Positions 1 through 64,000 of a DNA stretch of 64,000 nucleotides are shown here, piece after piece. The notes under the pieces are model-generated. The model saw only the letters and a program-made list of their open reading frames with translations. It did not search any database and was not told the DNA's origin. The number at the start of each line of letters is the position of its first letter. Position 1 is the first letter of the stretch. The translations under genes were made by a program, and so were the position numbers. The stretch is from a virus: the IMG/VR virus record IMGVR_UViG_3300010396_000045, positions 29,590 to 93,589 of that record; one strand, 5' to 3'.

Positions 1-1
1 C

Positions 2-1432
2 CGCAGCTAAGTGACAAACGGCGCTGTCGATCGTAATCACGAGGTCCAGTTGCTCAATGACAGCCGCCGTATCAAGGATGTCGTAGTCCTCCCCGATAGG
101 CTGCATAATCCTCTCATCATCGACCCGATGATTCGACTGTTGCAGCGAGACAAACTGGAAGCGGTCGGAAAGCGCCAACAGCGGCTCCAGGAGAGGGAAG
201 GGGACGCTTCGCCGCCTATCAATGGCGTAGGCCATCAGATGGTCCGGACGGCTTGCTCCGGCCCATACAAGCCCCATACGCAGCCTTCCGTCTCGCGCAC
301 CGATAGACCGCTCTTGAACAAGAGCATCCGGAGCAGGCAGAAAATACCGCTGGTTCGGGATATTGTCCGTCCGCTGGTCAAGGATCGCGGGTGCATCCAG
401 CATCGGCAGAACGACGTCGCACCGCATGACGTGCTCTTTTTCCGACTCCATATGTCGGCCTGCAATGACATCGTAGTCGCCGTCCATAATAAGCCGCCGC
501 GCCATGCGCTCCATCGAGCGCGGCACGCCGATAGTCAGCTTGGAGACGTATTTCCGCAGGATAGGCGCATACCGAATGAACTGGATGCAGTCGCCCAAAC
601 CCTGCTCATGGATCAGAACCAGATGCTTATCGCGTAGCTCGTCCAACGTCTGGGCAACCGGCAGGCCCAGGTCGGCGATCTTGGACTCAGCCTTGCTCTG
701 GACAGTGTCGCGTAGCCGATACATATGCCACGCCTCGGGCCAGTTGCCGTTGCCCAGGAGGATGAAGGACTTGTTGTAGAGCGTCCCCTTCCGTTGTGGA
801 TCGCGGACCTTGTGCTCCAGCATCCACAGCGCCTCGTCGCGCCGGCCTAGCTCCATCAGGACGGTAGCGTGGTTGTTGACCACATCCTCGTACCATCCGC
901 CGTTGGCGAACTCTTCCACATGCTCGTAGCATGCCAGCGCCTCGTCATACCGCCCTAGCATATGCAGCGCGAAGCCTTTGCTCATCTCGGCGTGCAAGAA
1001 CTCCGGATGCTTCTCCAGGCACTCGTCGAACGCCCGAACCCCGTCTTCATACGCAAGCGTGTGGCAGAGGTTGATACCGCGCTGGTACAGAAGCTCACGG
1101 TTGTCGGGGAACGCCTCCAGCCCATTGACGACGAACGCCATCGAGTGGACGTACATCTTCTCGTCGCAGTAGGTCTTGGCGCAGTTGATAAACCACTCGA
1201 CCCGAGGCTTCGTCAGCGACAACGACGCGCAGGCAAAGTCATATCCCTGGTCGTAGTTTTTCAGCTTAGGTAGCGCAATGCCGCAAATGTGGATCGCATC
1301 GAACGCCAGGCTGTCCTGGAGAATACGAGCGCCTAGCTCAGCCGCCTTGTGGTAGTCCTCCCGCCCGTAGGCGTCGAACATCTCCTCCCGGCGCTTGAGG
1401 AAGTCCGGATGGACGTCAAAGTCGATACCCAT
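2..1432 (-). CDS. TPR-repeat + GT-B (GT9-like) glycosyltransferase, runs off window start
   Basis: Not in ORF track (no stop in window). Manual translation from ATG 1432 (TGATG overlap): MGIDFDVHPDFLKRR..., TPR-like helices (ALHMLGRYDEALACYE), HEQGLGDCIQFIRYA, GLVWAG, DLVITIDSAVCHLAA. Confidence 0.85.
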   Translation of the reverse strand, partial: MGIDFDVHPDFLKRREEMFDAYGREDYHKAAELGARILQDSLAFDAIHICGIALPKLKNYDQGYDFACASLSLTKPRVEWFINCAKTYCDEKMYVHSMAFVVNGLEAFPDNRELLYQRGINLCHTLAYEDGVRAFDECLEKHPEFLHAEMSKGFALHMLGRYDEALACYEHVEEFANGGWYEDVVNNHATVLMELGRRDEALWMLEHKVRDPQRKGTLYNKSFILLGNGNWPEAWHMYRLRDTVQSKAESKIADLGLPVAQTLDELRDKHLVLIHEQGLGDCIQFIRYAPILRKYVSKLTIGVPRSMERMARRLIMDGDYDVIAGRHMESEKEHVMRCDVVLPMLDAPAILDQRTDNIPNQRYFLPAPDALVQERSIGARDGRLRMGLVWAGASRPDHLMAYAIDRRRSVPFPLLEPLLALSDRFQFVSLQQSNHRVDDERIMQPIGEDYDILDTAAVIEQLDLVITIDSAVCHLAA

Positions 1433-2847
1433 CAGTAAACCTCCGGCACCGCAAGAAAGTCGTTGCCGAAGTCTCGGATCAAGTATCCCAGGCTTATTAG
1501 CTTCTGCTGGAGGATAGGCTTATCGACCTTGCCGTATTCGATGAGCATCATCGGACGGTGCAGGCCGATCGTCTTGGCCGCGCCGTCCAGGACTTGCATT
1601 TCCATCCCCTCAACGTCGACCTTGATTAAATCGACGCGGCGGAAGGTCCACATATCCAAGGGGACAAGGGAAACGCGCTCAACCTTGTCCGGATCGTTCC
1701 CGCGCTCCTGGCTCAGCGGCTCACGCTGCCTCTCCCCAAACTCGATAGAGCCGAAGCTACATGGCTTGGTGTAGTCGAACTGCGGAACATCGATCGTGCC
1801 GTGGTGGTCACCGACTGCCGCATGGATGCAGTAGACGTTGGTCCAGCCGTTCAGCGCTACGGACCCAGCCAGCATGTTGAATATCAACCGCTGTGGCTCG
1901 AACGCATAAACCGCGCTGCAATAGGGCCGGAGGGCGAAGGAAAACGTCCCGACGTTCGCGCCGATATCGACGAAGACCGCTCCCGGTCGCTTTTCGATCA
2001 GCGAGATAAGGTAGTCGATCTCATACCACTGCTGGGCAATCCCTCCAGAGCGCAGAGGCGGCGTCTGGTTCGTATCGCAGGACGGCAGGATCATGTCGCC
2101 ATAGCGGGTCCGCGCGACCTCAGAGACGAGGTTCTCCGGGGGCGGCTCCTCAGGCTTAGCCTCAGGCTCTACATTGCCTACCGCGACCGTCGCCCGCACC
2201 GAGAACGGCTGACGGTTCATGAGATTGATCGAGAAGCGCCGCCGCCCGCCTGGCACAAAGCCATGCATCACGGCGTAGTTGGACCGCGTGAACTCCCCCA
2301 GTTCCTTTTCTAAGTCCGGAGGAAGGATCGCAATGACGTCGTGCGCTATATCGCAGATCCGACCAGCCTCGCGCGCCATAGCCTTGATCCGGCTGATTTC
2401 CGGATAGGCCTTCGGATCGTGTGGCTGCGGAGGAATAAAGCACGTCGCGTCGTCGATCAGGATGGCGTGCCGATGCGGAGAGCAGAGGATCAGCATCAGC
2501 TCTTCAATAATCGGGCAGTCGTCCGGCCCGTTGCCGAACAGCCCAGCCGCGTTATGCGCGTCCAGCCAGAACAGCGCAGGCCCATCGAGACGAGCAACAA
2601 CGCGAGGCAAGATGGTCCGTGAGTCGCCCAGCCTGTAGGTGATGTTCTCCAGACCGTCGCAGCGGTTCATGGCCTTCTGGAGAAAGTCCTCGTCGATATC
2701 GAGGGTATCGACCTCCTCGAAGTGCAACGCAGCCCATTGGGTAGACTCACCCTGATAGGTGCCTGTCTCGACAAGGCGCTTAATTCCGATACGGTCGCGC
2801 AGCTTTAGCGCGAACTCCGCAATCGGCGGATCGCTCAAGTGTCCCAT
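1432..2847 (-). CDS. Two-domain SAM-dependent methyltransferase (N-terminal class I MTase + C-terminal FkbM family)
   Basis: VETGTYQGES..FWLDAH in N-half; VDIGANVG, YAFEP, IKVDVEGME in C-half. Confidence 0.85.
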   Translation of the reverse strand: MGHLSDPPIAEFALKLRDRIGIKRLVETGTYQGESTQWAALHFEEVDTLDIDEDFLQKAMNRCDGLENITYRLGDSRTILPRVVARLDGPALFWLDAHNAAGLFGNGPDDCPIIEELMLILCSPHRHAILIDDATCFIPPQPHDPKAYPEISRIKAMAREAGRICDIAHDVIAILPPDLEKELGEFTRSNYAVMHGFVPGGRRRFSINLMNRQPFSVRATVAVGNVEPEAKPEEPPPENLVSEVARTRYGDMILPSCDTNQTPPLRSGGIAQQWYEIDYLISLIEKRPGAVFVDIGANVGTFSFALRPYCSAVYAFEPQRLIFNMLAGSVALNGWTNVYCIHAAVGDHHGTIDVPQFDYTKPCSFGSIEFGERQREPLSQERGNDPDKVERVSLVPLDMWTFRRVDLIKVDVEGMEMQVLDGAAKTIGLHRPMMLIEYGKVDKPILQQKLISLGYLIRDFGNDFLAVPEVY

Positions 2848-2975
2848 GATGATTAGTTTCCCAGCTAATCCCAGCAGTACATGCGCAACGCCCCTCTGGC
2901 CGCTGGGAGAGCCAGAGGGGACGCGCTAACCAGAGGGGCGGAGGTGCCGGGGTGGGCACACCTCTGGTAGCTCAG

Positions 2976-3497
2976 TTAGCCTTGGTTCTGTTGGTTCTGC
3001 TGTTCCTGCCGCTCGCGCTCGAGACGCTCGTTCTCCTCGCGCTGCCGACGAGCTTCCTCAGTCTCCTGCGCGTGCTCGCCTTCCGCTGCGGGCGCGTCAT
3101 GGACAACCTCAGGGTTCGGAGCGTTGTCAGCCGCCGCAAAGCGCGGGTCTTCGTCCACGCCCTCGTTCATCGCACGCTCCAGCCGCTCCTTGTCGGTCGG
3201 CGGACGGTTCGCAGCCCAGGAGGCGTTCATCTGCGGGTTGGCGTAGACGGGCTGGTTAGCGTCTACGGCCTGCTTCAGGCCTTCCCCGGGCATCACAGGC
3301 ATCTGTGGGCCTGCAATGGCAGGGTCGGGAGTGAACGGCGTCTCGGGCATCGCAGCCGCTGCTGAGCCGTGTAGGACCTGGGGATGGCCCTCTGGCTGCG
3401 TGCCGGGGATGATGGTCCCGTCCGCATTGCGCAGGCCATGGGGATGCCCAGGCGAGTTCGGCGCTGCCGGCGCCGGACGGTCGGCTTCGTCGGTCAT
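2976..3497 (-). CDS. Hypothetical low-complexity Pro/Ala/Glu/Gln-rich protein
   Basis: 173-aa ORF with AAGGAG RBS, co-oriented with neighbours. Confidence 0.6.
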   Translation of the reverse strand: MTDEADRPAPAAPNSPGHPHGLRNADGTIIPGTQPEGHPQVLHGSAAAAMPETPFTPDPAIAGPQMPVMPGEGLKQAVDANQPVYANPQMNASWAANRPPTDKERLERAMNEGVDEDPRFAAADNAPNPEVVHDAPAAEGEHAQETEEARRQREENERLERERQEQQNQQNQG

Positions 3498-3591
3498 GTT
3501 TTCTAGAACTCCTTGCGTCGAAATGACCTCGCCACGACAGCGGCTATCGACGCGCTAGCGCCGCTGTAGGGATGGAAAATAAATCGAGGAA

Positions 3592-3608
3592 CTATGCATT
3601 TTGCACTG
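3592..3608. promoter_or_regulatory. 17-bp operator copy CTATGCA-TTT-TGCACTG
   Basis: Matches palindromic consensus; intergenic, abuts -35 of rightward promoter. Confidence 0.65.
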
Positions 3609-3635
3609 GACAATCAGCGCGGAACGTCGCATATT
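3607..3635 (+). promoter_or_regulatory. Putative sigma70-type promoter
   Basis: TGGACA-N17-CATATT upstream of plus-strand small-gene cluster. Confidence 0.45.
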
Positions 3636-3659
3636 GCGACATAGAGAGGGAGAGGCGAG

Positions 3660-3938
3660 ATGGCTAAGTTCCTGTTCTTCGCAGACCTACCGAACGGCGA
3701 GATGGCCATGACAGTTGATCGTGCTGACTATGACATGGGCGACGGCAAAATGCCGCGCATCTGGACCGAAGCTACTGGATGGGTCCGCTGCACTCGCGTA
3801 GTCCAGAGGAAGTCCAATCCCTCTATGCATAAGTGCGATACTCGCTGCATGTTCGCGCAAGGGCGCACTATGAACTGCGAATGCGCCTGCGGCGGAAAGA
3901 ACCATGGTAAAGGCAATATCGTATGCGAGGCGGCATGA
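3660..3938 (+). CDS. Small Cys-rich (Zn-binding) phage protein
   Basis: CDTRC..CECACGGKNHG motif; strong RBS. Confidence 0.7.
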   Translation: MAKFLFFADLPNGEMAMTVDRADYDMGDGKMPRIWTEATGWVRCTRVVQRKSNPSMHKCDTRCMFAQGRTMNCECACGGKNHGKGNIVCEAA

Positions 3939-4062
3939 TGCGCCGCCGCATGCACTATCCACTTCGCGTCATGCTGATGATGCGAACAGTCTTCCGCCAG
4001 AGACTAAGACTACTACCGTTGCGTCTTGTTCTATTGACGAGATTGGATGAGAGAAAGCGCAA

Positions 4063-4272
4063 GTGACGGGAGCCGAGCTAGTAGCCGCCCTAGACACGAT
4101 AGGGTGGTCTAACCGTAAGCTGGCAAAGCGTCTGAGATGCGACGAAATCCGCATTCGTAGATGGATACAGGACGTATCACAGGTCCCTCCGAGCGTCGCT
4201 AAGTGGCTCTCTACGCTAGCCGCATTCCACGAACGCCACCCGGCTCCTACAGATTGGAGAGTGAGGAAATGA
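4063..4272 (+). CDS. Small HTH (XRE-like) DNA-binding protein
   Basis: ELVAALDTIGWSNRKLAKRLRCDEIRIRRW pattern. Confidence 0.7.
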   Translation: MTGAELVAALDTIGWSNRKLAKRLRCDEIRIRRWIQDVSQVPPSVAKWLSTLAAFHERHPAPTDWRVRK

Positions 4273-4481
4273 CGATACACACAGATGCGTTGATGCCGTA
4301 TCTGCATGGAACAGTGGTTTTCCTTCTTGTTCTGCTGTTCAGCGGGATTTGTGCCCCACCGATCCTCGATGCATTCACGAGAGGAAGGCTGGTCACCGGA
4401 GGTGTCTTTAGCCTGATTTACGGCGGGGGCGTCTTCCTCATCGCCGGCGTTTCGACCGGCTACGTGCAGTTCGCGCACTGA
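4269..4481 (+). CDS. Small two-TM membrane protein
   Basis: ATGA overlap with previous stop, GAGG RBS, hydrophobic segments. Confidence 0.6.
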   Translation: MTIHTDALMPYLHGTVVFLLVLLFSGICAPPILDAFTRGRLVTGGVFSLIYGGGVFLIAGVSTGYVQFAH

Positions 4482-4498
4482 GGAGTGAGGAAAATAGG

Positions 4499-4699
4499 AT
4501 GCTCAGTAACAAAGACGATATGACGCTGATCCAGGAACTTATCGAGGCCGATCTCCGGACGCGGTTTGCCATGCGGATACGATGCCGCGCGCAGGGACAC
4601 GACTATGAAAAACATGGCAGCATGTCCGCAGAGGGGACGCTTACTCGCGTCGATCTGGTCTGCAAGTGGTGCGGCGAAAATAAACTAAACGCGGAGTGA
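4499..4699 (+). CDS. Hypothetical protein (DUF1660-like C..GH..CxxC)
   Basis: CRAQGHDY..CKWCG. Confidence 0.55.
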   Translation: MLSNKDDMTLIQELIEADLRTRFAMRIRCRAQGHDYEKHGSMSAEGTLTRVDLVCKWCGENKLNAE

Positions 4700-4703
4700 G
4701 GAA

Positions 4704-4988
4704 ATGAAACGCACCCTGCTAGCCTCATGCGTCCTGCTAAGCGGATGCTACGTCGATCCCAACACCGGACTCGTCTACTCAACGCCGCAGTACCAATACC
4801 AGTCGGTCGCCGTCTATCACTACCAAGTCCCGCCACCCAATCCATACTACCAGGCGCGGCAGGACCAGCCCTACTATCAGGAATGGCGACAGTCCGCCGA
4901 GGAGCAATACAACCAGTGCGTCGCTAGGGACCAGGAGCGCCGAATGTATCAGCAACCGCTAGAGGACTGCGGAGGGTATTTCCGATGA
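4704..4988 (+). CDS. Putative lipoprotein
   Basis: MKR + hydrophobic stretch + lipobox LSGC. Confidence 0.7.
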   Translation: MKRTLLASCVLLSGCYVDPNTGLVYSTPQYQYQSVAVYHYQVPPPNPYYQARQDQPYYQEWRQSAEEQYNQCVARDQERRMYQQPLEDCGGYFR

Positions 4989-5239
4989 CGGACAGTAATG
5001 ACCAGTCCAAACATCGCTGGTGGGATAGTGAAAGGCAAGAGTGGGCATATCCGGAAGACGACAAAGCCCGCCTGGACCTCTACTTCTGGCAACGAACGAG
5101 TGACCTGGAGCGCGAGAAGTCGCACCTGCTAGAAGTGATCGCCTCGGCCCACGAAGTAATACGCCATGACAATGACCTCGCCAGCGCAGAGACAATGCTG
5201 CGAGAATGCCTTGAGAAATTCGGCATTACTCCACGCTAG
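4985..5239 (+). CDS. Hypothetical protein
   Basis: ATGA-coupled ORF with GGAGG RBS. Confidence 0.55.
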   Translation: MTDSNDQSKHRWWDSERQEWAYPEDDKARLDLYFWQRTSDLEREKSHLLEVIASAHEVIRHDNDLASAETMLRECLEKFGITPR

Positions 5240-5256
5240 GTTTGCATCTCGCATAG
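5240..5256. promoter_or_regulatory. 17-bp operator copy GTTTGCA-TCT-CGCATAG
   Basis: Degenerate consensus match, intergenic. Confidence 0.5.
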
Positions 5257-5289
5257 CCATGAGGTATCCATCCCGCGCGGAGGAAACCC

Positions 5290-5526
5290 ATGGCAAAGCT
5301 GCTGGAGGAGACGAAAGTCGTCCTCATCGTAGGCGCTCCGGCGCTGCTCGCATCGCTCGGCGTAATTCTGCTCCTGAAGGCCACATGCGGGTTACTGTGG
5401 AACTCTAGCTGCCAAGTCCGAATGGTAGGCGTCCATCACCTCGACGAGCCTATCCAGATAGCCCGGACGCATGTGCCACCAGAGCTTATCACGCCGGTAG
5501 TGCTCGGGACGTACAGAGGACCCTAG
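5290..5526 (+). CDS. Small membrane protein
   Basis: GGAGG RBS, N-terminal TM segment. Confidence 0.5.
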   Translation: MAKLLEETKVVLIVGAPALLASLGVILLLKATCGLLWNSSCQVRMVGVHHLDEPIQIARTHVPPELITPVVLGTYRGP

Positions 5527-5744
5527 GCGAACAGCCTATCCCATTTCTCCCTGTCCCGCTTCCACGTCGCGCGTAGGTTCGCGATCTCGGCCTCATTCGT
5601 ATGCCCCGAGCACGAGAGCCCAGTGTTCCCGGTCTCTAGCTTCATGTCCGGATGGCCGTAGGCGACCAGCTCTACGCGAGCGCGACCGCACTTTACGCAA
5701 AAGCCGTTCTCGAACTCGTGGTCCATTATTGTTTCGCGCGGCAT
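5523..5744 (-). CDS. Hypothetical protein
   Basis: ORF track; CxxC motif. Confidence 0.45.
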   Translation of the reverse strand: MPRETIMDHEFENGFCVKCGRARVELVAYGHPDMKLETGNTGLSCSGHTNEAEIANLRATWKRDREKWDRLFA

Positions 5745-5749
5745 TGTCG

Positions 5750-5780
5750 CTTTGCAATTTGCATAGAGGGAGGGTATAAA
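5750..5780 (+). promoter_or_regulatory. Operator CTTTGCA-ATT-TGCATAG (5750-5766) overlapping promoter TTGCAA-N17-TATAAA
   Basis: Direct sequence; upstream of HNH gene. Confidence 0.65.
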
Positions 5781-5848
5781 ACGGGAACAGCGCGTCGGAT
5801 CAGGACACGCTGCCCCTGACCATTACGACTAGAAAGGACAAGAGCCGA

Positions 5849-6619
5849 ATGGCTGAGAAGACTATAGCACGCCCAATGCGTGGAGATAGATGCGCCCGCA
5901 ATCCGCTGCGGGACCTTTATCCGGTAGAATACCAAGCCTGGGTGCAGCTTAGACAGAGATGCTACAATCCAGATAACGAAAGCTACTCGAATTATGGCGC
6001 AAGAGGCATCCGCGTCGAGGCTATATGGGATACCTTCGAGGGCTTTATGGCCACCATGGGGCCTAAGCCATCCCCAGACCTTAGCGTCGAGCGGCCAGAC
6101 AATGATGGGAATTACGGCGCTCAATGCTACTGGGGAACCCCAGATGAGCAGAACAACAACAATCGGCACAATCACCCGATAACCTATGACGGACGAACAC
6201 AGAACCTAGAGCAATGGTCTCAGGAAATCGGGCTTGACCATACGGCGCTTCTGAAGCGGCTTAGACTGAAGTGGACTATAGGTCAGGCGCTAGGGTTCGA
6301 GCCTCCTCCATTCAATCCCAAGGCCCACAATGGGACTACCGTGTCCGAAAAGTTGGCTTGTGGCGTCAACCGGACGACTTACCAAATGCGAATCGCTTCG
6401 GGATGGACCGACGAAGCCGCGAGGCAGAATGTCGATGGGCGCAAGCACAAGCAGAACAAGCATCCGAAGTATATCTACGTCAGCCATCCGGCTCTTGGCG
6501 AAGGAGAGTTCACCATTCAGCAGGCCGCTTTGATCGTAGGAAAGAAACCCAACACGGTGACTGTAGCAATAACCCGCAGAGGGAAGACGCCTCTGCAAGC
6601 TCTTGGACTGGAGAAGTAG
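5849..6619 (+). CDS. Free-standing HNH-type homing endonuclease with C-terminal DNA-binding modules
   Basis: RQRCYNP..YGARGIRV..SVERPDNDGNY..CYWGTPDEQNNN motif typical of phage HNH HEGs. Confidence 0.8.
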   Translation: MAEKTIARPMRGDRCARNPLRDLYPVEYQAWVQLRQRCYNPDNESYSNYGARGIRVEAIWDTFEGFMATMGPKPSPDLSVERPDNDGNYGAQCYWGTPDEQNNNNRHNHPITYDGRTQNLEQWSQEIGLDHTALLKRLRLKWTIGQALGFEPPPFNPKAHNGTTVSEKLACGVNRTTYQMRIASGWTDEAARQNVDGRKHKQNKHPKYIYVSHPALGEGEFTIQQAALIVGKKPNTVTVAITRRGKTPLQALGLEK

Positions 6620-6646
6620 GGGGCTCCGCTCCCCCCAAACTCATTA

Positions 6647-7586
6647 CTAAGACGCAGTGGTTTGAAGCACAAATGACGTCCAAAAATCTTGACACTGTCT
6701 CGCTAGGACAGCATGCATCCGATAAGAGATGCCTTTCGCTTTCGCCGAAAGTTGAGACTACATCATCACCCCTTTGCGGGGGCCGGGCGCTTCGGAGCCG
6801 CTCGGCTCCTACTCCCTTGCGGGATAGTCGTTGAAGGTTCCGACGATCTGTCGGCTTCCCTGCTGATTGCCCAATCCGACCACTTTTCAAACCGTGACGC
6901 CTGCCATTCCTGGCTTCGCTGTGGTAGGTCGGCTCTAAGGGGATTCGAGCAATTCACCCAGTTATTCAAAGTAGATTGCTCTACTAGGCAACGCGTGCTA
7001 GCAACTGTGCTTCGTTGTCGTTGCTAACGTCCATTGTGACCTGGACTGTCGTCGTGATAGACGTGCTGCCTATGACGATATCGGCGCTCGACGTCCCCAC
7101 GCTAAAGTCAGCGAGCGTGGCATTCTGCCCGCTAGTAGCCGAGTAGTACGACCACTGGCAGGAGTTGTCCGCGACGGCGTTAGAAGTGCCGCTCGGACCA
7201 CCAGAGGCCGCAGCGGTGCCAGCCTTCGTCAGCACGTAGAAATTAGCGCTGTTGCTGACGATGGTAAACAGGTTGGCGTAGGTCGCGTTAGCGGTCCACG
7301 CTGCGCTGTTCAGGGTAGCGCGGGCGAAGGTGACGGTTCCGTTTGCGCCTGGCGTTACGCTTGTGGCGACGAACGAAGCGGTAGCGGCGTCATTCGGGCT
7401 AGAGAAGGCTGGAGCGCCGAAGGCGGTAGCGGAGAAGACGAAGGTTGCGAGGGCGGTGTTGGTGCCCGCAAGCGCCGTCTCCGGGGTGGCTGGCTGGGGG
7501 TTGTTGTACATCACCAACCGGCCGTTGTTGAAAAGTGGGAGGATCTGATTGAGCCCCCACGAAGCGCTGTTCACAGCGAAGTTCAC
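6647..7586 (-). CDS. Virion-associated protein, intron-split (exons 7586-7033 and 6680-6647)
   Basis: Splicing restores ...STSITTTVQVTMTSFVLQTTAS* followed by TAG TAA TGA; AGGAG RBS; Thr/Ser/Ala beta-rich with WTANATY carbohydrate-binding-like insert. Confidence 0.75.
6681..7032 (-). ncRNA. Group I self-splicing intron, ORF-less, IA2-like (352 nt)
   Basis: P AAUUGCUCGAA, Q AAUCAGCAGG, R CUUCAACGACUA, S GAUGAUGUAGUC; P7 GACUA/UAGUC; P3 CUGGGUG/CGCCCGG; P7.1, P7.2, P8, P9 hairpins; 5' exon ends in U pairing with IGS GUUG; terminal G. Confidence 0.9.
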
Positions 7587-7777
7587 GTTAAAAGCTCCTA
7601 GTAAATGAGAGGAAAGGGAGGTCTCTCATCACTCGGCGGCGCACGCACGAAGGGGCGTAGTTGCGGCGCGTCTTTATGCTCCGCGTCGCTTTGTGGGAGG
7701 GGCATAGCGGGCGCGTGAGGCTTGATTGGCCTTAGCGTCGCGACTGCTCTGACCCGTATGTGGAGGAAGCCGAGCAC

Positions 7778-8848
7778 CTAGACGTACTGCCCGCCTGTTG
7801 CCGTTGTGCCTGCTGTAGAGCCTGGGAAGAAGGTGGTCGACTGGCCGCTAGAGATGATGCCGTTTGAGGTCGCACTGTATCTCGGGCCGTTGGCTGTCCC
7901 GCTGAACGTCATCGTATTGTTGGCGCCTACAGCGACTAGGCCTGCGGCTTGGGCTGCTGCGAAGCCGCCGGAGAAGGTCGGAGTGCCTATGATCGTTGCC
8001 ACCGAGCCAGGTTGTCCGGTCTGGATAGAGCCTGCTGCTGCAAGATAGTGGGAGCTAGCGGCGCCGGTTATCGTGTAACTGGAGTTTACGGTTATGTAGC
8101 CCCCGGACTGCGCCCACATATGGAATGAGGCAGCAGTACCGAAGCTCATCGCTCCGTTTATGGTGATCGCTCCGCCGCTGCCCGTTACGATGCAGGGAGC
8201 AGGGGTTATGCCGCCGATGGTTCCGGACGCCGCCAGCGAGAATCCAGAGACCGTGATCGATGCCCCAGACAGAACCTGGATAGGGACCTTGTTGCTCGTG
8301 GTGATGAGACAACTGGCGGGGGTCAGGGTGTTTCCTACGAACGAGACTGTGTTCCCTGCTCCGAGACCGAGAATGACTCCATTGCATGTCATGCCAGTCT
8401 GGTAGGTGCCGTTCGCTACGCTGACGGTGACGTTGAAGCCGTTCAGGTCGAGCTGCGTGACGATATAGTTCCATGCCTTTTGCAGAGTGGCGAACGGAGC
8501 GGATGCTGATAGGCCTGTGTTCGAGTCGCTGCCCGTAGGAGAGACGAACAGGCTCATATTGCCCAGCAGCTTTGTCCGCCAGACGCCCTGCATGGCGGCG
8601 ACGAAGTTCGCCTCTAGGGTAGCTATGGTCCCGTCGTCGAGCGCGTCCTTTCCTGAGAAGTCGCAGATGAACTGCGCTATCATCGAGGAGACTATGCTGG
8701 ACTGACGAAGAACCTTATTGACCTGGTTCGACTGCGCGATGCCGGTCTGGAACCCGGTTGGTAGAGCGGTCATAGCGAGATACTGAGACTGGCTCAGCAC
8801 GTTCGCTCCAGCGGCGCTCGCAAAGCTCTTGAAGTCATTAGTAGCCAA
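7778..8848 (-). CDS. Tail fibre protein
   Basis: N-terminus MATNDFKSFA..GANVLSQ..QVNKVLRQSS typical of myophage fibre anchors; VSPTGSDSNTG and Gly-rich repeats. Confidence 0.85.
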   Translation of the reverse strand: MATNDFKSFASAAGANVLSQSQYLAMTALPTGFQTGIAQSNQVNKVLRQSSIVSSMIAQFICDFSGKDALDDGTIATLEANFVAAMQGVWRTKLLGNMSLFVSPTGSDSNTGLSASAPFATLQKAWNYIVTQLDLNGFNVTVSVANGTYQTGMTCNGVILGLGAGNTVSFVGNTLTPASCLITTSNKVPIQVLSGASITVSGFSLAASGTIGGITPAPCIVTGSGGAITINGAMSFGTAASFHMWAQSGGYITVNSSYTITGAASSHYLAAAGSIQTGQPGSVATIIGTPTFSGGFAAAQAAGLVAVGANNTMTFSGTANGPRYSATSNGIISSGQSTTFFPGSTAGTTATGGQYV

Positions 8849-8870
8849 AGTGAACGCCCCCTAGATAGGG

Positions 8871-11297
8871 TTATATCGATATGATCGTGATGCTCGGATC
8901 CGGGAAATTGAGCGATGAGGTCACGCCGGCATTCACTGGGATAGTGGTCCGCGTGCCATCCTGAGTAGTTGCGCTTGTCATCTGCCATACGTTTGCTGTG
9001 CTGTTTCCAGAGCTATTCACAGGCCAATGGCTAAGAGCTACGGTCTTGCCGTTCTGCGCTCCCTGGCCGGCGTTGACGATCATAAGACCGAAATGGCCGG
9101 TCGACGGCGTACATGCCATCGTTAATAGGTTCGCCGCGTTCGTTGGCACGTTCCAGCGTGATCCGGTGACTGTACGTATTTGCTGTCCGTTAGCATAACC
9201 CGCTGGAGTAATCGGATTGCCAGCGACATCACTCAGGAAGCCGGCAGGCCCTTGCAATGCGGAGTCCCACTTCCCCCAGTAGCAGGTTACAGGAGACGAA
9301 TTTGCCGACGTAATCTTCTGGATCGCATCCCAGACGGCACCTCTGTAGTCCCCCTGTGCAATATCCTGCACTGACGAGTCCATATTACCGGCGGGATAAT
9401 ATGCACTCGGCTGATACGCGACCTGCGTAGCTGCCGTGCGAATGCCGCCGGCAAAATAGTCGGCGAATGTTGTCTGCAATTGAGACATAGGCACGCCGCC
9501 CGGAGTCGGCGATCCCTCAAAGAAATTGTCCCATTGGAACACGTCCATGCCAGGCACAGCGCTGGAAAACCCGGACCACCCACCATTGACGTTACCCGCG
9601 AAATCGGAAACCGGACCGATTACGATATATGTGCCGCCCCCCGGAAGAGAGACATTCTTGCAGTTTGCAATGATCTGATTGTAATAACCGGCAGAGTCGT
9701 CTGTGTTGGCCGGTTCATTCTGCCCGCAGAATCCGATAACAGGCAGCCTCTTTCCGTTGGGCATCGTCTGGTTCTGAAAGAACAGGGCCATGTTGTGTAT
9801 CATCTGGCCGTATAGAGTCTGGTTAGTGATGTTGAGATCTCGCCAGTTCAAATTGAGAACGATAGCGGAGACCCCCAGCGGATCGACCTTGTAGAAATTA
9901 TTTATGAGGTTCGCATATGCTGCTTGATTTACGTTGGGGAACGTTCCCCATAACTCTGGCGGAGGTGTCAATTCCATCCACAGGCCGGGGCACACTGTCG
10001 CCATCTTGGTCTGATATTCAGTTGACGTCAGTAGAGCGAATGGATTCCCGTTGGCTACGGAGAACGAGCCGACTAGGCTACCGTCATTGGCAAATGCCCC
10101 ATCGGCTACCCCATAGAGCCGAGGTGAGATAATCATCTGCCCTCGGCCAGAGTTCTGGTTCGTTGTTCCCGGAGTCGGGTAGAAGTAGCTGGACGAAAAG
10201 TCGGCCGTCATGAACGAACTAAAGGCAGCAGGACCAGGACCGCCGGACGATGCCTGAGAGACGATGGTAAACGGCGAAGGACCAAAGGGAGAGTTCGACG
10301 CGCTCGATTGCGTCGCGGTTAGACCGATCGAATAGTTGCCAGCCGTCAGGTTGCTCGCAGAGGTTATCAGGCTGCTGCCTGATAGCGAAAAGCTGGAGGA
10401 ATTCGCCCCGCTCAGCGATACTGAGCCACTGAACGTCCCGCTGCTTACCGTGACAGATACAGCGCCTACCGTCGTCCCAGAAGGCGCGGTAGAGGACACG
10501 GTGTTGTTGGATAGCGATATGCCGGTGATCGTCAGCGGCACGCCGCTCGGAGAGGCGCAGGCGACCCACCCGGTAATCGGGGAAGTCGTGGTCGGCCCAG
10601 TCCACGAGAGAGAGCCAGACGTGATCGTCCCGGTCGGCGTAAGACTGTACCAGTTATTGCTTACGTCAAGTTGCCAGACCGTTGATCCGATCAGATAGAT
10701 AGCTTGGGCATGGGATATAGTATCTGTCTGGCCGTTCACTACGGGATTGCCGCTGCCATTGAGCGACCAGACGTTGGCCTTTGTATCCGTAAATGACCCA
10801 CTACCCGGCGTTGCCGTGGGATACGACGTCGTCCCAGCCCATTGCCACCAGCCAGGCGTTCCGAATGAATTCCCGTTGCTCTCCTCGTGGTAGACGATAT
10901 GGCTCTGATAGAAGACCTGGAGGACGCCAGACGTCGTCGCGTCCGTCGTGCCATTGTGGATTACCTGCCCGCCCTGGCCTGTGATGGTCCATGTATCGAA
11001 CGGTCCGCCTGTCGGCGCGGCCTGCCCAGGCGTCTGAGACGAATAGATCGTCTGGCTTGATGAAGTGACGCTGGAGAGGTTCGCGGACTCCTGGGTAACA
11101 GACCCCGTTTGGAAAGGCCCCGCTATTGCAGGCGAGGACTGAAGCCCAGTGATGGTGTCGACCGCAATTACTCGAACCCAGTAGTTCACCCCCACAGACA
11201 GGCCCGTTATAGAAAAGCTGGCAACCGAGGATGTGCCAGCTTGTGTCCAAGGTCCGGTCGCGGATGTTCCGTACGAAATTAGGTAGCTATAGCTCAT
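8871..11297 (-). CDS. Receptor-binding/fibre protein: partial FN3 + Trp-rich modules + Ig/cadherin-like + clan GH-A (GH39-like) barrel
   Basis: GLSVGVNYWVRVIAVD FN3 motif; QNEP acid/base motif; C-terminal LMIVN..SITII beta-sandwich. Confidence 0.65.
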   Translation of the reverse strand: MSYSYLISYGTSATGPWTQAGTSSVASFSITGLSVGVNYWVRVIAVDTITGLQSSPAIAGPFQTGSVTQESANLSSVTSSSQTIYSSQTPGQAAPTGGPFDTWTITGQGGQVIHNGTTDATTSGVLQVFYQSHIVYHEESNGNSFGTPGWWQWAGTTSYPTATPGSGSFTDTKANVWSLNGSGNPVVNGQTDTISHAQAIYLIGSTVWQLDVSNNWYSLTPTGTITSGSLSWTGPTTTSPITGWVACASPSGVPLTITGISLSNNTVSSTAPSGTTVGAVSVTVSSGTFSGSVSLSGANSSSFSLSGSSLITSASNLTAGNYSIGLTATQSSASNSPFGPSPFTIVSQASSGGPGPAAFSSFMTADFSSSYFYPTPGTTNQNSGRGQMIISPRLYGVADGAFANDGSLVGSFSVANGNPFALLTSTEYQTKMATVCPGLWMELTPPPELWGTFPNVNQAAYANLINNFYKVDPLGVSAIVLNLNWRDLNITNQTLYGQMIHNMALFFQNQTMPNGKRLPVIGFCGQNEPANTDDSAGYYNQIIANCKNVSLPGGGTYIVIGPVSDFAGNVNGGWSGFSSAVPGMDVFQWDNFFEGSPTPGGVPMSQLQTTFADYFAGGIRTAATQVAYQPSAYYPAGNMDSSVQDIAQGDYRGAVWDAIQKITSANSSPVTCYWGKWDSALQGPAGFLSDVAGNPITPAGYANGQQIRTVTGSRWNVPTNAANLLTMACTPSTGHFGLMIVNAGQGAQNGKTVALSHWPVNSSGNSTANVWQMTSATTQDGTRTTIPVNAGVTSSLNFPDPSITIISI

Positions 11298-11334
11298 CCA
11301 GCAATCCTTGAAGTCTTTTTAGACAGGATGGCCT

Positions 11335-14300
11335 TTAAGGCTTGGTCGCGTACACCCTGTAGTAGTCAAGCGACGCATAGGCCGGAAGGCTGCCGTCTGA
11401 TGGCGTTCCATCGCCGGCATTATAGTCGGCGCCATTGGTGTAGATGTAAGTTCCCATGGGTTGGGTCTTCCAGTCGCCGCCTGGCGTTGCATGGGATGTG
11501 CCCACCTGGACTCCATTTATAAAGCAGCGGATAAAGTCTGATTGCCAGTCGAGCCCATAAATGTTCGGTCGGCTAATATCGAGAGTGGTTGTCGAATAAA
11601 GTGTTATACCTCCTGTCTGGAAGCCTGCACCACTCCCCTGATTCCCGTCATCAACCATCTGGAACCAGACATGCGATACGCCGCTGGTGTCGGTCCAAAG
11701 ATAGATATTGAGTTCAACGCTCCAACCGTCCTGCACGCCCGGGAAGTGGTTCTCGATATCGAATCCGAACATGAAGCCGTTCACCTTCGGAACGGACACC
11801 GAGAATTCGTGGTAGCCGTAAACCCGGTAGCATCCTCCCGGCGTGTTGAAGTTGTTGATGATTGTGCCGAGCAGGTGTTCGGTAATTCCCAACCCACCCG
11901 GATTGACCATCACACCAAGGCGCAACGCGCCGCTAACCAAGCTATAGAGCGAGGAGGCAGACGGCGTGGCGATCGGGTTAACCCACCAAGTAGATACGCC
12001 CGTCGTGGATCCGCCCGGAGACCCAGGAACGCTGAATTCCCACATATCTCCAGACTGCCACACCTGGTGCGACATCCAGGATCCCGAGCTAAACTCGTCA
12101 TCGAAAATTGCTGAGATTGGAGTAGAGCCGGGGAAGGCGTTCCACACCTTGACATATTCAAACTGAGCGGTAACCGGCAGTGATCCGGGGCTACTTATCA
12201 CACCATAGAAACTGGTAGGGTCGGCATCTCCCATATAAATTAAAGGATAGAGAGGGACGCCGTAGCCGGATGGCGTCGGCCATGAGCCCTGGGCTACCCT
12301 ATCGATGTAGAAAGTCGTCGTCGTCGGCGTTACCAGGACGCCGTACTGGTGGAATTGGGAACAGTCTACGGTCCCGACTCCTACCGCATTATATGTGTAG
12401 ACGTTCTGAAGAACCTGAGAAGAAGCAGCGTCCCACAAGGCGAAACCGCCGGCCTGGAACGAAGTCTGGTTCGTGTTTATCTGAATGACGTCGATTTGGT
12501 TCGCACCTTGAGTGGAGTAGAGAATAAACCCGGCTCCCGTACCAGTAAGAGGCTGGACCGCCATCTTGACTTCAAAGTATCCATATGTCTGCGAGAATGT
12601 TAAAGCGGTCTGCAACTGAGCGGAGATATAAGGGAGGTTATTGACCGCCGATAGGTACTGAGACGGAGTATTATCGACTCTTAGGTTCAGAACACCGTTA
12701 GATACTGTATATATGCTTGTAATAGGCGTCGCGGGGTTGAATGGGTTTAGCACCCACATATCACTCCCCGGGTTGCCCGCATTTAGCGGAGCGTAATCCT
12801 CTGCTGGTTGCCACGTTTGTCCCGCAGCGGGAGCATAGATATTGTACATATTCAGAGAAGTGAACTCATCGGAGAATGTCGGATTATTCGGATCCGACCC
12901 GCCAAGGATGCGGGGATCACCGCTTGTGGATGTCCATACTCCGTTGTTCCAGAAGGACCACGATAGCCCCGAACCAGAAGGAGGCGCTGCGCCTGGTCCT
13001 ACCCACGTTGAGCCGTTCCAGAAGTACCAGTTACCAGACCCCTGGTCCTGCGCGTAGATCGTGTCCGTCTGAGGGACGTAGGTAAGCGCTCCCGTCCCGC
13101 CTCCTCCCGGAACAGCGGTGCCGTTCTCTAGGACATTTCCGCTGGCGTCGATCGTCCACACATTGCCGTGGATGTCCGTAATGGACCCGACCCCGGGCGT
13201 GATGGTGGCGATCGTTACCAGTGTCGCCTGATAGACTGCGCTCTGGTAGTAGAGCAGTTCGATAACGTTTGAAGGACTCTGGACCGATATGCCATTACGG
13301 TCGATCTCAAAGCCCCCGCCCACGCCTGCCATCGACCAGTGAGCGCCAGCCGCATCGACAATCTGCCAAGTGCTGTTGTTGACGAACGTCCCGGAAGGAG
13401 ACTGGCCGAGCGTTATATCTGTGCGAGGATCCTTCGTCGCCGATACCCAGGCCGACCCGTTCCAGGAGAACCACGCATTCGCGTTCGTCTTACGGTAGAC
13501 CGTGCTATTCCAGAATAGGAGTTCGACGGTCCCTGTCGTGCCGGAATCAGAAACACCTCCATGAACAACCTGGCCGGCTGAATTGATCTGCCAGGAGGTT
13601 CCCTGAGTGCCGATGATCGTCGCGACTGTATCGGTTACATCTGTCTGCTGCGGAGACGCTGTAATCGCCGGATCGCCGCTATATGGGATCCAATTTCCAC
13701 CGAGCGCATCGCCGCCGTAATAGCTCCACGTAGGCGCCGTCGTAGCAGGACCGCTCGCGACTGGACCGTTCCAGGAAAGCGCTCCAGAGGTAATCGTCCC
13801 GGTAGGCGTTAGGCTATACCAAGATCCGGCTTGGTCCTCTTGCCACACCGTCCCGTTGACCAACTCCAGGAGCTGCGCGTGAGAGACCGTATCGATATTA
13901 CCGTTCACCACCGGATTCCCGGAGGCGTTCAGCGACCACGCATTGCCGAAACTGTCGGTAAACGAGCCGCTCCCTGGCGTAGCCTTCGGCGTTGTCGTCC
14001 CGGCCAGCATCCAGACATTGTGGTTCCAGTAGACAATCTGCTGGACGCTGCTGGTGTTCTGGAGGACCGTGCCATTGCGCGATACCTGCACGCCGCTCGC
14101 TGTCCCGCTGGCATAGAGAGACCACGCGTTGAGGCTTGCGTCGTATAGCGCGGAGGGAATGGCCCAGGAGACGCCTAGAGACGAACCGGACGCCACTGAG
14201 ATGATAGGACCGACAGATGGGACAGTCGTTGCCGAGGAACTGTTGACCCGTGTGTTCTGCGCGGACTCAATGATAGAGCTGGCACTCGTTATGACCGGCC

Positions 14301-14484
14301 CAACAACGCTCGGGGCCGACTTAATACCAAGGACGGTATCCTGAGCCGTGATCCGGAAGAAAAAGCCTGTGCTGCTGGAAAGCCCGCTGACGATGTCGGT
14401 CGTAGCGGAGAACGGCGAGCCGGAGACTGTCGTCCAAGGACCGGATGAAGCGAGAGCCTCTTCTACGATGTAGTTAACGCCCAT
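11335..14484 (-). CDS. Large receptor-binding protein: partial FN3 + repeated Trp-rich modules + two GH16-like domains
   Basis: FSDEF, QTYGYFEVKM, FHQYGV, FEYVKVW; second FDDEF..YGYHEF..LDYYRVY. Confidence 0.7.
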   Translation of the reverse strand: MGVNYIVEEALASSGPWTTVSGSPFSATTDIVSGLSSSTGFFFRITAQDTVLGIKSAPSVVGPVITSASSIIESAQNTRVNSSSATTVPSVGPIISVASGSSLGVSWAIPSALYDASLNAWSLYASGTASGVQVSRNGTVLQNTSSVQQIVYWNHNVWMLAGTTTPKATPGSGSFTDSFGNAWSLNASGNPVVNGNIDTVSHAQLLELVNGTVWQEDQAGSWYSLTPTGTITSGALSWNGPVASGPATTAPTWSYYGGDALGGNWIPYSGDPAITASPQQTDVTDTVATIIGTQGTSWQINSAGQVVHGGVSDSGTTGTVELLFWNSTVYRKTNANAWFSWNGSAWVSATKDPRTDITLGQSPSGTFVNNSTWQIVDAAGAHWSMAGVGGGFEIDRNGISVQSPSNVIELLYYQSAVYQATLVTIATITPGVGSITDIHGNVWTIDASGNVLENGTAVPGGGGTGALTYVPQTDTIYAQDQGSGNWYFWNGSTWVGPGAAPPSGSGLSWSFWNNGVWTSTSGDPRILGGSDPNNPTFSDEFTSLNMYNIYAPAAGQTWQPAEDYAPLNAGNPGSDMWVLNPFNPATPITSIYTVSNGVLNLRVDNTPSQYLSAVNNLPYISAQLQTALTFSQTYGYFEVKMAVQPLTGTGAGFILYSTQGANQIDVIQINTNQTSFQAGGFALWDAASSQVLQNVYTYNAVGVGTVDCSQFHQYGVLVTPTTTTFYIDRVAQGSWPTPSGYGVPLYPLIYMGDADPTSFYGVISSPGSLPVTAQFEYVKVWNAFPGSTPISAIFDDEFSSGSWMSHQVWQSGDMWEFSVPGSPGGSTTGVSTWWVNPIATPSASSLYSLVSGALRLGVMVNPGGLGITEHLLGTIINNFNTPGGCYRVYGYHEFSVSVPKVNGFMFGFDIENHFPGVQDGWSVELNIYLWTDTSGVSHVWFQMVDDGNQGSGAGFQTGGITLYSTTTLDISRPNIYGLDWQSDFIRCFINGVQVGTSHATPGGDWKTQPMGTYIYTNGADYNAGDGTPSDGSLPAYASLDYYRVYATKP

Positions 14485-15996
14485 CTAGCTCACCGTAAAC
14501 GCTACGGAGCCGACGACGGCGCCATTCGCCACGACGTAGAGGACATGCTGACCAGCCGCGAGCGACGGGAGCGTAAATCCGAACGACGTCTGAGTGACGA
14601 TAGCTCCGGAAGGTAGGCTGCTGAGAGCAACGGGCTGGTCAGCATTCCATCCGAGTTGGACCGCCGAGGAGGTGGCAATCTCAGTAATTCCGCCGACCGC
14701 TGGCAGCGTCGGATCTACCACGTATTGCAATGTTGGCACCGAGGTAAACCCAGGCAGCGAGCCGGAGACCGGGATGCTTGACGTGTGCGATGCTCCGGAA
14801 ATCGGGTTGATAATCACCTGAGGCGTTGTGGTGACCGTTGCAACGCCCGCCGCACGGAGCGTCATGACGGTAGCAATGCCTACCGTCCGAGATGTCCCGA
14901 CAGAACCGACAGCGGTCAGCGGCAGGATCGTAGCCAAACCTGCTGCATTGGACGCGGCCTGTATGCCGAAGCCAACAGCACTCAGGCCACCGAACGTCGC
15001 GCGCCCGATAGCCGATATACCGCCCGCCGTGCTGCTGGTCGTGACGACGATCGGCGATGATACCGGGCCAGGACCGGACGGGTTTACCGCATAGACCTCG
15101 AAGGCATACTGAGTACCGGGGAGGAGGCCGGAAACGGTCGCAACCGTGTTCGGCGTCGGCGAGCCAGCGGCTTGATATATGCCAGTCGTGCCGTCTCCCA
15201 GGACGAACTGGACCTGGTAGGTATATGGGCCGATGCCAGTCTGTGGAGCGATCCACGACAGCGTCACCGAGGACGACGTCACAGAGACTATACCAAGGCT
15301 CCTGACAAGGCCCGGTCCCTGGCCGAGCGCCCCGCCCCATGCGCCCTTGTCCCAGCCGGCGATCGTGGCGTTGTCTACGTCGAAGCCGAACAGAGCAACG
15401 CTGTTGATCGACGTGATTTCGTAGTTGACGCCTACGCCTTCGGGGTTGATCGGGAGATATCCCCCCTCCAGAAGAGCGGTAATCAGCGGACTGGGGACGA
15501 CGCCGGATATCCCGACCGTCATCGTCATATCCTGGTTGTCCTGGATAGTGACGATAGACGCCGGGTTGTTCAGCAGAAGTCCGAGGGCCTCGGCAGCCTC
15601 GGCTATGGAGCCATCCCAGCTATTGAGGATGACCTTGGCCTTGAGCAGAGCGCGGTAGGTATCATCGTCTAGCCGCGTCAGGCCATCGGTCGGATCGAAT
15701 GGCCCCTTCCAGACGCCCTGGTCGAAGCCAAGCCCTACCGTGTCGAACGAAAAATAGAGGTTCGCAATCGGCTGCTCGACGAAGCGCGTGCGCCCGATCC
15801 ATTGGCCTACTGCGTCAAGCTGGACGCCGATAGCCGTGTCCAGGTCAAAGGTCGTCAGAAGTGAGCGTAGGAGCGCCTGGGAGTCGAGAAACGGCTGGAT
15901 AAGCGCCGTTACGTAAGCGACGAACTTTGGTTGATTGGCGTGTTCGGACGTAATCCGCGCCAGGTAGCTCGCGAGCGTCGGAACACTTGAGGCCAT
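14485..15996 (-). CDS. DUF2612-family baseplate wedge protein with FN3 and Ig-like C-terminal extension
   Basis: FDLDTAIGVQLDAVGQWIG, LDDDTYRALLKAK; FN3 GLLPGTQYAFEVYAVN. Confidence 0.85.
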   Translation of the reverse strand: MASSVPTLASYLARITSEHANQPKFVAYVTALIQPFLDSQALLRSLLTTFDLDTAIGVQLDAVGQWIGRTRFVEQPIANLYFSFDTVGLGFDQGVWKGPFDPTDGLTRLDDDTYRALLKAKVILNSWDGSIAEAAEALGLLLNNPASIVTIQDNQDMTMTVGISGVVPSPLITALLEGGYLPINPEGVGVNYEITSINSVALFGFDVDNATIAGWDKGAWGGALGQGPGLVRSLGIVSVTSSSVTLSWIAPQTGIGPYTYQVQFVLGDGTTGIYQAAGSPTPNTVATVSGLLPGTQYAFEVYAVNPSGPGPVSSPIVVTTSSTAGGISAIGRATFGGLSAVGFGIQAASNAAGLATILPLTAVGSVGTSRTVGIATVMTLRAAGVATVTTTPQVIINPISGASHTSSIPVSGSLPGFTSVPTLQYVVDPTLPAVGGITEIATSSAVQLGWNADQPVALSSLPSGAIVTQTSFGFTLPSLAAGQHVLYVVANGAVVGSVAFTVS

Positions 15997-15997
15997 A

Positions 15998-17179
15998 TCA
16001 TGGTATGCTCAAAGAAACAGTTGCCGATGAAGCCTGCGCTGCCTCGTTGAAGGCTATGGGCACGTCGGCGGAAGCCGGCGCACCGCCGCCACGAGACATG
16101 AGAAGCGAAGTCAGGTTGAACGTCGTGTTGTCCGTCCCGGCGATCGAAAGCGCCGCCCAGATAACGTGGGTCAGGTAGACGTTCGTCCCGATGGGAACCG
16201 AGTTGATATAATTGACTACGGCAGCAACGATCTCGTTACCTACCGTGCTCGTAAAGCCCTGCAACGCAGTCAAGTGGATGACGACCGTGATCTGAACGTC
16301 TGTCACCACGAAGAAGTTGTATGTGTGCGGGATGTTATATGCGTCCAGGACGATTTCGCTCGTCGTCCCGTAGGTTCCGGCTCCTGGCGTCTTATGGGCC
16401 GCAATAGCGTTCGCTATCTGCTGCGTATCGCCGCCCTCGACGACGAAGGACACCGAGTGAGAGGGTATCCCGTTGCTGTCCGTCAGAGACGTGTCGTTCT
16501 CGTAGACCCGAAGCCGGGTAACGCCGTTGACCGCAAAGACAGCGCCCGTCATGCCATCGATGGCCGTCACGCTCGGGAGCATGGTCGAGACCGTCTGGCG
16601 CGCCCTAAGAGCGGGATCGGACTCCAACGGAGCGCCGGCCAGAGCGGACTGTAGAAACGATGCCGACTGCCAGCCAAGGATAGGCGTTGCGATCGTCACT
16701 GGACCGGCAGGCGACGTTATAGCGCCTGCTACGGAGGCTGTAGCGGTTACAGTCGCTTGGCCCGTCGTATCAATGACAGTGACTGTCGGAAGCGTCCATT
16801 GGTTGCCGCTGCCGTCCCGGACTATGCCGTCGAGGATCACCGTCCCGGCCACACCAATGCACTGACAAAGTGCCGTGCTATTAGTCGGCAATTCTCGCGC
16901 TAGGCCATTGATCTTGACGACGCTGCTAAGGCCTACGCCGACTGCGGTAGACGGCGAGTAGCTATTGTAGACAGCCGTAGCCATCGAGTTCGTGTCGTAG
17001 ATAGCCTGGGCGAAGATGCCGAGGAGCTGACCGTCCTGCCCGTCGCTACCAAGATAAACGTCCGAGCCGAATATCCCCTGCACCTTGCCCTGCAAGTATG
17101 AGAGGATGTCCGTGAAGGCCGGACTGTGGATACCAGTATCATCCACATAGCAGGCGGTCGGGCTAGTCGTTCCGCTCAT
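15998..17179 (-). CDS. Baseplate J / Mu gp47-like protein
   Basis: GAPLESDPALRARQ, YENDT, VEGGD motifs; synteny. Confidence 0.9.
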   Translation of the reverse strand: MSGTTSPTACYVDDTGIHSPAFTDILSYLQGKVQGIFGSDVYLGSDGQDGQLLGIFAQAIYDTNSMATAVYNSYSPSTAVGVGLSSVVKINGLARELPTNSTALCQCIGVAGTVILDGIVRDGSGNQWTLPTVTVIDTTGQATVTATASVAGAITSPAGPVTIATPILGWQSASFLQSALAGAPLESDPALRARQTVSTMLPSVTAIDGMTGAVFAVNGVTRLRVYENDTSLTDSNGIPSHSVSFVVEGGDTQQIANAIAAHKTPGAGTYGTTSEIVLDAYNIPHTYNFFVVTDVQITVVIHLTALQGFTSTVGNEIVAAVVNYINSVPIGTNVYLTHVIWAALSIAGTDNTTFNLTSLLMSRGGGAPASADVPIAFNEAAQASSATVSLSIP

Positions 17180-17182
17180 CCG

Positions 17183-19723
17183 TCACCCGACTTCGCCTGA
17201 GGTTATGACGATCACGGCGTCCCATTGGTCGGTATTAGTGGGGTGAGTGAATTCAACGTCTATGCAACTATTCGCATTATCCCGCGCGATAGTGGCTCCT
17301 ATCCCCGTTGTCGTCCCGACCGACCTAGTTCCATCCGGGTTTACGGTAGTAGTCACACCATCTAAGAGCGTGCTGGTAGACGTATGGGCAATAATATGTG
17401 GGCCGACACTTCCGCCGCCCCACATAGCCGCCCAACTGCTTCCCGGCGTTGTCTTGTCTGTGGCGACGAGCATAGCGGTGAAACCGTAAGCCCCATTGAG
17501 CGGCACGTTCATGCAGTTCGCAGAACCCGCCGCATTGCCGTCCGATGTTAGCCTGATAGCGCCACCCGATGTGGTTCCCTTGCCGCGCAGGACGATCTTT
17601 CCCGTCTGGGCGTCGCCTTGTGTAGCAAAGTCCCCGCTTCCCCATACATCCGCTCCTATGCGACCATTGTCGCTAGTGAAGCCGCCACCAGCCCGACTAT
17701 ATTGGGTTCCGGTAATCTTATTACTCTGCCCCCCTCCTATGAAGGAGAAGCTAGAATTAACTGTCGAGTTGTTCTCTCCGCCGATGATAACGGAGGCGGT
17801 CCCGTTCGTTACGCTCGTATTTAGCCCACCGATAGCGACCTCAAACGCGCCTGTGGCAGCACCGCCGCACAGTCCCATGATGATACTGTTTTGCCCCGGA
17901 GCGGCAGGGGAAAGATTGGTGCAGAATGATGAGCTATACCCACTCAGGTTAATGCCGCCATTATAAGTAGGAGGCGTTATGAATGGATATGGGTTGCCTA
18001 TGAATGTATAAGAAGCGCTGGTCACACCTGGCGCGAAGTACGGCTCTGATACCCCGTTAATCGAGTCCACGCCGTCTATCTGGATATTATGCGGGGCACG
18101 AGGGACGACAACCGTCCATGTATCTCCGGCACTGGCTGAGCCGGACCATGGGAACACCATGTCAGTAAATGAGAGGACGCCACTCGATACCGTTACCCCG
18201 GTCTGGCTGTTCCCCCCAGACGGAGCGGTTATATCAAAGGTGGTGGCATTCTCCGCTGTAACCGTATAAGTGCCGGTAACAGCTTTGGCGGTTATACCAT
18301 AATCAAACTTGCAAGTGGTGCCGCTTGCCACAGAGCCATTGTCATATCCGGGCTCTACGGCAACTCCCGTGTCAGTGCTCAGACGCGCTATTGGCACGTA
18401 GTTGGGAACGCCGGAAATCGGGCCTCCGCAGGTGAACTGCATGTTCACACCCAGACCTGCAGTGGAGGCGAAGTAGATGTGTCGCCCGTCACCCTGTGCA
18501 TTGGTCGTCAATGTGATCGGCGTATCCGCGCCGCTACCCGCGTTGCCCGCTCCTGGAGTCAGGGTCGCCCCGGCCCTATAACCGAAAACGCTAATTGCCG
18601 TCCCGGCATGGTAAACCTGCTGGTTGGAATTAGCCAAGTTGCTTGACGTCCGGTTCCCGTTGGGCATTAGGTAGTTCGAGGGGGCGAACACGACCGGAGA
18701 CCCAGTTCCTCCCGGCTGGCGCGTCGCCTCTAGGTCATAGATGAGGTTCGTGTCGCTGTTCCCAAAGACGATCCCATCCCCGTTCTGATACCATGCGCTT
18801 AAGTAATGCACACGGTTATAAGAGATGTTGTAGCTTGAGCTACTGTCTCCATTGAACAAGATCCCTGTCGGGGAATAGGCGCTGTTGGTCGAACGCGAGA
18901 TGATCCATATGTCGTTGCTCTGCGTTCCAGGGGCGTCTGTCAGAGTTGGCTGGGTTGTCAGCAGCGCTCCGACCACTCTAGGTTCAGCAACACCAATCCT
19001 GATCTGGCTATCCGATACGCTAGAGAACTTTGCACATATGTCGGCGAGAGACGCGCAGTCGAACACGATGTCGGTCACATCGGCAGAATACAGGGTCATT
19101 GTTCCGGACGGTTCAACGTCCAGCATAGTCCCATCAGCGGCTCCGATCCAAAGAAGCCGGGTCACTGACTGCCACCTGTTAAACTGGGTATTGTCTCGCT
19201 TATCGCCAATCCCCGCACCCTGAAGGTGGACGCCACGAGTATTCTGGGTGATCGTCGTCGCTAAGCCGAATAGGCCAGTCGGTATCATCACTGTGCGACC
19301 ACCAAGCGCGACAGCCTGGGCAATCGCCGCGTTGATGCACGGTCCTACGTCGTGCGTCGAATCCCAGGTACAAGAGCCATAGTCCACGGCCTGGATTACA
19401 TCGTTTGCCCGGTCGGATGGAGACCTGGCTGTGCCGCCTCCAGTTGCGGTAAAGGTAGTGGACCCAAGACTTGTCGGCGATAGCGGGGTATATCCTAGAG
19501 ACGATGTTATGACGCTAGGCTGGAAACCAGGAGAACCACCGACTGCCCCGTTGATTGTTGGGGTATTAAGAGTCCCACTGTTTACATCTGTCTTGCTAGA
19601 GAAGTAGCCCTGCCAATCTGTGACCGACGGGATCTGGCCCTTCGTAAAGGAGGGAGCACTCTGCGCAAAAGCAGAGCCAGCCGTCAGTACGGCCCCGAAC
19701 AGGGTAGCGACGAGCACTTTCAT
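17183..19723 (-). CDS. Beta-helix (pectate-lyase-like) protein with apparent Sec signal peptide
   Basis: MKVLVATLFGAVLTAGSAFA-Q; DYG..HDVGPCINAAIAQA..GRTVMIPTG. Confidence 0.65.
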   Translation of the reverse strand: MKVLVATLFGAVLTAGSAFAQSAPSFTKGQIPSVTDWQGYFSSKTDVNSGTLNTPTINGAVGGSPGFQPSVITSSLGYTPLSPTSLGSTTFTATGGGTARSPSDRANDVIQAVDYGSCTWDSTHDVGPCINAAIAQAVALGGRTVMIPTGLFGLATTITQNTRGVHLQGAGIGDKRDNTQFNRWQSVTRLLWIGAADGTMLDVEPSGTMTLYSADVTDIVFDCASLADICAKFSSVSDSQIRIGVAEPRVVGALLTTQPTLTDAPGTQSNDIWIISRSTNSAYSPTGILFNGDSSSSYNISYNRVHYLSAWYQNGDGIVFGNSDTNLIYDLEATRQPGGTGSPVVFAPSNYLMPNGNRTSSNLANSNQQVYHAGTAISVFGYRAGATLTPGAGNAGSGADTPITLTTNAQGDGRHIYFASTAGLGVNMQFTCGGPISGVPNYVPIARLSTDTGVAVEPGYDNGSVASGTTCKFDYGITAKAVTGTYTVTAENATTFDITAPSGGNSQTGVTVSSGVLSFTDMVFPWSGSASAGDTWTVVVPRAPHNIQIDGVDSINGVSEPYFAPGVTSASYTFIGNPYPFITPPTYNGGINLSGYSSSFCTNLSPAAPGQNSIIMGLCGGAATGAFEVAIGGLNTSVTNGTASVIIGGENNSTVNSSFSFIGGGQSNKITGTQYSRAGGGFTSDNGRIGADVWGSGDFATQGDAQTGKIVLRGKGTTSGGAIRLTSDGNAAGSANCMNVPLNGAYGFTAMLVATDKTTPGSSWAAMWGGGSVGPHIIAHTSTSTLLDGVTTTVNPDGTRSVGTTTGIGATIARDNANSCIDVEFTHPTNTDQWDAVIVITSGEVG

Positions 19724-20214
19724 CCGAGGAAGTCCACCCCTATTCGCCCTGTGCCAATTGCAAAGTCTGTAGAAGGACTTGTCGGAGCGGTTCCGGTACC
19801 TGGAGGTGTGGGAGTTACCGTCTGCGCTCCGCCACCCGTCTGTGCAATGCCAGCGATCGGCAATAGCACATCAGAGACTGGCACTACTCCGTAGATCGTA
19901 TCGAGAGACACCGAGACGTTGAACGTCCGCGTGGCACGGTCGAGGCTGCTGCTATAGCTCAGGATGACGTTTACGCCAGGAGTCGTCAGGATCCGGTTGC
20001 GGATGACAGCGTCCCGCGTTGCCTGCGTATTACGCCCCAGGACGCCCGTAGGCCACGCGGTCCCGTCCGTAGTATCAAGGAACCACTCCCCACTCCATAG
20101 GGATAATCTCGTCTTTACAGCCTGCGCAACGGCGTCCGGCGTGTTGACGTAGAACGCGGAGATACCGCCGCCGAGGCTATAGTCTCCGCTTGCGTCGAGG
20201 GCTCTGTAGCGCAC
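19720..20214 (-). CDS. Baseplate wedge initiator (Mu gp46-like)
   Basis: MRYRALDASGDY, AVKTRLSLWSGEWFLD, DTIYG. Confidence 0.85.
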   Translation of the reverse strand: MRYRALDASGDYSLGGGISAFYVNTPDAVAQAVKTRLSLWSGEWFLDTTDGTAWPTGVLGRNTQATRDAVIRNRILTTPGVNVILSYSSSLDRATRTFNVSVSLDTIYGVVPVSDVLLPIAGIAQTGGGAQTVTPTPPGTGTAPTSPSTDFAIGTGRIGVDFLG

Positions 20215-20551
20215 TCTTGCGTCGCTCCTGGATGTGGAGGAGTTCCTCCTCGGTCAGATCCTCGATCCGCTGCATTTGATTCGACGCTCTAGCGGTCGCT
20301 GCGATCAACTCATCAAGCTTGAGCTGCATAGCAAGAGTGTCGCGGTTCTGGCTGTGCTGGAGGAGGAAGACCATAAGGAAGGTGATGATCGTCGTGACCG
20401 TGTTGGCGATAAGCTGCCAGGTGTCAGAAAAGTCGAATAGCTGCCCGGTAGCGAGCCACGCTATGACAAGTATAACCGCCGAGACGAAAGCGTAGGCATG
20501 GCCGCATTGCACGGCCATCCACCGCGCTAGCCGTGCAAACTGCTCGTTCAT
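20177..20551 (-). CDS. Low-affinity iron permease (Fet4-like) family membrane protein
   Basis: FSDTWQLIANTVTTIITFLMVFLLQHSQNRDT..QLKLDELI is the family signature. Confidence 0.85.
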   Translation of the reverse strand: MNEQFARLARWMAVQCGHAYAFVSAVILVIAWLATGQLFDFSDTWQLIANTVTTIITFLMVFLLQHSQNRDTLAMQLKLDELIAATARASNQMQRIEDLTEEELLHIQERRKSALQSPRRKRRL

Positions 20552-20553
20552 TC

Positions 20554-21363
20554 CTAAGTCCCTGGAGTTGGTGGGACTGTCTGGGCGGCAGCCGGAACAC
20601 CAGCTACGCCGTGCCTGTGAGTAGACAGCCCCACCTGGTCTGCCGTCCCAAAGCCGCCCGTTACCGTCCCGGTGATCTGCAAGTTGCCGTTGATCTTCAC
20701 CAGAGGACAGTTAATCGTCATCAGGCTCGCGCTGTTGACAGTCACGGTAGGCGCAGTGACCGTAGCCGAATTGTTGGCCGTCACGGTCACGCTAGAAGCG
20801 CCGGTAATGTTGACGACGTTGTTCTGCGCGTCCGCCTCTATCGTTATCCCCTTGACGACCAGCCTGACCTTCTCGTTGTCGTTATCGACCTCGGCATAGA
20901 TCGACCCGTCGCTCGTCCGGAGCTGCGCCGTCGTCGTCGAGAGGTTGCTGATCTTTGTGGCTTGAGACCAAGGCCCAGGTATCGCGAAGCCGTCCGACAA
21001 ATCGTGCATTCGCAATTCTCGCTGCGTTTGCACTCCGCCTTGCTGCCACCAGTTGTCGATGCACCGGGAGCTGAAAACGATCAGGCATTCGTCCCCCTGC
21101 TGCACCGGAAACGTCAGCGCATATTGCCCGCCCCGAGGAAAGATAACCGGGACGTCGGGAATGACAGGCATGACCTTCCATTCCTTCGTCTGGTCTGGCC
21201 CCGTATAGAGCGCGTGTAGCGCAGGCTGGACCTGTGCCGTTATCGTATCCGCATCGTAGCTGGTGATGATGCCGGGTAACGCGGTCCAAATGCCGGATTG
21301 TCTGCTCTGAATAGCACTTTTAACCGCGCTCTGGGGGTTTTCGTAGCGTTCTCGGTCTTGCAT
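20554..21363 (-). CDS. Baseplate central spike (Gp138/gp45-like)
   Basis: DVPVIFPRGG, GDECLIVFSSRCIDNWW, RMHDLSDGF; C-terminal HRH metal-binding apex. Confidence 0.9.
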   Translation of the reverse strand: MQDRERYENPQSAVKSAIQSRQSGIWTALPGIITSYDADTITAQVQPALHALYTGPDQTKEWKVMPVIPDVPVIFPRGGQYALTFPVQQGDECLIVFSSRCIDNWWQQGGVQTQRELRMHDLSDGFAIPGPWSQATKISNLSTTTAQLRTSDGSIYAEVDNDNEKVRLVVKGITIEADAQNNVVNITGASSVTVTANNSATVTAPTVTVNSASLMTINCPLVKINGNLQITGTVTGGFGTADQVGLSTHRHGVAGVPAAAQTVPPTPGT

Positions 21364-22466
21364 TATAGAGGTGTCGTCCCCGGCGAAGGTCCTAACACAG
21401 CCGATGCAGATAGAGGCGGAGGGGGAGGAACGTTGAGGTTAGCTTGCGGCGTGTTAGCCGTGGGATCTACCGATAACGCCGTAAGCCTAGTGTACCACTC
21501 GCCGCCTCGCGTATCACCGACGTGGCTCGCGTAGATCACGACATAGTCTCCGTCGCTATTCAGCGGAGGAACCCATGCTCCCTGGTTCCCAAAGGCAGCA
21601 TTAGGAGAAGCCGCCCGTTGGTTTATCGTCGCATTAGCTGCCGCAAGGCGTAGCTGCGCAATCTCACTATTATTGAAGCGAACCCGCGCTCCCCAAACGA
21701 CACTTGGGTTCAACAAGCACATCGCCTGTATTCCCGTTTCAGTCTGTTCCGGAGTTCCTATCTGGCCTGTGGCCGAATTTATGATTACTGCCTCTCCAGG
21801 ACGGACAGAAAACTTTGGGAGAACCTGGAGCTGGTTTTGATAAATGTTCCAAGTGCACGAATAGGAGTCAGCAAAATCGTCAAGATAATCGCGTGTTAGC
21901 CCATGCATTACCTTACCACGAGGAGCCGGCTGGGCCTGCAAGCCATCGGGAGGGCCGCCATATGTTGCCTGCCACGGAGAAAGTGAATCGGCACAGTGTT
22001 GAAGAACATCCTCGCTCGTATAGCCTTTTGCTAGGCTCTTGGAGAGGAATCCGAAATTATGGGCCATATCTCCGTCAGCCGCAAAGATGTCGATGTATGT
22101 ATCTACATTGGACTCTTTGCCGGTACGGAGTTGATAGATGTAGCCCTGGAATAGTTGACCAAAGTTCTGCTGGTAGCCGGCCTTCAACACGACCTGCGCC
22201 GAAGTCTTCCTAGGAACTCCGACTATCGTCGCACCGTTCTGGCTTGCTAGACCTACAATCCTTTCCGTAGTGTTGGAACTCAGGTTATAAACTCTTGCAT
22301 GTAGAGACGCGGGGGTATCTCTCGTCCAATAGTTGACAGTGAAACGAATCCTCAAGACATTCGGCTGGTCAGGACCCGCTAGCTCGATACCATTACCTTG
22401 CATGTCAGCAACGACGAGGGAGCATGCTCGCAGCCACTGAGCAGCGCTACTTACTGTCTGGCTCAC
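21363..22466 (-). CDS. Baseplate hub protein
   Basis: RVYNLS, LKAGY..LFQG, CLLNP, GDTRGGEWY; synteny. Confidence 0.85.
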   Translation of the reverse strand: MSQTVSSAAQWLRACSLVVADMQGNGIELAGPDQPNVLRIRFTVNYWTRDTPASLHARVYNLSSNTTERIVGLASQNGATIVGVPRKTSAQVVLKAGYQQNFGQLFQGYIYQLRTGKESNVDTYIDIFAADGDMAHNFGFLSKSLAKGYTSEDVLQHCADSLSPWQATYGGPPDGLQAQPAPRGKVMHGLTRDYLDDFADSYSCTWNIYQNQLQVLPKFSVRPGEAVIINSATGQIGTPEQTETGIQAMCLLNPSVVWGARVRFNNSEIAQLRLAAANATINQRAASPNAAFGNQGAWVPPLNSDGDYVVIYASHVGDTRGGEWYTRLTALSVDPTANTPQANLNVPPPPPLSASAVLGPSPGTTPL

Positions 22467-22496
22467 TTGCTTCTTGCCGCCGTAAAGCTATATAAT
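22467..22496 (+). promoter_or_regulatory. Promoter for pentamer-repeat RNA A
   Basis: TTGCTT-N18-TATAAT just upstream of the array. Confidence 0.6.
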
Positions 22497-22514
22497 GAGG
22501 CACGCTCCCCAGAG

Positions 22515-22607
22515 CGCATGGCTTGGTGTAGTCCGGTCAGGCGATGTATGGCGCGGTGGGGCTTGGAAGGGCAGTGTCAGGTATGGCACGGCTGGGTAAG
22601 GCAAGGA
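22515..22607 (+). ncRNA. (GGY-NN) pentamer array A, putative guide RNA (18 variable dinucleotides)
   Basis: cgcAT ggcTT ggtGT agtCC ggtCA ggcGA tgtAT ggcGC ggtGG ggcTT ggaAG ggcAG tgtCA ggtAT ggcAC ggcTG ggtAA ggcAA gga; own promoter and terminator. Confidence 0.85.
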
Positions 22608-22640
22608 GAGCGGGGCTTAGGCTCCGCTCTATTTCTTTCT
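22607..22640 (+). terminator. Intrinsic terminator after array A
   Basis: AGAGCGGGG-cttagg-CTCCGCTCT stem then ATTTCTTTCT. Confidence 0.7.
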
Positions 22641-22829
22641 GTCCAGCCCGATCATCATGAGCCGACGAACTGCTTCTGGCCGGGTCGGCAAATCATCCTG
22701 AACTCGCCGCCAGTCATCCAACCGTACTAGCTGCGACCGCTCTAGCCGTACGTTGACCGCCTCGCTATCTACGCTTGGCCTGCCAATTTTCTTTGCCGAT
22801 TTCTTAGCGCCGGATATTGACATGCCCAA
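22629..22829 (-). CDS. Ribbon-helix-helix DNA-binding protein
   Basis: GRPSVDSEAVNVRL..LDDWRR..PTRPEAVRRL; divergent from HNH/RAMP genes. Confidence 0.75.
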   Translation of the reverse strand: MGMSISGAKKSAKKIGRPSVDSEAVNVRLERSQLVRLDDWRRVQDDLPTRPEAVRRLMMIGLDRKK

Positions 22830-22855
22830 TACATAGCGCTATGCAATCTGCATAG
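22817..22855 (+). promoter_or_regulatory. Promoter TTGACA-N17-TATGCA overlapped by perfect operator CTATGCA-ATC-TGCATAG (22839-22855)
   Basis: Direct sequence; upstream of the HNH-RAMP-array operon. Confidence 0.7.
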
Positions 22856-22872
22856 CAACACGGAATACATGA

Positions 22873-23298
22873 ATGCCGTGCCAGGGTCTAATCGGCGACT
22901 ACTCATGCTCTGGCTGGCGCTCACTTGCTCAGCATATCCGAGAGCGCGACGGCAACCGATGCCGGGGCTGTAACCGGGGGCAGGAGACCATCGCGCTTGA
23001 GGTTCACCATCGGACCTACGGGACTCCGGGCCGCCCATGCGGAGCGTGTTATCTGACTGCCGTAGAAGACGACGACCTAGTTACCCTCTGCATTGAGTGC
23101 CACGAAGCGGTGACGAACGTGCGCCGGAAAGTGCGCTACGCCACCAGAAGCATAGAGATCGATACGATTGACCCTCCTGTGGCCGTAGTAGAGCCAGTCA
23201 GGAGGGTTCTGATCGTTCCCGTCGAACTGGTTCCTCCTCCGGTAGCCGCCGGAGTCGTAGTCAGGCCTAAGAAGTTCAATCCATTCAGCGAAGGTTAA
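22873..23298 (+). CDS. HNH endonuclease (McrA-like core) with C-terminal tail
   Basis: RERDGNRCRGC..LEVHHRTY..LVTLCIECHEAV. Confidence 0.85.
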   Translation: MPCQGLIGDYSCSGWRSLAQHIRERDGNRCRGCNRGQETIALEVHHRTYGTPGRPCGACYLTAVEDDDLVTLCIECHEAVTNVRRKVRYATRSIEIDTIDPPVAVVEPVRRVLIVPVELVPPPVAAGVVVRPKKFNPFSEG

Positions 23299-23300
23299 GT

Positions 23301-23891
23301 ATGCACAAAATACTCAAGACACGTCTAATCTCTGTTGCGCCATTTATCATGCACAACGGTCAGACTGCCGATCCCCTAAACAAGTTCGCCAAGGCGATGA
23401 AGGAAATCAGCGGCAAGCGGAAGAAGACCGAGGCGGACTTCATTGAACTGGCCCGCATCGAGTACTTCGCCGGCCTTTACATCGATAAGGATGGCCCAAT
23501 CATCCCATCCGTAATGCTAGAAGCTATGATTACGAAAGGCGCGGCAAAGGCCAAGAACAGTAAGCTAGCCGAGGCCGGAGTTATCGTCGACCAGCACGGT
23601 TACCTAGAATACGACGGTCCTCGGACCCCGGAGGAACTTGTCGCTGACGATCGGTTCCGGCTGACAGTTCCTGTCCGCATCGGCCAACAGAAGGTCATCA
23701 GGACGCGCCCAATCTTCCGGCAATGGGCGGCTGACATCGAGATCAAATACCTGGATGATATCATTAACGAACGCGACCTGCTTACCGCACTGCGGGCAGC
23801 GGGCACGTATGTCGGCATCGGTGACTGGCGCCCGCGCAACGGACGCTTCGCTCTCGCTGCCGATATGGCAGCCTTGAAAGAGGCGGCCTAG
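23301..23891 (+). CDS. RAMP/Cas7-like RNA-binding protein associated with pentamer arrays
   Basis: N-terminal strand + PFIMHN, IIPSVMLEAMI helix, RTRPIF..W thumb, C-terminal Gly-rich loop AGTYVGIGDWRPRNGRF. Confidence 0.7.
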   Translation: MHKILKTRLISVAPFIMHNGQTADPLNKFAKAMKEISGKRKKTEADFIELARIEYFAGLYIDKDGPIIPSVMLEAMITKGAAKAKNSKLAEAGVIVDQHGYLEYDGPRTPEELVADDRFRLTVPVRIGQQKVIRTRPIFRQWAADIEIKYLDDIINERDLLTALRAAGTYVGIGDWRPRNGRFALAADMAALKEAA

Positions 23892-23979
23892 GGCTTGGTC
23901 AGGTCAGGCTCGGTATGGCTCGGCAGGGCAAGGCATAGTTGGGCAGTGTCCGGTCAGGCTTGGTATGGCTTGGTGAGGG
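23892..23979 (+). ncRNA. (GGY-NN) pentamer array B (17 units)
   Basis: Starts right after the RAMP stop; NN = TT CA CA TC AT TC AG AA AT TG AG CC CA TT AT TT GA. Confidence 0.85.
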
Positions 23980-23988
23980 CTTTCATAG

Positions 23989-24033
23989 CGGGGAGGAGGC
24001 GATACGTCGCCTTCTCTTCGGTGCGAAAGTACC
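23989..24033 (+). other. Two hairpins separating arrays B and C
   Basis: CGGGGAGGAGGCGA-tacg-TCGCCTTCTCTTCG and GGTGC-gaaa-GTACC. Confidence 0.65.
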
Positions 24034-24115
24034 GCATGGTCGAGTACGGCCTGGTCAGGTGAGGCTGGCTATGGCGCGGTCTAGTCAGGTCCGGCGATGT
24101 TGGGTATGGCAGGGA
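24033..24115 (+). ncRNA. (GGY-NN) pentamer array C (16 units)
   Basis: Begins CGCATGG like array A; NN = AT CG AC CT CA GA TG AT GC CT CA CC GA TG AT AG. Confidence 0.8.
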
Positions 24116-24124
24116 AACTACTTT

Positions 24125-24511
24125 ATGATACGAGTACTGACCGTCACGGCAGCAATCCTATTAGCAGGATCTCTAGCTAATGCGGATGAGATCCGCTGGT
24201 TCGCGGGGCGCTATGTCAACGTTATGGATGGCTATGCCTATAGCGATCCCGACTCAATGATCGAGTGCTCTATAGATAGAGACTGGACAAAACCTCCGCT
24301 ACCCCAGTTCCGGCATAAGCCGGCCCATGGCTCTTGTCAGCATGTCCTTCGTTCCGCAGCCAATCCTGGCTTCGTCCCATTTAGGGACGGATGGTTTATC
24401 AATACCGAGCCACCATACGCAGGTATTATAGGTATGCAGTGCGGCGCGACTGTCGGCCAGAAGGATGGGGGATTCTGGTGTGACTGGCCCCCTTATGGAA
24501 CCACAAAATAA
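24125..24511 (+). CDS. Small exported protein
   Basis: Likely start MIRVLTVTAAILLAGSLANA (signal peptide); the track's N-terminal extension is a translation of the arrays. Confidence 0.6.
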   Translation: MIRVLTVTAAILLAGSLANADEIRWFAGRYVNVMDGYAYSDPDSMIECSIDRDWTKPPLPQFRHKPAHGSCQHVLRSAANPGFVPFRDGWFINTEPPYAGIIGMQCGATVGQKDGGFWCDWPPYGTTK

Positions 24512-24876
24512 AGGTGCCCAGTCGTTCCAAGACCTGAGAAGTCCGGAACGCCGTCCGGATCACCGTCGACCTGGACCATAAGCGCTCCCCCGATGCCGAG
24601 GTATTCGTACTGGTAGAGTAGGTCGATGCCTGGGATTAGTGGCAACCCGGCGGCAATCGAGTTGCCAGTCGTATCACTGATATCCAGAAGCCAGCCGTCC
24701 AGCACGTTAGTGTCGAAAACCACATTCTGGCTAAGCGTATCTGCACCGATGGGTGCGCCAGATATTCCAGCGTTGGCCTCATGGTAGGTCAGCCTCATCG
24801 TATAGGTTACGCCCGCAAGCTGGATAGAGAATTCCTGCGCTTGGGCGATAAGCGGGATCTCGTACCATGTAGCCAT
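24493..24876 (-). CDS. Baseplate plug-type small tail protein
   Basis: YEIPL..FSIQLAG, WLLDISD, PLIPGIDLLYQYEYLG. Confidence 0.8.
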   Translation of the reverse strand: MATWYEIPLIAQAQEFSIQLAGVTYTMRLTYHEANAGISGAPIGADTLSQNVVFDTNVLDGWLLDISDTTGNSIAAGLPLIPGIDLLYQYEYLGIGGALMVQVDGDPDGVPDFSGLGTTGHLYFVVP

Positions 24877-25481
24877 CAGGCCGCGATCCTCGTAATCACG
24901 TTCCCCGTCTGAAGCGTGTCGCTGAACGTCGACGCCTGCTGCTGCGGCTGAACCGCACCACGCTGCGCTACCGCCGCCGTAGTCTGGGGAGAGGACTGCG
25001 CCGAAGCAGGGGTGATCTGCGCCGCCTCCGTGGAGACGATGATAACCTCTCGGCAGACCATGACGGCCTGGAGCGCGTATTCCGAGGCGCTGTTCGTCGT
25101 GATCCCTAGGCTGATGACCAGCATGTTGAGGTAGAGGCTCTTGCCGGTCGTGATCGATATCAGCGACGGAGGAGGCCCCTGAAGCGCCAGGAGCTGCTGG
25201 TAGACGTCCTGAACCCGCGTCTCGTAATAACCGCTATTGGACCAGGACCAGCGAAGCGTGACCTCGCGCGGCTTCTTGTATGCGTGGTCGGCAATGACGG
25301 TCCCGATCTCTACGGGGTGTTCCGTAACCTGGACGTCGTCCCGGCTGGTTTCCTCAATCACGCAATCAGGTAGGATAATGCCCCATGGCCCGCTGATCCC
25401 CCGAGGCCTCCGAAGGAGGAGAACGTCCGTGACCTCTAAGAATGTAGCGGCAGCAGAGAGCGCCGTGAGAGCGCCACTCAT
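24876..25481 (-). CDS. Dit-like tail tube initiator
   Basis: VTEHPVEIGTVIADHAYKKP, YLNMLVISL. Confidence 0.8.
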   Translation of the reverse strand: MSGALTALSAAATFLEVTDVLLLRRPRGISGPWGIILPDCVIEETSRDDVQVTEHPVEIGTVIADHAYKKPREVTLRWSWSNSGYYETRVQDVYQQLLALQGPPPSLISITTGKSLYLNMLVISLGITTNSASEYALQAVMVCREVIIVSTEAAQITPASAQSSPQTTAAVAQRGAVQPQQQASTFSDTLQTGNVITRIAA

Positions 25482-27739
25482 TGGAACGCACCTTGCTGGT
25501 TGCGCTGAAGGTCTGCCCAGTGCCGGCGGTTATATTCGTCCCACGCGCGACCTACCGCGTTCGGATCAGCAGATGTGTTGATGGTGACGTTGTTGTTCTG
25601 CGTGATCGAATTTCCGGCCTGGAAAGAGTCGCCTTGCAGCCTAGGGTCGGCTCCTAGAGCCTTGGCGTAGCTTAGACGCTTTCCTAGAGACCTATCGTCA
25701 GCGCCAGGACGTTCGTTGAAATTATAGTCCGCGACCGTCGCGCCTAAAATATCCTTCGTCTGGCTCAGCATGAAGCCGGCCTTCGCCTCGCTATGCTCCT
25801 GTTCCCACTTCGCGAAGTCGAGCTGCTCGTGCATCGAAGCCGACGTTAGCGGCTTACCGTATAACGACTGGAATGTAGCCTGCCGCTGCTGGTCCCACTG
25901 CCGCAAGCCGGCATGGCCCGAAGCATTGACGACGGTCGTGCTTAGACCGCTCTCGGCCATCATGTTCGAGACCATGCCGATAGCCTGGTGCATCGGCACG
26001 CCCTTGGACATGAGGTATTTGACCGCCTCAATCGCCTTCGGATCGGTGATGCTCTTTACCGCGTCCTCGCCGCCAGACGCGCCGCCTCCGAATAAATGAC
26101 CGACGATCCCTGCGCCTAATCCAGTAGCCCAGGAGCCAAAGCCTCCGGTCCCGCCTTCGCTCATTCCCTCAAGCGTGTCGTTCAGCTTGGCCATCTGAGT
26201 CGATAGCTGTTTGACGTTCGTCGGCAGCTCCGCCCCCTCGGCGACGGAGACGGGATTCAGATAGCTCAGGACGTGGCCCAGGCGCTCCAGGAGCGAGGGA
26301 CCGCCGCTCCCCTTGTCTAGTAGCAGTTCCGGGTTGGTCGGCCCCTCACGCGCCCCAGGAGGCGCCGCGCGGAAGCCTGGGCGGCTGCGTGGATCTCCTA
26401 TCTCGTCCTGCCCAGGACCGGCCATCTCGCCCTGGCCTATCGTCATCCCGGCGTAGACGCCGCCAGCTACTCCAGCGAGAGGGCCGAGGAAGCGTGCTGC
26501 CGCACCCGCTCCGCGCAAGATAGTACCTACAAGCCCCGTCAAACCCGCAGCAAAGCCAGTGCCAGTCGCTGCTACCGTTGCGCCCGCTGATACCGCCGCA
26601 CGAGCGATGGCAGCAAACCCAGTTACGAACGAGACGACAAAGCGCCCGACGAAATAAGCCTCTAGCGCATGGAGTGGGGTAATCCAGCCGTTCGTCGCCT
26701 CGGCCAGCTTTCCCATGAGTTCTAGGAGCTTGCTAAGGCCGCTCTCGATCTCGCCCCACGGCAGGAAGCTCTTTCCGGTCTCCTGGAAGCGCTTGTAGTC
26801 CTCGAATAACTGAGACAGCAGCCCGATCAGGAGCGCTATCTTGCTCGTCTCGGGGAATATGAACGCCGCCATGATGGCAGCTATCGCCGTGACGATCTGC
26901 TGCTGGTCGGCAGGTAATCGCTCGAACCACCCGACGACCTTTCCGATCATCTCTACCGCGCCGCCGAACGCGGAACTGATGTGCTGGCCTATCCGGTCTA
27001 GAGTGCTGATGATCTGGTCTGAATGGCTATCCAGCCAGCTAGTCATCGTCTGGAGAGCTGCCGTCATCCTTTGCAGGATCGGCAAGCCCTGATGACCCAT
27101 TATATCATTTAAGCGTAGCTGGAAGCTCTGCCACGCTCGCTCAAAGAGCGTCGATTGCCTAGCGAACTCGTCTGGATCGAAATGGAATAGGCGGCGCGCG
27201 AAGTTGAACTCTTGGACGCCTTCTCCGACCTGGCCACCTCTGGTCAGAATCGCATTGAAGAAATCGGCACCGAGAAACTTCTCAAACTGCTGTCGGATAA
27301 TGAACTGTTGGCCGGCTGACTCACGAGCGAAGCGCTCGCCGAAGTGCTGGAGCTGCTGGGTTAAGGAGCCAGGACCGGCATACTCTGTAAAGACTTGCGC
27401 CCACCCAGGCTGGGTGCGCATCATATGCGCGAGGTTAGACAGAGCCGTCATGGTCTGCTGGGGAGCTAGACCTAGCTTCTGCCAAGCGAACGTCAGCGCA
27501 TCGATGTTGTTGACGGTATCATTTACCGTCATAGCTAGATACTGCATCTGCGAAGCGCTGCTCGCCATGTTGGCGACAGCCGCAGTTACAGCACCAGCAG
27601 CGCCTGCAATTCCGGCGCCAAGGCCGATAACGGCATTGGACATACTGGTGATGGCATCGAGGAATCGTCGTTGCGAACTCTCATCGACCCTATATCCAAG
27701 AGTCGCTAAAAATTCTTTGATTACGACGGTATCAGCCAC
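25478..27739 (-). CDS. Tape measure protein with C-terminal tail lysozyme domain
   Basis: IKEFLATLGY start; helical Ala/Gly-rich body; NMMAESGL..GLRQWD..EQLDF. Confidence 0.85.
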   Translation of the reverse strand: MADTVVIKEFLATLGYRVDESSQRRFLDAITSMSNAVIGLGAGIAGAAGAVTAAVANMASSASQMQYLAMTVNDTVNNIDALTFAWQKLGLAPQQTMTALSNLAHMMRTQPGWAQVFTEYAGPGSLTQQLQHFGERFARESAGQQFIIRQQFEKFLGADFFNAILTRGGQVGEGVQEFNFARRLFHFDPDEFARQSTLFERAWQSFQLRLNDIMGHQGLPILQRMTAALQTMTSWLDSHSDQIISTLDRIGQHISSAFGGAVEMIGKVVGWFERLPADQQQIVTAIAAIMAAFIFPETSKIALLIGLLSQLFEDYKRFQETGKSFLPWGEIESGLSKLLELMGKLAEATNGWITPLHALEAYFVGRFVVSFVTGFAAIARAAVSAGATVAATGTGFAAGLTGLVGTILRGAGAAARFLGPLAGVAGGVYAGMTIGQGEMAGPGQDEIGDPRSRPGFRAAPPGAREGPTNPELLLDKGSGGPSLLERLGHVLSYLNPVSVAEGAELPTNVKQLSTQMAKLNDTLEGMSEGGTGGFGSWATGLGAGIVGHLFGGGASGGEDAVKSITDPKAIEAVKYLMSKGVPMHQAIGMVSNMMAESGLSTTVVNASGHAGLRQWDQQRQATFQSLYGKPLTSASMHEQLDFAKWEQEHSEAKAGFMLSQTKDILGATVADYNFNERPGADDRSLGKRLSYAKALGADPRLQGDSFQAGNSITQNNNVTINTSADPNAVGRAWDEYNRRHWADLQRNQQGAFQ

Positions 27740-27792
27740 GGATGGACGATTTTCCTGTTGCTACAATTGGCGGCATCAGAGAGGATATTCCG

Positions 27793-27993
27793 ATGTCTGA
27801 GAAACCTGTTGAAGATCAGCTATCCGCAATAGCATCAGAGTTGGTCTGGGATCTCGTAGACCGCTTGGGAGAGATAGGAGACCTAAGCGGCATCCCCGCC
27901 GGCGCCTGGGACGACTTTGAGAAATGGGCAGTATCGGAGACACTGCGCGTGCTAAAGCTGGCTCGCGAACTGCCTAATGCCTCGGAGCGTTAA
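27793..27993 (+). CDS. Small antisense-inserted hypothetical protein
   Basis: GAGGA RBS before MSEKP. Confidence 0.45.
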   Translation: MSEKPVEDQLSAIASELVWDLVDRLGEIGDLSGIPAGAWDDFEKWAVSETLRVLKLARELPNASER

Positions 27994-28219
27994 CCTGTTG
28001 GACTCTTCTCTCGTTCTCGCTGCGGACAGAGAGCGCGTCGTTCATTAGGGAAATGTCGTAGAGGTCGACCGCCCCGTTCTTCAGGCTCTCGTAGCTACAC
28101 AGCCCCTCAACAACCGGCGTCATTAGGTAGTCCAGCCCGTCCTCTAGCTGGACATATTCCCTTGGCTCGCGCCAGTTGTCGGGGAGGGTTGGAGTGTAGC
28201 TGAGAGAGGGGCGCGCATA
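27974..28219 (-). CDS. Tail assembly chaperone -1 frameshift extension (gpT-like)
   Basis: -1 frame open from GAATTTTA region: ...DYLMTPVVEGLCSYESLKNGAVDLYDISLMNDALSVRSENERR..*. Confidence 0.7.
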   Translation of the reverse strand, partial: YARPSLSYTPTLPDNWREPREYVQLEDGLDYLMTPVVEGLCSYESLKNGAVDLYDISLMNDALSVRSENERRVQQVNAPRH

Positions 28220-28632
28220 AAATTCGACAGGTTCTCCTGGATCACCTGGAATGTGATCTGCAACAGCGCCATGCCGTCAATGTCCTCGAACTGCATACGC
28301 TTCGCCGCAGCGTTCCAGACCGGCGTCCAGCCCGTCCCCTGGTTGCGTGATACGACCGAGAGGCAGGTAGAGGATATGAAGTCCACGTCCTCCGACTTCA
28401 TCTCCGCTAGGCCTTCGATAACCGGCAGCATCATCTCGGCCATATCGACCATGGGACGATCATCGCCATTGGCCCGAGCCTGCGCTTCGGCCTGCAAGCG
28501 CTGCCGCATCTCTGGTGTGGGGGTAAGTGACACCAGGAGAGGAGCTAGCTTGCGGGCTACGTGTAGCTGCGAAAATGCATCAAGCTTTCTGACTAGTCGG
28601 TACTGCTTTCCGTCGACCTCGAATTCCGTCAC
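28144..28632 (-). CDS. Tail assembly chaperone (gpG-like)
   Basis: KLDAFSQLHVARKLAPLL, ENLSNF; between tube and tape measure. Confidence 0.8.
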   Translation of the reverse strand: MTEFEVDGKQYRLVRKLDAFSQLHVARKLAPLLVSLTPTPEMRQRLQAEAQARANGDDRPMVDMAEMMLPVIEGLAEMKSEDVDFISSTCLSVVSRNQGTGWTPVWNAAAKRMQFEDIDGMALLQITFQVIQENLSNFMRAPLSATLQPSPTTGASQGNMSS

Positions 28633-29096
28633 GACAGCACCGTGCTACCCGCGCCTAGCGTCTCGAAGATGTATCCGGCGTTGAACTGCCACTCGATCAC
28701 GTTGGCGTCCTTCGCGTAGGTGTTCGCTGGCTGCCGTCTGAACGCACAGAACATGCAGGTAATCGCGTCCCCGCGCGAGAAGTCGGTGATGACGATCGTG
28801 TTGCGGCCCCAGTTCGCAGAGCTACTGGACTGGAACGCATACATCGCCGAGAGCAGCGCATTATACGCTGAGACCTTGAGGAGCCGAACAGTTACAGTGC
28901 CGCCCTGGCCCGCATGCAGGCTATGCATAGGCTCGCCGCCTGCGCCGATCTGTAGAGTGTCCTTGTCCTCGCTTAGCTCAAGCGAGATGCCGCCTTCAGC
29001 AGCGCCAGCTTCGTTAGCTAGCGAGAAGGCGCCGCCGGGACCAACAATCGTTGCCCCTACATCGACGAAAGAATATGCGCTGAAGCCGACAGGCAT
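28629..29096 (-). CDS. Tail tube protein (DUF3277-like)
   Basis: YSFVDV, AEGGI, GEPMHSLHA; follows sheath. Confidence 0.85.
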   Translation of the reverse strand: MPVGFSAYSFVDVGATIVGPGGAFSLANEAGAAEGGISLELSEDKDTLQIGAGGEPMHSLHAGQGGTVTVRLLKVSAYNALLSAMYAFQSSSSANWGRNTIVITDFSRGDAITCMFCAFRRQPANTYAKDANVIEWQFNAGYIFETLGAGSTVLS

Positions 29097-29156
29097 GGCT
29101 CTTTTCTACCTTTTAGAGTTGAACCGGGCGCAAGTCCCGTTTAAGTAAACCGTTAG

Positions 29157-30098
29157 ATGAGCACGCCCCGATTTAAGACTGATCCAGACAATCATCCTCG
29201 TCCGATGCCAGGAGCCTATCTGGTAAGGAACCTAATCAACGGAAAATGCTATGTCGGAATCAGTCAAAAGGTCAGTCGTCGGAGGGCAGAACACACCAGA
29301 GGCGACGGAACAGCGCCTCTCCTGACCAAAGCTATTCGCAAGTACGGCGTAGAGAACTTCGAGTTTGTCCCGCTATTCTACTCAATGACAGGAACTCTGT
29401 TTCTCCCAGAGCTGGAAGCAACTCTCATTGCTGCCTATGACGCTCTGGTGCCTAACGGATACAACGTTCAGGCGTCGTCTGGAGCAGTCGGTCCTTACGG
29501 CCCTGCGTTCGGCGAAATACTCCGCCTAGCCTTTGCAAAGCCAGAAACTAAGGCGCGCAAGAGTGCCGCCGCTAAGAGTCGAGATCCTATTCTAATGAAG
29601 AAGTTCTGGGAAGCCGCGCAGGCCCCAGAAGTCAAGGCCAGAGCCATCGCGACAATGACAGCCACCAGGAGGAGACCGGAAGTCCGTCTAGCTCAGTCTA
29701 TTCGGGTGAAAGCTATGAATGCTGACCCGGAGTTCGTCGCTAATCGAACGCAGAAGGCAGTTCTGACGAAGTCAGATCCCGCATGGAAAGCCAGGGTAGC
29801 CCCGAGCTATTCGGAGGCACAAAACCGTCCCGATGTGAAAGCTAAGAAGTCCGTAGCGATACAGGCTGCCTTAGCGACCCCGGAAGCTAAGGCCAACAGA
29901 TTAGGGAGATTCTGGATAACGGACGGAACGGTCGAGTTAAAGGTTGCTAAAGGCAGCACGATTCCCGATGGATGGACCCGTGGTCGGAATAGCAAGTTCA
30001 AGGAGGCTCATTCTCCCGATGCTATGGGGAAAATAGCAAGGAACCCCAGACCCCCTCGTCGCGGATATAAGTTACGCCGGATCAACGGTTCACATTGA
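29157..30098 (+). CDS. Free-standing GIY-YIG homing endonuclease with NUMOD3-like repeats
   Basis: GAYLVRNLINGKCYVGIS, AIRKYG..FEF, PNGYN; reads on + strand (ATGAGCACG at 29157) although the track labels it minus. Confidence 0.85.
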   Translation: MSTPRFKTDPDNHPRPMPGAYLVRNLINGKCYVGISQKVSRRRAEHTRGDGTAPLLTKAIRKYGVENFEFVPLFYSMTGTLFLPELEATLIAAYDALVPNGYNVQASSGAVGPYGPAFGEILRLAFAKPETKARKSAAAKSRDPILMKKFWEAAQAPEVKARAIATMTATRRRPEVRLAQSIRVKAMNADPEFVANRTQKAVLTKSDPAWKARVAPSYSEAQNRPDVKAKKSVAIQAALATPEAKANRLGRFWITDGTVELKVAKGSTIPDGWTRGRNSKFKEAHSPDAMGKIARNPRPPRRGYKLRRINGSH

Positions 30099-31599
30099 TA
30101 ATGACATTGGCTTGGTGCACGGCGCCGGCCAATTTTACAGCAGCCTGGATCGTTGGTGCGATACGCGCCGCTCGCTGATCCTCGCTCTGTGAGTTTACGT
30201 CCGGGGCGTAGCAATAATATCCCTTATCCAGATACTGTTGCGGCTTTAGCTGTCCGAAGACTGAACTGCTGTTCCACTGCCCAGGTGCGATGAGGCCATT
30301 GTTCAGCCCGTCGATCATCGCCGCCTCGACGCCGGTCAGCAGGATATGCATGCCCGGGTTGGTCAATGGGATCTTCGTATTCGCGGTGAAGAGGATATTG
30401 AACAACCGCGTCTGGGTGTTGTTCTGAAGCCAGTCGAGGCCTTGGCGCTCGTCGATGAAGAAGCCGCCGCTCATCACGCCTTGCTGGATGATGGGCGTAA
30501 AGCCCGCTACACCGTTCGCGTAGTTGACGTAGACATTGACGTTCTTGTTCGTCAGCGCCTGCGCCTGGGTCTCGGATAGCGTCTCTGCCACCACGCCAGG
30601 CTCTTGCTTGAACTTGCCGGTAATGACCGAGTTCTGCGCCGTAAAGTCTACCGTCGCGAACCGGCCTAGCAGCGAGAAGACTGCGTAGGCAGACGAGGAG
30701 CTGTACTGAACCAGCGTGTGCTGTAGGTCGAGGCTCTGGAGGACAGAGCCAAGGTCGCCAGTCTGCGTAGGATCCGCTACCGCCGCTTCCTGGGTCGTGA
30801 TGCCGTAGATCCGCGACGGGTTCTCGGCCTCAATGACCGTTGCAACCGCTTCGTGCTGGCTGTCGGTGATATCCGAGGAATTGACCGGAGCGAAGCCGCA
30901 CGCATACCAGGAGTTAGAGGCAGCAGCGAGCGCGGAGACGGCTACAACCGGCGTCTCGGCAGCAATGCCCGCCACCGGAGCAGAAGCCCCAGCGGCTTGC
31001 GACAGCCCGCTAGTGGTAGAGATATCCGTCCCACTCCCTGCTGTCGTGGCGTAGCTGACCGCGCCGCTCGTGCCAGTCGTAATGCCGCGCACTTTCAGGC
31101 GAGAGTAGGGAGCGTCCCACTGGCAAACAGTGCCCGCAGGCAGACCAGCCTGGATGATGCTCGCTACGCCGTTCATGTTGGTAGCGGTCGAGAAGTTTAG
31201 CCCCGTCACCGTATGCGGAGTGCCGTCGATGCTGATCGTAAAGCTACCGGACGTGATAGCGTTCCACGTCGACATGCTCTGGTTTGTCGTCGATAGCGCC
31301 GCGCCGTAGAGCCAGCCATGCGTTGCCGACTGCGCCCATCTGCCGATGTAGCAAAGGCTCGGCTGGGGCGTCTGAGCAAAGAATAGCGCCGCTGCTTGTG
31401 CCTCGGGGTTAGTCGTCCCGAAGTCAGCCTGGACTTGCGTCAGCGTGCTGTACTGGCGGAAGCGCTCGGATACGTTGATGATGCCCTCGGTCGGGCCGAT
31501 GATCATAACGGTGCCGAAGTTCCGTTGCGCTAGGGGCAGCGGGCTAAGGCTGACCTGGACCGACACCACATCCGAAACAGACAAACCCGAGCCTGACAT
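30082..31599 (-). CDS. Tail sheath protein (DUF3383)
   Basis: FFAQTPQP..YIGRW, KFKQEPG, KLAGAVH. Confidence 0.9.
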   Translation of the reverse strand: MSGSGLSVSDVVSVQVSLSPLPLAQRNFGTVMIIGPTEGIINVSERFRQYSTLTQVQADFGTTNPEAQAAALFFAQTPQPSLCYIGRWAQSATHGWLYGAALSTTNQSMSTWNAITSGSFTISIDGTPHTVTGLNFSTATNMNGVASIIQAGLPAGTVCQWDAPYSRLKVRGITTGTSGAVSYATTAGSGTDISTTSGLSQAAGASAPVAGIAAETPVVAVSALAAASNSWYACGFAPVNSSDITDSQHEAVATVIEAENPSRIYGITTQEAAVADPTQTGDLGSVLQSLDLQHTLVQYSSSSAYAVFSLLGRFATVDFTAQNSVITGKFKQEPGVVAETLSETQAQALTNKNVNVYVNYANGVAGFTPIIQQGVMSGGFFIDERQGLDWLQNNTQTRLFNILFTANTKIPLTNPGMHILLTGVEAAMIDGLNNGLIAPGQWNSSSVFGQLKPQQYLDKGYYCYAPDVNSQSEDQRAARIAPTIQAAVKLAGAVHQANVIINVNR

Positions 31600-31602
31600 C
31601 GG

Positions 31603-32172
31603 CTAGTTCTCCTGAGAGGCGGTTATTGTGCAATGAAGTCCGGTGTCAGTAATGAAGCTGACCGAGACCTGGGCGATGGCCGGAATAGAATCGTATGTCC
31701 GGTCAATAAAGCGGACGAACGACATCGGAATGTCCGAACGCGAGACGTACTGGCTGTTTATCAGCTCCCCGAGATGCGTCGTCTCATCGACGCTGCGGAG
31801 CTTCAGACCTTGCGCGGATAGCGTCTCGTGGTTCTGCGGGATGTAGATGCCGTCCCGTAGGAGTGCAGCATACCAAGCCGACTGAGGACCGTAGAACGTC
31901 GCTAGAGCGTCTACTCGCTCATAGCGATGCAGGGAGCCGGAGGTATCGTCGTCCTGAGTCCATATCGGGTAGTCGTACGGCGTGTAGCCGGTGATGCCGA
32001 TCGCGCACCAGGTCGTAGTGACTGACGGCTGCGTCGGAGGCTGCGGTTGCCAGCGCGGTCTAATCAGGTTTCCGGCTAGACCCGTCACGCCCGCGATCAT
32101 CGCTTGCAGTATGCCGGCGAGCGCGTCGTCGTTTGGCGGCGGGCTTCCACTTGCGAGAACGTAACCACTCAT
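31603..32172 (-). CDS. Neck/tail terminator protein
   Basis: IRPRWQPQPP, FYGP; synteny. Confidence 0.75.
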   Translation of the reverse strand: MSGYVLASGSPPPNDDALAGILQAMIAGVTGLAGNLIRPRWQPQPPTQPSVTTTWCAIGITGYTPYDYPIWTQDDDTSGSLHRYERVDALATFYGPQSAWYAALLRDGIYIPQNHETLSAQGLKLRSVDETTHLGELINSQYVSRSDIPMSFVRFIDRTYDSIPAIAQVSVSFITDTGLHCTITASQEN

Positions 32173-32255
32173 GCTTGGCCCGATCGTAAGCAGCGCTACC
32201 TAGGACAACGACGAAGAACAGGAGGAAGGCGACGCCTATGGCCACGACGTGCCAG

Positions 32256-32636
32256 TTAGGGGCCATCCGGGACCATGTCGACGAGCTGGCAGATAGCGCT
32301 CACGAAACCCTGGCCAAAGTTCGACCAGTCGGCGACGTGCTTTACGCGGTAGTTCTTCTGCTGCCACACGATCTGATCCGGCGCCGTAGTCGCCGTCAGA
32401 GGAAACAGCCGAAACGGAGTGACTACCGTGACGAATACGCCAGTTCGTTCTGCCTCTGGTAGCTGCTCGAGGTCGCGGCCAGGTGTCGGCTGCACACATC
32501 CAGTAGAATAATAATAGCCAGGCGTATCGACCGTTAGGCCTTGCACGTTGACGGACCGTTGGCTCCGAATGACCGTGATGTCGTCCATAAACAACGGATC
32601 GAACAGGACGTCGGAAACTACATCGAGGAGAGCCAT
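32256..32636 (-). CDS. Head-closure (head-tail joining) protein
   Basis: LDVVSDVLFDP, LEQLPEAER, DWSNFGQGF. Confidence 0.75.
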   Translation of the reverse strand: MALLDVVSDVLFDPLFMDDITVIRSQRSVNVQGLTVDTPGYYYSTGCVQPTPGRDLEQLPEAERTGVFVTVVTPFRLFPLTATTAPDQIVWQQKNYRVKHVADWSNFGQGFVSAICQLVDMVPDGP

Positions 32637-32747
32637 CTGAGTCCTTTTTCGCTTGACCCGGTTTCAGACGCTTCTCTAGGTAATGCGCGAAACCTCACGC
32701 ACTCTGTCTGTAGACGAGCGTCGAACCTGTATCAGGCGGCGCTCGTT

Positions 32748-33221
32748 CTATTTTGCGGCTACCGTGCTGCAAGCCATCGAGTAAGCCGATCCCCAGCGCG
32801 TATCGTCCGGTTTCCCAGGCCTCCAGCATCTGGAATAGTAGTCCCATGATCTAGTGGCATCGCCGATAGCCGGGAGAGGCGCTGCATCCGACCACAGCAG
32901 CAGGCGCGCGAATACGCAGGCCATCTGGTCGTTGTATTGAATAACCGTATATGCCGGGAAGCCAGCCAGATCCATTGTTGCCGACGCCATCGCAACGATA
33001 GGAGCCGCTCTCGGATCGTTTAGGACCGCCGCCACACCACCTGGCTCAAACTGCCAATAGCCACGAGCAGGACCGTCATTTGCTTGAATGCGCGCCGCCC
33101 AGTTCGTTTCCTGACCCGCTATAGCCATCAGCATGACGCGCGCTGCATCGGAGACCATGTAGCCGGGGAGGAGCTGAAGACCCGGCTCTACGACGCGGAG
33201 AAGGAAGAGGCGAGGGGACAC
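32748..33221 (-). CDS. Putative lysozyme-fold endolysin
   Basis: AIAGQET..GPARGYWQFE..WRPGKP. Confidence 0.6.
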   Translation of the reverse strand: MSPRLFLLRVVEPGLQLLPGYMVSDAARVMLMAIAGQETNWAARIQANDGPARGYWQFEPGGVAAVLNDPRAAPIVAMASATMDLAGFPAYTVIQYNDQMACVFARLLLWSDAAPLPAIGDATRSWDYYSRCWRPGKPDDTRWGSAYSMACSTVAAK

Positions 33222-33721
33222 TAACTGGTGCTGCCCTTCTTTCGCAGAACGTAGGTCACAGAATTGAGCATCTGAGCCGTATCAACTAATGGGCGGTCAG
33301 ATCCCTTGCGCGCGATAGTAGACGGCGCATTCGGAGCGAACTTCGGATCGCCGCCCGCCACTATATTCGCCTTGACCTTGTTTTGAGCCGTCAGCCCGAG
33401 CGCGTTCAGCACTTGATCGGACTCAGCAGCCTTGCCGTCGAACCGTAGCTCTGCCGCCTTCTTCAGCATCGCAGCGGCTTCGTCTCGCATCCGATTGACC
33501 GGAGGTCCAAGCCAGGGGCGGGCAGGGATGTTGTGCGCGGGGCTACCAAACTCGTGTATATAGCCAAGAGCGGCGTTGTTTATCGGGTCACCTTGACGCG
33601 GACTTTTTGCGGCCGGGATGCCGACGAGGACTTGCGTTGACGCGATGTCCTGCACCTTCCGCATCATCTCTTCCATGCGGTCTAGGTTCAGAATTACCCC
33701 GTTCTCTACATCCGGCATCAA
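33221..33721 (-). CDS. Neck/tail completion protein
   Basis: IHEFGSP..IPARPWL, PLVDTAQMLNSVTY. Confidence 0.8.
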   Translation of the reverse strand: MMPDVENGVILNLDRMEEMMRKVQDIASTQVLVGIPAAKSPRQGDPINNAALGYIHEFGSPAHNIPARPWLGPPVNRMRDEAAAMLKKAAELRFDGKAAESDQVLNALGLTAQNKVKANIVAGGDPKFAPNAPSTIARKGSDRPLVDTAQMLNSVTYVLRKKGSTS

Positions 33722-33962
33722 TGCCCTCTCGCCGCTTAGCCCCGTCTAACCGCGCATCAATTGTCGCCGATAATTCGCGGACGAATTGGTTGCCCTCTCC
33801 TTGCGCTCTATCGAAACTCTCGCAAGGCCTATCTAGAATGATAGCGTCTGCATCTTTGTTCGGATGGTGGAGTATAGGCCACCAATAGCCATCCTTATGG
33901 ATTACTGAGGCAACGAGATGGATCTTGACTTCAAACCAGGCACGCACCTGAAAGCTCGACAT
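33588..33962 (-). CDS. Hypothetical protein
   Basis: GAGGA RBS; overlaps next gene. Confidence 0.4.
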   Translation of the reverse strand: MSSFQVRAWFEVKIHLVASVIHKDGYWWPILHHPNKDADAIILDRPCESFDRAQGEGNQFVRELSATIDARLDGAKRREGIDAGCRERGNSEPRPHGRDDAEGAGHRVNASPRRHPGRKKSASR

Positions 33963-33969
33963 ATAATCC

Positions 33970-34515
33970 TCAAATGCTGCCGATAAATCCCGGCCCGACC
34001 GTTCCCCGAATAAGATCAGCCTCGCTCACGTTCGCCGCATCCGTCCCGACTACCTGGACCGGACCAGTACCGACCATACGCGCCAGACGGAGGAGCTGGA
34101 TGCCGTAGATCGTCAAATTCAGGTCGCCGCCGCCTTCGATCAGGCCGATGCTTGTGTTGTAGCTGACGGAGACGCCGTTGACGGCCTTGCTGGCTACCAT
34201 GCCGAAGCCAAAGCCAGGAACTCCGCCTCTCTGCGCCTGGAGCTGCGCCATCTGGCTAAGCGCTAGTTCGTGCGCGACAAATAGGCCAACCGCCTTGGCG
34301 TGGTATTGCCGCCAGCGCCACGGATTGAGGCTCGCATTCGCTACGTCAAGCCACGGCTGGACTTGCTCGTCCAGGTAGACCGAGGAGTCAGCGAACTCTC
34401 GGAACGATTGACGGAACTGCTTAAGCGTTATGTCGTACGTCTGAGGAGGCGGACATACCGGGTTGCTGGCCGATGCTGTAGCGACGATCGGCAGAAGAGT
34501 GTTCGATCCGCTCAT
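33970..34515 (-). CDS. Head-tail adaptor (DUF4054)
   Basis: FRQSFREF, LFVAHEL, VSVSY, TIYG. Confidence 0.85.
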   Translation of the reverse strand: MSGSNTLLPIVATASASNPVCPPPQTYDITLKQFRQSFREFADSSVYLDEQVQPWLDVANASLNPWRWRQYHAKAVGLFVAHELALSQMAQLQAQRGGVPGFGFGMVASKAVNGVSVSYNTSIGLIEGGGDLNLTIYGIQLLRLARMVGTGPVQVVGTDAANVSEADLIRGTVGPGFIGSI

Positions 34516-34518
34516 GGC

Positions 34519-34707
34519 CTATCCCGCGTAATAGTCGACTACCGCTTTCTCAGTCTCGGACTCCTCTATCGGAGCCCGAAGCTTTGCCCTGCACGTAGGA
34601 ATGGGACATAACGCCCCGACCTCAAGAACCTCGTCGATATGCTCACGAGGGCAGTCGGATATGTGGATAAATCCGCAGTTGATACAGATCCAACGCCACC
34701 TGCTCAT
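34519..34707 (-). CDS. Small Zn-finger protein
   Basis: CINC..CPIPTC. Confidence 0.5.
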   Translation of the reverse strand: MSRWRWICINCGFIHISDCPREHIDEVLEVGALCPIPTCRAKLRAPIEESETEKAVVDYYAG

Positions 34708-34949
34708 GGCTTCCAGAACTCTATGCTCGTATCCCCGTTCGTGCAGACCGTCATGCCAAATGGGCCATGCATATCTATGTCAGGGCGCGTCTCGACCTTG
34801 ATCCTGCCCGCGTCAGTAATCCAGCCGCCTTGTTCGTGCTGGCCCTTGTCCAGACGGTAGACGTATGCCGACCGACAGATAGGCTCGCCAGTATGCGCGT
34901 AGGAGACGCTAGGAAGCGCTAGGAGGGCGATGAATAGCCAACGGGTCAT
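34704..34949 (-). CDS. Small exported protein
   Basis: Signal-peptide-like N-terminus, ATGA coupling. Confidence 0.5.
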
Positions 34950-36130
34950 ATCGCCCGACGAGGCACCGCACGACGGGCACGCAGGCCAGCGGGACGGTCG
35001 ACAAAACGCCGCACCGCATCCTTAGCCGATCCCTTGAAGAAATGCCGCGACTTGTCGTCTACGTCAGGCTTGTCTGCTCCTCGGTCGGGTCCGGACATCG
35101 GCTGGCCACGACCAGATACCTCTCCGAGCTTCAGGGAGCCAGCAACAACGTCTGCATCGGCGATACGGATAGCGTCCTGGGTGCCGAAGCCAAGGCCGAG
35201 CGCATCACGGAATCTACGCCGCACGCGAGCTTTGTCCTGCATCTGCCAGGTGTCGTGCCCGCCCTTGCCAGTGCCCCAGGTGTTGCCGAACTGGAGCACC
35301 TTTGGTAGCGGCTCACCGGCTCGCACAGCATCACGCACGCGCTTGCGGAAGGCGTCCTTGGTCGGGAGAGCGTCATACATCGAATTCTCGTAGGCGTCCG
35401 CCGGCTTGCTCGATACCGGATTGGAGGGGAAATCGACCTCCTCCGCAGCCGCAGCCTCGTCGAGAAAGCGCTTGATGGTCCTGCGGTCGCGAGACATGGC
35501 GCGGTCTCCAGACTCATGATGTTCGACAAGCGCCTTAATGGCATGCTTTTCGGAAGGAAAGCTCTTAGGGTTAACTCGCTTATTATATCCCCGCATCGCC
35601 GACATTGTCGCGCGAGCCGGGTGTAGACCCCTCGTAGTGTCGACCTCGCGACCGAGGAATTGCCCAGTCTTCTTGCTAAATGCCTGATGGCTGCTTTTCG
35701 TTCCGGGAAGCTTAGCGACTGAGCCGATAGAGCCGGTTTCCGGATGATGAACGTCTAAGCGGCCATTCTCTTGCCGATGCGTCGAGTATGTAGTGCCGCT
35801 TGCTGATGCAAACTTTCCATCAGGATCGCGCCCTTGTTCGTCCTTCGCACTATGCAATGCGGCTGCGACTGCTTGCTTTTGTGGGTGTCCGGAGTGGACC
35901 ATCTCCGAGATGTTCTCGGAAATCACCTTGCGGCTGGACCCCTCTTTTAATGGCATGTCAGTCGTCCTTGCGTCATGCGTGGCGCGTGCGAACAACTCGC
36001 ACCAGTATTCCGGGTCTATGGGGCTTTCGACTAGCTCGCAGGCACTGGGAGCGAGGAAATGCTTGCATATGCCGCAGTGCGATTCCGGCATCCCCTTGCT
36101 ATAGTCGACGGACTCGTGAGACCGCTTCAT
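34946..36130 (-). CDS. Multi-module head-associated protein with N-terminal HiPIP-like 4-Cys motif
   Basis: [24 protein letters not shown]; [22 protein letters not shown]; RDPDGKF. Confidence 0.6.
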
Positions 36131-36452
36131 GTGCTCAGCCGAAGATCCACTGCCCGAGAAGCACCAAGCCCGATACCATCGCCGCTATGACGAGCGCCTC
36201 GATAAGCGGTCCCCAGTCAGTCATACGCGGCCGTCCTTCAGCGCCGCCAGCACATAGGGCCGGATAGAAGCCAGCAGTCCGGACTTAGGCGTAGGCCAGA
36301 ACGCATCTGGATAAGAAAAGTCGCCCAGGTGACGACGCGGCGGGCCAATATCTATCAGCCTAACAGTATCACCCTGCTCGACTAGAACGCAGGACAGCGG
36401 GTTGAACGAGCCGTCCTTCCGCTGCGCTACCTCTAGTTCCTTGACGGCCAAT

Positions 36453-37091
36453 CTATGCTCCGAACCACCTAGTAACGAGCTGAAAACCGGGATGCCCAGG
36501 CTCAGCACGGCGAATGGCCTTGTTGATAGCCTCCAGGTCGTCACGCTTGTTCACCGGCAGGAAACCGTCCTGCCATAGCTGGAAGCCCTGGTTGTAGACG
36601 ACGTGCAGCGAAACCTTGATCGGAGACTTCGACAGCTTCGGAGCACGAATAGGCTCCGAAGCACGACGCGGCAGCGGCATGCGCGGAGGCTTTCGCTCTA
36701 TGGCATGGACCGCCTTAACCTGCTTGAAATGCGCGGGCCGACGAATGTGCAGCCGCTTGGCCTCGTCGGCAAGCTGCGCAGACTTGATAAAGGAGCGGCC
36801 CTCCATAGCATTGAGCGCAGCGATAATATCGCCATGGCTATCGCCTGCCTGCCACATACGCTTGAAAGCCTCGCGGCGCTCATCAGACCATATAGCGCGA
36901 TCAGCATTAGGCCGACGCACATTCAATATACCGGCACGGTCACTGAGCTGCTGGCCCTTGGTAATCTTGATGCCAGGGAGGGAGTTCAACTCGTCGATAA
37001 TGTCCCGGGTCTGGTCTGTCGTAGGCCAGCGGCGCAGCAAGACCGCATCACGCTCCGAGGTCCACGGAGAAGGCATATGGTTGGCAGCCAT
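36453..37091 (-). CDS. Tandem GcrA-like HTH protein
   Basis: Two repeats WT/SxER..L/F.R.W..G...DII..LN..G..I....L...A..L.VRRP. Confidence 0.55.
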   Translation of the reverse strand: MAANHMPSPWTSERDAVLLRRWPTTDQTRDIIDELNSLPGIKITKGQQLSDRAGILNVRRPNADRAIWSDERREAFKRMWQAGDSHGDIIAALNAMEGRSFIKSAQLADEAKRLHIRRPAHFKQVKAVHAIERKPPRMPLPRRASEPIRAPKLSKSPIKVSLHVVYNQGFQLWQDGFLPVNKRDDLEAINKAIRRAEPGHPGFQLVTRWFGA

Positions 37092-37291
37092 TAGAGGCCA
37101 CGTTCCTCGCCGTTCGGCAATCCAACGCTACTAGCCGCCTGATTGTGTAGCTCCCGGTAGCGCTGCGCAGCCATACGAGCAGCCTGTATCTTCTCCGGGT
37201 TGGCAGGATCCGCGAAGACCGCTCTGCTCGCTTCTACCATCCGGTCGAACGCAGCGTCCGCTTCCGTATAGAAGCCGATATCGTCAGCCAT
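37091..37291 (-). CDS. Hypothetical protein
   Basis: TAATG coupling. Confidence 0.5.
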   Translation of the reverse strand: MADDIGFYTEADAAFDRMVEASRAVFADPANPEKIQAARMAAQRYRELHNQAASSVGLPNGEERGL

Positions 37292-37575
37292 TACCGGCCA
37301 CGCTTCGGAGATTTCATCTGGCGAGCAGCCTCGTCAGCCATGACTTCCTCGAGCAGAATCCGCTTAGCCTCTAGCCGGCGCTTATGCTCGGCCCACTCCG
37401 GCGTTCCCTCCTTAGGAGCAAACGAAGGAGGGTCTGGCATATGCATACGAACAAAGTCGCTGTCGGCATACTCCTCGGGGATCTCGTGCGTCTTTCCCCC
37501 CTCGTATCGCGTCACCGTGCCGTCGACGTTTAGGTTCATAGTCTTAGCCAGTAATACGCTCTTCGTCCCAGCCAT
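37291..37575 (-). CDS. Small virion-associated protein (Ig-like)
   Basis: YEGGKTHEIPEEYADSDFV pattern typical of small genes downstream of capsid genes. Confidence 0.5.
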   Translation of the reverse strand: MAGTKSVLLAKTMNLNVDGTVTRYEGGKTHEIPEEYADSDFVRMHMPDPPSFAPKEGTPEWAEHKRRLEAKRILLEEVMADEAARQMKSPKRGR

Positions 37576-37581
37576 CGTGCC

Positions 37582-37827
37582 TTATGCCTTGCGAATAACC
37601 ATGATCGTGTTGCGCGCCGTCATACCGTGCGTGCCGGTAAACGCGCCGCTAGACTGGAGCGCCGATACCATGTTCGTCAGCGCCGTAGCGTTCGTCGTAT
37701 CGCTCAGGCCCGTAGCGGTCGTAGCCTCACCCCGTAGGCTCGCGATGCAGTTGTCGATGCCCATGTAATCCATGCGCTCCCGCACCCACGGCGGAATACC
37801 CGGTACTGGGCGGTAGTAAACGGCCAT
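37582..37827 (-). CDS. Hypothetical protein
   Basis: AAGGAG RBS. Confidence 0.55.
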   Translation of the reverse strand: MAVYYRPVPGIPPWVRERMDYMGIDNCIASLRGEATTATGLSDTTNATALTNMVSALQSSGAFTGTHGMTARNTIMVIRKA

Positions 37828-37836
37828 TGCTGCTCC

Positions 37837-38037
37837 TTACGCGCTGTAGACGCGCATCTCGATCTGTACGACGCGGTAGCCTTGCGATAGCGCCTTCTTC
37901 AGCGTCCCGCCGATGTTCTCAGCCGCCATACACTCAGCGCTCGCCTTATTCATGAGAGGCGTCGTTATCATTATGCCGTCTCTGTCCAGCACTATCCACG
38001 CCAAGCACGGCAGAGAGAAGCTGCACCAGGAGGTCAC
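37837..38037 (-). CDS. Hypothetical protein
   Basis: ORF track, co-oriented. Confidence 0.4.
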   Translation of the reverse strand: MTSWCSFSLPCLAWIVLDRDGIMITTPLMNKASAECMAAENIGGTLKKALSQGYRVVQIEMRVYSA

Positions 38038-38125
38038 TCGTCCGCCTTAGACGGCATCACCGGACTTAGCGCCGCCGCGATATTCATCAGCAGCGCTAGC
38101 GACATAAAGCCAGCCAGGAGCGTGA

Positions 38126-38458
38126 TCATGAGCGCGCCACCTTCAGGACGCGAGCATTTCGCCCGGTGCTGGTTGGCCGGCGCTCACCACAGTCCACAAG
38201 CAGACCCATCTTCACCAACTCAGTAGTGCGAGCGCTACAGTTCTGATGAGTCAGATCCAGAGCTACCTGGATCTCCTCGCTCGTCAGTCCGTGGTAGAAT
38301 GCAGCCACCAGTCGGCAGATACGGTCGTGCAAGTCGCTACGAGCCTTGGGAGTGATGCTTTTAGCCGCCGCCTCACTAGTGTCCGAACCCCGCACAAAGC
38401 CAGGAGCGTTAGGATATATCGGCTGCGAAGGGTCGTAGTCGTATGAGAACAGGTCCAT
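38126..38458 (-). CDS. Winged-helix DNA-binding protein
   Basis: DTSEAAA..GLTSEEI..SARTTELVKMGLL..RPTSTGRNA. Confidence 0.7.
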   Translation of the reverse strand: MDLFSYDYDPSQPIYPNAPGFVRGSDTSEAAAKSITPKARSDLHDRICRLVAAFYHGLTSEEIQVALDLTHQNCSARTTELVKMGLLVDCGERRPTSTGRNARVLKVARS

Positions 38459-38469
38459 TCGTGCCTGCC

Positions 38470-39951
38470 TTAGCTATTATGAGCGGCGAAGACCTTTTGC
38501 AGAGAAGCGCTGTCCACCAGGGCAGTGTCATGCCCAAATCCTGATGGCGTCTGCTCGCCCCACGAGTAGGCGATATCGAACGCAGGATTGGGCAGCAGGT
38601 CCTGCCAGCGATTCATCAGCGCGACCTCCTGGCTGTCGGTCGGCATGACCCAGTCACCAGACCCGTAATTGCCGAACGCCTGATACCAGGGAACCATTTG
38701 GCTGTCTGACCATCCTGCATTCTCCCAGGCGGTCACCCGGTCGTTTATGATGTCGAGGTTCATCCCACCGCTGAAGCCTGACTGCACCGGATAAGGGTCA
38801 ACACCGACCAAATCCTTACTGGTGGTCATATCCACGGCCGAGGGACCAAAAGCCGCAACCGGGCTGGTGTCGCTTCCAGTGTTTGTCGGAAGAATGAATA
38901 CCATCTTGGTCGGCGCATTGGTGTGGATATAATCCACTTCCGCCTTGAGATTGGCCGTATCGGACGAGGTCGCATCGTCGGCCAAATAATAGCCGTAGAT
39001 ATTGCTGTCAGAAGCGGTCGCCCCGATCGTGCTCTCGAAGCCTGACGTGTCCCCAGTGATAGGCAGAAACATCAATGCTTTATCGCCAGTCGGAAGACTG
39101 TCCGCCAGCGACTGAGACGAGACATCGGCGAGGTTGAAACCGTCGCTTCCGGGATCGCCTGCCGAGTCATAATTCCCGTTAGCGAAATTACCGTTCGGCG
39201 AGTAGTGCAGCGAGGTCGACGGAGCATTGAGCGTGTTGTGCGCCGAGAAAACCGCCTGCAGAGTAGTGTCGTTCTGGATCGCGGTATCGCTACCGACAAC
39301 ACCATAGGTCTGCGCGTAGTCGAACTTAGGCGTGGGCACAACGCTGCCCCATGCGCTGATAATCGCCTCTTCCTGCGTCTGCGTAGGCACGGCGAAGTTC
39401 GCGACATTCCCCTCGGCCTGGTAGCTCGGGATGATCTGCCCTACGTTCCAGCCATCCGTTTCCAGCGTACTAACGGCATCACCGATAATGCTGGTATCGA
39501 ACCCGGACGTAGTCGCCGGCCAGACGTTAGCCGTCACATAATCAGCGTCGGTATTCGTGGGCGTCGCGTAGTAGGACGGACTGGTCGGCGAGCCAGAATT
39601 GCTCGCGGTGATAAATGCGAACTTTCCAGGCGCATTTGCGTGGATATAGTCAATTTCCGACTTCACGTTGGCAGCGTTGGTCGAATCCACCTTGGCCACG
39701 TTGTAGCCGATAATCCGAGGGTCACTGGCCGTTGCGCTGATCGTGTTCTCGAAGGCGGTCGTAAGTCCGCCAGTCGCCCCGAGATACAGGATAGAATTAT
39801 ACTGAGACGGCAGATTATCGGCATCCGACTGATTGCTCACGTCGGCAAGATTGAACCCATACGGCGCATCGGCCAGAGAGTAGGTTCCACTATTATTTAC
39901 CACGTTGCCGTCGACGGCATAGTGCAGAAAGGTCTGTGGGCCGGTTGTCAT
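38470..39951 (-). CDS. Protein of two tandem glycoside-hydrolase-like barrel domains
   Basis: Duplicated LHY..GN..GFNLADVS..VFxAHN unit. Confidence 0.65.
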   Translation of the reverse strand: MTTGPQTFLHYAVDGNVVNNSGTYSLADAPYGFNLADVSNQSDADNLPSQYNSILYLGATGGLTTAFENTISATASDPRIIGYNVAKVDSTNAANVKSEIDYIHANAPGKFAFITASNSGSPTSPSYYATPTNTDADYVTANVWPATTSGFDTSIIGDAVSTLETDGWNVGQIIPSYQAEGNVANFAVPTQTQEEAIISAWGSVVPTPKFDYAQTYGVVGSDTAIQNDTTLQAVFSAHNTLNAPSTSLHYSPNGNFANGNYDSAGDPGSDGFNLADVSSQSLADSLPTGDKALMFLPITGDTSGFESTIGATASDSNIYGYYLADDATSSDTANLKAEVDYIHTNAPTKMVFILPTNTGSDTSPVAAFGPSAVDMTTSKDLVGVDPYPVQSGFSGGMNLDIINDRVTAWENAGWSDSQMVPWYQAFGNYGSGDWVMPTDSQEVALMNRWQDLLPNPAFDIAYSWGEQTPSGFGHDTALVDSASLQKVFAAHNS

Positions 39952-39994
39952 TCGGTCATTCCGATATAGTTGAATCTGTTGGATTCAGAGCCGC

Positions 39995-40321
39995 TTAGGA
40001 CCGCTCCGCCTTAAGGACGCGAGCTACGTCGGTGAGGATATCAAGACGACTACGGCGCGCCCTTACAGAGTCCAGGGTTATCTTTCTCCAGACGGCGTGG
40101 AGCACCTCGTTGCCGTCTAGCTGCTGCTTCTCTACCGCAGAGACAATCTGCCGGCAGACCATATCGTAGATAGCGTCCGCAGCGTCTTCTTCGGTGTAGA
40201 TCGAACAAGTAACGGGAGCCGTAGCATCTTCCCGGACGATAAGATCACGCTCCCAGGTGAGGGATACCTCACCCAGCCATTTGTCTGTAAGAGCGCCCAT
40301 TAGCCGCGCGCCTTCATCCAA
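39995..40321 (-). CDS. Hypothetical protein
   Basis: ORF track. Confidence 0.5.
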   Translation of the reverse strand: MDEGARLMGALTDKWLGEVSLTWERDLIVREDATAPVTCSIYTEEDAADAIYDMVCRQIVSAVEKQQLDGNEVLHAVWRKITLDSVRARRSRLDILTDVARVLKAERS

Positions 40322-40548
40322 AGGCCGAACATCTCTCTGACGATCTCGGACACAGTCTCTGGGCTATTCTTGTTGTCGAACATATCGAGGAGCATAATCC
40401 GGAAGACATCCTCGTAGACCAACTCACAGTCGGAGCTTGTCCGAGCCGCCTCAATACGGACGTCACCCTTCATGAGAGCGTAGATATCGCGAGCGATACG
40501 CTCCTCTTGCTTTGGCACGTAAGAAGCCGCATTTGTTTCGTCAGCCAT
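40300..40548 (-). CDS. Hypothetical protein
   Basis: GAGG RBS. Confidence 0.5.
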   Translation of the reverse strand: MADETNAASYVPKQEERIARDIYALMKGDVRIEAARTSSDCELVYEDVFRIMLLDMFDNKNSPETVSEIVREMFGLWMKARG

Positions 40549-40625
40549 GTGCAGGGTTCCTCTGCCTGTGGTCAGGATGGCCGGGGTGTTCGCCGCATCC
40601 CGACCATCCGTATCCTAAGCACATA

Positions 40626-40642
40626 CTATGCATTTTGCAAAG
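40626..40642. promoter_or_regulatory. 17-bp operator copy CTATGCA-TTT-TGCAAAG
   Basis: Intergenic consensus match. Confidence 0.65.
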
Positions 40643-40655
40643 TGGGGAATCGCTA

Positions 40656-40910
40656 CTACGAGGGGTTATTCTGCCCGTAGTGGATCCGCTCGTGGGTTGT
40701 CACATCGCGCGCTAAGTCGGCGCTGTTCCATCCACACTCGAACAGAAAGTGCGTAATCGTCACCCATAGGGCATACATCATGACTACTGGATCGACGTCC
40801 TCTTCCTCCACCACGCTGCCCATATCGTCCATGAGAGCGCAGAACGTGTCGTCGGCGATCTCTACTTCCCGGTCGAAGCGGTCCTGTTCCTCGGGAGTGA
40901 TATCGGTCAT
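40656..40910 (-). CDS. Acidic hypothetical protein
   Basis: ATGA coupling to HNH gene, GGAGG RBS. Confidence 0.55.
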   Translation of the reverse strand: MTDITPEEQDRFDREVEIADDTFCALMDDMGSVVEEEDVDPVVMMYALWVTITHFLFECGWNSADLARDVTTHERIHYGQNNPS

Positions 40911-41653
40911 GCTGCTTTCCTCCGCGCTCTCTTGGCTACAAACTCCTCAACCGTCAGAGTATTTTTCTGTCGGTTGCATGGCCCACAGACAAGGTGGAGG
41001 TTATCTGGCAAATTGGAGCCGCCGCGCGAGATAGGCAGCTTGTGGTCTATCTCGAAGTCCTCCCAAATCTCAGTGCAGCATCCAGGGATTCCGCAGACGC
41101 CGCCTTGGTAGACGAGTAATTCCGCAACTTGGCCTGTAGTCAGGCCAGCACCCTCCGCGCCATCGATAAGGCCCCGGCGCCGCAATCTGGCGACTCGCCC
41201 CTTGAGGCGTTCCCGATCTGGATGTTTTTGCCGCTGAAGCTTCCGATAGGCGCTATCATACGCGCGGACGTGCTCCGCCTTCTTATCACGCCAAGCCCGC
41301 ATGATCTTGCGGCGCTGCGCCCTTTGATCCGGCGTAAAACTCTCTCGCTTGAGGCGATCCTTCTCACGCGCAGCTTCGGGGTTCTCTCGTCGCTTCTTCT
41401 TGTTCCACGCTAGAACCCTAGCGTTATGCTTAGCCCGGTTCTCAGGCTTTGCATCGAGCCATGCGTAGTAATTCTGGACAGACGCGGCTCTACGCTCGGG
41501 GAGCGCCTCACACTCCATACAACTCCCGTTGCTGGTGCGGCGGGGAGCTAGATGCCCATTCTTGCACGGATTAGATGAGAGGTAAAAAGGCGAACCGATA
41601 GACTTGGCCTCTTGCCGCGAGCGCGGAAGGCCCTCAGAATCAGGGATAGCCAT
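40907..41653 (-). CDS. Free-standing HNH homing endonuclease
   Basis: CKNGHLAPR..CMEC; EIDHKLPISRGGSNLPDNLHLVCGPCNRQK; likely start MAIPD. Confidence 0.85.
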   Translation of the reverse strand: MAIPDSEGLPRSRQEAKSIGSPFYLSSNPCKNGHLAPRRTSNGSCMECEALPERRAASVQNYYAWLDAKPENRAKHNARVLAWNKKKRRENPEAAREKDRLKRESFTPDQRAQRRKIMRAWRDKKAEHVRAYDSAYRKLQRQKHPDRERLKGRVARLRRRGLIDGAEGAGLTTGQVAELLVYQGGVCGIPGCCTEIWEDFEIDHKLPISRGGSNLPDNLHLVCGPCNRQKNTLTVEEFVAKRARRKAA

Positions 41654-41741
41654 GCAGCAATTCATCCTTGCTGTTGTGGTTAGGGCCGCGTCGGTGCTCG
41701 AACACCGCCGTGGCCCGATCTATATAATACACTCCGATACG

Positions 41742-41758
41742 CTATGCAAGCTGCATAG
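41742..41758. promoter_or_regulatory. Perfect 17-bp operator CTATGCA-AGC-TGCATAG
   Basis: Between capsid stop and HNH; overlaps -35 (TTGCAT) of a leftward promoter. Confidence 0.7.
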
Positions 41759-41769
41759 CCTTTCGTTGC

Positions 41770-42945
41770 TCAGCCGATACCATCGACGCTAAAGCACGTC
41801 TCCGGGTACACGAACTCAACCACGCCAATTCGGCCGAAATAGGTGGTCAACTGAAACAAATTCCTGTATTCCAGGGGGGTCCGCTGCAAAGGAACCAACG
41901 GGAAGCGCACCCGATCCCGCTCCTTCGTATAGACGAACATCCGGTCGGTATTGCCCGTCCCGCGCCCTGTCAGCCACTTCACCGGCTGGATATTCAACGG
42001 CCTGCCATACGCTGCGTTCGACAAGCTGTTGTTGCGCAGGAATTCGAGGACAGACACGTTACCGGCGCTGGAGACCTTCTGGCTGACGAGGTAGCCGAAC
42101 TCGACGGGCGGAAGGCGCAGTTCGGTCGGCATGACGGCCCAGCCGCTGTTGGTCCAGCACTGCGTCAGAGCGGTATTGACGTCGGCCAGGATCGCGTCCG
42201 GCGTCTTGTCGATCCACTTGAGGCTGGTGGTCTGGCCGGTCGGCGAGGTAGCGCCAGCCTGGGCGGCGTTCGTGAACGAGACGAGCGTGTCGTTGTTCAC
42301 CAGGCCTTTCTGACCCAGACTGGTGTCGCCGATGTAGACCATCTCATCGACGTCCATCTGGTACTTGAGCTTGAGGCCGTCATACTTCTGCACGTCGATC
42401 GGGCGTCCGATCTTCTGCGCGGAAGCCAGCTCGGGCATCGTGTATTTCAGTTCCATCGCCCAGAGGTACAGGGGATGGGTGGTCTTACCGATGTCGAGAG
42501 CGATGCCGGTGATCTGGTTGGCATCTTTGGACAGCCACGCCTTGCCGGTCGGCACAACGCCGCCTGCTGATGCGAAGCTGGAGTTGGTGAAGGACGACAC
42601 TTCGTCTGCGATCGTGACGTCTTCACGGAGGTCGATATCGCGCCCCCAGGTTACGGCCACCAACGGGTCGTGGAGGGTCTGGTCGAGGCGCTCAAGTTCA
42701 CCGATGAGAAATGAGCCGGTCGAGTCCTTCGTGTAGGAGAACTCGTCGAAGGTCATAAACGAATCGGTCGTGTAGGCGCGGCCTTTGGATACGCCTTCAC
42801 GATAGCCGCGCTTCCAGTCAACGGTCATGCCGTTGTCGAAGCGGATGATGTCACCCTTGACGCGAGGGTCGCTGTGGCCGGGTTGGATCAGGTTTGGGCT
42901 GACATACGCCGAACGCGCACCGCCGTAGAGCAGGCGATTGCTCAA
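41770..42945 (-). CDS. Major capsid protein (DUF2184, HK97 fold)
   Basis: FLIGELERLD..WGRDIDLREDV, GVVEFVYP; synteny. Confidence 0.9.
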   Translation of the reverse strand: MSNRLLYGGARSAYVSPNLIQPGHSDPRVKGDIIRFDNGMTVDWKRGYREGVSKGRAYTTDSFMTFDEFSYTKDSTGSFLIGELERLDQTLHDPLVAVTWGRDIDLREDVTIADEVSSFTNSSFASAGGVVPTGKAWLSKDANQITGIALDIGKTTHPLYLWAMELKYTMPELASAQKIGRPIDVQKYDGLKLKYQMDVDEMVYIGDTSLGQKGLVNNDTLVSFTNAAQAGATSPTGQTTSLKWIDKTPDAILADVNTALTQCWTNSGWAVMPTELRLPPVEFGYLVSQKVSSAGNVSVLEFLRNNSLSNAAYGRPLNIQPVKWLTGRGTGNTDRMFVYTKERDRVRFPLVPLQRTPLEYRNLFQLTTYFGRIGVVEFVYPETCFSVDGIG

Positions 42946-43028
42946 TTTAAGAAACTCCTAGATTTGTCGGTTGATCCGTTCCCAGCGGTCCGACGCGATT
43001 TGAGAGGCGGCGTCGACGCCTCTCAGGC

Positions 43029-43538
43029 TCAGAGGTTGAAAGCGATCTCGACCATACCGTTCGAGTCAGCCGGACCCATGAAGTAGCTATTGGAGGTCAG
43101 CAGCACGGCGCTAGTCGTGGAACTCGCTTCAACGGAACCGAGCGAAGGATGCGTCGTGCTGGTAGTGCCGAGGAAAATCCAGGGAGCCCCTCCCTTCACA
43201 GCAGCCGCAGGTCCCTGGAGTTGAACGGTCATGTAACCGCGCTTCAGGATATCGACGAGACCCGAGGTGGGAGGCGTCGAGATGTTCAGAGGATCCTGGC
43301 TCGACTGCGTCGGGTATGGGCGGACGATAAAGCCGTAGGGCTGGCCTGTATCGCCGCTGGTCATGACGCGGACGTTGCCGACCTGGCCCGAAGTGCTGCT
43401 CAGCACAACAGGCAAGCCGTAAGCGAGAGGAGCCTCGCCAGCAGCGCTGCTGACAACCTGAGTTTCAATCGTGGCAGACGCAATACGGTTGACGTCGCCG
43501 GGGATGCCAGCAGGCATCCGGAACGCATAAGCAACCAT
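43029..43538 (-). CDS. Capsid decoration/cement protein
   Basis: RMPAGIPGDV, VRPYP, LKRGYMTV; between scaffold and capsid. Confidence 0.8.
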   Translation of the reverse strand: MVAYAFRMPAGIPGDVNRIASATIETQVVSSAAGEAPLAYGLPVVLSSTSGQVGNVRVMTSGDTGQPYGFIVRPYPTQSSQDPLNISTPPTSGLVDILKRGYMTVQLQGPAAAVKGGAPWIFLGTTSTTHPSLGSVEASSTTSAVLLTSNSYFMGPADSNGMVEIAFNL

Positions 43539-43571
43539 TTTCTATGTGGTCCTTAGTCTTGAATGGAGGAT

Positions 43572-45173
43572 TTAGTGGCGGGTCTGCTTCGCCCAGAAGT
43601 CTGCGTTCTTCTGGTTCATCTCAGCGACCTTGCTCTGCATGTTCTTGTTGCCTGGCATGTCGCGGTAGTTCACGCCGTCATGGACATAAGCTGCGCGCTT
43701 GCTGTTGGCCTGCTGGACCATGCTGCTTGCGGCGTTGAACAGCGTCTTGACGGCATCGCACGTCATCTGACGCAGTTCCGGACGGCCCTCGTGGATGCCC
43801 TCGATGACATCGCGAGTGTCGTCTTCCTTCAGCGCCTCGCCGAGCACCTTGCGACGGAAGCCGCACATAGCGTCCTGCGTGGACCTTGCTGACGCCTTGG
43901 CGTCGAACGTCGGCATGCGGATGCCAGGCGCGAGCACTTCGGCGCGGCTCAGCAATTCCTGCCAGGAGCCCTTGAGCGACGTGCTGTCGCCTACCATCGC
44001 CTTACGACGGCGGTCGCCGGTCAGATGGCCTTCCTCGGTCGGGCCACCAGTATCTTCGCGAGGAGCGTCATCCGGCATGTCGGTATCCGGAGCGGTCGGC
44101 GCTTCGTCGCGCGCACGGCCACGTCCGCCACGGTCGACGGTGCGACGGTCGCCGCCTGGAGGCGCTGACTCTTGCTCCTCAGGCGCTTCTTCCATGCCGT
44201 TGCCGCCTTCCTCTTGCGCGAGGATAGCGATGGCACGCTCTACGGCCTCCAGACGCTCCAGGATGCTCTGGAGGTCGCCGCCGCCTGCGCTTGCAGTGGG
44301 ATCACCACCACCAAACGACGGGGGAGAGCCGCCTTCGGCTTCGTCACCGCCCATGCTCATACCGCCGCCGCCGTTGTGGAGGTGGATGTGCATGCCGTTG
44401 TTGTCTGAGGTGGTCTTTGCCTCAATCGGCGCGTCGATCTTGGCGAAACCGCCTTGCTCGTTAGCGCCGGAGAGAACGTCACCCAGCATGCCAGTCACGC
44501 GCTGAAGCTCGGATACCAGTTCGTCGACTGTTTTCGCGTCTCCGGCCCGAGCGGCACGCGAGATGGCATCGCGGTAACGAGCTTGAATGGCGTCGAGAGA
44601 CACCATGCCACGCGAACCTGCCATTTCGTGGTCTCCAATGTAGCACTTAGGACCGCATCGACCTTTGTCGACTAGGGCCACATGATTGCCAACAATGAGG
44701 TGTTGGCGTCCTTCGCCGGGAGATATCTGGCTGTATTCGGCATCGTACCCGGCCGAAAGCTGCCTTTTGCCTTCCCGCACGTCCCTGATCGCGTCTGCGT
44801 CCTGAATGAGCAGGTCCGCATACAGAAAATCGCTGTCGAGCAGCGCCCCGTCTCCGCGATGGGGATTAAGCACGACGCCTATTGCGTAGTCTTTCCATGT
44901 CAGAGGATCGACCTTCTGAGGTGGGTGGTCGTTCGTGACAGGTTTTCCGTTGAATGAGGCGACGGCGATGGGCGCAAATACATCAGCCGCGTCTCGATGA
45001 ATCCTGATTATGCCGTCTGGCCCAGCCTCTACGGGCACTTCCCCCTGCGCATAAAGCATGGAGCCTGTGCGGGCTATCGGCGCGTCTTTTACGAGCAGGA
45101 ACCCCTCTGGCGTGAGTTCCTGGTGTACGCCGAGTTTTTCCGCAGTGTAAAAGCGAAGTACGGGATCGGGCAT
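43572..45173 (-). CDS. Prohead protease/scaffold (DUF2213)
   Basis: TPEGFL..PIARTG, PVTNDHP, LSAGY, NHVALVDKGRCG. Confidence 0.9.
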   Translation of the reverse strand: MPDPVLRFYTAEKLGVHQELTPEGFLLVKDAPIARTGSMLYAQGEVPVEAGPDGIIRIHRDAADVFAPIAVASFNGKPVTNDHPPQKVDPLTWKDYAIGVVLNPHRGDGALLDSDFLYADLLIQDADAIRDVREGKRQLSAGYDAEYSQISPGEGRQHLIVGNHVALVDKGRCGPKCYIGDHEMAGSRGMVSLDAIQARYRDAISRAARAGDAKTVDELVSELQRVTGMLGDVLSGANEQGGFAKIDAPIEAKTTSDNNGMHIHLHNGGGGMSMGGDEAEGGSPPSFGGGDPTASAGGGDLQSILERLEAVERAIAILAQEEGGNGMEEAPEEQESAPPGGDRRTVDRGGRGRARDEAPTAPDTDMPDDAPREDTGGPTEEGHLTGDRRRKAMVGDSTSLKGSWQELLSRAEVLAPGIRMPTFDAKASARSTQDAMCGFRRKVLGEALKEDDTRDVIEGIHEGRPELRQMTCDAVKTLFNAASSMVQQANSKRAAYVHDGVNYRDMPGNKNMQSKVAEMNQKNADFWAKQTRH

Positions 45174-45200
45174 TGAAAACGTACCTCGTAAGCACCTAGA

Positions 45201-45217
45201 CTATGCAAAACGCATAG
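45201..45217. promoter_or_regulatory. 17-bp operator copy CTATGCA-AAA-CGCATAG
   Basis: Intergenic, between divergent starts. Confidence 0.65.
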
Positions 45218-45226
45218 GAGCGCGCG

Positions 45227-45433
45227 ATGCGCGAATGCCGGGACTGCAATTACTCGACTAGCGACGGGATCTGCCTGCATGAGTCAGCACGCGACCCGTC
45301 AGGCACACATCCGAACCTCTCGACCGCTGAGAACCGCGCCTTCGTCGATACGCAGGGACGCTACTGCGGTAGAGAGGGACGCTTCTGGATGGCTCGAGAC
45401 CTCGTCTGGCCGTCCGCGCCGATTGAGGGATAG
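45227..45433 (+). CDS. Small Cys-rich protein (similar to 53938-54138)
   Basis: CRDC..C..CGREGRFW; AGGAG RBS. Confidence 0.55.
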   Translation: MRECRDCNYSTSDGICLHESARDPSGTHPNLSTAENRAFVDTQGRYCGREGRFWMARDLVWPSAPIEG

Positions 45434-45547
45434 TTAGCGCGCGGCGTAACCGCGATCACGAACCCTAGCCAGACGACGAACGCGCCAAATATGATGATGC
45501 CGTGGGCCATCCAATCCAGCACGTCGACTATCAGGTAGACGGACATC

Positions 45548-47164
45548 CTACTGGGCCGAAAACCCGTAGCCCCCAGTGCTATGAAACGAATGGCTAGCGC
45601 CAGAGATAGCTTTACCGTCGTACGACCCGCTTAGGAGATACATATTCCTGTCGGTCTGCGGCGTGCCGTTATAGAGATCGTTGGTGAACGTGACGGTGAT
45701 CTGCGGAGGCGACGACCACGTTCCGAAGACCGTAAAGACCTGTTGCTGCTTCTGAGAGTGAAGCGCTTTGACAGGCTGTGGGTTGGGCCAAGCGGGAGAG
45801 CCGTTGACGCTTATCTGCGCCAAGGCATCGCCCTGGTAAGCGTCCTCGTTCAGATATAGCTGCAAGGCGTGTCCGCCTAGAGCCGCTACAGGCCCCGCCA
45901 TTGCCGATGGAGTAGGAGCGGGAGGGGGAGTTGGCGTCCCGCTCGCTGCCTCGAGGATATATGTCGAATAGCCGTTAAGCGTAAGCTGCGCTGAGGAGGC
46001 ATTGCTCAGAGTGGCGGTAGGAGTCGTCCCCTTGCTGACGTCGTAGATCTTTACCGTGCCGAACGTCTGACCGAACTGCACAGTTACCGGAGCAGATCCG
46101 GAGGCTATTTCACTCCAGACGGCAAGATCATATGCGCCGTTCGACTTCTGGAGCAGCAGGCTATGAACCGTTCCTGGTTGGTTGGAGATAGAATAATCCA
46201 TTGACCCCAGACTGGCAGGAGCGGAGTTGTCAGCTAGGATCGACGTCAGGTTGTGGATATAGGTCGCGGCTGGCTTCGCTGTCCCATCGCTATGGTACAG
46301 ACCTTGTGCGCCGCTTGAGCCCTCGCCATCGACCATCTCGTAAATGAAGGTATAGCGCCAGCCACGCGCAAACTGCGCTAGATAGGTGTTCGTCAGCACG
46401 CCAGCCTGGACGGCCTCATTACCATCGGAGACGCTGTCCCAGCCAGTCTCGGTCGTCACACGAGGCAGCGTTTGAAGATCGGCGTTTGAATAGCCGGAGA
46501 AGCCCTTCATCCATGTGCGGCCATACTCGACGTAGAGCCCATCCCACGCGCCGTTCAGCGTCGGATCTGCTGCGGACCACGGCATGTTGTCGATAAGATG
46601 CCCGACGTGGCCAGAGACGTAGTTGTGCGGGTTAGCATAGTCAGCGAGCTTCGTGCCGGGAGGAGCGGCGCTTATCGTCCCCGCACCGGAGGGGACAATT
46701 AGGAACTGCATCCCCGCGTTGTTGGTCTCTGCCCCTCCCTCGCTTACGTGGAAGACCGGGTAGTTCTTTAGCTGCGGATCATTCTTCAGGCCGCTGTAGA
46801 GTGCAGCCTGGCATTGCGCGACAGGCCCCCAGTCTCCCATCCCGCCGCCTTGCTGGCCATTGAAGGTAATGGGCCAGTTGTTCGGCTCGTTCGCTCCTTC
46901 AAGCGATAGCAGCGCTCCAGCCGAGGCTAGTTGCTTTGCCTGCGAAAGCTGGTCGGCTACTCCACATTCAGCAACGAGGTCCATCAGGACGCCGGTCTGC
47001 TGATGCACTGAAAGGGTGGTGGAGAGGTTGCGCCCGCCGTCACGGATATTGCGGACGCCGGTATATTGCAGCATATCCGCATGGCCCGGGTAGCCCTGGT
47101 CGATGTGGGTTACGACGCCGAGAGACGAAAGGAACGCCACAGCGGCAACAGCAGTTGTGCTCAT
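45548..47164 (-). CDS. Clan GH-A glycoside hydrolase + C-terminal carbohydrate-binding domain
   Basis: EGANEPNN acid/base and TETGW nucleophile motifs; NEDAYQGDA..FTNDLY..DRNMY. Confidence 0.7.
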   Translation of the reverse strand: MSTTAVAAVAFLSSLGVVTHIDQGYPGHADMLQYTGVRNIRDGGRNLSTTLSVHQQTGVLMDLVAECGVADQLSQAKQLASAGALLSLEGANEPNNWPITFNGQQGGGMGDWGPVAQCQAALYSGLKNDPQLKNYPVFHVSEGGAETNNAGMQFLIVPSGAGTISAAPPGTKLADYANPHNYVSGHVGHLIDNMPWSAADPTLNGAWDGLYVEYGRTWMKGFSGYSNADLQTLPRVTTETGWDSVSDGNEAVQAGVLTNTYLAQFARGWRYTFIYEMVDGEGSSGAQGLYHSDGTAKPAATYIHNLTSILADNSAPASLGSMDYSISNQPGTVHSLLLQKSNGAYDLAVWSEIASGSAPVTVQFGQTFGTVKIYDVSKGTTPTATLSNASSAQLTLNGYSTYILEAASGTPTPPPAPTPSAMAGPVAALGGHALQLYLNEDAYQGDALAQISVNGSPAWPNPQPVKALHSQKQQQVFTVFGTWSSPPQITVTFTNDLYNGTPQTDRNMYLLSGSYDGKAISGASHSFHSTGGYGFSAQ

Positions 47165-47174
47165 CGGCGCTCCT

Positions 47175-47987
47175 CTAGGCGGGCATTTTGCTGGCTAAGA
47201 ACCGATCAGGAACGATAACTTCGCTGAAGCATCTACAATTCCAGATCATTCCCGCGTGGTATGGCGGAACTCCTGCGTCGACCTCTGGAGGCTGGTCCCA
47301 TCGGACGAATTTGCCCTCCATCTCGCGGTGGCTTTTTCGGACTCTACCGTCGCGAACAGTCCGCCAAATGTACCCGGGAGAGCCGATATGCTGCGCTCTA
47401 GCCTGCGTCAGCGACGACGAAACCCGCGCCGTCTCCGTCCGCGCTATCATCGTCGCCCGGTTCCGCGTTACGCGCCCGGTCTCCATGATATGTTCGATCA
47501 GTGAGCCGTAGCGCTCGCCCGCGTAGAGGTTACCGATCGCTATCTCGTGGACTCTCTCTGCCGCCTGCGTCGGGAGCGACGTTATGAGGTGGACCTGCTC
47601 CTCTAGGTATTGCCGCATAGCAAAGCCGGTCGGAGCCGTCTGTATTTCCCGAGCTAGCTCTCGGCTCATCTTCTTCGATAGCCGAAACCACGCCTGCTCG
47701 TCCCTGCGCGCGACCTCTGCTATAAAGCGTGTGGCTACCGCCCTCGCCCACGGCTCTATGAGTGCCGAGTAACGGTGTAGGAGTTGCTCCAGGTGCGCCA
47801 GGTCCATTTCAACGCCCGGGGACGCGAAGGCCCGCACCAGGTCTTCGATGTGCTTTGCCACTTGGCGCAAACGTCGGCCATAGTCGTTTTCCGCCCTGCG
47901 AACTTTCGCAAAGGCTGCGCGCTCCTCAAAGCTCTCCTGCTGACGGTCAGAAGCGAAGGATATTGCGGACAACGCTGAGAGCGGCAT
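47175..47987 (-). CDS. Minor head protein (MuF/SPP1 gp7)
   Basis: IARTET, YIWRTVRDGRVRKSH, WNCRC. Confidence 0.9.
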   Translation of the reverse strand: MPLSALSAISFASDRQQESFEERAAFAKVRRAENDYGRRLRQVAKHIEDLVRAFASPGVEMDLAHLEQLLHRYSALIEPWARAVATRFIAEVARRDEQAWFRLSKKMSRELAREIQTAPTGFAMRQYLEEQVHLITSLPTQAAERVHEIAIGNLYAGERYGSLIEHIMETGRVTRNRATMIARTETARVSSSLTQARAQHIGSPGYIWRTVRDGRVRKSHREMEGKFVRWDQPPEVDAGVPPYHAGMIWNCRCFSEVIVPDRFLASKMPA

Positions 47988-48135
47988 CGAAGTCCCTGTC
48001 TATCCCCGACATCGCCCCGCGTTCATACTCAATATGCCAGACGAACGGGCCGGGTATCGGCTCCCCTGTATCCCTATTGATCGTCTCGCGCTCGCCGATC
48101 CGGATCACCTTAACGTCGCCGAAGTCGTGTTGCAT
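47947..48135 (-). CDS. Hypothetical protein
   Basis: TAATG coupling to portal. Confidence 0.4.
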   Translation of the reverse strand: MQHDFGDVKVIRIGERETINRDTGEPIPGPFVWHIEYERGAMSGIDRDFDAALSVVRNILRF

Positions 48136-50081
48136 TAGACCTCGCCGTTCGGCTGGGTGGTCGCGGACTCCTCAACGAACCTGCGGAAAGCGTCGATGTT
48201 CATACGCCGTACCTTGCCGACCTTCTTGCCCTGGAGCGTCTCGTAGCTTTCCACAGCGCTCTTCCGGTCAGGGTATCCCAGAGCGAACTGGTAATCCTCG
48301 AACGCGCCGTCATCGCCTAGCTGCTCGATAGCCCATACAGCCGTGCTGTCCGCTGCGTCACCCACGAAGCATGATATCCTGGCGTCCTCGGACTGGACGA
48401 ATCCGCGACCCGCGTCGTCTACCTGTACCGGGACGCCCTGGACGTCGACCACATGAAACTTGCGCCTCACGTCCTTGCGGGATTGCATAGGCCTCAGATG
48501 AGCGTAGTGGTCGTCTACGTCCTCCTTGGTATCCAGCCCGCTCTTGTGCCCCGGCATAAGCCCTACGTCCGCGATCTTGGGCGCTCCGTGGGCGCCTGCG
48601 GAACTCTCCTCGCTACCAAATAGCTCCTGGGACTCAGGGTGCTCTACGCCGCCCTCACGGCCCGCAGACGCAGCCTCCGGATTATCCGTCAACTCAGACG
48701 GCATCGGCGGCATCATCTCGGCGTCCTTGATCTCCTCGTCCGTGATGTTCGAGAAGATACCCGTTACCTTCGAGTTCTGCCTCAGTTCCTTGAGCGCAGC
48801 CGAATTGGACAGGATGCCAGCGCCTTGGGCATTTACGACAGCCTGTGTCACCGTTCCCGCGATCTGCGCCTTCTCTGTATCGGCAAGCTGCCACAGTGGC
48901 GCAAAATCGAAATTAAAGCCCTCAGGTAGAGGTTCGTTAAACAACGACCGATGGCACAGGTCATAGAGCATCCTTACCGGACGCCGTAGCCGGTCCTCCT
49001 GGGCGCTGTTGATGAAGTCGTAGTAGTTGCGGATATCCGACTCGCCAGTCGCGTTGAGACCCGCAGGAGACTGGCCGAATAGCCGAACAAGCGGGATCTG
49101 CGCCGCGCCGGATAGTTGCTGGCCGAACTGGATCAGCGTCTCGGATAACCCGCCGAAGCCGTAGCTGTGAGTCTCGAACTCGTCGTCCGCATCGAGGAGG
49201 GTAATGCCCTCGTTGGCCTGATACAGTCTGAGCTGCTTGACCATCTCGATAATGCCTTGGTACGCCGCGCCCCCGAAAGCGATAGCCTCCCGGAGTTGCT
49301 TGACCTTCAGCGTCCGTAGATGCGCCCGGTAGATAAGCTGTGCTGCGCCCTGAGTGGCTGAGTCAAACGCTACCAACCGATCATATAGAGGCTCGATGAC
49401 GGACAGGCCCCAGTAGTTCTCCGCCATACGCTGCCAGTAAGGCAGTTCCACGCCGTCCATGCGGATGCAGCGCGTGTAGTGGATTCTTGCGTGCGGTATG
49501 GTGCGCGCGTCGCTGACGACCTCGTAGTATTTCGGCATACCGTAGTCTTTGCCGAGGTCTCTAACCGGATCGTCGACGTGAGGCCAAACCATCCAACGGT
49601 CTAGGACCTGAAGCCCTTTGAACTGGCCTTTGCCGACCGTATCAATCCGTAAGGGGGTCTCTGGCCTTTGGCCTTCTATCAAGATGAACGCTAGACAGCC
49701 ACCGTAGAGGCGAGACCATTTAATCGTGTCGGTCAGACGCTGCCAGATGAGATTGTCTTCTACATATTCTTCTAGCCGGTCAATCTTGTCCGGAGGCATA
49801 TCCGACTCAATGTTGATCCGCTCTCGGGTCATATCCTCCGCGACGGCGTCAACGATCGTTCTGATTAGCCAACTTCCCCTGTAACCAAACTCCAAAAGTG
49901 TGTGATTTCTAGTTATTGGGTTCAGCGTATAGGTCGAACCCGAACTAAGATTGCTGGCGCCTAGCCCGAGGCTGGCTGCGAAGTTCTGATACGTGTCGCC
50001 AACAAACGCCTTATTGCTGCCCGCAGGCACGCGGACGGTAGGCTTAGTCGAGGCAGGCGCTACCTTTGGTCTCCTTGCCAT
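48135..50081 (-). CDS. Portal protein (DUF1073) with C-terminal extension
   Basis: WSRLYGG, IHYTRCI, IPLVRLFGQSPAGLNATGESDIRNYYD. Confidence 0.9.
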   Translation of the reverse strand: MARRPKVAPASTKPTVRVPAGSNKAFVGDTYQNFAASLGLGASNLSSGSTYTLNPITRNHTLLEFGYRGSWLIRTIVDAVAEDMTRERINIESDMPPDKIDRLEEYVEDNLIWQRLTDTIKWSRLYGGCLAFILIEGQRPETPLRIDTVGKGQFKGLQVLDRWMVWPHVDDPVRDLGKDYGMPKYYEVVSDARTIPHARIHYTRCIRMDGVELPYWQRMAENYWGLSVIEPLYDRLVAFDSATQGAAQLIYRAHLRTLKVKQLREAIAFGGAAYQGIIEMVKQLRLYQANEGITLLDADDEFETHSYGFGGLSETLIQFGQQLSGAAQIPLVRLFGQSPAGLNATGESDIRNYYDFINSAQEDRLRRPVRMLYDLCHRSLFNEPLPEGFNFDFAPLWQLADTEKAQIAGTVTQAVVNAQGAGILSNSAALKELRQNSKVTGIFSNITDEEIKDAEMMPPMPSELTDNPEAASAGREGGVEHPESQELFGSEESSAGAHGAPKIADVGLMPGHKSGLDTKEDVDDHYAHLRPMQSRKDVRRKFHVVDVQGVPVQVDDAGRGFVQSEDARISCFVGDAADSTAVWAIEQLGDDGAFEDYQFALGYPDRKSAVESYETLQGKKVGKVRRMNIDAFRRFVEESATTQPNGEV

Positions 50082-50113
50082 AAGCGCCTGACCTCAATCC
50101 AAGGAAAGCAGAA

Positions 50114-50926
50114 TTACGCCGCATTATGAGCGGCAAATACCTGCTGCAAGTCGGGAGACATCGACAGCGACGTATCGCCGAGCTGCTGACCCCACGAATA
50201 GGCATAGTCGAACTTCGGGCTAGGCAGCAGGCTCGCCCAACGCTGGAGGATCTCGTTCTCCTGCGTCGTGCTCGGCAGGTTCCAATCGCCGCCCGGATAG
50301 TTGCCGAACGCCTGGAACAACGGGACCATCTGGCTATCCTGCCAACCGGCGCTCTCCCAAGCAGCAACCCGATCGTTGATTACGTCTAGGTTCATGCCGC
50401 CGGCATATTGTGAGCGTACCGGGTAGGGATCGACGCCAACGAGGTCGTTGCTGGTCGTCATATCGACCGCTGCTGGGCCAAACGCCGCAACCGGGCTGGT
50501 ATCGCCGCTCATGTTCTCGGGCAGAACGAAGGACATCTTCGTCGGCGCATGCTGGTGGATATAATCAACCTCGGCCTTGAGGTTCACCGCGTCCCCAGGC
50601 TGCGCGTCGTCCGCCAGATAGTAGCCCCACACCTTCGGGTCACTGGCAGTGGCGTTGATCATGCTCTCGAACGAAGCCGTGTCGCCGGTCGGGCCACCAG
50701 TCCACATTAGACCGACAACGCCAGAAGGCAGGCTGTCCGCGACGGACTGCGAGCTTACGTCCGCCATATTGAAGCCGACGCTGCCGGGGTCGCCTGCTGC
50801 GTTGAAGTCGCCGTTCGCGAAATTCCCGTTCGCTGAATAGTGCAGCGTCGCGCCTGACGGTGGAGTTACAACCGGAGGCGGAGCGGGAGGTGGAGGTGAT
50901 GGGGAATGATGATGGCCATGACTCAT
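50114..50926 (-). CDS. Single-domain paralogue of the GH-like barrel in 38470-39951, His/Pro-rich N-terminus
   Basis: Highly similar to second repeat (YYLADDA, VGVDPYPV, YSWG); likely start MSHGHHH. Confidence 0.7.
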   Translation of the reverse strand: MSHGHHHSPSPPPPAPPPVVTPPSGATLHYSANGNFANGDFNAAGDPGSVGFNMADVSSQSVADSLPSGVVGLMWTGGPTGDTASFESMINATASDPKVWGYYLADDAQPGDAVNLKAEVDYIHQHAPTKMSFVLPENMSGDTSPVAAFGPAAVDMTTSNDLVGVDPYPVRSQYAGGMNLDVINDRVAAWESAGWQDSQMVPLFQAFGNYPGGDWNLPSTTQENEILQRWASLLPSPKFDYAYSWGQQLGDTSLSMSPDLQQVFAAHNAA

Positions 50927-50944
50927 ATTAGCGCTCCCATGTTT

Positions 50945-50961
50945 GTTTGCAGAATGCATAG
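50945..50961. promoter_or_regulatory. 17-bp operator copy GTTTGCA-GAA-TGCATAG
   Basis: Intergenic consensus match. Confidence 0.6.
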
Positions 50962-51009
50962 CGGCGCCTATATAGTCCCCGTCATGGGCAAAGCAAGCTG
51001 AGATTCGTC

Positions 51010-52188
51010 CTACGACCAGAAGGTAACGTTGAGTGTGCTGGCAAGATTAAATTGCGCAGTAGTATTTATTGGCCCTCCGGTCGGCCCGGTCGAATTGTTA
51101 TGGAAAGCCCAGATATTTGACGCGATCTGGCAGTTCGTGTTGCCGCCGCCATCATAAATAGCCCAGAACGGGGAATTATATCCTCCGCCAGCGTCATTTA
51201 GACCCGTCCGGCTCGTGTTGCCGGTGACGATTACGCCGTTGCAGTTCTGTAGGTAGATATCGCAGTCGTCAGCACTTCCGGGCGTACCGCTCTGGCCCTG
51301 TCCGCCTCGAGACAGCGAATTGCCGGTGACCGCCGAATTGCTCACAGCTCGTAGCTGGATATTCGCCTTGCCGTTCGCGTCGAACGAATTGCCGCCGGCT
51401 ATGACCAGGTCTCGCAGCGATCCGCCTGTGCCATCGGCTGTGATGCCGTAGTTCGAGCAGAACTCTACCCGAGAGACCGCCATCCTCACGCTGTGGCAGC
51501 CGTTCGTCAGGACGATACCGCTACCGCAGTTGGTTATCGTGCTGCCGCCTATTGAGGCGTGGTGCGCGCCTCGTATGCCAGCCGTAAAGCAGTCGTGTAT
51601 CCGCAAGCCCAGAAGCGTAGACGGGCCTCCTACGTTGAGGAAATCGACGCCTACCGAGCCGTTGAGGAACGTACAGTCGAAGAGGTCGATATAGCCCTTC
51701 GTCGCCTGGACACACGGCTGCGCGCTCGTGCCGACAACCTGGATATTGTGGAGCTGGCAGAACTGCCCGAGAGATATTGTCGGGTTGCTCGCGCTACTGC
51801 CCTGGATAACCGTGCCTAGGTTCGGGAAGCCAACCGTTCCTGAGTAGGATCCAGTGTTGCGACCGATAATCGCGCAACCGTCAGGGACGTTGAACGCCGA
51901 GACCTTCGATACGCCAGGAGGAGCTACGACCCACGCTCCAGTCCCTTGCGCGACCAGCATAACAGTCGTCCAGGCCGTTGTGTCGTCCGTAGAGCCGTCT
52001 GCTTTAACCCCGCCACCAAATATCGGGTCGGCAGCGTAGATTAGCCCCGAGGCGCTCAGGATGTCCGCGACAGGCTTGCCATAGGTAACGCCAGTGCCGG
52101 GACCACCATAGCCTACCGTGACGGGGATAATGTCCGTCTGAGACGTGCGCGTTGCCGTCTGGGGTAGATTCGAGATCGTCTCGGACAT
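51010..52188 (-). CDS. Right-handed beta-helix (pectate-lyase-like/tailspike-like) protein
   Basis: GVKADGSTDDTTAW; Asn/Cys ladder repeats. Confidence 0.75.
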   Translation of the reverse strand: MSETISNLPQTATRTSQTDIIPVTVGYGGPGTGVTYGKPVADILSASGLIYAADPIFGGGVKADGSTDDTTAWTTVMLVAQGTGAWVVAPPGVSKVSAFNVPDGCAIIGRNTGSYSGTVGFPNLGTVIQGSSASNPTISLGQFCQLHNIQVVGTSAQPCVQATKGYIDLFDCTFLNGSVGVDFLNVGGPSTLLGLRIHDCFTAGIRGAHHASIGGSTITNCGSGIVLTNGCHSVRMAVSRVEFCSNYGITADGTGGSLRDLVIAGGNSFDANGKANIQLRAVSNSAVTGNSLSRGGQGQSGTPGSADDCDIYLQNCNGVIVTGNTSRTGLNDAGGGYNSPFWAIYDGGGNTNCQIASNIWAFHNNSTGPTGGPINTTAQFNLASTLNVTFWS

Positions 52189-52200
52189 GAGAGCGGAAGA

Positions 52201-52383
52201 TCACCAGAAGCCGTGGTGCCAGGGACCAATAAAGCCCCCGAATAACACTACAAGGATGACTACGAGCAGGATGAGCCAGACCAGATTTCCGCTACCCGAG
52301 CCTATATATCCCGAGCGATAACCGTAATACCCGCCGCCACCAAACAGTAGCACCAGGACGATGATTAAAAGGATTAAACCCAT
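52201..52383 (-). CDS. DUF3309-like small membrane protein
   Basis: LILLIIVLVLLFGGGGYYGY. Confidence 0.7.
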   Translation of the reverse strand: MGLILLIIVLVLLFGGGGYYGYRSGYIGSGSGNLVWLILLVVILVVLFGGFIGPWHHGFW

Positions 52384-52403
52384 TGGATTTTCCTACGAAG
52401 CTA

Positions 52404-53081
52404 TTAGGGCGCCAATGCTGACTTGTTGAGCGGCGCGACCGCAATGGCGCTGGGAGTGGCATCTGAATGAGATGCATGAGAATTCACCCACAAACCGCCT
52501 ATCATCACCAACAGCACGAAAAACCCGACAATACCGCTGATGATCGTTATAATCTGTGTTAAGTTAGCACGCGCGTCTTCGGTCTGCGTCCGCGCGCCCT
52601 GATAGCCGCCCTCACCACGATCGAGCCGCCCCTTCAGGTTGGACAGATCGGCGCTTAACCCCTCAACCTTGGCGTTGATCAGGCTTTTGATGCCGTCTAG
52701 TTCCTTGGTGGCCGCCGCCTCGCTTTTAGTCAGAGCGGCAGTTGTAGCGACTATCTGTGCAGTGGCCGCATCCTTATGCGCAGCAATCGCGCCATCAAAG
52801 CGGAGATCACGCTCTACTAAGCGCTGGTCGACACCATCGATCCTGACGAGCGCAGTATGGACCTTCTCGTCGAAGCGCTGCACCACCCCCTCGAGTCGCG
52901 CTTCAAATAGGCGCGCGTAGCCTTCCCGCACGGCAGCAAGCGTATCGCGCATCCCGTCTAGCGCTAGATGAAACTCGCTGCGTATCTCCGACTTGGCTTT
53001 GGCGATCTCCCGCTCCGTGATGACGGTCGGGTCCGGTATCGGTATGTTGCTCGGAGCGGGATTCCTATAATTACCAGACAT
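52404..53081 (-). CDS. Coiled-coil protein with C-terminal TM
   Basis: Heptad-rich body, single TM; lysis region. Confidence 0.6.
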   Translation of the reverse strand: MSGNYRNPAPSNIPIPDPTVITEREIAKAKSEIRSEFHLALDGMRDTLAAVREGYARLFEARLEGVVQRFDEKVHTALVRIDGVDQRLVERDLRFDGAIAAHKDAATAQIVATTAALTKSEAAATKELDGIKSLINAKVEGLSADLSNLKGRLDRGEGGYQGARTQTEDARANLTQIITIISGIVGFFVLLVMIGGLWVNSHASHSDATPSAIAVAPLNKSALAP

Positions 53082-53091
53082 CGGTCGGGAG

Positions 53092-53325
53092 CTACTTTAT
53101 CTTATATAAGCGCTGCCTACGCCATTCCTGCTCCGCAGCCTGTTCGCTAAGACGACTGATCAGCATACCGTCTCGCTCCAAACGACGAAGTATCCGCTCG
53201 ATAGCATCAAGAGGAATATCGGTGCGCCGATGGAGATCCATCGCTGTCATCTCGTGCATATTAGTCATAAAGAACGAGAGGATAATATCTTCGCGTCGTC
53301 GGTTTCTGCGGGAAAATGGCCACAT
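53092..53325 (-). CDS. Small winged-helix protein
   Basis: ILRRLERDGMLISR..RRQRLYKI (PadR-like). Confidence 0.55.
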   Translation of the reverse strand: MWPFSRRNRRREDIILSFFMTNMHEMTAMDLHRRTDIPLDAIERILRRLERDGMLISRLSEQAAEQEWRRQRLYKIK

Positions 53326-53333
53326 CAGAGGAT

Positions 53334-53660
53334 CTACTCTTCCAGGCCCATCCTAACTAAGGTCGCATGATCGGCCAGCCCCGTGACGGGCAGGTCATTC
53401 TGCTGTTGATAGGACCGCATAGCGGCAGATGACTTCGGCCCCCATTGGCCATCCATAGGACCGCGATACAAGCCGGCGTCGCTCAACTTCTGCTGCACGT
53501 TGGTGATGTCTGCCACCGAATGCGGCGACGCGGCAATGCCTGACTCCATGGGTGGAGCACGCTCAGCAGCCGGAGGCGGCGCCTTGGCCTCGTGTCCGCC
53601 ACCTAGCAGGGACGAGCATCCGGCCATCGCCAGCACGCCAATGAGAGCAACATAACGCAT
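53334..53660 (-). CDS. Lipoprotein with peptidoglycan-binding domain
   Basis: Lipobox MAGC; VQQKL..GLY.GPMDG.WGP....AMRSYQ....LPVTG. Confidence 0.8.
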   Translation of the reverse strand: MRYVALIGVLAMAGCSSLLGGGHEAKAPPPAAERAPPMESGIAASPHSVADITNVQQKLSDAGLYRGPMDGQWGPKSSAAMRSYQQQNDLPVTGLADHATLVRMGLEE

Positions 53661-53672
53661 CTTCTAGGCTCC

Positions 53673-53756
53673 TCACCAATGGTGGTAATAACCGAAGCCG
53701 CCTCCCAGCAGGATGAACAGTACAACTATGATCAGGATGATTGTGAGAGGGTTCAT
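53673..53756 (-). CDS. 27-aa membrane peptide (DUF3309-like)
   Basis: Manual translation MNPLTIILIIVVLFILLGGGFGYYHHW; below track cutoff. Confidence 0.55.
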   Translation of the reverse strand: MNPLTIILIIVVLFILLGGGFGYYHHW

Positions 53757-53941
53757 GGCCGTTTCCGCTTTGCTTTGCGTTTCACGCCAGCCGTTACCTT
53801 GCCGACAGGAGCGACGATAGTGAGAGGCTTCGACGGCGGCTCGGTATGGACTACAGGCGTTACAACGATCAGCGCTGGCGTCTCCTCGCTATACTTCGCG
53901 AGATATCTGCAAAAGCGCTTATACCAGGGCTTCGCCATCAT
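53753..53941 (-). CDS. Hypothetical protein
   Basis: ATGA coupling on both sides. Confidence 0.45.
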   Translation of the reverse strand: MMAKPWYKRFCRYLAKYSEETPALIVVTPVVHTEPPSKPLTIVAPVGKVTAGVKRKAKRKRP

Positions 53942-54138
53942 CGAGCCTCAAATAGTTTGCCGTCGCGTCCGCATACCAACTGGTCGCCACGGGCGCTCTG
54001 ACAGCGCCAGTTCAGTTGCTCGCCGGTAACTACGTTGAATACCGCTTGGCAGATATAATCGCCTGCCAATGGCTTTGGGATATTCGGCGGGAGGATGTGG
54101 TGCTTGCAGTCAATACAGAACGGGGGTTGCTTGGCCAT
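53938..54138 (-). CDS. Small Cys-rich protein
   Basis: CIDCKH..C..C..CGRDGKLFE. Confidence 0.55.
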   Translation of the reverse strand: MAKQPPFCIDCKHHILPPNIPKPLAGDYICQAVFNVVTGEQLNWRCQSARGDQLVCGRDGKLFEAR

Positions 54139-54139
54139 C

Positions 54140-54490
54140 CTATGTCTCTCGCTTGGTCAGCGTCTTGTTGATAAGCGCCACAGCCTGCTCGCAGAGATAC
54201 GGCTTCATAAGCAGAGGCCAGCGGATTTCTCCCTTGCCGCCCGAGTAGCCCGTCGTTAGAACTACAGCGACCTCTGGATGGTCCCGGTGCGTCATATACG
54301 CCAGTTCGAGGCCAGATTCCCTGCCCAAGCGAATATCCGAGAACAGGACGTCAATCTGCTCGTTCTCTAGGATGGTCAGAGCCTCGGTAGCCGATGTCGT
54401 GGCGATAACCTCGAATCCGGCATAGCGTAGCAACTCAGCCTGCGTATCGAGTATCGCCGTCTCGTCCTCGACCAGCAGGATTCTTGTCAT
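54140..54490 (-). CDS. Single-domain response regulator (receiver)
   Basis: ILLVEDE, LFSDI phospho-Asp, SGLEL, TTGY, KPY. Confidence 0.9.
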   Translation of the reverse strand: MTRILLVEDETAILDTQAELLRYAGFEVIATTSATEALTILENEQIDVLFSDIRLGRESGLELAYMTHRDHPEVAVVLTTGYSGGKGEIRWPLLMKPYLCEQAVALINKTLTKRET

Positions 54491-54921
54491 GACTTGGAAA
54501 ACAGCCTGTGGATAAGATCACTTACGACTGGACCCACGAAATACCAGATGACCGCACCTACGCTCGTGATTATGAGACCATAACCGACTATGCGCTCTCT
54601 AAGCGCCTCTAGCCGCTTGACCGGCTCCTTGAGCTTCTCAAGCTCGGCTACACTATGCTTGACCGATCCCAACTCCTCCGAGATAACCCGCGCCTTGTTA
54701 TCCAGATCATGGAATTGCTTCGTTAGCAGTTCCATCCTGCTGGTGATTACCTGGTCGGACTGGCGTTGCTCGTGCTTGACCGTCCGGATTTCAGAGGACA
54801 GCCGGTCCTCACGACGAAATCCTTCCTCTTTTACTTCCTTGAGGGCTTCTGCCAGACTTCGGACTGTTCCCAGGATTTCGCCGATTTGCTGACGGACTGA
54901 ACCAGCGTCCTCAGGCATCAT
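54487..54921 (-). CDS. Coiled-coil protein with C-terminal TM (holin-like)
   Basis: Architecture and position. Confidence 0.55.
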   Translation of the reverse strand: MMPEDAGSVRQQIGEILGTVRSLAEALKEVKEEGFRREDRLSSEIRTVKHEQRQSDQVITSRMELLTKQFHDLDNKARVISEELGSVKHSVAELEKLKEPVKRLEALRERIVGYGLIITSVGAVIWYFVGPVVSDLIHRLFSKS

Positions 54922-55535
54922 TACTTAACGAGGCGTAAGAGGGACCACCACGAAAATAGGCCCATCAGAAGGCTATTGAAGCCGAATAGCGTATTGGGGT
55001 TTCCAAGCATGACGCCTCCTCCCATCATGGACCAGAAAAGCCCCGACATAGCCAGGCCCGCGTACCGTACTACCCGCCCCCAGAATGTATCTCCGAAGAC
55101 ACAGGTTGCGATGCCAACGACTTTTAGCGCCGCAGCCAGAAGGGCAAACACAGCCCATGACTTCTCATTGCCTTGGATCATCTCAATGAGCCGAAAGGCG
55201 GCTGGGAATGACTCAAAGAGCTGCGGATTGTGCCAGAGAGTAAATGCGGCCCAGATGCTAGCTAGGCTTAGAAACACCTCGATCACCACGATGTCTCTGT
55301 TGGGCAGAGAATATAGCGGCGATCGGTATGCCTCTAGCAGCTCGTTTAGCTGCTCGACCTCTCCTGATAAGCGCTCTAGCTCGTCCGACATATGCTGCAA
55401 TTCGCGCAGCGTGCCAGTGCGGAAACCTATAACCGATTGGTCAGACGGATGGTCCGCAGAGTGCTCCGCGAAATCGGCGTCGTTCAGCTCAATATCTACT
55501 TTACGGCTAGAGGGCGGATTACTCTGGTCGGCCAT
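54921..55535 (-). CDS. Four-TM membrane protein
   Basis: Likely start MADQSN; four hydrophobic helices. Confidence 0.6.
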   Translation of the reverse strand: MADQSNPPSSRKVDIELNDADFAEHSADHPSDQSVIGFRTGTLRELQHMSDELERLSGEVEQLNELLEAYRSPLYSLPNRDIVVIEVFLSLASIWAAFTLWHNPQLFESFPAAFRLIEMIQGNEKSWAVFALLAAALKVVGIATCVFGDTFWGRVVRYAGLAMSGLFWSMMGGGVMLGNPNTLFGFNSLLMGLFSWWSLLRLVK

Positions 55536-55710
55536 CCGGAGCGCCCTGAGCCCGAGCAGCAGCCCAGGTGATCTGGTCACGGAAGCCGCTGGAGAAGGCG
55601 ATGAACTGCTGCGTGTGCTGGAAGTAATCGCACTTCTCCGGCAAGCCATCGCGCGCAGCTATCATGCCCTCGACGTAGGCCTGTCCGATCGTCTCGTCAT
55701 GAGAGGGCAT
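55519..55710 (-). CDS. Hypothetical protein
   Basis: AAGGAG RBS. Confidence 0.45.
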   Translation of the reverse strand: MPSHDETIGQAYVEGMIAARDGLPEKCDYFQHTQQFIAFSSGFRDQITWAAARAQGAPDGRPE

Positions 55711-55713
55711 TGA

Positions 55714-56163
55714 TTACTCCTTCGGAACGCGCCTGACAGTCACCCGGGACTCAGAGGCCGTCACCATATTCACCCCAGGCGCAGCGACACTCGCGGAGAC
55801 CGACGCAACAGGAACGAGGCCCGTGTTGTAGAGCTTGTGCGCTTCCCCGAGGATTATGTGCTGCGCTAGTTCCGCATCTATACCTAACTTATCTGTATAT
55901 TCCGGATAATGTCGCAGTAAGTCCTGAGCCAAGCTCACAAGCACCGGGTCCCCGGCGCTTATTTGGCGGATATCCGGGACGCTCGACAGCAGCATCGCTG
56001 CCTCTCGGGATGCAGAAGCGGCTACCGTCTGATTCATCGCCGCGTTCTCCTTGACGGAGAAATAGCTCCTGAGATAAGCGACAACGAGCGGCGTCGCAGC
56101 TCCGACTATCGTCACGGCAGCGGTTATCAATGCCGTAACGAGCGGCCTTACGTCGTCTAGCAT
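55714..56163 (-). CDS. Putative holin (single N-terminal TM)
   Basis: N-terminal TM followed by helical domain, LL-H-holin-like layout. Confidence 0.5.
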   Translation of the reverse strand: MLDDVRPLVTALITAAVTIVGAATPLVVAYLRSYFSVKENAAMNQTVAASASREAAMLLSSVPDIRQISAGDPVLVSLAQDLLRHYPEYTDKLGIDAELAQHIILGEAHKLYNTGLVPVASVSASVAAPGVNMVTASESRVTVRRVPKE

Positions 56164-56213
56164 CGTTCCACCGCTTTACCAAATAGATCACTTAAGCGTG
56201 TGCAATTTTCTCA

Positions 56214-56230
56214 CTATGCAAAGTGCAAAG
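56214..56230. promoter_or_regulatory. 17-bp operator copy CTATGCA-AAG-TGCAAAG
   Basis: In divergent region upstream of the XRE regulator operon; extra half-site at 56237. Confidence 0.65.
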
Positions 56231-56238
56231 AGTGCGCT

Positions 56239-56484
56239 ATGCATACCGATGTAATCTCGTTCCCCCGAGATTTGCTCAAGACTGGCAGGGCAGCGTTGAC
56301 CGCGTTGCTCTGCCGCTTTTTCCGGGTGCTAAGTGGAATGGATGGATTTTTCGTAAGAGAGGCAGGACTCTCTTGCCCCCATGATGGGAATGGGCTTTCA
56401 GCAGCGCGTGGCATCATATTAGGAATTGCCTTGGGCGGCGCCCTCTGGACAATCATAGGCGTCGCGCTCTGGGCTATCCTCTAG
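56239..56484 (+). CDS. Small membrane protein
   Basis: C-terminal TM; start uncertain. Confidence 0.4.
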   Translation: MHTDVISFPRDLLKTGRAALTALLCRFFRVLSGMDGFFVREAGLSCPHDGNGLSAARGIILGIALGGALWTIIGVALWAIL

Positions 56485-56496
56485 GAGGGAGAACAG

Positions 56497-56841
56497 ATGT
56501 CAGATCGGAACAGCCTTGGCACTATCCTGAAGGAAAGGAAGGTCAAGATTAATGATCTCGCCTCGGCTGTAGGAGTCACACCAGCCGCCGTCTATAACTG
56601 GACGCGAGGCGTTATGCCGAGCAAAGCGAACCGCACGAAGGTAGCTCATTATCTCGAAATAGAGCCGAGCGAGCTGTCGTTCGATCCACCTATGACGGAG
56701 AGTAACGGCGGAGGAATTTACGTCACGGTCCGAGGAGACGGACTAAACCTCGAAATGGTGGTCTCAAAGAGTACCGCTCGAAGCCTCCTCAATCTGCTCC
56801 TGAACGGTGAGCCCGACCCTAGGCGGCATCCCACGGATTAG
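56497..56841 (+). CDS. XRE/Cro-CI family HTH regulator
   Basis: DLASAVGVTPAAVYNWTRG..P; AGGAGG RBS. Confidence 0.85.
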   Translation: MSDRNSLGTILKERKVKINDLASAVGVTPAAVYNWTRGVMPSKANRTKVAHYLEIEPSELSFDPPMTESNGGGIYVTVRGDGLNLEMVVSKSTARSLLNLLLNGEPDPRRHPTD

Positions 56842-57066
56842 GTTGGTCTTCACCGACCAGATATTTCCCTTCGACGAAACCAGCATCGGACCTGTCGGCA
56901 CCCAGGCTTTGACCTGAGGATAACCGCGCGAATGCCACCAGGCCTCGATCTCAAGCGCCAACTCCTTAGCGCCACGCTCCGACGATAGCTCGCGCGGGAT
57001 GCCCTCGACCGGCCTAATGCGCGTCGTATGCTTATCCGGCTGGTAGAAGTAGTAGAGATCAGCCAT
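56764..57066 (-). CDS. Hypothetical protein
   Basis: IEAWWHSRGY..SVKTNLIRGMPP. Confidence 0.55.
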   Translation of the reverse strand: MADLYYFYQPDKHTTRIRPVEGIPRELSSERGAKELALEIEAWWHSRGYPQVKAWVPTGPMLVSSKGNIWSVKTNLIRGMPPRVGLTVQEQIEEASSGTL

Positions 57067-57153
57067 CTCAGGAATAACTCGGTGCGTTTTTCCTATTGCC
57101 CAGGCATGGCCTGTTGCTCTAAGCGCCTAGCCGATTAGCGGGGAAATGGAACG

Positions 57154-57387
57154 ATGGCTCGCCGTAATAGGGCTGTGGCGGAGCTTGTCAGCCTGTGGTG
57201 CCCTATACAGGCAGAACTGGTCCCGGAAGACGACGAACGCGCTAGGCTTACCGGAATTATCCGAGAGGCTATGGAGGCGCTCCCCATCCCCCGCAATGAT
57301 CTAGAGGCTAGGCGCTATATGGCAGCTATCAGGCTCGCCGTGCTGGCGACGCTCGGGATTGAGCCGTTGCTGGGGATTACCTGCTAG
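57154..57387 (+). CDS. Hypothetical protein
   Basis: ORF track. Confidence 0.4.
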   Translation: MARRNRAVAELVSLWCPIQAELVPEDDERARLTGIIREAMEALPIPRNDLEARRYMAAIRLAVLATLGIEPLLGITC

Positions 57388-57553
57388 CGGCTTGGTTTTC
57401 TAATCGCTTTTCGCAGTATTCTAGCCCGTCGCCAGGAGACGAAAGCGGAGAGTATATTCGCCACGAGGAACGGAGATATTACGAATAGGAGGCCTTCAAT
57501 AGCTAGCCGAAGGTCGATATGTGTCCAGAAACCTATAACGGACTGGTTCGGCA

Positions 57554-58792
57554 TTACCTGTTAGGCCTTACAAGCCGCTCCCAAACGCCAAGACCGCCCC
57601 GTTTCATAATAAGGCCGTCTAGGCTATATCTGACCGCATCTACTGAGTGATCGTGTTTATCAACGATTATCGGGAGAACCTCTTTGGTATGAGGATCTAC
57701 CTTATAGGAATAAAGCCGGAAATCCCTGGCCGTGTGCGGACAGTGGCGTTCGTGCACTACAACGCGCCGAAATCCCTTGATGTGGGCCAGGCCATCTTCA
57801 ACCGACCCCTGCCATTTTTCCGCCGGCGAAACGGTAAATCCTTGTCTCACTAAGTAGCTGATCGTCTCTGGTCTGGCGTTGTCCGCTTTGATCGGCCACA
57901 TGCGGACGTCAGGCATCTTCTTATCAAAGAAGTCCGCCATCTCGTCGATTTCGAGGTTGTAAGCGTAGGCTTCTCGATCAATCATCAGGTCTTCGCCATG
58001 GCCTTCGGCGCTTGGCTTCACCCAACACCGGACAAGAGCCGTAGGGTCGACCGAAAACCCAAAATCGAGACCTAGATAAAACCGCGTCTTGAGCGGCGCT
58101 TCCTCGAAATTCTCGACGTGCAGCTTGCCACGGAAAATCATGGCCTCGCTGATGCGCCTAGTCTCGCCGCCCCAAACGTGCTCATAAGCTTCTGGGTCGG
58201 TCTCCAGCATGTACCGACGCTCAGCGTCCAGCTCAGGCGAGAACCAAGGATTGTCCTCCCAGCCTATCTTGCAGACGATTGCGTTTGGTGGAGGATTGAG
58301 GACGAACCGCTTATAGGTGGGATCCTCGTCCGACATGGGGTTGAAGCTAAGCCAGATTTCGCTGCCTGGCGTGCGGATCGTGGGGATAAGCGTCTGCCAG
58401 CTTTCCTCAGAAACGCTCTGTGCCTCCTCGATCCAGCATATATCGGCAGCTTCGGTCGACCGGATGCCTTGGATGTTCTGCTTCAGACCCTTGAAGATAA
58501 ACTCACTTCCGGTGACTTTGGAGTAGATCGAGTTCTGCGTTACGCCGAAGCTATCGGCCAGCCCCATTGCGTTAATGCGGTCCTTGAGTAACCTGTGGAC
58601 CGAATCAGCCATAGATGCCTGGAACTCACGAGCGCATAGGACGCGTTTTTTCTGCGTATGAGTGATGGCAATCAGCGCATGAGCTATTGCCCAGGACTTC
58701 GATCCGCCGCGCCCACCATACAGAACCGCATACCGCTTGGGCTTAAAGAGGAAGTCCAGCTTGCGCGGGATGTCCAGTAGGATGTCCGACAT
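57554..58792 (-). CDS. terL: Terminase large subunit (PBSX family)
   Basis: Walker A YGGRGGSKS, Walker B WIEEA, SFNP, GLDFGF, DHSVDAVRY. Confidence 0.95.
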   Translation of the reverse strand: MSDILLDIPRKLDFLFKPKRYAVLYGGRGGSKSWAIAHALIAITHTQKKRVLCAREFQASMADSVHRLLKDRINAMGLADSFGVTQNSIYSKVTGSEFIFKGLKQNIQGIRSTEAADICWIEEAQSVSEESWQTLIPTIRTPGSEIWLSFNPMSDEDPTYKRFVLNPPPNAIVCKIGWEDNPWFSPELDAERRYMLETDPEAYEHVWGGETRRISEAMIFRGKLHVENFEEAPLKTRFYLGLDFGFSVDPTALVRCWVKPSAEGHGEDLMIDREAYAYNLEIDEMADFFDKKMPDVRMWPIKADNARPETISYLVRQGFTVSPAEKWQGSVEDGLAHIKGFRRVVVHERHCPHTARDFRLYSYKVDPHTKEVLPIIVDKHDHSVDAVRYSLDGLIMKRGGLGVWERLVRPNR

Positions 58793-59660
58793 TCTTACGC
58801 CTCTTACGCGGCGCCCATTTACGTTGACGGACCGTCTTGTCCCGTATTGAGGCGTAGCTGGGAATTCCCAGCCTCCTGCGCATTATAGCTACTCCAGGCC
58901 TAGAAAAGCCCGAGAGGACAGCGAAGTCGGCGTCCGTCATTTTACCAAGCTGCGCCAGAATCTCAGGCGCAACAGGCCTTAGCCGCAGGGAATTTCCTTT
59001 CTTTGCCTTGCCGTCTTGACCAGTCGTTATGGCACAAGGAAGGATGCCTAGAGAGCGACGATGCTTAGCAATAACGAACTTGCTTATCCCGAGAGACGCA
59101 GCGATTAGGTAGTCCGGCTCTTTTCCTAGCCTAGCGACTGTCTCCTCGGAGAGGTAAATCGTAGATGCTGGAACTGCCTGCACGCCGTATTTCGGAATAC
59201 CCAAAACTTCGCGTCGATATGCGACGGTCTGCCGATTACATCCGACGATCTTCGCAAGGTTCTCGTCCGACATCGTCCCAAGCAATGCCGTTAATTCGGG
59301 AGTCCAAGGCACCCGACCGATTCCCGGATTTCCTCCGCCACCAGGAGACAGGTTTAGTAGATCAAACCGGACACCCAGCAAGCGTATCCACTCGCGCTCT
59401 ACGAAGCAGGATGCCGCCACAGAGCACTGCTCAAGCTGAACAATCTCAGGCGCCCTCACGTCCGCAAGGATCCCATTAAGCCATAGATGCTTGGGAGTGC
59501 TCGGGCGCTTAGTAGCCTCACGTCGGTGAGAGTGTTGTCGCCTAGCGAGGTCCTGGCTCGTCTTGCCTACATAAACTGGCTTGCCGGTGTCCGGACAAAC
59601 CCATGCGTAAATAATCACTCGACGGGGAGGATCTGCCGTCTTACCCTTCTTTGCAGCCAT
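58743..59660 (-). CDS. GIY-YIG-like homing endonuclease between terS and terL
   Basis: IIYAWVCP..VYVGKT..RRQHSH; repeated HTH modules LGxxxD..A..G.S..V...RRxLGI. Confidence 0.7.
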   Translation of the reverse strand: MAAKKGKTADPPRRVIIYAWVCPDTGKPVYVGKTSQDLARRQHSHRREATKRPSTPKHLWLNGILADVRAPEIVQLEQCSVAASCFVEREWIRLLGVRFDLLNLSPGGGGNPGIGRVPWTPELTALLGTMSDENLAKIVGCNRQTVAYRREVLGIPKYGVQAVPASTIYLSEETVARLGKEPDYLIAASLGISKFVIAKHRRSLGILPCAITTGQDGKAKKGNSLRLRPVAPEILAQLGKMTDADFAVLSGFSRPGVAIMRRRLGIPSYASIRDKTVRQRKWAPRKRRKNVGHPTGHPAQAGLPL

Positions 59661-59734
59661 GTTCTCCCGCTCATCCCGGGGTTATGGTCAGAGGTCAGCT
59701 AGGCGTCGGAAGCGCCTACTGGCCTCGATTTGTT

Positions 59735-60169
59735 CTACTCCGTTTCTTGCGATCGTTCCAGCGCTTCGTGGCCGGTCGCATCGACAAATCGCACAGTTAG
59801 AGACGGCGGAATGACTGGTGGTGCATCTGGCATAGCGCCGAGCAACTGACGGCTGGCGAACTCAGGCCCGCCCAGGCGTTCTAGGAGCCACGTGCACGCG
59901 CGGATATTGCCATTCTGAGCAGCCTTGACGACCTGAGCCTTGAGCGAAGCTACGAGGTTCTCGCGCCCCATCTCTAGCTCTTCGGTGAACGCCTTGCGGA
60001 GCGTCTTTTCGTCGATCCCGCCTTCAGCGACGTTCTTGGCGATCGTCTTGATGGGAACCTGCATGCCGACCAGGACTTGTACCAGCTTTCGCTGTTCCCG
60101 CGTCGGCTCGAATTTCGGACGCCCCTTCCCCCGCTTTTCTTCGTCCTCGCGGAGTGGATGCACGCTCAT
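59735..60169 (-). CDS. terS: Terminase small subunit
   Basis: GRPKFEPT..TLRKAFTEEL..TWLLERLG; upstream of terL. Confidence 0.75.
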   Translation of the reverse strand: MSVHPLREDEEKRGKGRPKFEPTREQRKLVQVLVGMQVPIKTIAKNVAEGGIDEKTLRKAFTEELEMGRENLVASLKAQVVKAAQNGNIRACTWLLERLGGPEFASRQLLGAMPDAPPVIPPSLTVRFVDATGHEALERSQETE

Positions 60170-60236
60170 AATCAGGCAGTCCCTAGGGTGGAGAAAATCC
60201 TGCCGAGCTATTCGACAGTAAGGAGACAGGAAATAA

Positions 60237-60578
60237 TCAGGGAATTTCGTGTCCGGAACTCGCGGCGTAACGCTCAGCCTCCGCTAGGAGGTCTAGGCTA
60301 TATTTCCGCTCGAATGTCCGGCGTCCGTGGTTATGGTATTCTCTGTGGTGCTCTACGCAGCATGGGACGGCGTAGCGGTCGTTTGGCTTCAGTCCTGTTC
60401 CTGAGTTGGCCGCTGTCCGGACGTGGTGCGCTTCTATCGGAGCCTTGCGGCAGTCAGGCACGACGCACGGAAGCGTGCGGAGCCAGGATAGATGGCGAGC
60501 CGACATGCTGGTGCAGCATCCTAGGTGTGCTGGGCCAGCATCGCTTTTCTGCTGGCTGGACGAGGGAGACCATGGCAA
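60237..60578 (-). CDS. DUF968/HNH-like nuclease upstream of terminase
   Basis: HLSWLRTLPCVV..EAHHVR..AVPCCVEHHREYH; start uncertain. Confidence 0.7.
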   Translation of the reverse strand: MPWSPSSSQQKSDAGPAHLGCCTSMSARHLSWLRTLPCVVPDCRKAPIEAHHVRTAANSGTGLKPNDRYAVPCCVEHHREYHNHGRRTFERKYSLDLLAEAERYAASSGHEIP

Positions 60579-60620
60579 CGTCTGTCTCGTCAGACAGACA
60601 CTTTCGAGGAGAGCATCCCG

Positions 60621-61172
60621 ATGTCAGCTACCACTACCGTTATCGTCCCGCTCGCCATAAAGGCGCTCAGCAACGACCAGTTGCTCGCTCTGTACAACCG
60701 CTGGGGCACGAAGCCCTGCAAGAAATTCGAGAAGCGCTCGTGCGCCGAGCAGCGCGTTACCAAGCTACTGGCCGACCTGGAGATGAGCGTCGAGGACGCC
60801 GTAGCGCCGCCTTCTGATGGCTACGGCGGTGAAGGCTGGGACGTAGCGTTCCCCGCGCCGCAGGAAGCCGCTAGCGAGCCTGAGGTTGTCGAGGTAGTCA
60901 AACCCGAGCAGGTCGTAGCAGAGGCGCCAGTCGCGCCCGTAGAGCCGGAGACTAAGCCCTCGCGTAAGCGCGGGGAGTTAGGCAAGACGGCTCAGGCTAT
61001 CTTCGACCTCGCCTCGCGTGAGACTGGTGCGTCGGCTAAGGAACTGATGGCGGCTACTGGCTGGAAAGCAGGCCCGTCCTGGCCGAACCAGTTCAGCCGA
61101 TTGTCGCTTCGGACTGGGACGCGCTTTCACCAGCAGAAGGTGAACGGCGAGATGCGGTACTATCTCAGCTAG
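60621..61172 (+). CDS. DUF3489-like winged-helix protein
   Basis: GASAKELMAATGW..RYY; GAGGAG RBS. Confidence 0.55.
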   Translation: MSATTTVIVPLAIKALSNDQLLALYNRWGTKPCKKFEKRSCAEQRVTKLLADLEMSVEDAVAPPSDGYGGEGWDVAFPAPQEAASEPEVVEVVKPEQVVAEAPVAPVEPETKPSRKRGELGKTAQAIFDLASRETGASAKELMAATGWKAGPSWPNQFSRLSLRTGTRFHQQKVNGEMRYYLS

Positions 61173-62457
61173 CCAACTCTAGAGGATTGGAGGCTGGTGG
61201 CGGCTCGGACAAGCGTTCAGCCGCCACTTCTTCGTACGTCTGGCCTGTGGACTCTAGTGTCGCCTGTTTTCCGGTGAAATTCCGCCAGCGCTCAACAGCT
61301 ACGTCGCAATATTCTGGGGCAATTTCCAAGGCGTGGCAGGAGCGGGCCGTCATCTCGGCGGCGATAATAGTCGTACCCGATCCCGAGAACGGATCGTATA
61401 TAGCATGACCTGGGGAAGAATTATTCTCAATAGGGCGCCGCATGCACTCCACAGGCTTCTGCGTTGAGTGGCCCGTTTCGTTATGAAGCGGCTTATCGAT
61501 CTGCCACAAAGTGTGCTGTTTGCGGTCACCCTGCCAATGCCCAGTCGAGCCCCGGCGAACGAGGTAAAAGCAAGGCTCATGCTGAACGTGATAATGCCCG
61601 CGCCCAATTACGGATTGATGCTTGGCCCATATTATTTGGGCGCGCACCTCGAATCCACAATTCGCAAATGCTTGCTGCGTTTCAGCACTATGCACGCCCG
61701 CGTGCCAAACGTAGACTACTTCACCGGGGAAAAGCGACCAAGCATCAGTCCAGTCGGCTCGTTCGTCATTCTCAACCCGACCGTGCGAGCCATTGACCGT
61801 ATTCTTTTCTGGCATAGCATTCAGCCGCCAGCGGGCATCATAGTCCACCCCATAAGGCGGGTCCGTCACCATGAGGTGCGGCTGCACGCCGTTGAGCGCC
61901 AGGGCTACGTCAGAAGCGTCTGTAGCGTCGCCGCAGACTAAGCGGTGCCGACCAAGTATCCATACGTCACCACGCCGCGACACAGGCGTCTGTGGCGGGT
62001 CTGGCGCTTCGTCTGGGTCAGTAAGTCCAGCGGGCGGCTCAGTGAGCAGATCGGCCAGCTCGGTATCGGAAAAGCCGGTGAGGGATAGATTAAAATCTAG
62101 ATCCCGCAATTCCGACAATTCGGCTCGCAGGATATCGTCCGCCCATCCCCCATTAATCGTGAGCTTATTATCAGCGATAATATACGCGCGCTTCTGCTTC
62201 TTGCTCCAGCCCGCCGCCACCATAACGGGGACTTCGGTGAGGCCGACTTTCTTCGCGGCTTCGGCGCGAGCGTGGCCGGCAATAATGCCGCCTTCCTCAT
62301 CGACCAGGATAGGCATCGTCCAGCCCCACTCGCGGATGCTGGCAGCGATTTGGTCAATCTGGTCTGGAGAATGAGTGCGTGCGTTTTTTTCGTATGGTGT
62401 CAGGCGGGAAATGGGCCAACGCTCGACCTTGTCCGCCGGCCAGGAAGTCTCAGCCAT
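61165..62457 (-). CDS. ParB/Srx-like domain + N6/N4 DNA methyltransferase
   Basis: NARTH..IIAGHAR..ADN; DPPY; HSTQKP; DPFSGSGTT. Confidence 0.92.
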   Translation of the reverse strand: MAETSWPADKVERWPISRLTPYEKNARTHSPDQIDQIAASIREWGWTMPILVDEEGGIIAGHARAEAAKKVGLTEVPVMVAAGWSKKQKRAYIIADNKLTINGGWADDILRAELSELRDLDFNLSLTGFSDTELADLLTEPPAGLTDPDEAPDPPQTPVSRRGDVWILGRHRLVCGDATDASDVALALNGVQPHLMVTDPPYGVDYDARWRLNAMPEKNTVNGSHGRVENDERADWTDAWSLFPGEVVYVWHAGVHSAETQQAFANCGFEVRAQIIWAKHQSVIGRGHYHVQHEPCFYLVRRGSTGHWQGDRKQHTLWQIDKPLHNETGHSTQKPVECMRRPIENNSSPGHAIYDPFSGSGTTIIAAEMTARSCHALEIAPEYCDVAVERWRNFTGKQATLESTGQTYEEVAAERLSEPPPASNPLELAS

Positions 62458-62489
62458 AGCACCCCACTAGGGGCGCTTGATCACCCCGC

Positions 62490-63152
62490 CTAAGTCAGTC
62501 CTGCGTTTTTCCTGTAGCGCTGCTGGCGTAGCCAGTCGGCTAGATGCTGGTCGATCGGCTCCTTGCCGCTCGCCATCTTCCGCACACGTGAGAGGTCACG
62601 ACCGGCCTTCGAGGCGATAGTGCCCCATCCCCAGCCGAGAGCGTTCTTGATCTCGTGCAACTCGCTCGGAGTCATCGCTGCTTCACCTCCGGAAGCAGCT
62701 AGCACCCTCTCTCGTCGATCGTCGGGCCATTCGCCAACGCCGGTAGAGCGCTTCTTTATGACATCCAGGCGCTCGCAGTACCAGCACATCTGATTGGCGT
62801 AAGCGTCAGGATCCAGCCTTGAGGCCATGATGGTCTCGGTAGACCGCTCTTCGTAATCTCCGCAGGAGCAGCGAACTACCCAGAGATATTTGACCCCAGC
62901 TAGTTTTCCATCTTCCCAGAATTTTCGCTGGTGCCGGTATTTCATGACCGTAAGGCGACCGAGCTTTGCGCCAGTTAGATCCGGAACATTCCCCGGCTGC
63001 GGGCGGCAGTCGTTAGGGGGAGCCGTCCAATGCGCCCGGTCGGCTGGAAGCTCGTCTGCTGGCGTCCAGTGCTCGCCACGCGCCGTGACGCGCCCAGCGG
63101 TCTTATTGGCCGGGACAGAGGCTATGACCCGTCTGTAGCGGTCGTCAGACAT
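62490..63152 (-). CDS. Hypothetical Zn-binding protein in frame with C-terminal HTH (possible internal start 62675)
   Basis: GRLTV..WVVRCSCG; MTPSEL..LGW.. HTH preceded by GGAGG. Confidence 0.55.
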   Translation of the reverse strand: MSDDRYRRVIASVPANKTAGRVTARGEHWTPADELPADRAHWTAPPNDCRPQPGNVPDLTGAKLGRLTVMKYRHQRKFWEDGKLAGVKYLWVVRCSCGDYEERSTETIMASRLDPDAYANQMCWYCERLDVIKKRSTGVGEWPDDRRERVLAASGGEAAMTPSELHEIKNALGWGWGTIASKAGRDLSRVRKMASGKEPIDQHLADWLRQQRYRKNAGLT

Positions 63153-63224
63153 CCTGCCCCTATAGGGCAGACAGACGCGAGCCGATAGTCTGGATTCTGC
63201 TACAGAGAATATAGGATCAGCGTC

Positions 63225-63452
63225 CTATTTCTTCAGCGCCCACGGAACCTCGCCGTCCCGCTCCAGGATCTCCTCCGCGTCATCGCAGAACGAGGATATC
63301 GGATGCATCTCCTCACGCGCCTGCTGGATCACGAGCGCAGCGTCGGTCGCCGACAAGAACGTCATCGTCGCGGTAGAGAGGAACAGGTTGTGGAGTCTGG
63401 AGGCGGCTTGGAGAGCGTTGGCGAAGCCCTGGTTGATGTTGGGTTCCGGCAT
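63225..63452 (-). CDS. Hypothetical protein
   Basis: TAATG coupling, start MPEPN. Confidence 0.5.
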   Translation of the reverse strand: MPEPNINQGFANALQAASRLHNLFLSTATMTFLSATDAALVIQQAREEMHPISSFCDDAEEILERDGEVPWALKK

Positions 63453-63790
63453 TATGCCGCCGCTTCGAGAGCGGCAGCGTAGCGTGGCATCCACCCGTTC
63501 TTCAGCACTCGCGCCTTCGGGTCCAGATTCCGACGTATCCCGAGTATGTCGTGGACGAAATAGGAAGCTGGCGCGTCGCGTAGCTGGCATAGCCGCAATG
63601 GACAGCAGAAGGCGTGACACGATGCAAGGTCAAAGAACACTTCTGTGAGCAAAGATACTTCAGATGTGTTCCTTTTCGCACGCTCGCGCACGTTGTCTTC
63701 GTCTCGGTACACCTCAACCGCCAATTCGGCGATATCGTGGATTACATAGAGTTCACGAAGCGGGATTTGCGCGAACGATTCTATCTTCAC
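63452..63790 (-). CDS. Hypothetical protein
   Basis: GAGGAG RBS before GTG at 63790. Confidence 0.5.
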   Translation of the reverse strand: MKIESFAQIPLRELYVIHDIAELAVEVYRDEDNVRERAKRNTSEVSLLTEVFFDLASCHAFCCPLRLCQLRDAPASYFVHDILGIRRNLDPKARVLKNGWMPRYAAALEAAA

Positions 63791-63812
63791 CGGGATGCTC
63801 TCCTCGATCCTA

Positions 63813-63829
63813 CTGTGCGGAATGCATAG
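63813..63829. promoter_or_regulatory. 17-bp operator copy CTGTGCG-GAA-TGCATAG
   Basis: Upstream of 63790 gene; weaker second site at 63837-63853. Confidence 0.5.
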
Positions 63830-64000
63830 CGGCCAAGTATGCGATTTGCAACAGGGAAAAATCGCCGAATTTTCGGCCGATAATTGACTGGACTTCCACG
63901 AAAAGCCACGCAAGAGTTGCTGTGTCAGGGACGCCCCAGACCCCATATCAACGAGGAGTATATCCCGTGGATCAGACCATGACTCAAGACGATCTCGACA

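What the first reader, a model, noticed from the sequence alone, without database searches (positions are those of the whole stretch)
21681..22607. Array A decodes to an antisense, wobble-skipping match to a foreign allele of the neighbouring hub gene
Seen: NN series AT TT GT CC CA GA AT GC GG TT AG AG CA AT AC TG (AA AA). Reverse-complemented and read as NNx codons: CAx GTx ATx TGx CTx CTx AAx CCx GCx ATx TCx TGx GGx ACx AAx ATx, compatible with Q-V-M-C-L-L-N-P-A-I-S-W-G-T-K-I. The phage's own hub reads Q-A-M-C-L-L-N-P-S-V-V-W-G-A-R-V at 21728-21681: 9 of 16 compatible, most others conservative. At DNA level only 7 of these 16 dinucleotides match self, and both Leu use TTG instead of CTx, a synonymous change at a read position. 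Inference: the RNA pairs two bases and skips one, with the skip on the wobble position so third-position mutation gives no escape. It targets the coding strand of a competitor's hub gene while self is immune.
Basis: partly seen in the sequence, partly recalled or inferred. Interest (0 to 1): 0.95.

Follow-up and report, generated by a model that had tools for sequence, protein, structure and literature searches.

The report
Phage VIPR guide aimed at rivals' hub gene
Array A is a guide RNA of a VIPR system (a CRISPR-like phage system first described in 2026 preprints), and its variable letters spell a conserved stretch of the baseplate hub gene as related phages write it, not as this phage writes it, so it is a clear new example of a known kind.

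Summary
Array A (22518-22607, + strand) is 18 in-phase NN+GGY pentamers with exactly the NN series reported. The hub gene reads QAMCLLNPSVVWGARV at 21681-21728 (- strand). That is 7 of 16 dinucleotides and 9 of 16 residues compatible with the guide. On its own this self match is at chance level: the window holds a better 8/16 site elsewhere.

I fetched hub genes of related phages by homology, not by pattern. They match guide A at the same codons, in frame, with the skipped base on the wobble position: 12, 13, 13 and 10 of 16 dinucleotides (27, 28, 28 and 23 of 32 bases). Self gives 7/16 (20/32). None of 1000 shuffled guides exceeded 23/32, and only a 1-base skip gives the signal.

The system is a VIPR locus, described in bioRxiv 10.64898/2026.04.26.720920, .720927 and 2026.10.15.759431. 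The gene at 23301-23891 matches the solved SUSP1 Vipr protein (PDB 36pp, E 8.5e-30). An HNH gene sits directly upstream, as in at least 36 of the 80 nearest Vipr loci.

The related phages lack the cassette. This phage's hub has its densest cluster of unique substitutions exactly at the target.

Targets of arrays B and C were not found. Earlier notes of this scan record VIPR loci in other genomes.

The parts
22467..22496 (+). Putative promoter of vrRNA A: TTGCTT (22467-22472), an 18-nt spacer, then a perfect TATAAT (22491-22496). It abuts the hub start codon on the other strand.
   Evidence: Read directly. The consensus scan did not list it because the -35 hexamer matches only 3 of 6. This is a prediction only.
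22503..22516 (+). Small 5' hairpin (CGCTC-CCCA-GAGCG) before the repeat tract of vrRNA A
   Evidence: Read directly. The predicted minimum-free-energy fold does not form this hairpin and pairs these bases with the repeat tract instead.
22518..22607 (+). Array A, the guide part of vrRNA A: 18 NN+GGY pentamers. Units 1-16 spell the hub target. Units 17-18 (AA, AA) match no allele.
22607..22640 (+). 3' tail of vrRNA A: a 10-bp GC-rich hairpin followed by a T-rich run, i.e. an intrinsic terminator-like structure
21681..21728 (-). Self copy of the guide A target site in the baseplate hub gene (codons QAMCLLNPSVVWGARV). It matches the guide at 7/16 units and 20/32 bases.
21363..22466 (-). Baseplate hub gene (367 aa). 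Its alleles in related phages carry the predicted target.
   Evidence: phrog_196 baseplate hub, E 3.2e-56; Pfam E217_GP41, weak hit. Homologues.
22629..22829 (-). Small ribbon-helix-helix-like repressor gene, divergent from the HNH-vipr operon
   Evidence: phrog_4738 transcriptional repressor, E 1e-5. A similar ORF lies upstream and divergent in 2 of 80 related Vipr loci.
22873..23298 (+). HNH nuclease gene (141 aa), the likely Vipr-accessory (vap) gene. Its stop lies 2 nt before the vipr start.
   Evidence: phrog_119 HNH, E 4.6e-12; Pfam HNH below its cut-off. An HNH-like segment lies directly upstream of vipr on the same strand in at least 36 of 80 relatives.
23301..23891 (+). vipr gene (196 aa), a RAMP/Cas7-like protein that forms a filament on the vrRNA
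   Evidence: PDB 36pp 'SUSP1 Vipr protein', E 8.5e-30 over residues 3-185. phrog_4652, E 3.5e-53. Homologues in five distant phages all sit next to period-5 arrays.
23890..23979 (+). Array B: 17-18 NN+GGY units (vrRNA B). Target not found.
   Evidence: target searches
23980..24035 (+). Structured spacer, or tail of vrRNA B: a 10-bp hairpin with a UACG loop and a 5-bp hairpin with a GAAA loop
   Evidence: Read directly and folded: z-score -3.07, and 0 of 200 shuffles fold as well.
24036..24115 (+). Array C: 16 NN+GGY units (vrRNA C). Target not found.
   Evidence: target searches

Best explanation
Array A is the guide portion of a vrRNA of a phage-borne VIPR system. The mechanism below comes from the cited preprints, not from this work. 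Vipr protomers (gene 23301-23891) bind one GGY trimer each and form a helical filament on the RNA. The filament presents the NN dinucleotides, which pair with double-stranded DNA at two of every three bases. This produces an R-loop triplex that blocks transcription. In types that carry a nuclease, the preprints predict that the target is destroyed.

The first 16 NN of array A are complementary to the coding strand of the most conserved stretch of the baseplate hub gene (V.CLLNPAI.WGT.I), as related phages encode it. The skipped base falls on the wobble position, so synonymous third-position drift does not help the target escape.

The carrier's own hub gene lies next to the cassette. It differs from the guide at 9 of the 16 read dinucleotides. 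Two of these are synonymous Leu codons written TTG where the guide reads CTN. Five are substitutions at residues the sister alleles conserve. The carrier should therefore be spared.

I infer that during mixed infection the RNP, together with the co-transcribed HNH protein, silences or cuts the hub gene of cassette-less relatives and favours the carrier.

Shown here: membership of the family, the array anatomy, the specific fit to foreign alleles under the 1-base-skip rule, the poor fit to self, and absence of the cassette in the relatives. Inferred: expression, binding, HNH activity, and the outcome of competition.
For: 1. Vipr homology. The protein matches PDB 36pp 'SUSP1 Vipr protein' at E 8.5e-30 over nearly its full length and phrog_4652 at E 3.5e-53.

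2. Conserved gene-array linkage. Vipr homologues in phages of Mycobacterium, Gordonia, Pseudomonas, Listonella and E. coli all lie beside period-5 arrays.

3. Foreign versus self alleles. Hub loci were fetched by homology.
- L006/L014: 12/16 units, 27/32 bases.
- L015: 13/16 units, 28/32 bases.
- L016: 13/16 units, 28/32 bases.
- L017: 10/16 units, 23/32 bases.
- All are in frame at the homologous codons.
- Self: 7/16 units, 20/32 bases.

4. Nulls. 1000 shuffled guides reach at most 23/32 over the 84 kb of hub loci. Skips 0, 2 and 3 reach at most 23/32 over 649 kb.

5. Protein level. The nine closest hub relatives (65-82% identity) are compatible with the guide at 11-14 positions, and self at 9.

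6. Self-specific changes. Self-unique substitutions at columns where at least 3 of 4 sister alleles agree peak at the target: 5-6 per 16 residues. This is the only place in the gene with 5 or more, against a gene-wide mean of about 1.2.

7. No self-target. No site in the 93.6-kb genome exceeds 8/18 units for any guide.

8. Cassette absent from relatives. There, plug and hub are separated by 17 to about 365 nt.

9. HNH linkage. An HNH-like segment lies directly upstream of vipr in at least 36 of 80 nearest Vipr loci.

10. Published mechanism, thresholds and precedent for guides that match rivals better than self.
Against: - No perfect or near-perfect target was found. The full 16-unit pattern has no exact match in the viral contig collection.
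- The best natural alleles reach 81% of NN units (88% of bases) if the guide is 16 units, and 72% of units (81% of bases) if all 18 units count.
- The related phages are only about 70% identical to this one at DNA level in the hub. It is not shown that they meet this phage in one host.
- Mismatch tolerance of VIPR is not known to me, so 'self is immune' and 'relatives are hit' are both inferences.
- The HNH motif is weak: below the Pfam cut-off, with D where the usual N stands.
- Guides B and C have no identified target.
Confidence: 0.8

Rival explanations
1. RNA-guided homing or allele drive. The HNH-Vipr-vrRNA A complex cuts the hub gene of cassette-less relatives about 0.75 kb from the insertion point. 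Repair from the co-infecting carrier then copies the cassette together with the resistant hub allele, as free-standing homing endonuclease genes do in T4-like phages. This refines the function in the best explanation and is not exclusive of it.
For: - The target lies 740-790 nt from the cassette edge, in the adjacent gene.
- The relatives have an empty site.
- The HNH gene is translationally coupled to vipr, and the pairing recurs in at least 36 of 80 relatives.
- The self allele is altered at the target.
- The cassette sits antisense inside a structural operon, as mobile endonuclease genes often do.
Against: - No recombination boundary or co-conversion tract is visible. Identity to the relatives is uniformly about 70% along the hub.
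- No close relative carries the same cassette at this or another site. The nearest Vipr is 53% identical.
- Across 103 guides of related Vipr loci, matches to each other's flanks were not above the shuffled-guide null.
- HNH activity is unproven.
Confidence: 0.2
2. The resemblance between the NN series and the hub gene is coincidence produced by looking hard at nearby genes.
For: The self match alone is at noise level. There is an 8/16 site at 5874-5921 and another 7/16 site in the window. Shuffles reach 9/16 residues in 3.5% of trials. An unrelated AT-rich phage contig gives 13/18 out of frame.
Against: Four independently fetched hub alleles all have their best site at the homologous codons with 10-13 of 16 units. 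No shuffle in 1000 exceeds 23/32 bases, against 27-28 observed for the three closest alleles. Only the published skip length works.
Confidence: 0.02
3. Guide A regulates the phage's own hub gene, for example by timing baseplate expression, through partial complementarity.
For: The array lies beside the hub gene, and its promoter abuts the hub start codon.
Against: Self complementarity is 20/32 bases. That is within the range shuffled guides reach by chance (18-23/32) and below the authors' 80% cut-off. The self allele differs from the guide exactly where relatives match it.
Confidence: 0.03
4. The arrays are not guides. They are binding sites or sponges for a multimeric RNA-binding protein (TRAP-like), with the NN as free spacers.
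For: My first impression was of triplets with 2-nt spacers in long phased runs next to a small protein gene.
Against: The protein is homologous to a solved Vipr. The NN of array A carry specific information about a gene.
Confidence: 0.02

Closest known systems
Type II VIPR of Escherichia phage SUSP1 and the Pseudomonas fulva prophage (bioRxiv 10.64898/2026.04.26.720920; structures 10.64898/2026.04.26.720927, PDB 36pp)
   Same: - The Vipr protein is homologous over its full length (E 8.5e-30).
- The vrRNAs are built of GGY/NN pentamers followed by a structured 3' tail.
- One vrRNA lies upstream and an array lies downstream of the genes.
- The 1-base skip falls on the wobble position.
- The targets are in competing mobile elements, and there is no self-target.
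   Different: - No vap1 homologue is present. An HNH gene sits upstream of vipr instead.
- The guides are longer: 16-18 units against the 9-16 reported.
- The tails are simple hairpins (a terminator; UACG and GAAA loops). No pseudoknot was detected.
- The target is an essential virion gene of related phages, not a satellite or prophage regulator.
Nuclease-associated VIPR types (III-V). HNH domains are shown among Vap proteins in fig. S21 of the same preprint.
   Same: An HNH gene is coupled to vipr. [quoted passage not shown]
   Different: The preprint describes types III and V as enriched in bacterial defence islands and aimed at viruses. This locus is in a 93.6-kb phage genome and aimed at sister phages. 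I could not assign a type number, because the classification rests on a Vipr phylogeny and supplementary data that were not available.
vrRNAs that match rivals better than self (bioRxiv 10.64898/2026.10.15.759431)
   Same: The guide's self-match is lower than its match to competing phages, which avoids autoimmunity. The codon-periodic reading limits escape by mutation.
   Different: In that work the targets are vipr genes, other vrRNAs and a satellite recombinase in Enterobacteriaceae phages. Here the target is the baseplate hub gene next to the cassette in an uncultured phage lineage known only from metagenome contigs.
Class 1 CRISPR-Cas Cas7 filaments
   Same: A RAMP-fold protein polymerises on a guide RNA with a fixed register and periodically excludes bases from pairing.
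   Different: The period is 5 nt with 2 paired bases, not 6 nt with 5 paired. There is no CRISPR array, no adaptation genes and no PAM. The guides are hard-wired in the repeat tract.
Free-standing homing endonuclease genes of phages (e.g. the T4 seg/mob genes); an analogy from general knowledge
   Same: A nuclease cassette is inserted between conserved genes. Its recognition site is in a neighbouring gene of cassette-less relatives, and the carrier's own allele is resistant.
   Different: Here specificity would come from an RNA guide, not from the protein. Homing is not shown.

Membership tests
VIPR system | A Vipr protein: a minimal RAMP homologous to characterised Vipr proteins | tested here: met
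   phmmer against PDB chains: 36pp_D 'SUSP1 Vipr protein', E 8.5e-30, query residues 3-185 of 196. 33-42% identity to homologues in five phages.
VIPR system | Tandem five-base repeats with a conserved GGY and variable NN, in non-coding DNA flanking vipr | tested here: met
   Three arrays of 18, 17-18 and 16 units without indels. They are the only such arrays in the genome.
VIPR system | The repeat tract is followed by a structured 3' tail | tested here: inconclusive
   A is followed by a 10-bp terminator-like hairpin. B is followed by two tetraloop hairpins with z -3.07. C runs straight into the ribosome-binding region of the next gene. No pseudoknot was found, and tail conservation across relatives was not analysed.
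VIPR system | An adjacent accessory (vap) gene with a DNA-related function | tested here: met
   An HNH gene lies 2 nt upstream of vipr. An HNH-like segment occupies the same position in at least 36 of 80 nearest Vipr loci.
VIPR system | The NN read with a 1-base skip find natural targets at 80% match or more, with the skip on the wobble position | tested here: met
   Guide A against L015 and L016 hub genes: 13/16 units (81%) and 28/32 bases (88%), in frame. Other skip lengths stay at background. With all 18 units: 72% of units and 81% of bases. Not met for guides B and C, for which no target was found.
VIPR system | No self-target above threshold | tested here: met
   The best site in the 93.6-kb genome is 7-8 of 18 units for each guide.
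VIPR system | vrRNAs are expressed, co-purify with Vipr, and direct DNA binding or silencing | not testable with these tools
No wet-lab data exist for this phage.
Type II VIPR (SUSP1 type) | A vap1 gene downstream of vipr | tested here: not met
   The downstream genes of wV8, Medea1, LittleE and Trine are homologous to each other. Nothing similar occurs in the window or in the 80 nearest loci.
Nuclease-type VIPR (types III-V of the preprint) | Placement in the corresponding clade of the authors' Vipr phylogeny | not tested
   Type assignments and reference sequences are in supplementary data that are not held. Only the HNH association could be checked.

The most novel reading that the evidence does not exclude
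The HNH-Vipr-vrRNA cassette is an RNA-guided selfish element. Guide A directs cutting of the hub gene of cassette-less relatives next to the empty insertion site. Recombinational repair then copies the cassette plus the recoded, resistant hub allele into the rival genome. This would be programmable homing, a natural RNA-guided gene drive among phages.
Probability: 0.2. Interest if true: 0.8.

Novelty: new member of a known kind. Interest (0 to 1): 0.45.

Why it matters
This is a clean natural example of the VIPR code at work outside the Enterobacteriaceae and Pseudomonas systems studied so far. The guide's target could be named. The rivals' and the carrier's versions of the target can be compared codon by codon. 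The carrier's copy looks recoded at the read positions, including synonymous Leu changes that only matter for a two-of-three reading.

It also shows an HNH-coupled VIPR inside a phage genome, aimed at an essential virion gene of related phages. The preprints place nuclease-bearing types mainly in host defence islands. The position of the target beside the empty insertion site of the relatives makes an RNA-guided homing model directly testable.

Tried and rejected
- **TRAP-like idea.** I first read the arrays as binding sites for a ring protein. I dropped this after the PDB match and the target result.
- **Rfam.** No family matched the window or four related loci.
- **Exact search for a perfect guide A target.** The 16-unit pattern has no match in viral contigs.
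- **Nine-unit sub-pattern of guide A.** It gave two hits. L019 scores 13/18 but lies out of frame in an unrelated AT-rich phage gene, and about this many chance hits are expected in a collection of that size (my estimate). L020 scores 11/18. I treat both as chance.
- **Second candidate site in the window, 5874-5921 (8/16).** It lies in a homing-endonuclease-like gene but with the skip on codon position 1. I treat it as chance.
- **Targets of B and C.**
  - No site in the phage's own genome.
  - Nothing above background in 649 kb of fetched loci.
  - Sub-pattern scans of viral contigs and genome contigs gave only seed-length chance hits.
- **Close relatives.** None were found for Vipr in viral contigs with the single protein or for the hub in the genome collection. 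Cultured phages reach at most 38% identity in the hub.
- **Generality test.** Guides of 80 related Vipr loci against each other's flanks were not above the shuffled null. No general claim is made.
- **Recombination boundary.** A sliding-window identity scan along the hub found none.
- **Tools unavailable.**
  - No supplementary files are held for the preprint.
  - One script call returned no answer. My ORF-based extraction of the upstream HNH genes was unreliable, so the HNH association rests on tblastn only.

Full report
**1. What is in the sequence**

Between the baseplate hub gene (21363-22466, - strand) and the baseplate plug gene (24493-24876, - strand) lies about 2 kb read mostly on the opposite strand. 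It holds the following parts.
- A perfect -10 hexamer with a weak -35 (22467-22496).
- A small hairpin (read directly; the predicted fold does not form it).
- Array A, 18 in-phase NN+GGY pentamers (22518-22607).
- A terminator-like hairpin (22607-22640).
- A small divergent repressor-like gene (22629-22829, -).
- An HNH gene (22873-23298).
- A 196-aa gene (23301-23891) that starts 2 nt after the HNH stop.
- Array B (23890-23979).
- Two tetraloop hairpins.
- Array C (24036-24115).
- A small secreted-protein gene (24125-24511).

A period-5 detector finds nothing else of this kind in the window, and a GGY-NN caller finds nothing else in the whole 93,589-bp genome. Every pentamer carries the same constraint, so the constraint acts on the nucleic acid and not on a protein product.

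**2.

- The NN series, its reverse complement, the hub translation at 21681-21728, the 7/16 dinucleotide and 9/16 residue counts, and the TTG Leu codons are all correct.
- Alone they prove little. The same gapped pattern finds an 8/16 site at 5874-5921 and another 7/16 site elsewhere in the window.
- Shuffled guides reach 9/16 residues somewhere in the genome in 7 of 200 trials.
- The 8/16 site is out of codon register in an unrelated gene.

**3. What the system is**

- The 196-aa protein belongs to phrog_4652 (E 3.5e-53).
- It has homologues in phages of Mycobacterium, Gordonia, Pseudomonas, Listonella and E. coli.
- In all five that I fetched, period-5 arrays lie beside the gene.
- A full-text search found the preprint that describes this combination as VIPR. 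Vipr is a minimal RAMP protein. The vrRNAs are made of alternating GGY and NN. The NN pair with double-stranded DNA while every third target base is skipped, usually the wobble base of a codon (bioRxiv 10.64898/2026.04.26.720920).
- Cryo-EM shows one protomer per repeat in a helical filament and an R-loop triplex (10.64898/2026.04.26.720927).
- A later preprint shows codon-periodic targeting that blocks escape, and guides that match rivals better than self (10.64898/2026.10.15.759431).
- The window's protein matches the solved SUSP1 Vipr (PDB 36pp) at E 8.5e-30 over residues 3-185.
- Membership is therefore established by sequence and by anatomy.
- Earlier notes of this scan describe VIPR loci in other genomes.

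**4. Testing the predicted target**

Protein level:
- Among 72 hub homologues, the closest ones read QVMCLLNPAIAWGTRI. That is 14 of the 16 predicted residues.
- The nine closest relatives score 11-14 compatible positions.
- The phage's own protein scores 9.

DNA level: hub loci were fetched by homology from viral and metagenome contigs. For four alleles the best guide A site is at the homologous codons, in frame, with the skip on the wobble position.

| Allele | Units matched (of 16) | Bases matched (of 32) |
|---|---|---|
| L006/L014 | 12 | 27 |
| L015 | 13 | 28 |
| L016 | 13 | 28 |
| L017 | 10 | 23 |
| Self | 7 | 20 |

- Controls: 1000 shuffled guides reach at most 23/32 over these 84 kb. 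Skips of 0, 2 or 3 bases reach at most 23/32 over 649 kb of loci.
- Units 17-18 (AA AA) match no allele and probably do not pair.
- By the authors' 80% criterion, L015 and L016 pass. Units give 81% on 16 units. Bases give 88% on 16 units and 81% on 18. Self fails.
- No exact 16-unit target exists in the viral contig collection.

**5. Self versus rivals**

- I counted columns where at least three of four sister alleles agree and this phage alone differs. There are 27 such changes in 369 columns.
- They reach 5-6 per 16 residues only at the target and just beyond it.
- In the 11-sequence alignment the self protein is the only outlier at V248, A255 and L264.
- By simple pairwise distance to L014 the target window is not exceptional: rank 112 of 353.
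- The claim is therefore limited to changes at otherwise conserved positions.
- No guide has a site above 8/18 units anywhere in the genome.

**6. Context**

- The relatives lack the cassette. Plug and hub are 17 to about 365 nt apart.
- In L014 and L015 this gap holds only a small antisense gene for a secreted protein, unrelated in sequence to the one in this window.
- The secreted-protein gene is therefore a resident of the slot and not part of the VIPR cassette.
- The vap1 gene found next to vipr in wV8, Medea1, LittleE and Trine is absent here.
- Instead, an HNH-like segment lies directly upstream of vipr on the same strand in at least 36 of the 80 nearest Vipr loci of the viral collection.
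- HNH is thus the regular partner in this clade. The preprint lists HNH among Vap domains and expects nuclease-bearing types to destroy targets.

**7. Mechanism and its status**

- Taken from the preprints: filament formation on GGY, gapped pairing, DNA binding and silencing.
- Shown here: family membership, the array anatomy, the specific fit of guide A to foreign hub alleles under the 1-base skip only, the poor fit to self, and the empty site in relatives.
- Inferred: expression from the predicted promoter, discrimination between 28/32 and 20/32, HNH activity, and the benefit in mixed infection.
- The target lies 740-790 nt from the cassette edge. This suggests RNA-guided homing, but I found no recombination boundary, no second copy of this cassette, and no general excess of flank-targeting among related loci. 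I rate homing at about 0.2.

**8. What remains open**

- Targets of B and C.
- The exact allele that guide A was selected on.
- The host. Cultured relatives of the hub are at most 38% identical and come from Burkholderia and Ralstonia phages.
- The VIPR type number.

**9. Verdict**

It has one feature that may be a new variant: an HNH-coupled guide aimed at the neighbouring gene of cassette-less relatives.

Noticed in passing
L001:2740-2790, 2880-2920, 4190-4240, 4340-4385; L002:3575-3625, 3700-3750, 3783-3851: In Mycobacterium phage LittleE and Gordonia phage Trine the vrRNA arrays are separated by elements that look like a tRNA T-arm plus acceptor stem (GGTTCGAnTCC). ARAGORN calls one of them an odd tRNA in Trine. 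They may be processing signals for host tRNA enzymes.
   Followed up: partly
L014:5634-6000 and L015:915-1265 (minus strand of the loci): Related phages carry a small antisense gene for a secreted, roughly 100-aa protein in the plug-hub gap. This window has an unrelated 128-aa secreted-protein gene (24125-24511) in the same slot. The slot seems to collect small accessory genes.
   Followed up: partly
L019:6642-6695 (minus strand): Guide A matches 13 of 18 units, 12 of them consecutive and including the last two AA units. The site is in an acidic 375-aa gene of an AT-rich, unrelated viral contig, with the skip on codon position 1. I judge it a chance hit of a database-wide pattern search, but it is the only place where units 17-18 match.
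   Followed up: partly
L088:2676-2711 (also L092 and L098 at 2679): The 36 NN letters of array A, joined without any skip, match 27 of 36 contiguous bases, including an exact 11-mer GAATGCGGTTA. The site is in a small regulator-like gene upstream of another HNH-vipr locus. This is unexpectedly high for chance by a simple binomial estimate. Its meaning is unknown.
   Followed up: no
L096:4481-4520 and L052:4560-4604: Short arrays of 8-9 units in two related Vipr loci have perfect 1-base-skip matches in several other Vipr-carrying contigs, within about 1.5 kb of their vipr genes. The guides are too short for my null to judge. They could be rival-cassette targeting of the kind described for SUSP1-like phages.
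   Followed up: no
window 5849-6619 (+): A 256-aa gene that looks like a free-standing homing endonuclease. Its antisense frame gave the 8/16 chance match to guide A.
   Followed up: partly
L005:2756-2813 and 4149-4206: In the GenBank record of E. coli phage wV8, the conserved tails of the vrRNAs were annotated in 2008 simply as direct repeats 'DR_4'. The Vipr gene (gp95) is annotated as hypothetical.
   Followed up: no

Follow-up and report, generated by a model that had tools for sequence, protein, structure and literature searches.

A VIPR cassette with an HNH-type partner gene in the tail module of an uncultured soil phage

The locus at positions 22467–24115 of the window analysed here (64,000 nucleotides of IMG/VR record IMGVR_UViG_3300010396_000045, which covers 93.6 kb of an uncultured soil phage of ~94 kb) genuinely belongs to the VIPR (Viral Interference Programmable Repeat) family of phage-borne, CRISPR-like systems. 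We put the probability that it is a VIPR cassette, inserted as a 2.0 kb island within the tail-gene module, at roughly 0.9. In VIPR systems, small RNAs read two of each three DNA bases (bioRxiv 10.64898/2026.04.26.720920,.720927), with Escherichia phage SUSP1 and a Pseudomonas fulva prophage as exemplars of type II (bioRxiv 10.64898/2026.04.26.720920,.720927; 10.64898/2026.10.15.759431). Since the system was already reported in these 2026 preprints, the present locus adds a member to a known family. A first-pass annotation had pointed to a resemblance to VIPR-type systems, which is now supported by the homology of the Vipr protein, its GGY-contact residues and the arrays beside its gene; the scheme which that annotation had proposed, with a RAMP protein gripping GGY and displaying NN as a non-contiguous guide in inter-phage conflict, is the published VIPR mechanism. 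As in a minimal VIPR locus, the accessory gene vap lies directly upstream of vipr, with no CRISPR array, cas1 or cas2. The absence of cas1 and cas2, as of CRISPR repeats, had been noted at the outset and is borne out: neither gene was found anywhere in the 93.6 kb record by Pfam Cas1 and Cas2 searches that included positive controls, and neither Rfam nor Tandem Repeats Finder reported CRISPR-type repeats in the cassette region. No Rfam family of any kind was matched in that region, so hammerhead ribozymes are absent between the arrays.

The vipr gene (23301..23891, plus strand) encodes a 196-aa protein that had been proposed to be RAMP/Cas7-like, a proposal supported by sequence and fold. Residues 3–185 are homologous to SUSP1 Vipr (PDB 36pp_D; E 8.5e-30), the product matches phrog_4652 (E 3.5e-53), and a Foldseek search with the AF2 model (pLDDT 93), the check originally suggested for this protein, returned Csm3/Cas7 chains as its best matches (E 8e-5, probability 1.00). 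In SUSP1 Vipr, H17, R138, D177, W178 and R179 bind G1, G2 and Y3 of the repeat, and K33 and R39 contact DNA (bioRxiv 10.64898/2026.04.26.720920,.720927); the equivalents of the first five in the soil phage are H18, R136, D175, W176 and R177, and those of the latter two are K34 and R40, all seven being invariant or nearly so in an alignment of 35 homologues (A1). The position of SUSP1 K82 is occupied by A82, with K83 adjacent. On this alignment Vipr is a minimal RAMP protein, homologous to the Vipr proteins already described (which combine an RRM core, a G-loop and a thumb), that keeps the GGY-binding residues of SUSP1 Vipr together with its DNA-contact residues. Its closest homologues share 60–88% identity. 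The related loci considered below were gathered by alignment-based scans of contigs; single-protein scans of viral and genome contigs yielded nothing.

Three arrays of tandem GGY/NN pentamers (YNNGG in the VIPR description) with hypervariable NN flank vipr on its own strand. vrRNA-A (22518..22607, plus strand) comprises 17 NNGGY units at 22518–22602 followed by a terminal AAGGA; vrRNA-B (23890..23979, plus strand) begins at the vipr stop codon, with 17 units at 23890–23974 and then GAGGG; and vrRNA-C (24036..24115, plus strand) has 15 units at 24036–24110 and then AGGGA. GGY is retained in 13 units of A, 15 of B and 11 of C, the variants being AGT, TGT, GGA and a single GCT. A phase-aware scan of both strands confirmed the three arrays that the first-pass annotation had picked out, each with 15–17 units plus a terminal unit in strict 5-nt phase, and found no other such place in the 64 kb. 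The terminal GGR unit common to all three is also present in 253 of 399 arrays in relatives, and likewise in wV8 and LittleE. The co-occurrence of Vipr homologues with arrays, which had been named as a check, was found: at least one array was detected in 108 of 137 related loci, with 226 arrays on the vipr strand vs 2 on the opposite strand. No guide, in terms of NN content, was common to two of the related loci compared. Of the sequencing runs, a DNA run, probably that of the source soil, is the only one listed with the sequence, and no RNA run is among those listed.

vrRNA-A looks like a transcription unit of its own. A candidate promoter (TTGCTT-18-TATAAT; 22467..22496, plus strand) was read by eye from the sequence, and a terminator-like hairpin with a T run (22607..22640, plus strand), recognised by terminator scanning and folding, ends the array; this hairpin also adjoins the 3′ end of a convergent 66-aa gene. 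The earlier claim that array A has its own promoter and terminator thus holds for the terminator-like element, and for the promoter as far as its perfect -10 box; the -35 box matches the consensus at 3 of 6 positions, below threshold, so the promoter went unlisted by the consensus scan. By contrast with this separate unit, vap, vipr, vrRNA-B and vrRNA-C look like a single operon with an operator-bearing promoter in front. Upstream of vap, TTGACA-17-TATGCA can be read as a promoter whose -10-like box is overlapped by a perfect copy of the dispersed palindrome CTATGCA-N3-TGCATAG (22839..22855), of which the window holds 9 copies vs 0.17 expected by chance. The 66-aa gene (22629..22829, minus strand), divergent from vap, encodes a ribbon-helix-helix-like protein that matches phrog_4738, 'transcriptional repressor' (E 1e-5), and has homologues at the same position in 6 related loci; it may regulate the cassette. 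As initially described, B and C follow the vipr stop codon and are separated by a hairpin (23975..24035, plus strand) of -35.4 kcal/mol (z -4.8; none of 200 shuffles folded equally well), which may serve B as its 3′ tail or else act in processing; folding gave no comparable 3′ hairpin for C. Considering simple hairpins only, candidate 3′ tail structures follow A (the terminator hairpin) and B (the long hairpin), and C has none.

The candidate target of guide A lies in a sibling phage's allele of the gene next to the cassette. The phage's own baseplate hub gene (21363–22466; phrog_196, 'baseplate hub') adjoins the cassette, and a stretch of it (21681..21731, minus strand) is the best peptide-level match of guide A in the 93.6 kb record, scoring 63–66 vs 38–40 for shuffled guides (0 of 200 as high). 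At the homologous position in a sibling fragment (L233), which is collinear at 75–87% nucleotide identity and has no cassette at the corresponding site, guide A matches 28 of 34 NN bases at a skip of 1, or 82%, which barely exceeds the 80% threshold of the VIPR preprint; at a skip of 0, 2 or 3 the figure is 17–19 of 34, and shuffled guides reach a mean of 18.8 (sd 1.0, maximum 23). Under the 1-nt skip the guide reads, antisense, codon positions 1 and 2 of the hub stretch QVMCLLNPAI.WGT..I, with the wobble base skipped. The phage's own allele, the mismatched counterpart of this target, agrees at 21 of 34 NN bases, and substitutions of the phage's own lineage are enriched within the site (5 of 12 positions vs 14 of 222 elsewhere, p 0.001, in a test devised after the site was seen). 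In silico, then, vrRNA-A matches the hub allele of a cassette-free sibling, and the phage's own allele is mismatched. A similar pattern recurs in related loci, where decoding of the ±3 kb flanks placed the sites of 25 arrays in neighbouring genes of the array's own locus; 22 of these sites are in frame with an ORF, and 7 of the 10 flanking target ORFs with an annotation are virion genes. None of the guides has a self-target in the phage's own record, where the best self match is at the level of shuffled controls; the NNxNNx pattern without self-targeting was found for guide A only. For guides B and C there was no significant match at the nucleotide or peptide level in the phage's own record, the sibling fragment or the related loci retrieved, and a peptide match of guide B inside the hub gene was rejected as out of frame and within the control range. 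Pattern scans of IMG/VR with 9-unit halves of A, both halves of B and the first half of C gave no perfect target, only chance-level seeds. The best match in these scans (guide A, 30/36, in contig L221) was put down to chance: L221 has a GC content of 38%, the base skipped there is at codon position 1, and such a score is expected in AT-rich DNA at this database size.

By analogy with the published structures, one Vipr protomer would cover each pentamer on each of the three vrRNAs, hiding the GGY bases and displaying the NN dinucleotides, and the resulting filament would pair with double-stranded DNA as NNxNNx, with one base skipped per unit. The cassette would thereby disable sibling phages, for example superinfecting relatives, and spare its carrier. 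Its accessory protein, Vap, is a 141-aa HNH-type protein (22873..23298, plus strand) assigned by PHROG matches, motif, fold model and gene order. It resembles PHROG HNH families (E down to 4.6e-12), and a Foldseek search with its model returned HNH domains (E to 3e-3), the best being that of Cas5-HNH Cascade; a PDB sequence search gave nothing beyond chance zinc-finger matches. Among the 204 related loci whose flanks are long enough, 168 have a Vap homologue upstream of vipr. A vap1-family DNA-binding gene lies directly downstream of vipr in type II loci, whereas here the arrays start at the vipr stop, and no protein in the window is similar to the vap1-family proteins wV8 gp94, Medea1_0008 or LittleE gp33; loci of the vap1 type form basal long branches in the Vipr tree.

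The cassette could also silence its targets only, with Vap as a DNA-binding helper like SUSP1 vap1 and its HNH fold non-catalytic; repression of the hub gene in an incoming sibling would then block assembly, provided that the resident copy is unexpressed. We regard this as a substantial possibility, if on the lower side of even. The characterised VIPR systems are transcriptional silencers, and nearly all experiments have dealt with the type of SUSP1 and P. fulva, in which targets are silenced with the help of a partner that binds DNA. The catalysis of Vap is also uncertain, because its family has D, A or H where the HNH motif canonically has Asn, and the Pfam HNH score of 17.3 bits falls under the 21.4 cut-off. 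Against pure silencing, the motif CxxC..HH..CxxCH (C30, C33, H45, H46, C73, C76 and H77) is invariant in its CxxC, HH and CxxCH elements among 24 divergent homologues (alignment A2), the nearest folds are active HNH nucleases, that of Cas5-HNH Cascade included, and the preprint, which names an HNH domain among the vap folds, predicts nuclease action for types with nuclease-type vap genes. An HNH-type vap with an intact catalytic motif makes target cutting, and not mere silencing, plausible. The "HNH nuclease" of the first-pass annotation can be kept as an HNH-type protein, its nuclease activity being predicted from sequence and fold.

If Vap does cut, the VIPR cassette might serve for RNA-guided homing or marker exclusion: when carrier and sibling infect together, Vipr–vrRNA-A would guide Vap to the hub gene of the sibling, ~0.75 kb from the empty insertion site, and repair from the carrier genome would copy both the resistant hub allele and the cassette into the sibling. 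We consider this unlikely overall, although several features fit it. The gene targeted by guide A directly adjoins the cassette, the sibling lacks the cassette at exactly the same site, and the carrier allele is mismatched, with its substitutions concentrated in the site. In related loci, the arrays are no more than ~600 nt away from 11 of the 25 sites to which they decode, a proportion biased towards neighbouring genes because decoding covered ±3 kb flanks only. Apart from that bias, homing is weakened by its dependence on a single sibling fragment as the comparison and on a predicted cleavage, and simple exclusion, too, would lead one to expect a guide linked to a resistant allele.

That vrRNA-A instead autoregulates the phage's own hub gene, as part of late gene control, is suggested by its best peptide-level match being this very neighbour, but the own site, at 21/34, equals the mean of shuffled guides across the genome, whereas the sibling allele reaches 28/34, and we hold autoregulation to be very improbable. 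Hardly credible at all is the view that the arrays are repeats of chance or structural origin (G-rich DNA, a regulatory element or an artefact of coding) beside an unrelated small protein. Tandem Repeats Finder did call none of A, B and C, but it misses them because conservation is limited to 3 positions in every 5. The arrays are in strict phase, are confined to the strand of the gene in 108 of 137 homologous loci and adjoin a homologue of a vrRNA-binding protein of solved structure; one of them decodes in frame to a gene of the sibling, and does so under the published skip rule only.

The closest known systems are the VIPR systems themselves, with SUSP1 and P. fulva as exemplars of type II. 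The locus shares with them a homologous Vipr with the same GGY-contact residues, vrRNAs built of GGY/NN pentamers, a phage-borne setting, one vrRNA upstream and an array downstream, and the 1-nt-skip rule by which codon positions 1 and 2 of a competitor gene are read without self-targeting. It differs in having an HNH-type vap upstream, whereas wV8, Medea1 and LittleE carry a vap1-family gene downstream of vipr; in the length of its arrays (15–17 units vs 9–16 reported); in their candidate tails, simple hairpins (none on C) where SUSP1 has a pseudoknot; and in its inferred target, a sibling's baseplate hub, where theirs are a regulator of lysis-lysogeny or the recombinase of a satellite. In the nuclease-bearing VIPR types (III–V) vap encodes a predicted nuclease or helicase, to which the HNH-type vap here may correspond; types III and V, however, are enriched in host defence islands according to the preprint, and the present cassette lies inside a phage tail module.

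Other systems share features with it. In class 1 CRISPR-Cas, too, RAMP proteins (Cas7/Csm3) form a filament along the guide RNA and flip its bases periodically, a likeness that for Vipr is at the level of fold; however, the locus has no CRISPR repeats, cas1, cas2 or other Cas subunits and thus falls outside that class, and its period is 5 nt with 2 informative bases as opposed to 6 nt with 5. HNH-Cascade variants (types I-E and I-F, with Cas5-HNH or Cas8-HNH) provide the best fold match of Vap in the HNH domain of Cas5-HNH Cascade, although here the HNH protein is encoded by a separate gene. Free-standing phage HNH homing endonucleases (marker exclusion) are also small CxxC/HH/CxxCH proteins in phage structural modules, with a sensitive site in a sibling's adjacent gene and a resistant allele in the carrier; unlike with these, specificity would come from the Vipr–vrRNA complex and not from the protein, and vap is strictly linked to vipr across phyla.

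The locus is a clean natural example, in a real phage genome, of the much larger HNH-partner group of VIPR systems. It also offers experimental handles, namely the sibling hub allele as a candidate target, the carrier's hub gene as a matched resistant allele, and a cassette-free sibling, and these make two questions testable: whether HNH-type VIPR cuts DNA, and whether it excludes or converts relatives. Should the HNH protein prove to be a guided nuclease, the cassette would be a compact system (196 + 141 aa) with a pairing code unlike those of CRISPR and TIGR. If the homing reading is true, the cassette would act among phages as a gene drive, and its nuclease would be the first in nature to be programmed by a non-contiguous (2-of-3) RNA code.

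The 196-aa product of vipr (23301-23891, + strand), taken for a Cas7/RAMP-like protein in the first-pass annotation, matches no Pfam family and is assigned to phrog_4652 (E 3.5e-53); over residues 3-185 it aligns with the entry "SUSP1 Vipr protein" (PDB 36pp_D; E 8.5e-30), SUSP1 being the Escherichia phage that exemplifies type II VIPR systems. The structural check called for in the first-pass annotation supports the proposed fold: the best PDB matches of an AlphaFold2 model built from the homologue alignment (pLDDT 93) are Csm3/Cas7 chains from type III effectors (E 8e-5, probability 1.00). The residues of SUSP1 Vipr that hold the GGY bases and DNA according to the structural preprint (H17, R138, D177, W178, R179, K33, and R39) correspond, by HMMER alignment, to H18, R136, D175, W176, R177, K34, and R40 of the window protein, and each of the seven is fully or nearly invariant across 35 homologues. 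In one protein collection vipr is catalogued as a 180-aa product beginning at Met17; since homology with SUSP1 Vipr and with relatives starts at residues 2-5 of the 196-aa product, the start codon at 23301 is preferred.

When scanned on both strands in a phase-aware manner, the 64 kb showed phased arrays in just three places, all keeping a strict 5-nt phase: array A (22518-22602, + strand; 17 NNGGY units, then AAGGA), array B (23890-23974, + strand; 17 NNGGY units, then GAGGG), and array C (24036-24110, + strand; 15 NNGGY units, then AGGGA). Tandem Repeats Finder called none of them, because two of the five positions vary freely. Array A is preceded by a candidate promoter (TTGCTT-18-TATAAT), which was read by eye and is missing from the sites listed by the promoter scan because its -35 element is weak, and is followed by a terminator-like hairpin with a T run. 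Array B starts at the vipr stop codon and is separated from array C by a long hairpin (-35.4 kcal/mol, z -4.8); array C has no comparable 3' structure and passes directly into the ribosome-binding region of the ORF that follows.

Alignment-based scans yielded 136 related loci from IMG/VR and GTDB genomes and 80 more from metagenomes. The anticipated co-occurrence of Vipr homologues with arrays was evident in this set: a strict caller found 226 arrays in the orientation of vipr and 2 in the opposite one, and 108 of 137 loci carried at least one, in most cases beginning no more than some tens of bases from the vipr stop. A looser caller raised the count to 399 distinct arrays (median length 13 units), and no guide of the window was shared with any other locus. 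In a survey of terminal units (arrays in fetched loci L002-L220, including L138 and L140), 253 of the 399 arrays ended in a purine-for-pyrimidine unit (GGG or GGA, usually A-R-G-G-R), and a GGR-type terminal unit also closes all three window arrays and the arrays of wV8 and LittleE. The published Y pocket of Vipr excludes purines, so a terminal unit of this kind may mark where the filament ends on its 3' side, a role on which the preprint text consulted has no statement.

The partner gene vap (22873-23298, + strand) encodes a 141-aa protein with matches to 10 PHROG families, of which nine are HNH (lowest E 4.6e-12), and with a Pfam HNH score under the family cut-off. Its structural model (pLDDT 77) had HNH domains as top matches (E from 3e-3), the matches including Cas5-HNH Cascade, phage GVE2 HNH, Cap5, and T4 endonuclease VII. 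Across 24 divergent family members C30, C33, H45, H46, C73, C76, and H77 are invariant, and the canonical Asn position is occupied by D, A, or H. Of the 204 loci with sufficient flanking sequence, 168 have a Vap homologue directly 5' of vipr. In the window, 2 nt separate the end of vap from the vipr ATG; in many relatives (L082, L012, L022, and others) the vap frame has no stop there and overruns about 130 nt into vipr out of frame. An apparent conserved C-terminal motif of vap, "AQR", was rejected, as it arises when the MHNG codons conserved in vipr are translated in another frame.

VIPR has been described in three 2026 preprints (bioRxiv 10.64898/2026.04.26.720920, 10.64898/2026.04.26.720927, and 10.64898/2026.10.15.759431) and was also found independently by a language-model survey. 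The VIPR-type reading of the first-pass annotation is supported: the testable defining features (a Vipr homologue with its contact residues, phased GGY/NN arrays, 1-nt-skip matching by guide A, and a vap gene beside vipr) are present in the window locus, which therefore belongs to this already described class. Vap is unrelated to the genes 3' of vipr in wV8 (SUSP1-like), Medea1, and LittleE, which are related to one another, and in the Vipr tree the window falls inside a large radiation in which an HNH gene is the rule, with vap1-type loci on basal long branches. Thus, the cassette is a VIPR system, not one of SUSP1 (type II) architecture. The preprint assigns nucleases or helicases to types III-V and lists an HNH domain among the vap folds. 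Compared to the studied VIPR type, the window has an HNH partner gene upstream of vipr, longer arrays, simple hairpins as tails, and, as its inferred target, the baseplate hub of a sibling phage.

The window spans bases 29590-93589 of a 93.6 kb IMG/VR record (CheckV completeness 87%), and most genes around the cassette are minus-strand virion genes: a 269-aa ORF (20554-21363) that lacks a PHROG match and is spike-like by sequence reading, the baseplate hub gene (21363-22466; phrog_196, E 3e-56), a virion protein and a tail protein (24493-25481), and an ORF (25478-27739) called tape-measure-like from its translation alone. A plus-strand island of 2.0 kb separates the hub gene from the next virion gene and contains array A, a divergent 66-aa repressor-like gene, vap, vipr, arrays B and C, and a 128-aa ORF. 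The latter (24125-24511, + strand) has an N-terminal signal peptide and lies directly 3' of array C, whose AGGGA end unit is ribosome-binding-site-like and sits 9 nt 5' of the ATG; it probably represents separate cargo (a moron), as neither a Pfam or PHROG family nor any homologue in over 130 related VIPR loci was found for it. The palindrome CTATGCA-N3-TGCATAG, present in nine window copies with up to two mismatches (3592, 5750, 22839, 40626, 41742, 45201, 50945, 56214, and 63813; 0.17 expected), probably serves a phage-wide regulator as its operator. One perfect copy overlaps a -10-like box 5' of vap and, with the adjoining repressor-like gene, suggests phage regulatory control over the operon.

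The full 12.5 kb record of a sibling phage, L233, aligns collinearly with window 15653-31942 (75-87% nucleotide identity) and is devoid of vipr, vap, and arrays, with about 360 bp facing the 2.0 kb island. This slot (L233:2133-2500, equivalent to window 22477-24503) appears to carry, on the opposite strand, a gene for a different small protein with a signal peptide; the differing contents mark the interval from the hub gene to the following virion gene as a variable cargo slot.

According to the published VIPR rule, NN dinucleotides pair with a target reading NNxNNx. Across the phage's own 93.6 kb no guide rose above shuffled guides, in agreement with the reported absence of self-targets in VIPR systems, and exact scans of half-guides against IMG/VR gave chance-level matches only. 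A 30/36 match of guide A at L221:6643-6695 (a contig of 38% GC), with the skipped base at codon position 1 of a 375-aa ORF, was judged a chance hit given the database size and AT-rich composition. Guide A was also decoded at the peptide level—that is, its reverse complement was read as NNx codons and scored with BLOSUM62 against the record in all six frames. The top-scoring position lies in frame within the phage's own hub gene (21681-21734) and reached 63, compared to 38.1 for shuffles (sd 3.6, maximum 54; 0 of 200 reached 63); local scoring returned the identical site. Among hub homologues fetched by a viral scan, the L233 protein is 77% identical to that of the window, and at the homologous position guide A matches L233 antisense at 28 of 34 NN bases (82%), all skipped bases being wobble positions, versus 21 of 34 for the phage's own allele. 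Skipping 0, 2, or 3 bases gave at best 17-19 on L233; shuffled guides gave 18.8 (sd 1.0, maximum 23). Within 37 hub homologues, the closest relatives fit guide A at 11-14 of 18 codons (14 for the best two) and the own allele at 9. In a test devised after the site had been seen, and restricted to positions where at least six of the seven closest relatives agree, the own hub protein deviated at 5 of 12 positions inside the site versus 14 of 222 elsewhere (Fisher p 0.001). Guides B and C gave no convincing match in the own-record searches, the IMG/VR half-guide scans (both halves of B, the first half of C), or the hub-homologue and sibling searches.

When the decoding was extended to 245 arrays of related loci, each against its own 3 kb flanks, z exceeded 5 in 29 of 490 array-orientation tests, representing 25 distinct arrays. 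Twenty-two of these 25 sites were in frame with a long ORF, with own-allele NN matches of 58-81%, and 11 lay within about 600 nt of the arrays; an enrichment of decoded sites beside the cassette is suggested by this test, which covered the flanks alone. Seven of ten annotated flanking ORFs matched virion gene families (major head protein, head-tail joining protein or connector, neck protein, tail protein, tail fibre, head maturation protease, and endolysin or tape-measure-like peptidase). HNH-type loci with guides decoding, mostly in frame, to diverged sites in the genes flanking their own cassettes include L026, L058/L057, L085, L002, L004, L013, and L007.

On the basis of homology and in silico tests, Vipr would form a filament with one protomer per pentamer, in which GGY is hidden and NN displayed, and the displayed bases would pair with DNA in a gapped register. 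Vap may be either the cutter of the bound DNA or a mere binding helper. If it cuts, the location of the target beside the sibling's empty insertion site would also favour co-conversion of the cassette; a homing or marker-exclusion element acting by this route seems to us rather unlikely. Exclusion of siblings is the reading we prefer: in the same tests guide A points to a conserved segment of the hub gene in siblings, with the linked own allele mismatched, and we infer that the cassette excludes sibling phages.

Follow-up and report, generated by a model that had tools for sequence, protein, structure and literature searches.

A phage VIPR cassette with an HNH partner and a probable guide against a rival allele of the adjacent gene: a possible RNA-guided element for homing or the exclusion of rivals

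Introduction

Free-standing homing endonucleases of the T-even phages, such as SegF, SegG, and MobE, are known for "intronless homing" and for marker exclusion. The specificity of these enzymes is set by a DNA-binding domain of their own. Free-standing homing endonuclease genes usually insert beside genes for the portal, large terminase, tape measure, and head-tail joining proteins and for helicases.

RNA-guided systems offer the nearest mechanistic analogues of the cassette described here, namely, HNH-Cascade and the TnpB and IscB nucleases. HNH-Cascade (types I-E and I-F; PDB 8yha, 8zp7, and 9siu) joins an RNA-guided complex with a RAMP backbone to an HNH nuclease and cuts the bound DNA without Cas3. 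These complexes serve host-encoded adaptive immunity; they carry HNH as a fusion to Cas8 or Cas5 and take a contiguous CRISPR spacer as their guide. In IS200/605 transposons, an RNA-guided cut by TnpB or IscB promotes the retention or spread of the element by homologous recombination (PMC10705468). These nucleases have an unrelated fold (RuvC) and use a contiguous guide, and their target is the empty donor site of the transposon.

The closest described systems are VIPRs, CRISPR-like RNA-guided DNA binders of phages that were reported in 2026 (10.64898/2026.04.26.720920, 10.64898/2026.04.26.720927, 10.64898/2026.10.15.759431; hereafter, the VIPR papers). Vipr is a minimal RAMP protein, and its RNA, the vrRNA, consists of 9 to 16 YNNGG repeats followed by a tail (VIPR papers, 10.64898/2026.04.26.720920). 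Vipr protomers coat the GGYNN repeats in such a way that each GGY is hidden and each NN is presented, and the resulting helical filament recognizes double-stranded DNA with the pattern NNxNNx, on which it makes a gapped R-loop triplex (VIPR papers). By this 1-nt-skip rule one base is skipped per NN pair, usually at the wobble position of a codon; no PAM is needed, and both strands can be targeted (VIPR papers). The studied systems are nuclease free and act by transcriptional silencing of competing phages or satellites (VIPR papers). No self-hits at 80% or above were reported (VIPR paper). Among the seven types, type II carries the DNA-binding accessory gene vap1, and types III to V carry predicted nucleases or helicases, including HNH (fig. 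S21 of that paper), mainly in host defense islands (10.64898/2026.04.26.720920). The VIPR papers make no mention of homing, of the targeting of flanking alleles, or of linkage (10.64898/2026.04.26.720920,.720927, 10.64898/2026.10.15.759431).

Here, we describe a locus that, together with about 140 relatives, represents an HNH-coupled VIPR within phage genomes whose guides are aimed at rival versions of cassette-adjacent genes. VIPRs and their HNH accessories are already published; what is new is the standing of HNH as a regular partner of Vipr, the rival hub target of one array, and the targeting of flanking genes across the clade.

Results and discussion

Organization of the cassette

The locus was analyzed within a 64-kb stretch (the window) of a 93.6-kb soil phage contig. 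Of the sequencing runs searched for this stretch, that of the source soil metagenome was the sole match, and no RNA run was among those listed. The cassette spans approximately positions 22467 to 24124, antisense between the genes for the baseplate plug and the baseplate hub, and it contains a ribbon-helix-helix (RHH) regulator, the HNH-vipr pair, and three vrRNA arrays (Table 1). Over nearly its full length (residues 3 to 185), the vipr product matched the structure annotated as "SUSP1 Vipr protein" (PDB 36pp_D, E = 8.5e-30). The locus thus combines a Vipr homolog with arrays on the same strand and, for array A, a 1-nt-skip target in which the skip falls on the wobble position. Judged from these features, the system at 22467-24124 is a VIPR, a kind of system already known as such. 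Pentamer arrays were also found beside homologs in Mycobacterium phage LittleE, Escherichia phage wV8, Pseudomonas phage Medea1, and Gordonia phage Trine.

With the studied VIPRs the locus shares a homologous Vipr, GGYNN arrays on the strand of the genes, the wobble skip, a phage-borne location, a competing phage as target, and an adjacent accessory gene. In the studied type II exemplars (SUSP1 and P. fulva), vap1 lies downstream, the outcome is silencing, and the guides are aimed at satellites or prophage regulators. In contrast, the present locus has no vap1, its HNH gene lies upstream, and its guides are aimed at rival alleles of genes flanking the cassette. The HNH partner falls in a category named by the first VIPR paper, which by its text would most likely be type III. 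However, the nuclease-type VIPRs of that paper are found mostly in host defense islands, whereas the HNH clade resides inside structural and replication modules of phages.

Arrays A, B, and C are the only period-5 GG arrays in the entire window, and all three lie on the plus strand. At 17 to 18 units, A and B exceed the published range of 9 to 16, and each of them may represent two RNAs. In the window, array A is followed by a hairpin with a T-run, array B by a long hairpin, and array C by nothing of the kind. An Rfam search over 22300-24300 returned no match. No CRISPR repeats were found in the window, and HNH is a separate gene that is not fused to Cas5 or Cas8.

Several elements of the cassette may bear on its expression. 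The RHH/Arc-like protein likely regulates the HNH-vipr operon, and the palindromes in the divergent promoter region are a candidate operator for it. The RHH gene is optional in the clade, with about 10 other loci carrying one. The hairpin and T-run behind array A may also terminate the RHH gene on the opposite strand. Within 22467-22519 there is a TATAAT box (22491-22496), some 24 nt ahead of the point where the units of array A begin. A consensus scan made no promoter call there, and the box may be the promoter of vrRNA A.

Two other genes of the window were recorded. Directly behind array C is an open reading frame (ORF) with a signal peptide, for which none of the retrieved loci held a homolog. 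Farther along, a GIY-YIG homing endonuclease gene stands free in the tail-gene region, antisense to its neighbors, which means that this phage also carries classical homing elements.

Table 1. Features of the HNH-vipr cassette and of selected sequences in the window.
Feature	Position	Strand	Description and support
Array A target allele, phage's own (spared)	21681..21737	-	In baseplate-hub gene 21363-22466
vrRNA array A	22520..~22609-22614	+	18 GGYNN units, core of ~14 units; period-5 GG scan
3' hairpin and T-run behind array A	22607..22640	+	Terminator-like vrRNA tail; sequence/folding
Ribbon-helix-helix/Arc-like repressor gene	22629..22829	-	66 aa, divergent; PHROG 4738, E = 1e-5
Divergent promoter region	22817..22858	.	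TTGACA and overlapping palindromes; read from sequence, function putative
HNH nuclease gene	22873..23298	+	Accessory (vap-type) gene of VIPR clade; 141 aa; TAA stop at 23296-23298
vipr gene	23301..23891	+	196-aa minimal RAMP protein; PHROG 4652, E = 3.5e-53
vrRNA array B	23892..~23976-23981	+	17 GGYNN units; period-5 GG scan
Hairpin behind array B	23975..24035	+	Long and stable (-37.3 kcal/mol, z = -4.6); vrRNA tail or processing element
vrRNA array C	24048..24117	+	14 units, shifted register, no hairpin tail; period-5 GG scan
ORF with signal peptide	24125..24511	+	128 aa
GIY-YIG homing endonuclease gene	29157..30098	+	313 aa; Pfam GIY-YIG, 1.7e-5; phrog_314, 3e-17

A minimal HNH nuclease is the regular partner of Vipr

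In the HNH protein, residues C30, C33, H45, H46, D68, C73, C76, and H77 make up a CxxC...HH...D...CxxCH motif. PHROG 119 was the best-matching family (E = 4.6e-12), and 13 more HNH PHROGs also matched. The Pfam HNH model (PF01844) scored 17.3 bits on the ORF, under its cutoff of 21.4 bits. A profile search of HNH against PDB sequences gave no match, and PADLOC returned only a weak match to ZorE for HNH (8e-4) and none for Vipr. We found 10 close homologs in a collection of 5.8 billion proteins; in their alignment, C30xxC33, H45-H46, C56xxC59, D66/D68, and C73xxC76-H77 were constant.

An AlphaFold2 model based on a 54-sequence alignment (pLDDT 83) showed a beta-beta-alpha-metal core at residues 13 to 90, built from a helix (13-25), two strands (42-46 and 69-73), and a second helix (74-90). 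The catalytic histidine, the metal-binding D/N and His, and the Cys4 zinc site that define this HNH fold are all present (H46, D68, H77, and C30/C33/C73/C76). Residues 91 to 141, a tail of 51 residues, were modeled as coil with a Val plus Pro content of 41%, versus 10% in the core. In Foldseek, the best match of the model was the HNH protein of phage GVE2 (5h0m, E = 3.5e-3), and further top matches were HNH domains within type I-E and Cas5-HNH Cascade complexes (8yha and 8zp7); probabilities were about 1, with weak E-values (3.5e-3 to 1e-2). No additional DNA-binding domain was detected by Pfam, by PHROG, or in the fold model, which consists only of the core and the coil tail. The nuclease therefore differs from homing endonucleases, which carry a DNA-recognition domain of their own. 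A sequence-only reading of the locus had described a minimal HNH with no recognition arm and with a Val/Pro-rich tail, placed 2 nt before a RAMP-like gene. The model bears out the first part of this description, the 2-nt gap between the HNH stop and the next ATG the second, and the RAMP-like neighbor proved to be Vipr. With such close spacing, the pair is probably translated jointly.

We asked how regular this pairing is among Vipr relatives (42 to 68% identity) taken from metagenomes and IMG/VR. The array survey comprised 146 nonredundant loci, including our own contig and the vap1-type phage loci L001 to L005, and the count of HNH co-occurrence comprised 141, of which the 119 with at least 400 nt upstream of vipr formed the denominator for an HNH-family HMM. 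Retrieval depended on alignment queries, as single-sequence searches (Vipr against genome contigs and HNH against viral contigs) gave no match. An HNH ORF was located directly upstream of vipr on the same strand at 114 of the 119 loci (96%). Residues H45, H46, C73, and H77 were invariant in all 114 of these ORFs, while C30, C33, and C76 were kept in 108 to 112 and a D or N at position 68 in 106. All three HNH relatives found in IMG/VR (L086 to L088) were directly upstream of vipr as well, on the same contigs as L107, L093, and L089. Meanwhile, vap1 (phrog_5926) was absent from the HNH clade and present in the type II-like loci L001 to L003 and L005. Together, the co-occurrence and the conserved residues indicate a dedicated accessory gene whose active site is under purifying selection. 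That HNH belongs with Vipr throughout this clade, and is no chance neighbor, we hold with high confidence.

A different origin of the gene was weighed against these counts. HNH could be an independent free-standing homing endonuclease with protein-encoded specificity that happened to land beside vipr; phages of this kind do carry such genes, and the GIY-YIG gene belongs to the same tail module. Yet the HNH protein is devoid of a DNA-recognition domain, its relatives in IMG/VR were found only beside vipr, and the pairing at 114 of 119 loci, usually with overlapping frames, holds across 42 to 68% Vipr identity. The co-occurrence largely refutes this reading, which we regard as highly improbable.

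The overlap of the two genes was itself a common feature. In 101 of 113 loci (L089, L090, and 99 others), the HNH frame extends past the vipr start, with a median overlap of 137 nt. In those loci, the HNH tail is overprinted on the N terminus of Vipr. A clean 2-nt gap with a separately encoded Val/Pro tail was seen in the window and in a few close relatives.

Array A matches the hub gene of a cassette-free relative

Because the guide covers codon positions 1 and 2, an array can be turned into a peptide, albeit a degenerate one. Decoded in antisense, array A aligned to the hub protein in the frame in which that gene is read, and the skipped base fell on the wobble position. This alignment had a BLOSUM score of 64, compared to a shuffled maximum of 38.5 ± 3.6 (z = 7.1), and none of 300 shuffles reached it. 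The mismatches were conservative exchanges (A/V, S/A, V/I, A/T, and R/K). The target lies 730 nt from the start of the hub gene, which is also the edge of the cassette (22466/22467).

The allele carried by the phage itself is a poor fit at the nucleotide level. It agreed with guide A at 22 of 38 read positions and differed at the other 16, which is at chance level given a shuffled maximum that averaged 22.1. When the three arrays were searched by the 1-nt-skip rule against their own 93.6-kb contig, no site scored above shuffles, the best for A being 23/38. This is in agreement with the reported lack of self-hits at or above 80% (VIPR paper).

A better match came from L218, an 8,173-nt stretch of IMG/VR contig 3300025915_000060 in which neither vipr nor an HNH gene was found. 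The two regions are syntenic on either side of the cassette: window positions 27000-24503 correspond to 1078-3632 of L218, and window positions 22477-19844 correspond to 3991-6625. Between the plug and hub genes, however, there are 359 bp with an unrelated small ORF in L218 versus 2026 bp in the window, such that the cassette is polymorphic for presence and absence at a fixed, conserved junction. With 77% amino acid identity and 70% nucleotide identity between the hub genes, L218 is no near-isogenic sibling. At the homologous site, L218 matched guide A at 29 of 38 positions overall and at 25 of 28 (89%) over the 14-unit core, and its peptide was identical to the array A decode at 14 of 16 residues. 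Thus, guide A spells the hub allele of a cassette-free relative, and the resident allele escapes by differences that change amino acids. There was no clear peak of divergence or recoding at the target when the hub genes of the window and L218 were compared; identity at codon positions 1 and 2 was 79% in the segment versus 83% overall.

Other searches for targets were negative. Scans of IMG/VR for the exact gapped pattern of each array core returned 0 matches for all three, so the exact target allele is not in IMG/VR. For arrays B and C, no amino acid-level match was found in their own contig or in L218 to L225, and no target was found for either. Of what the sequence-only reading had claimed about the arrays, the target of array A about 0.75 kb from the cassette edge and its match to a foreign allele of the neighboring hub gene were both recovered; a loose alignment of array B to the same hub segment was not, there being no match above shuffles in the contig.

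The slot between plug and hub also holds other cargo. In L218 it is occupied by a small ORF with a signal peptide (L218:3632-3952, minus strand) that differs from the signal-peptide ORF of the window. With different signal-peptide ORFs in the two phages, the junction looks like a moron slot.

Guides across the clade are preferentially aimed at flanking genes

Arrays in the nonredundant loci were nearly always on the strand of vipr (407 versus 3 on the other). Each array was decoded both ways round. Its score against the locus that carries it, translated in all six frames, was then compared to a null of 40 shuffles of the NN order. A z of at least 5 was reached in 42 of 814 tests, representing 38 arrays. 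When the same arrays were scored against a mismatched locus of similar length, only 2 of 808 tests reached this threshold. Nearly all of the own-locus matches fell in the ORF that abuts the cassette, 15 to 800 nt from its edge. For the 30 matches outside the cassette, the mean rank of the distance, taken relative to the flank available, was 0.20, compared to an expectation of 0.5 (Kolmogorov-Smirnov test, P = 1.3e-8). The preference for flanking genes at other loci that had been proposed as a check of the sequence-only reading is therefore present.

Since the loci extended only 5 kb each way, 15 whole viral contigs were added and rescanned genome-wide. This yielded 12 array-genome matches at z of at least 5, of which 8 were no more than 1.5 kb from the array; two of these 8 came from solo arrays far from any vipr gene. 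The remaining 4, one-third of the total, were 7 to 19 kb away and thus far from the cassette. In the subset of contigs picked by length alone, 5 of 6 matches were near, versus about 5% expected (3 kb of ~55 kb). None of the ten arrays in the vap1-type loci L001 to L005 matched, a sample too small for a comparison of types. We conclude that the linkage of guide to flank is a general property of the HNH-Vipr clade.

The pattern seen for array A, in which a rival allele fits the guide better than the resident one, recurred in at least six further loci. The guide of L134/L126 matched relatives L144 and L147 at 23 of 26 positions and its own allele at 18 to 19 of 26. Corresponding values were 22/24 in L083 versus 17/24 for the guide of L084, 24/32 in L140 versus 15/32 for that of L146, and 22/28 in L166 versus 16/28 for that of L160. 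The flanking genes that were targeted encode the portal, large terminase, tape measure, head-tail joining, and head morphogenesis proteins and a helicase, and in other phages the HNH-vipr cassette occupies different junctions. Targeting of rival alleles linked to the cassette is very probable in our judgment.

Some guides do fit genes of their own phage. Those of L144, L145, and L150 match their own flank at 86 to 94% over 9 to 11 units, and those of L057 and L102 match small ORFs in their own cassettes. Such cases would be expected if the flanking genes of the phage itself were the real targets, with weak filament binding to the resident late operon serving as insulation for the antisense cassette or as a timer of transcription. 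For array A, however, the own allele is at chance (22/38) and the allele of a relative is much better, several other guides also fit relatives above self, and the VIPR paper found no self-hits at or above 80%. We therefore consider self-regulation of this kind quite unlikely.

Guides of other descriptions were also encountered. In L057 (2641-2780 and 2811-3053), the decode of a 28-unit array matches a small ORF of its own cassette that is encoded on the opposite strand (z = 20; 40 of 54 NN positions); this guide could be directed at the element itself or at a regulator. Three guides are aimed at the C terminus of vipr itself. Guides directed at vipr have been reported for other clades (10.64898/2026.10.15.759431). 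Finally, in related viral contigs, solo pentamer arrays were found tens of kilobases from vipr (G001:37103-38098, G004:1147-1231, G009:74371-74455, and G009:87305-87364), and two of them, G004:1147-1231 and G009:87305-87364, decode to the directly neighboring gene.

Proposed mechanism: exclusion and spread

Taken together, these features give the cassette the look of an element that uses RNA guides to home or to exclude rivals, with cleavage, HNH-Vipr binding, and gene conversion as the inferred steps. We propose that in a coinfected or lysogenic cell, the Vipr-vrRNA filament would mark the hub gene of the rival. HNH, having no recognition domain of its own, would join the filament at its target, or be switched on by it there, and would cut the rival DNA. 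The rival allele would then be lost, resulting in marker exclusion. Recombinational repair from the resident genome could bring the immune hub allele into the rival and, by co-conversion, the cassette that is linked to it at a distance of 730 nt, amounting to homing-like spread. The chain as a whole, with its presumed cutting, HNH-Vipr binding, and gene conversion, is in our estimation slightly better than an even bet. True homing of the cassette is more tentative, being somewhat less likely than not. With perhaps a shade less assurance, we suggest that HNH-type VIPRs may be programmable RNA-guided homing elements, in which the filament replaces the recognition domain, the guide is tuned to rival flanking alleles, and the cut drives co-conversion.

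The studied VIPRs silence transcription, and exclusion without cutting is therefore a live alternative. The cassette would then be a poison-antidote unit that does not home: Vipr-vrRNA A would repress the rival hub gene in the manner of type II, and HNH would be auxiliary, for example, in degrading silenced DNA or in processing something else. The strict conservation of the HNH active site and the coupling of the gene to vipr in 96% of loci speak against an auxiliary role and argue for a catalytic one in the same pathway. Likewise, the occurrence of the cassette at many different junctions, along with a relative whose site is empty, suggests active mobility. Silencing by published VIPRs needs no nuclease, however, and the solo arrays at G004:1147-1231 and G009:87305-87364 match their neighbors while lying far from vipr and HNH, so proximity of guide and target needs no nuclease in cis. 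Close linkage between the guide and the immune allele would also be selected in the absence of cutting, because an unlinked pair would recombine into self-targeting, suicidal genomes. On balance, we consider silencing alone rather unlikely, but it is the strongest of the alternatives.

The cassette resembles the T-even elements SegF, SegG, and MobE in several respects. Here, too, a small nuclease gene sits between conserved essential genes and is polymorphic for presence and absence, and the target site is in a flanking gene a few hundred base pairs away where the resident allele is resistant. Unlike in those elements, a minimal nuclease would owe its specificity to a filament of RNA and protein that is separate from it, with cleavage and conversion as the presumed consequences. 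The likeness to HNH-Cascade is structural only, with weak Foldseek E-values; HNH is here a separate protein of 141 aa, and the vrRNA is a gapped guide.

The consequences of a cut at the filament would be considerable. The cassette would be an RNA-guided homing endonuclease that ties VIPR to the selfish spread of seg and mob genes and of TnpB, which would explain why such cassettes are found within essential gene modules. It would also constitute a very small programmable nuclease, made up of proteins of about 20 kDa and 16 kDa and an RNA of about 100 nt, with no PAM reported. The resulting gene-drive logic would go beyond what the VIPR papers describe (10.64898/2026.04.26.720920,.720927, 10.64898/2026.10.15.759431). 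Even if no cut is made, a weapon kept in tight linkage with its immune allele offers a rule of competition between phages that can be tested.

Variant tails and repeats in related phages

Two variations on the vrRNA were observed among the phage loci. In the actinophage VIPR loci of LittleE (L001:3631-3980 and 5132-5510) and Trine (L005:4568-4850), an element resembling the T-arm and acceptor of a tRNA (GGTTCGAnTCC...) stands behind each array, and ARAGORN reported one of them, at L005:4783-4851, as an odd tRNA. Pseudoknot tails and hammerhead spacers are named in the main text of the VIPR paper; tRNA-like tails are not. By their resemblance to tRNA, these tails may be a sign that RNase P or RNase Z takes part in processing. 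In Listonella phage phiHSIC (L004:4580-4930), the 5-nt period is kept and a fixed part of the GC type (NNNGC / GCANN) replaces GGY. These arrays may represent one of the alternative forms of the consensus that are mentioned in the VIPR paper.
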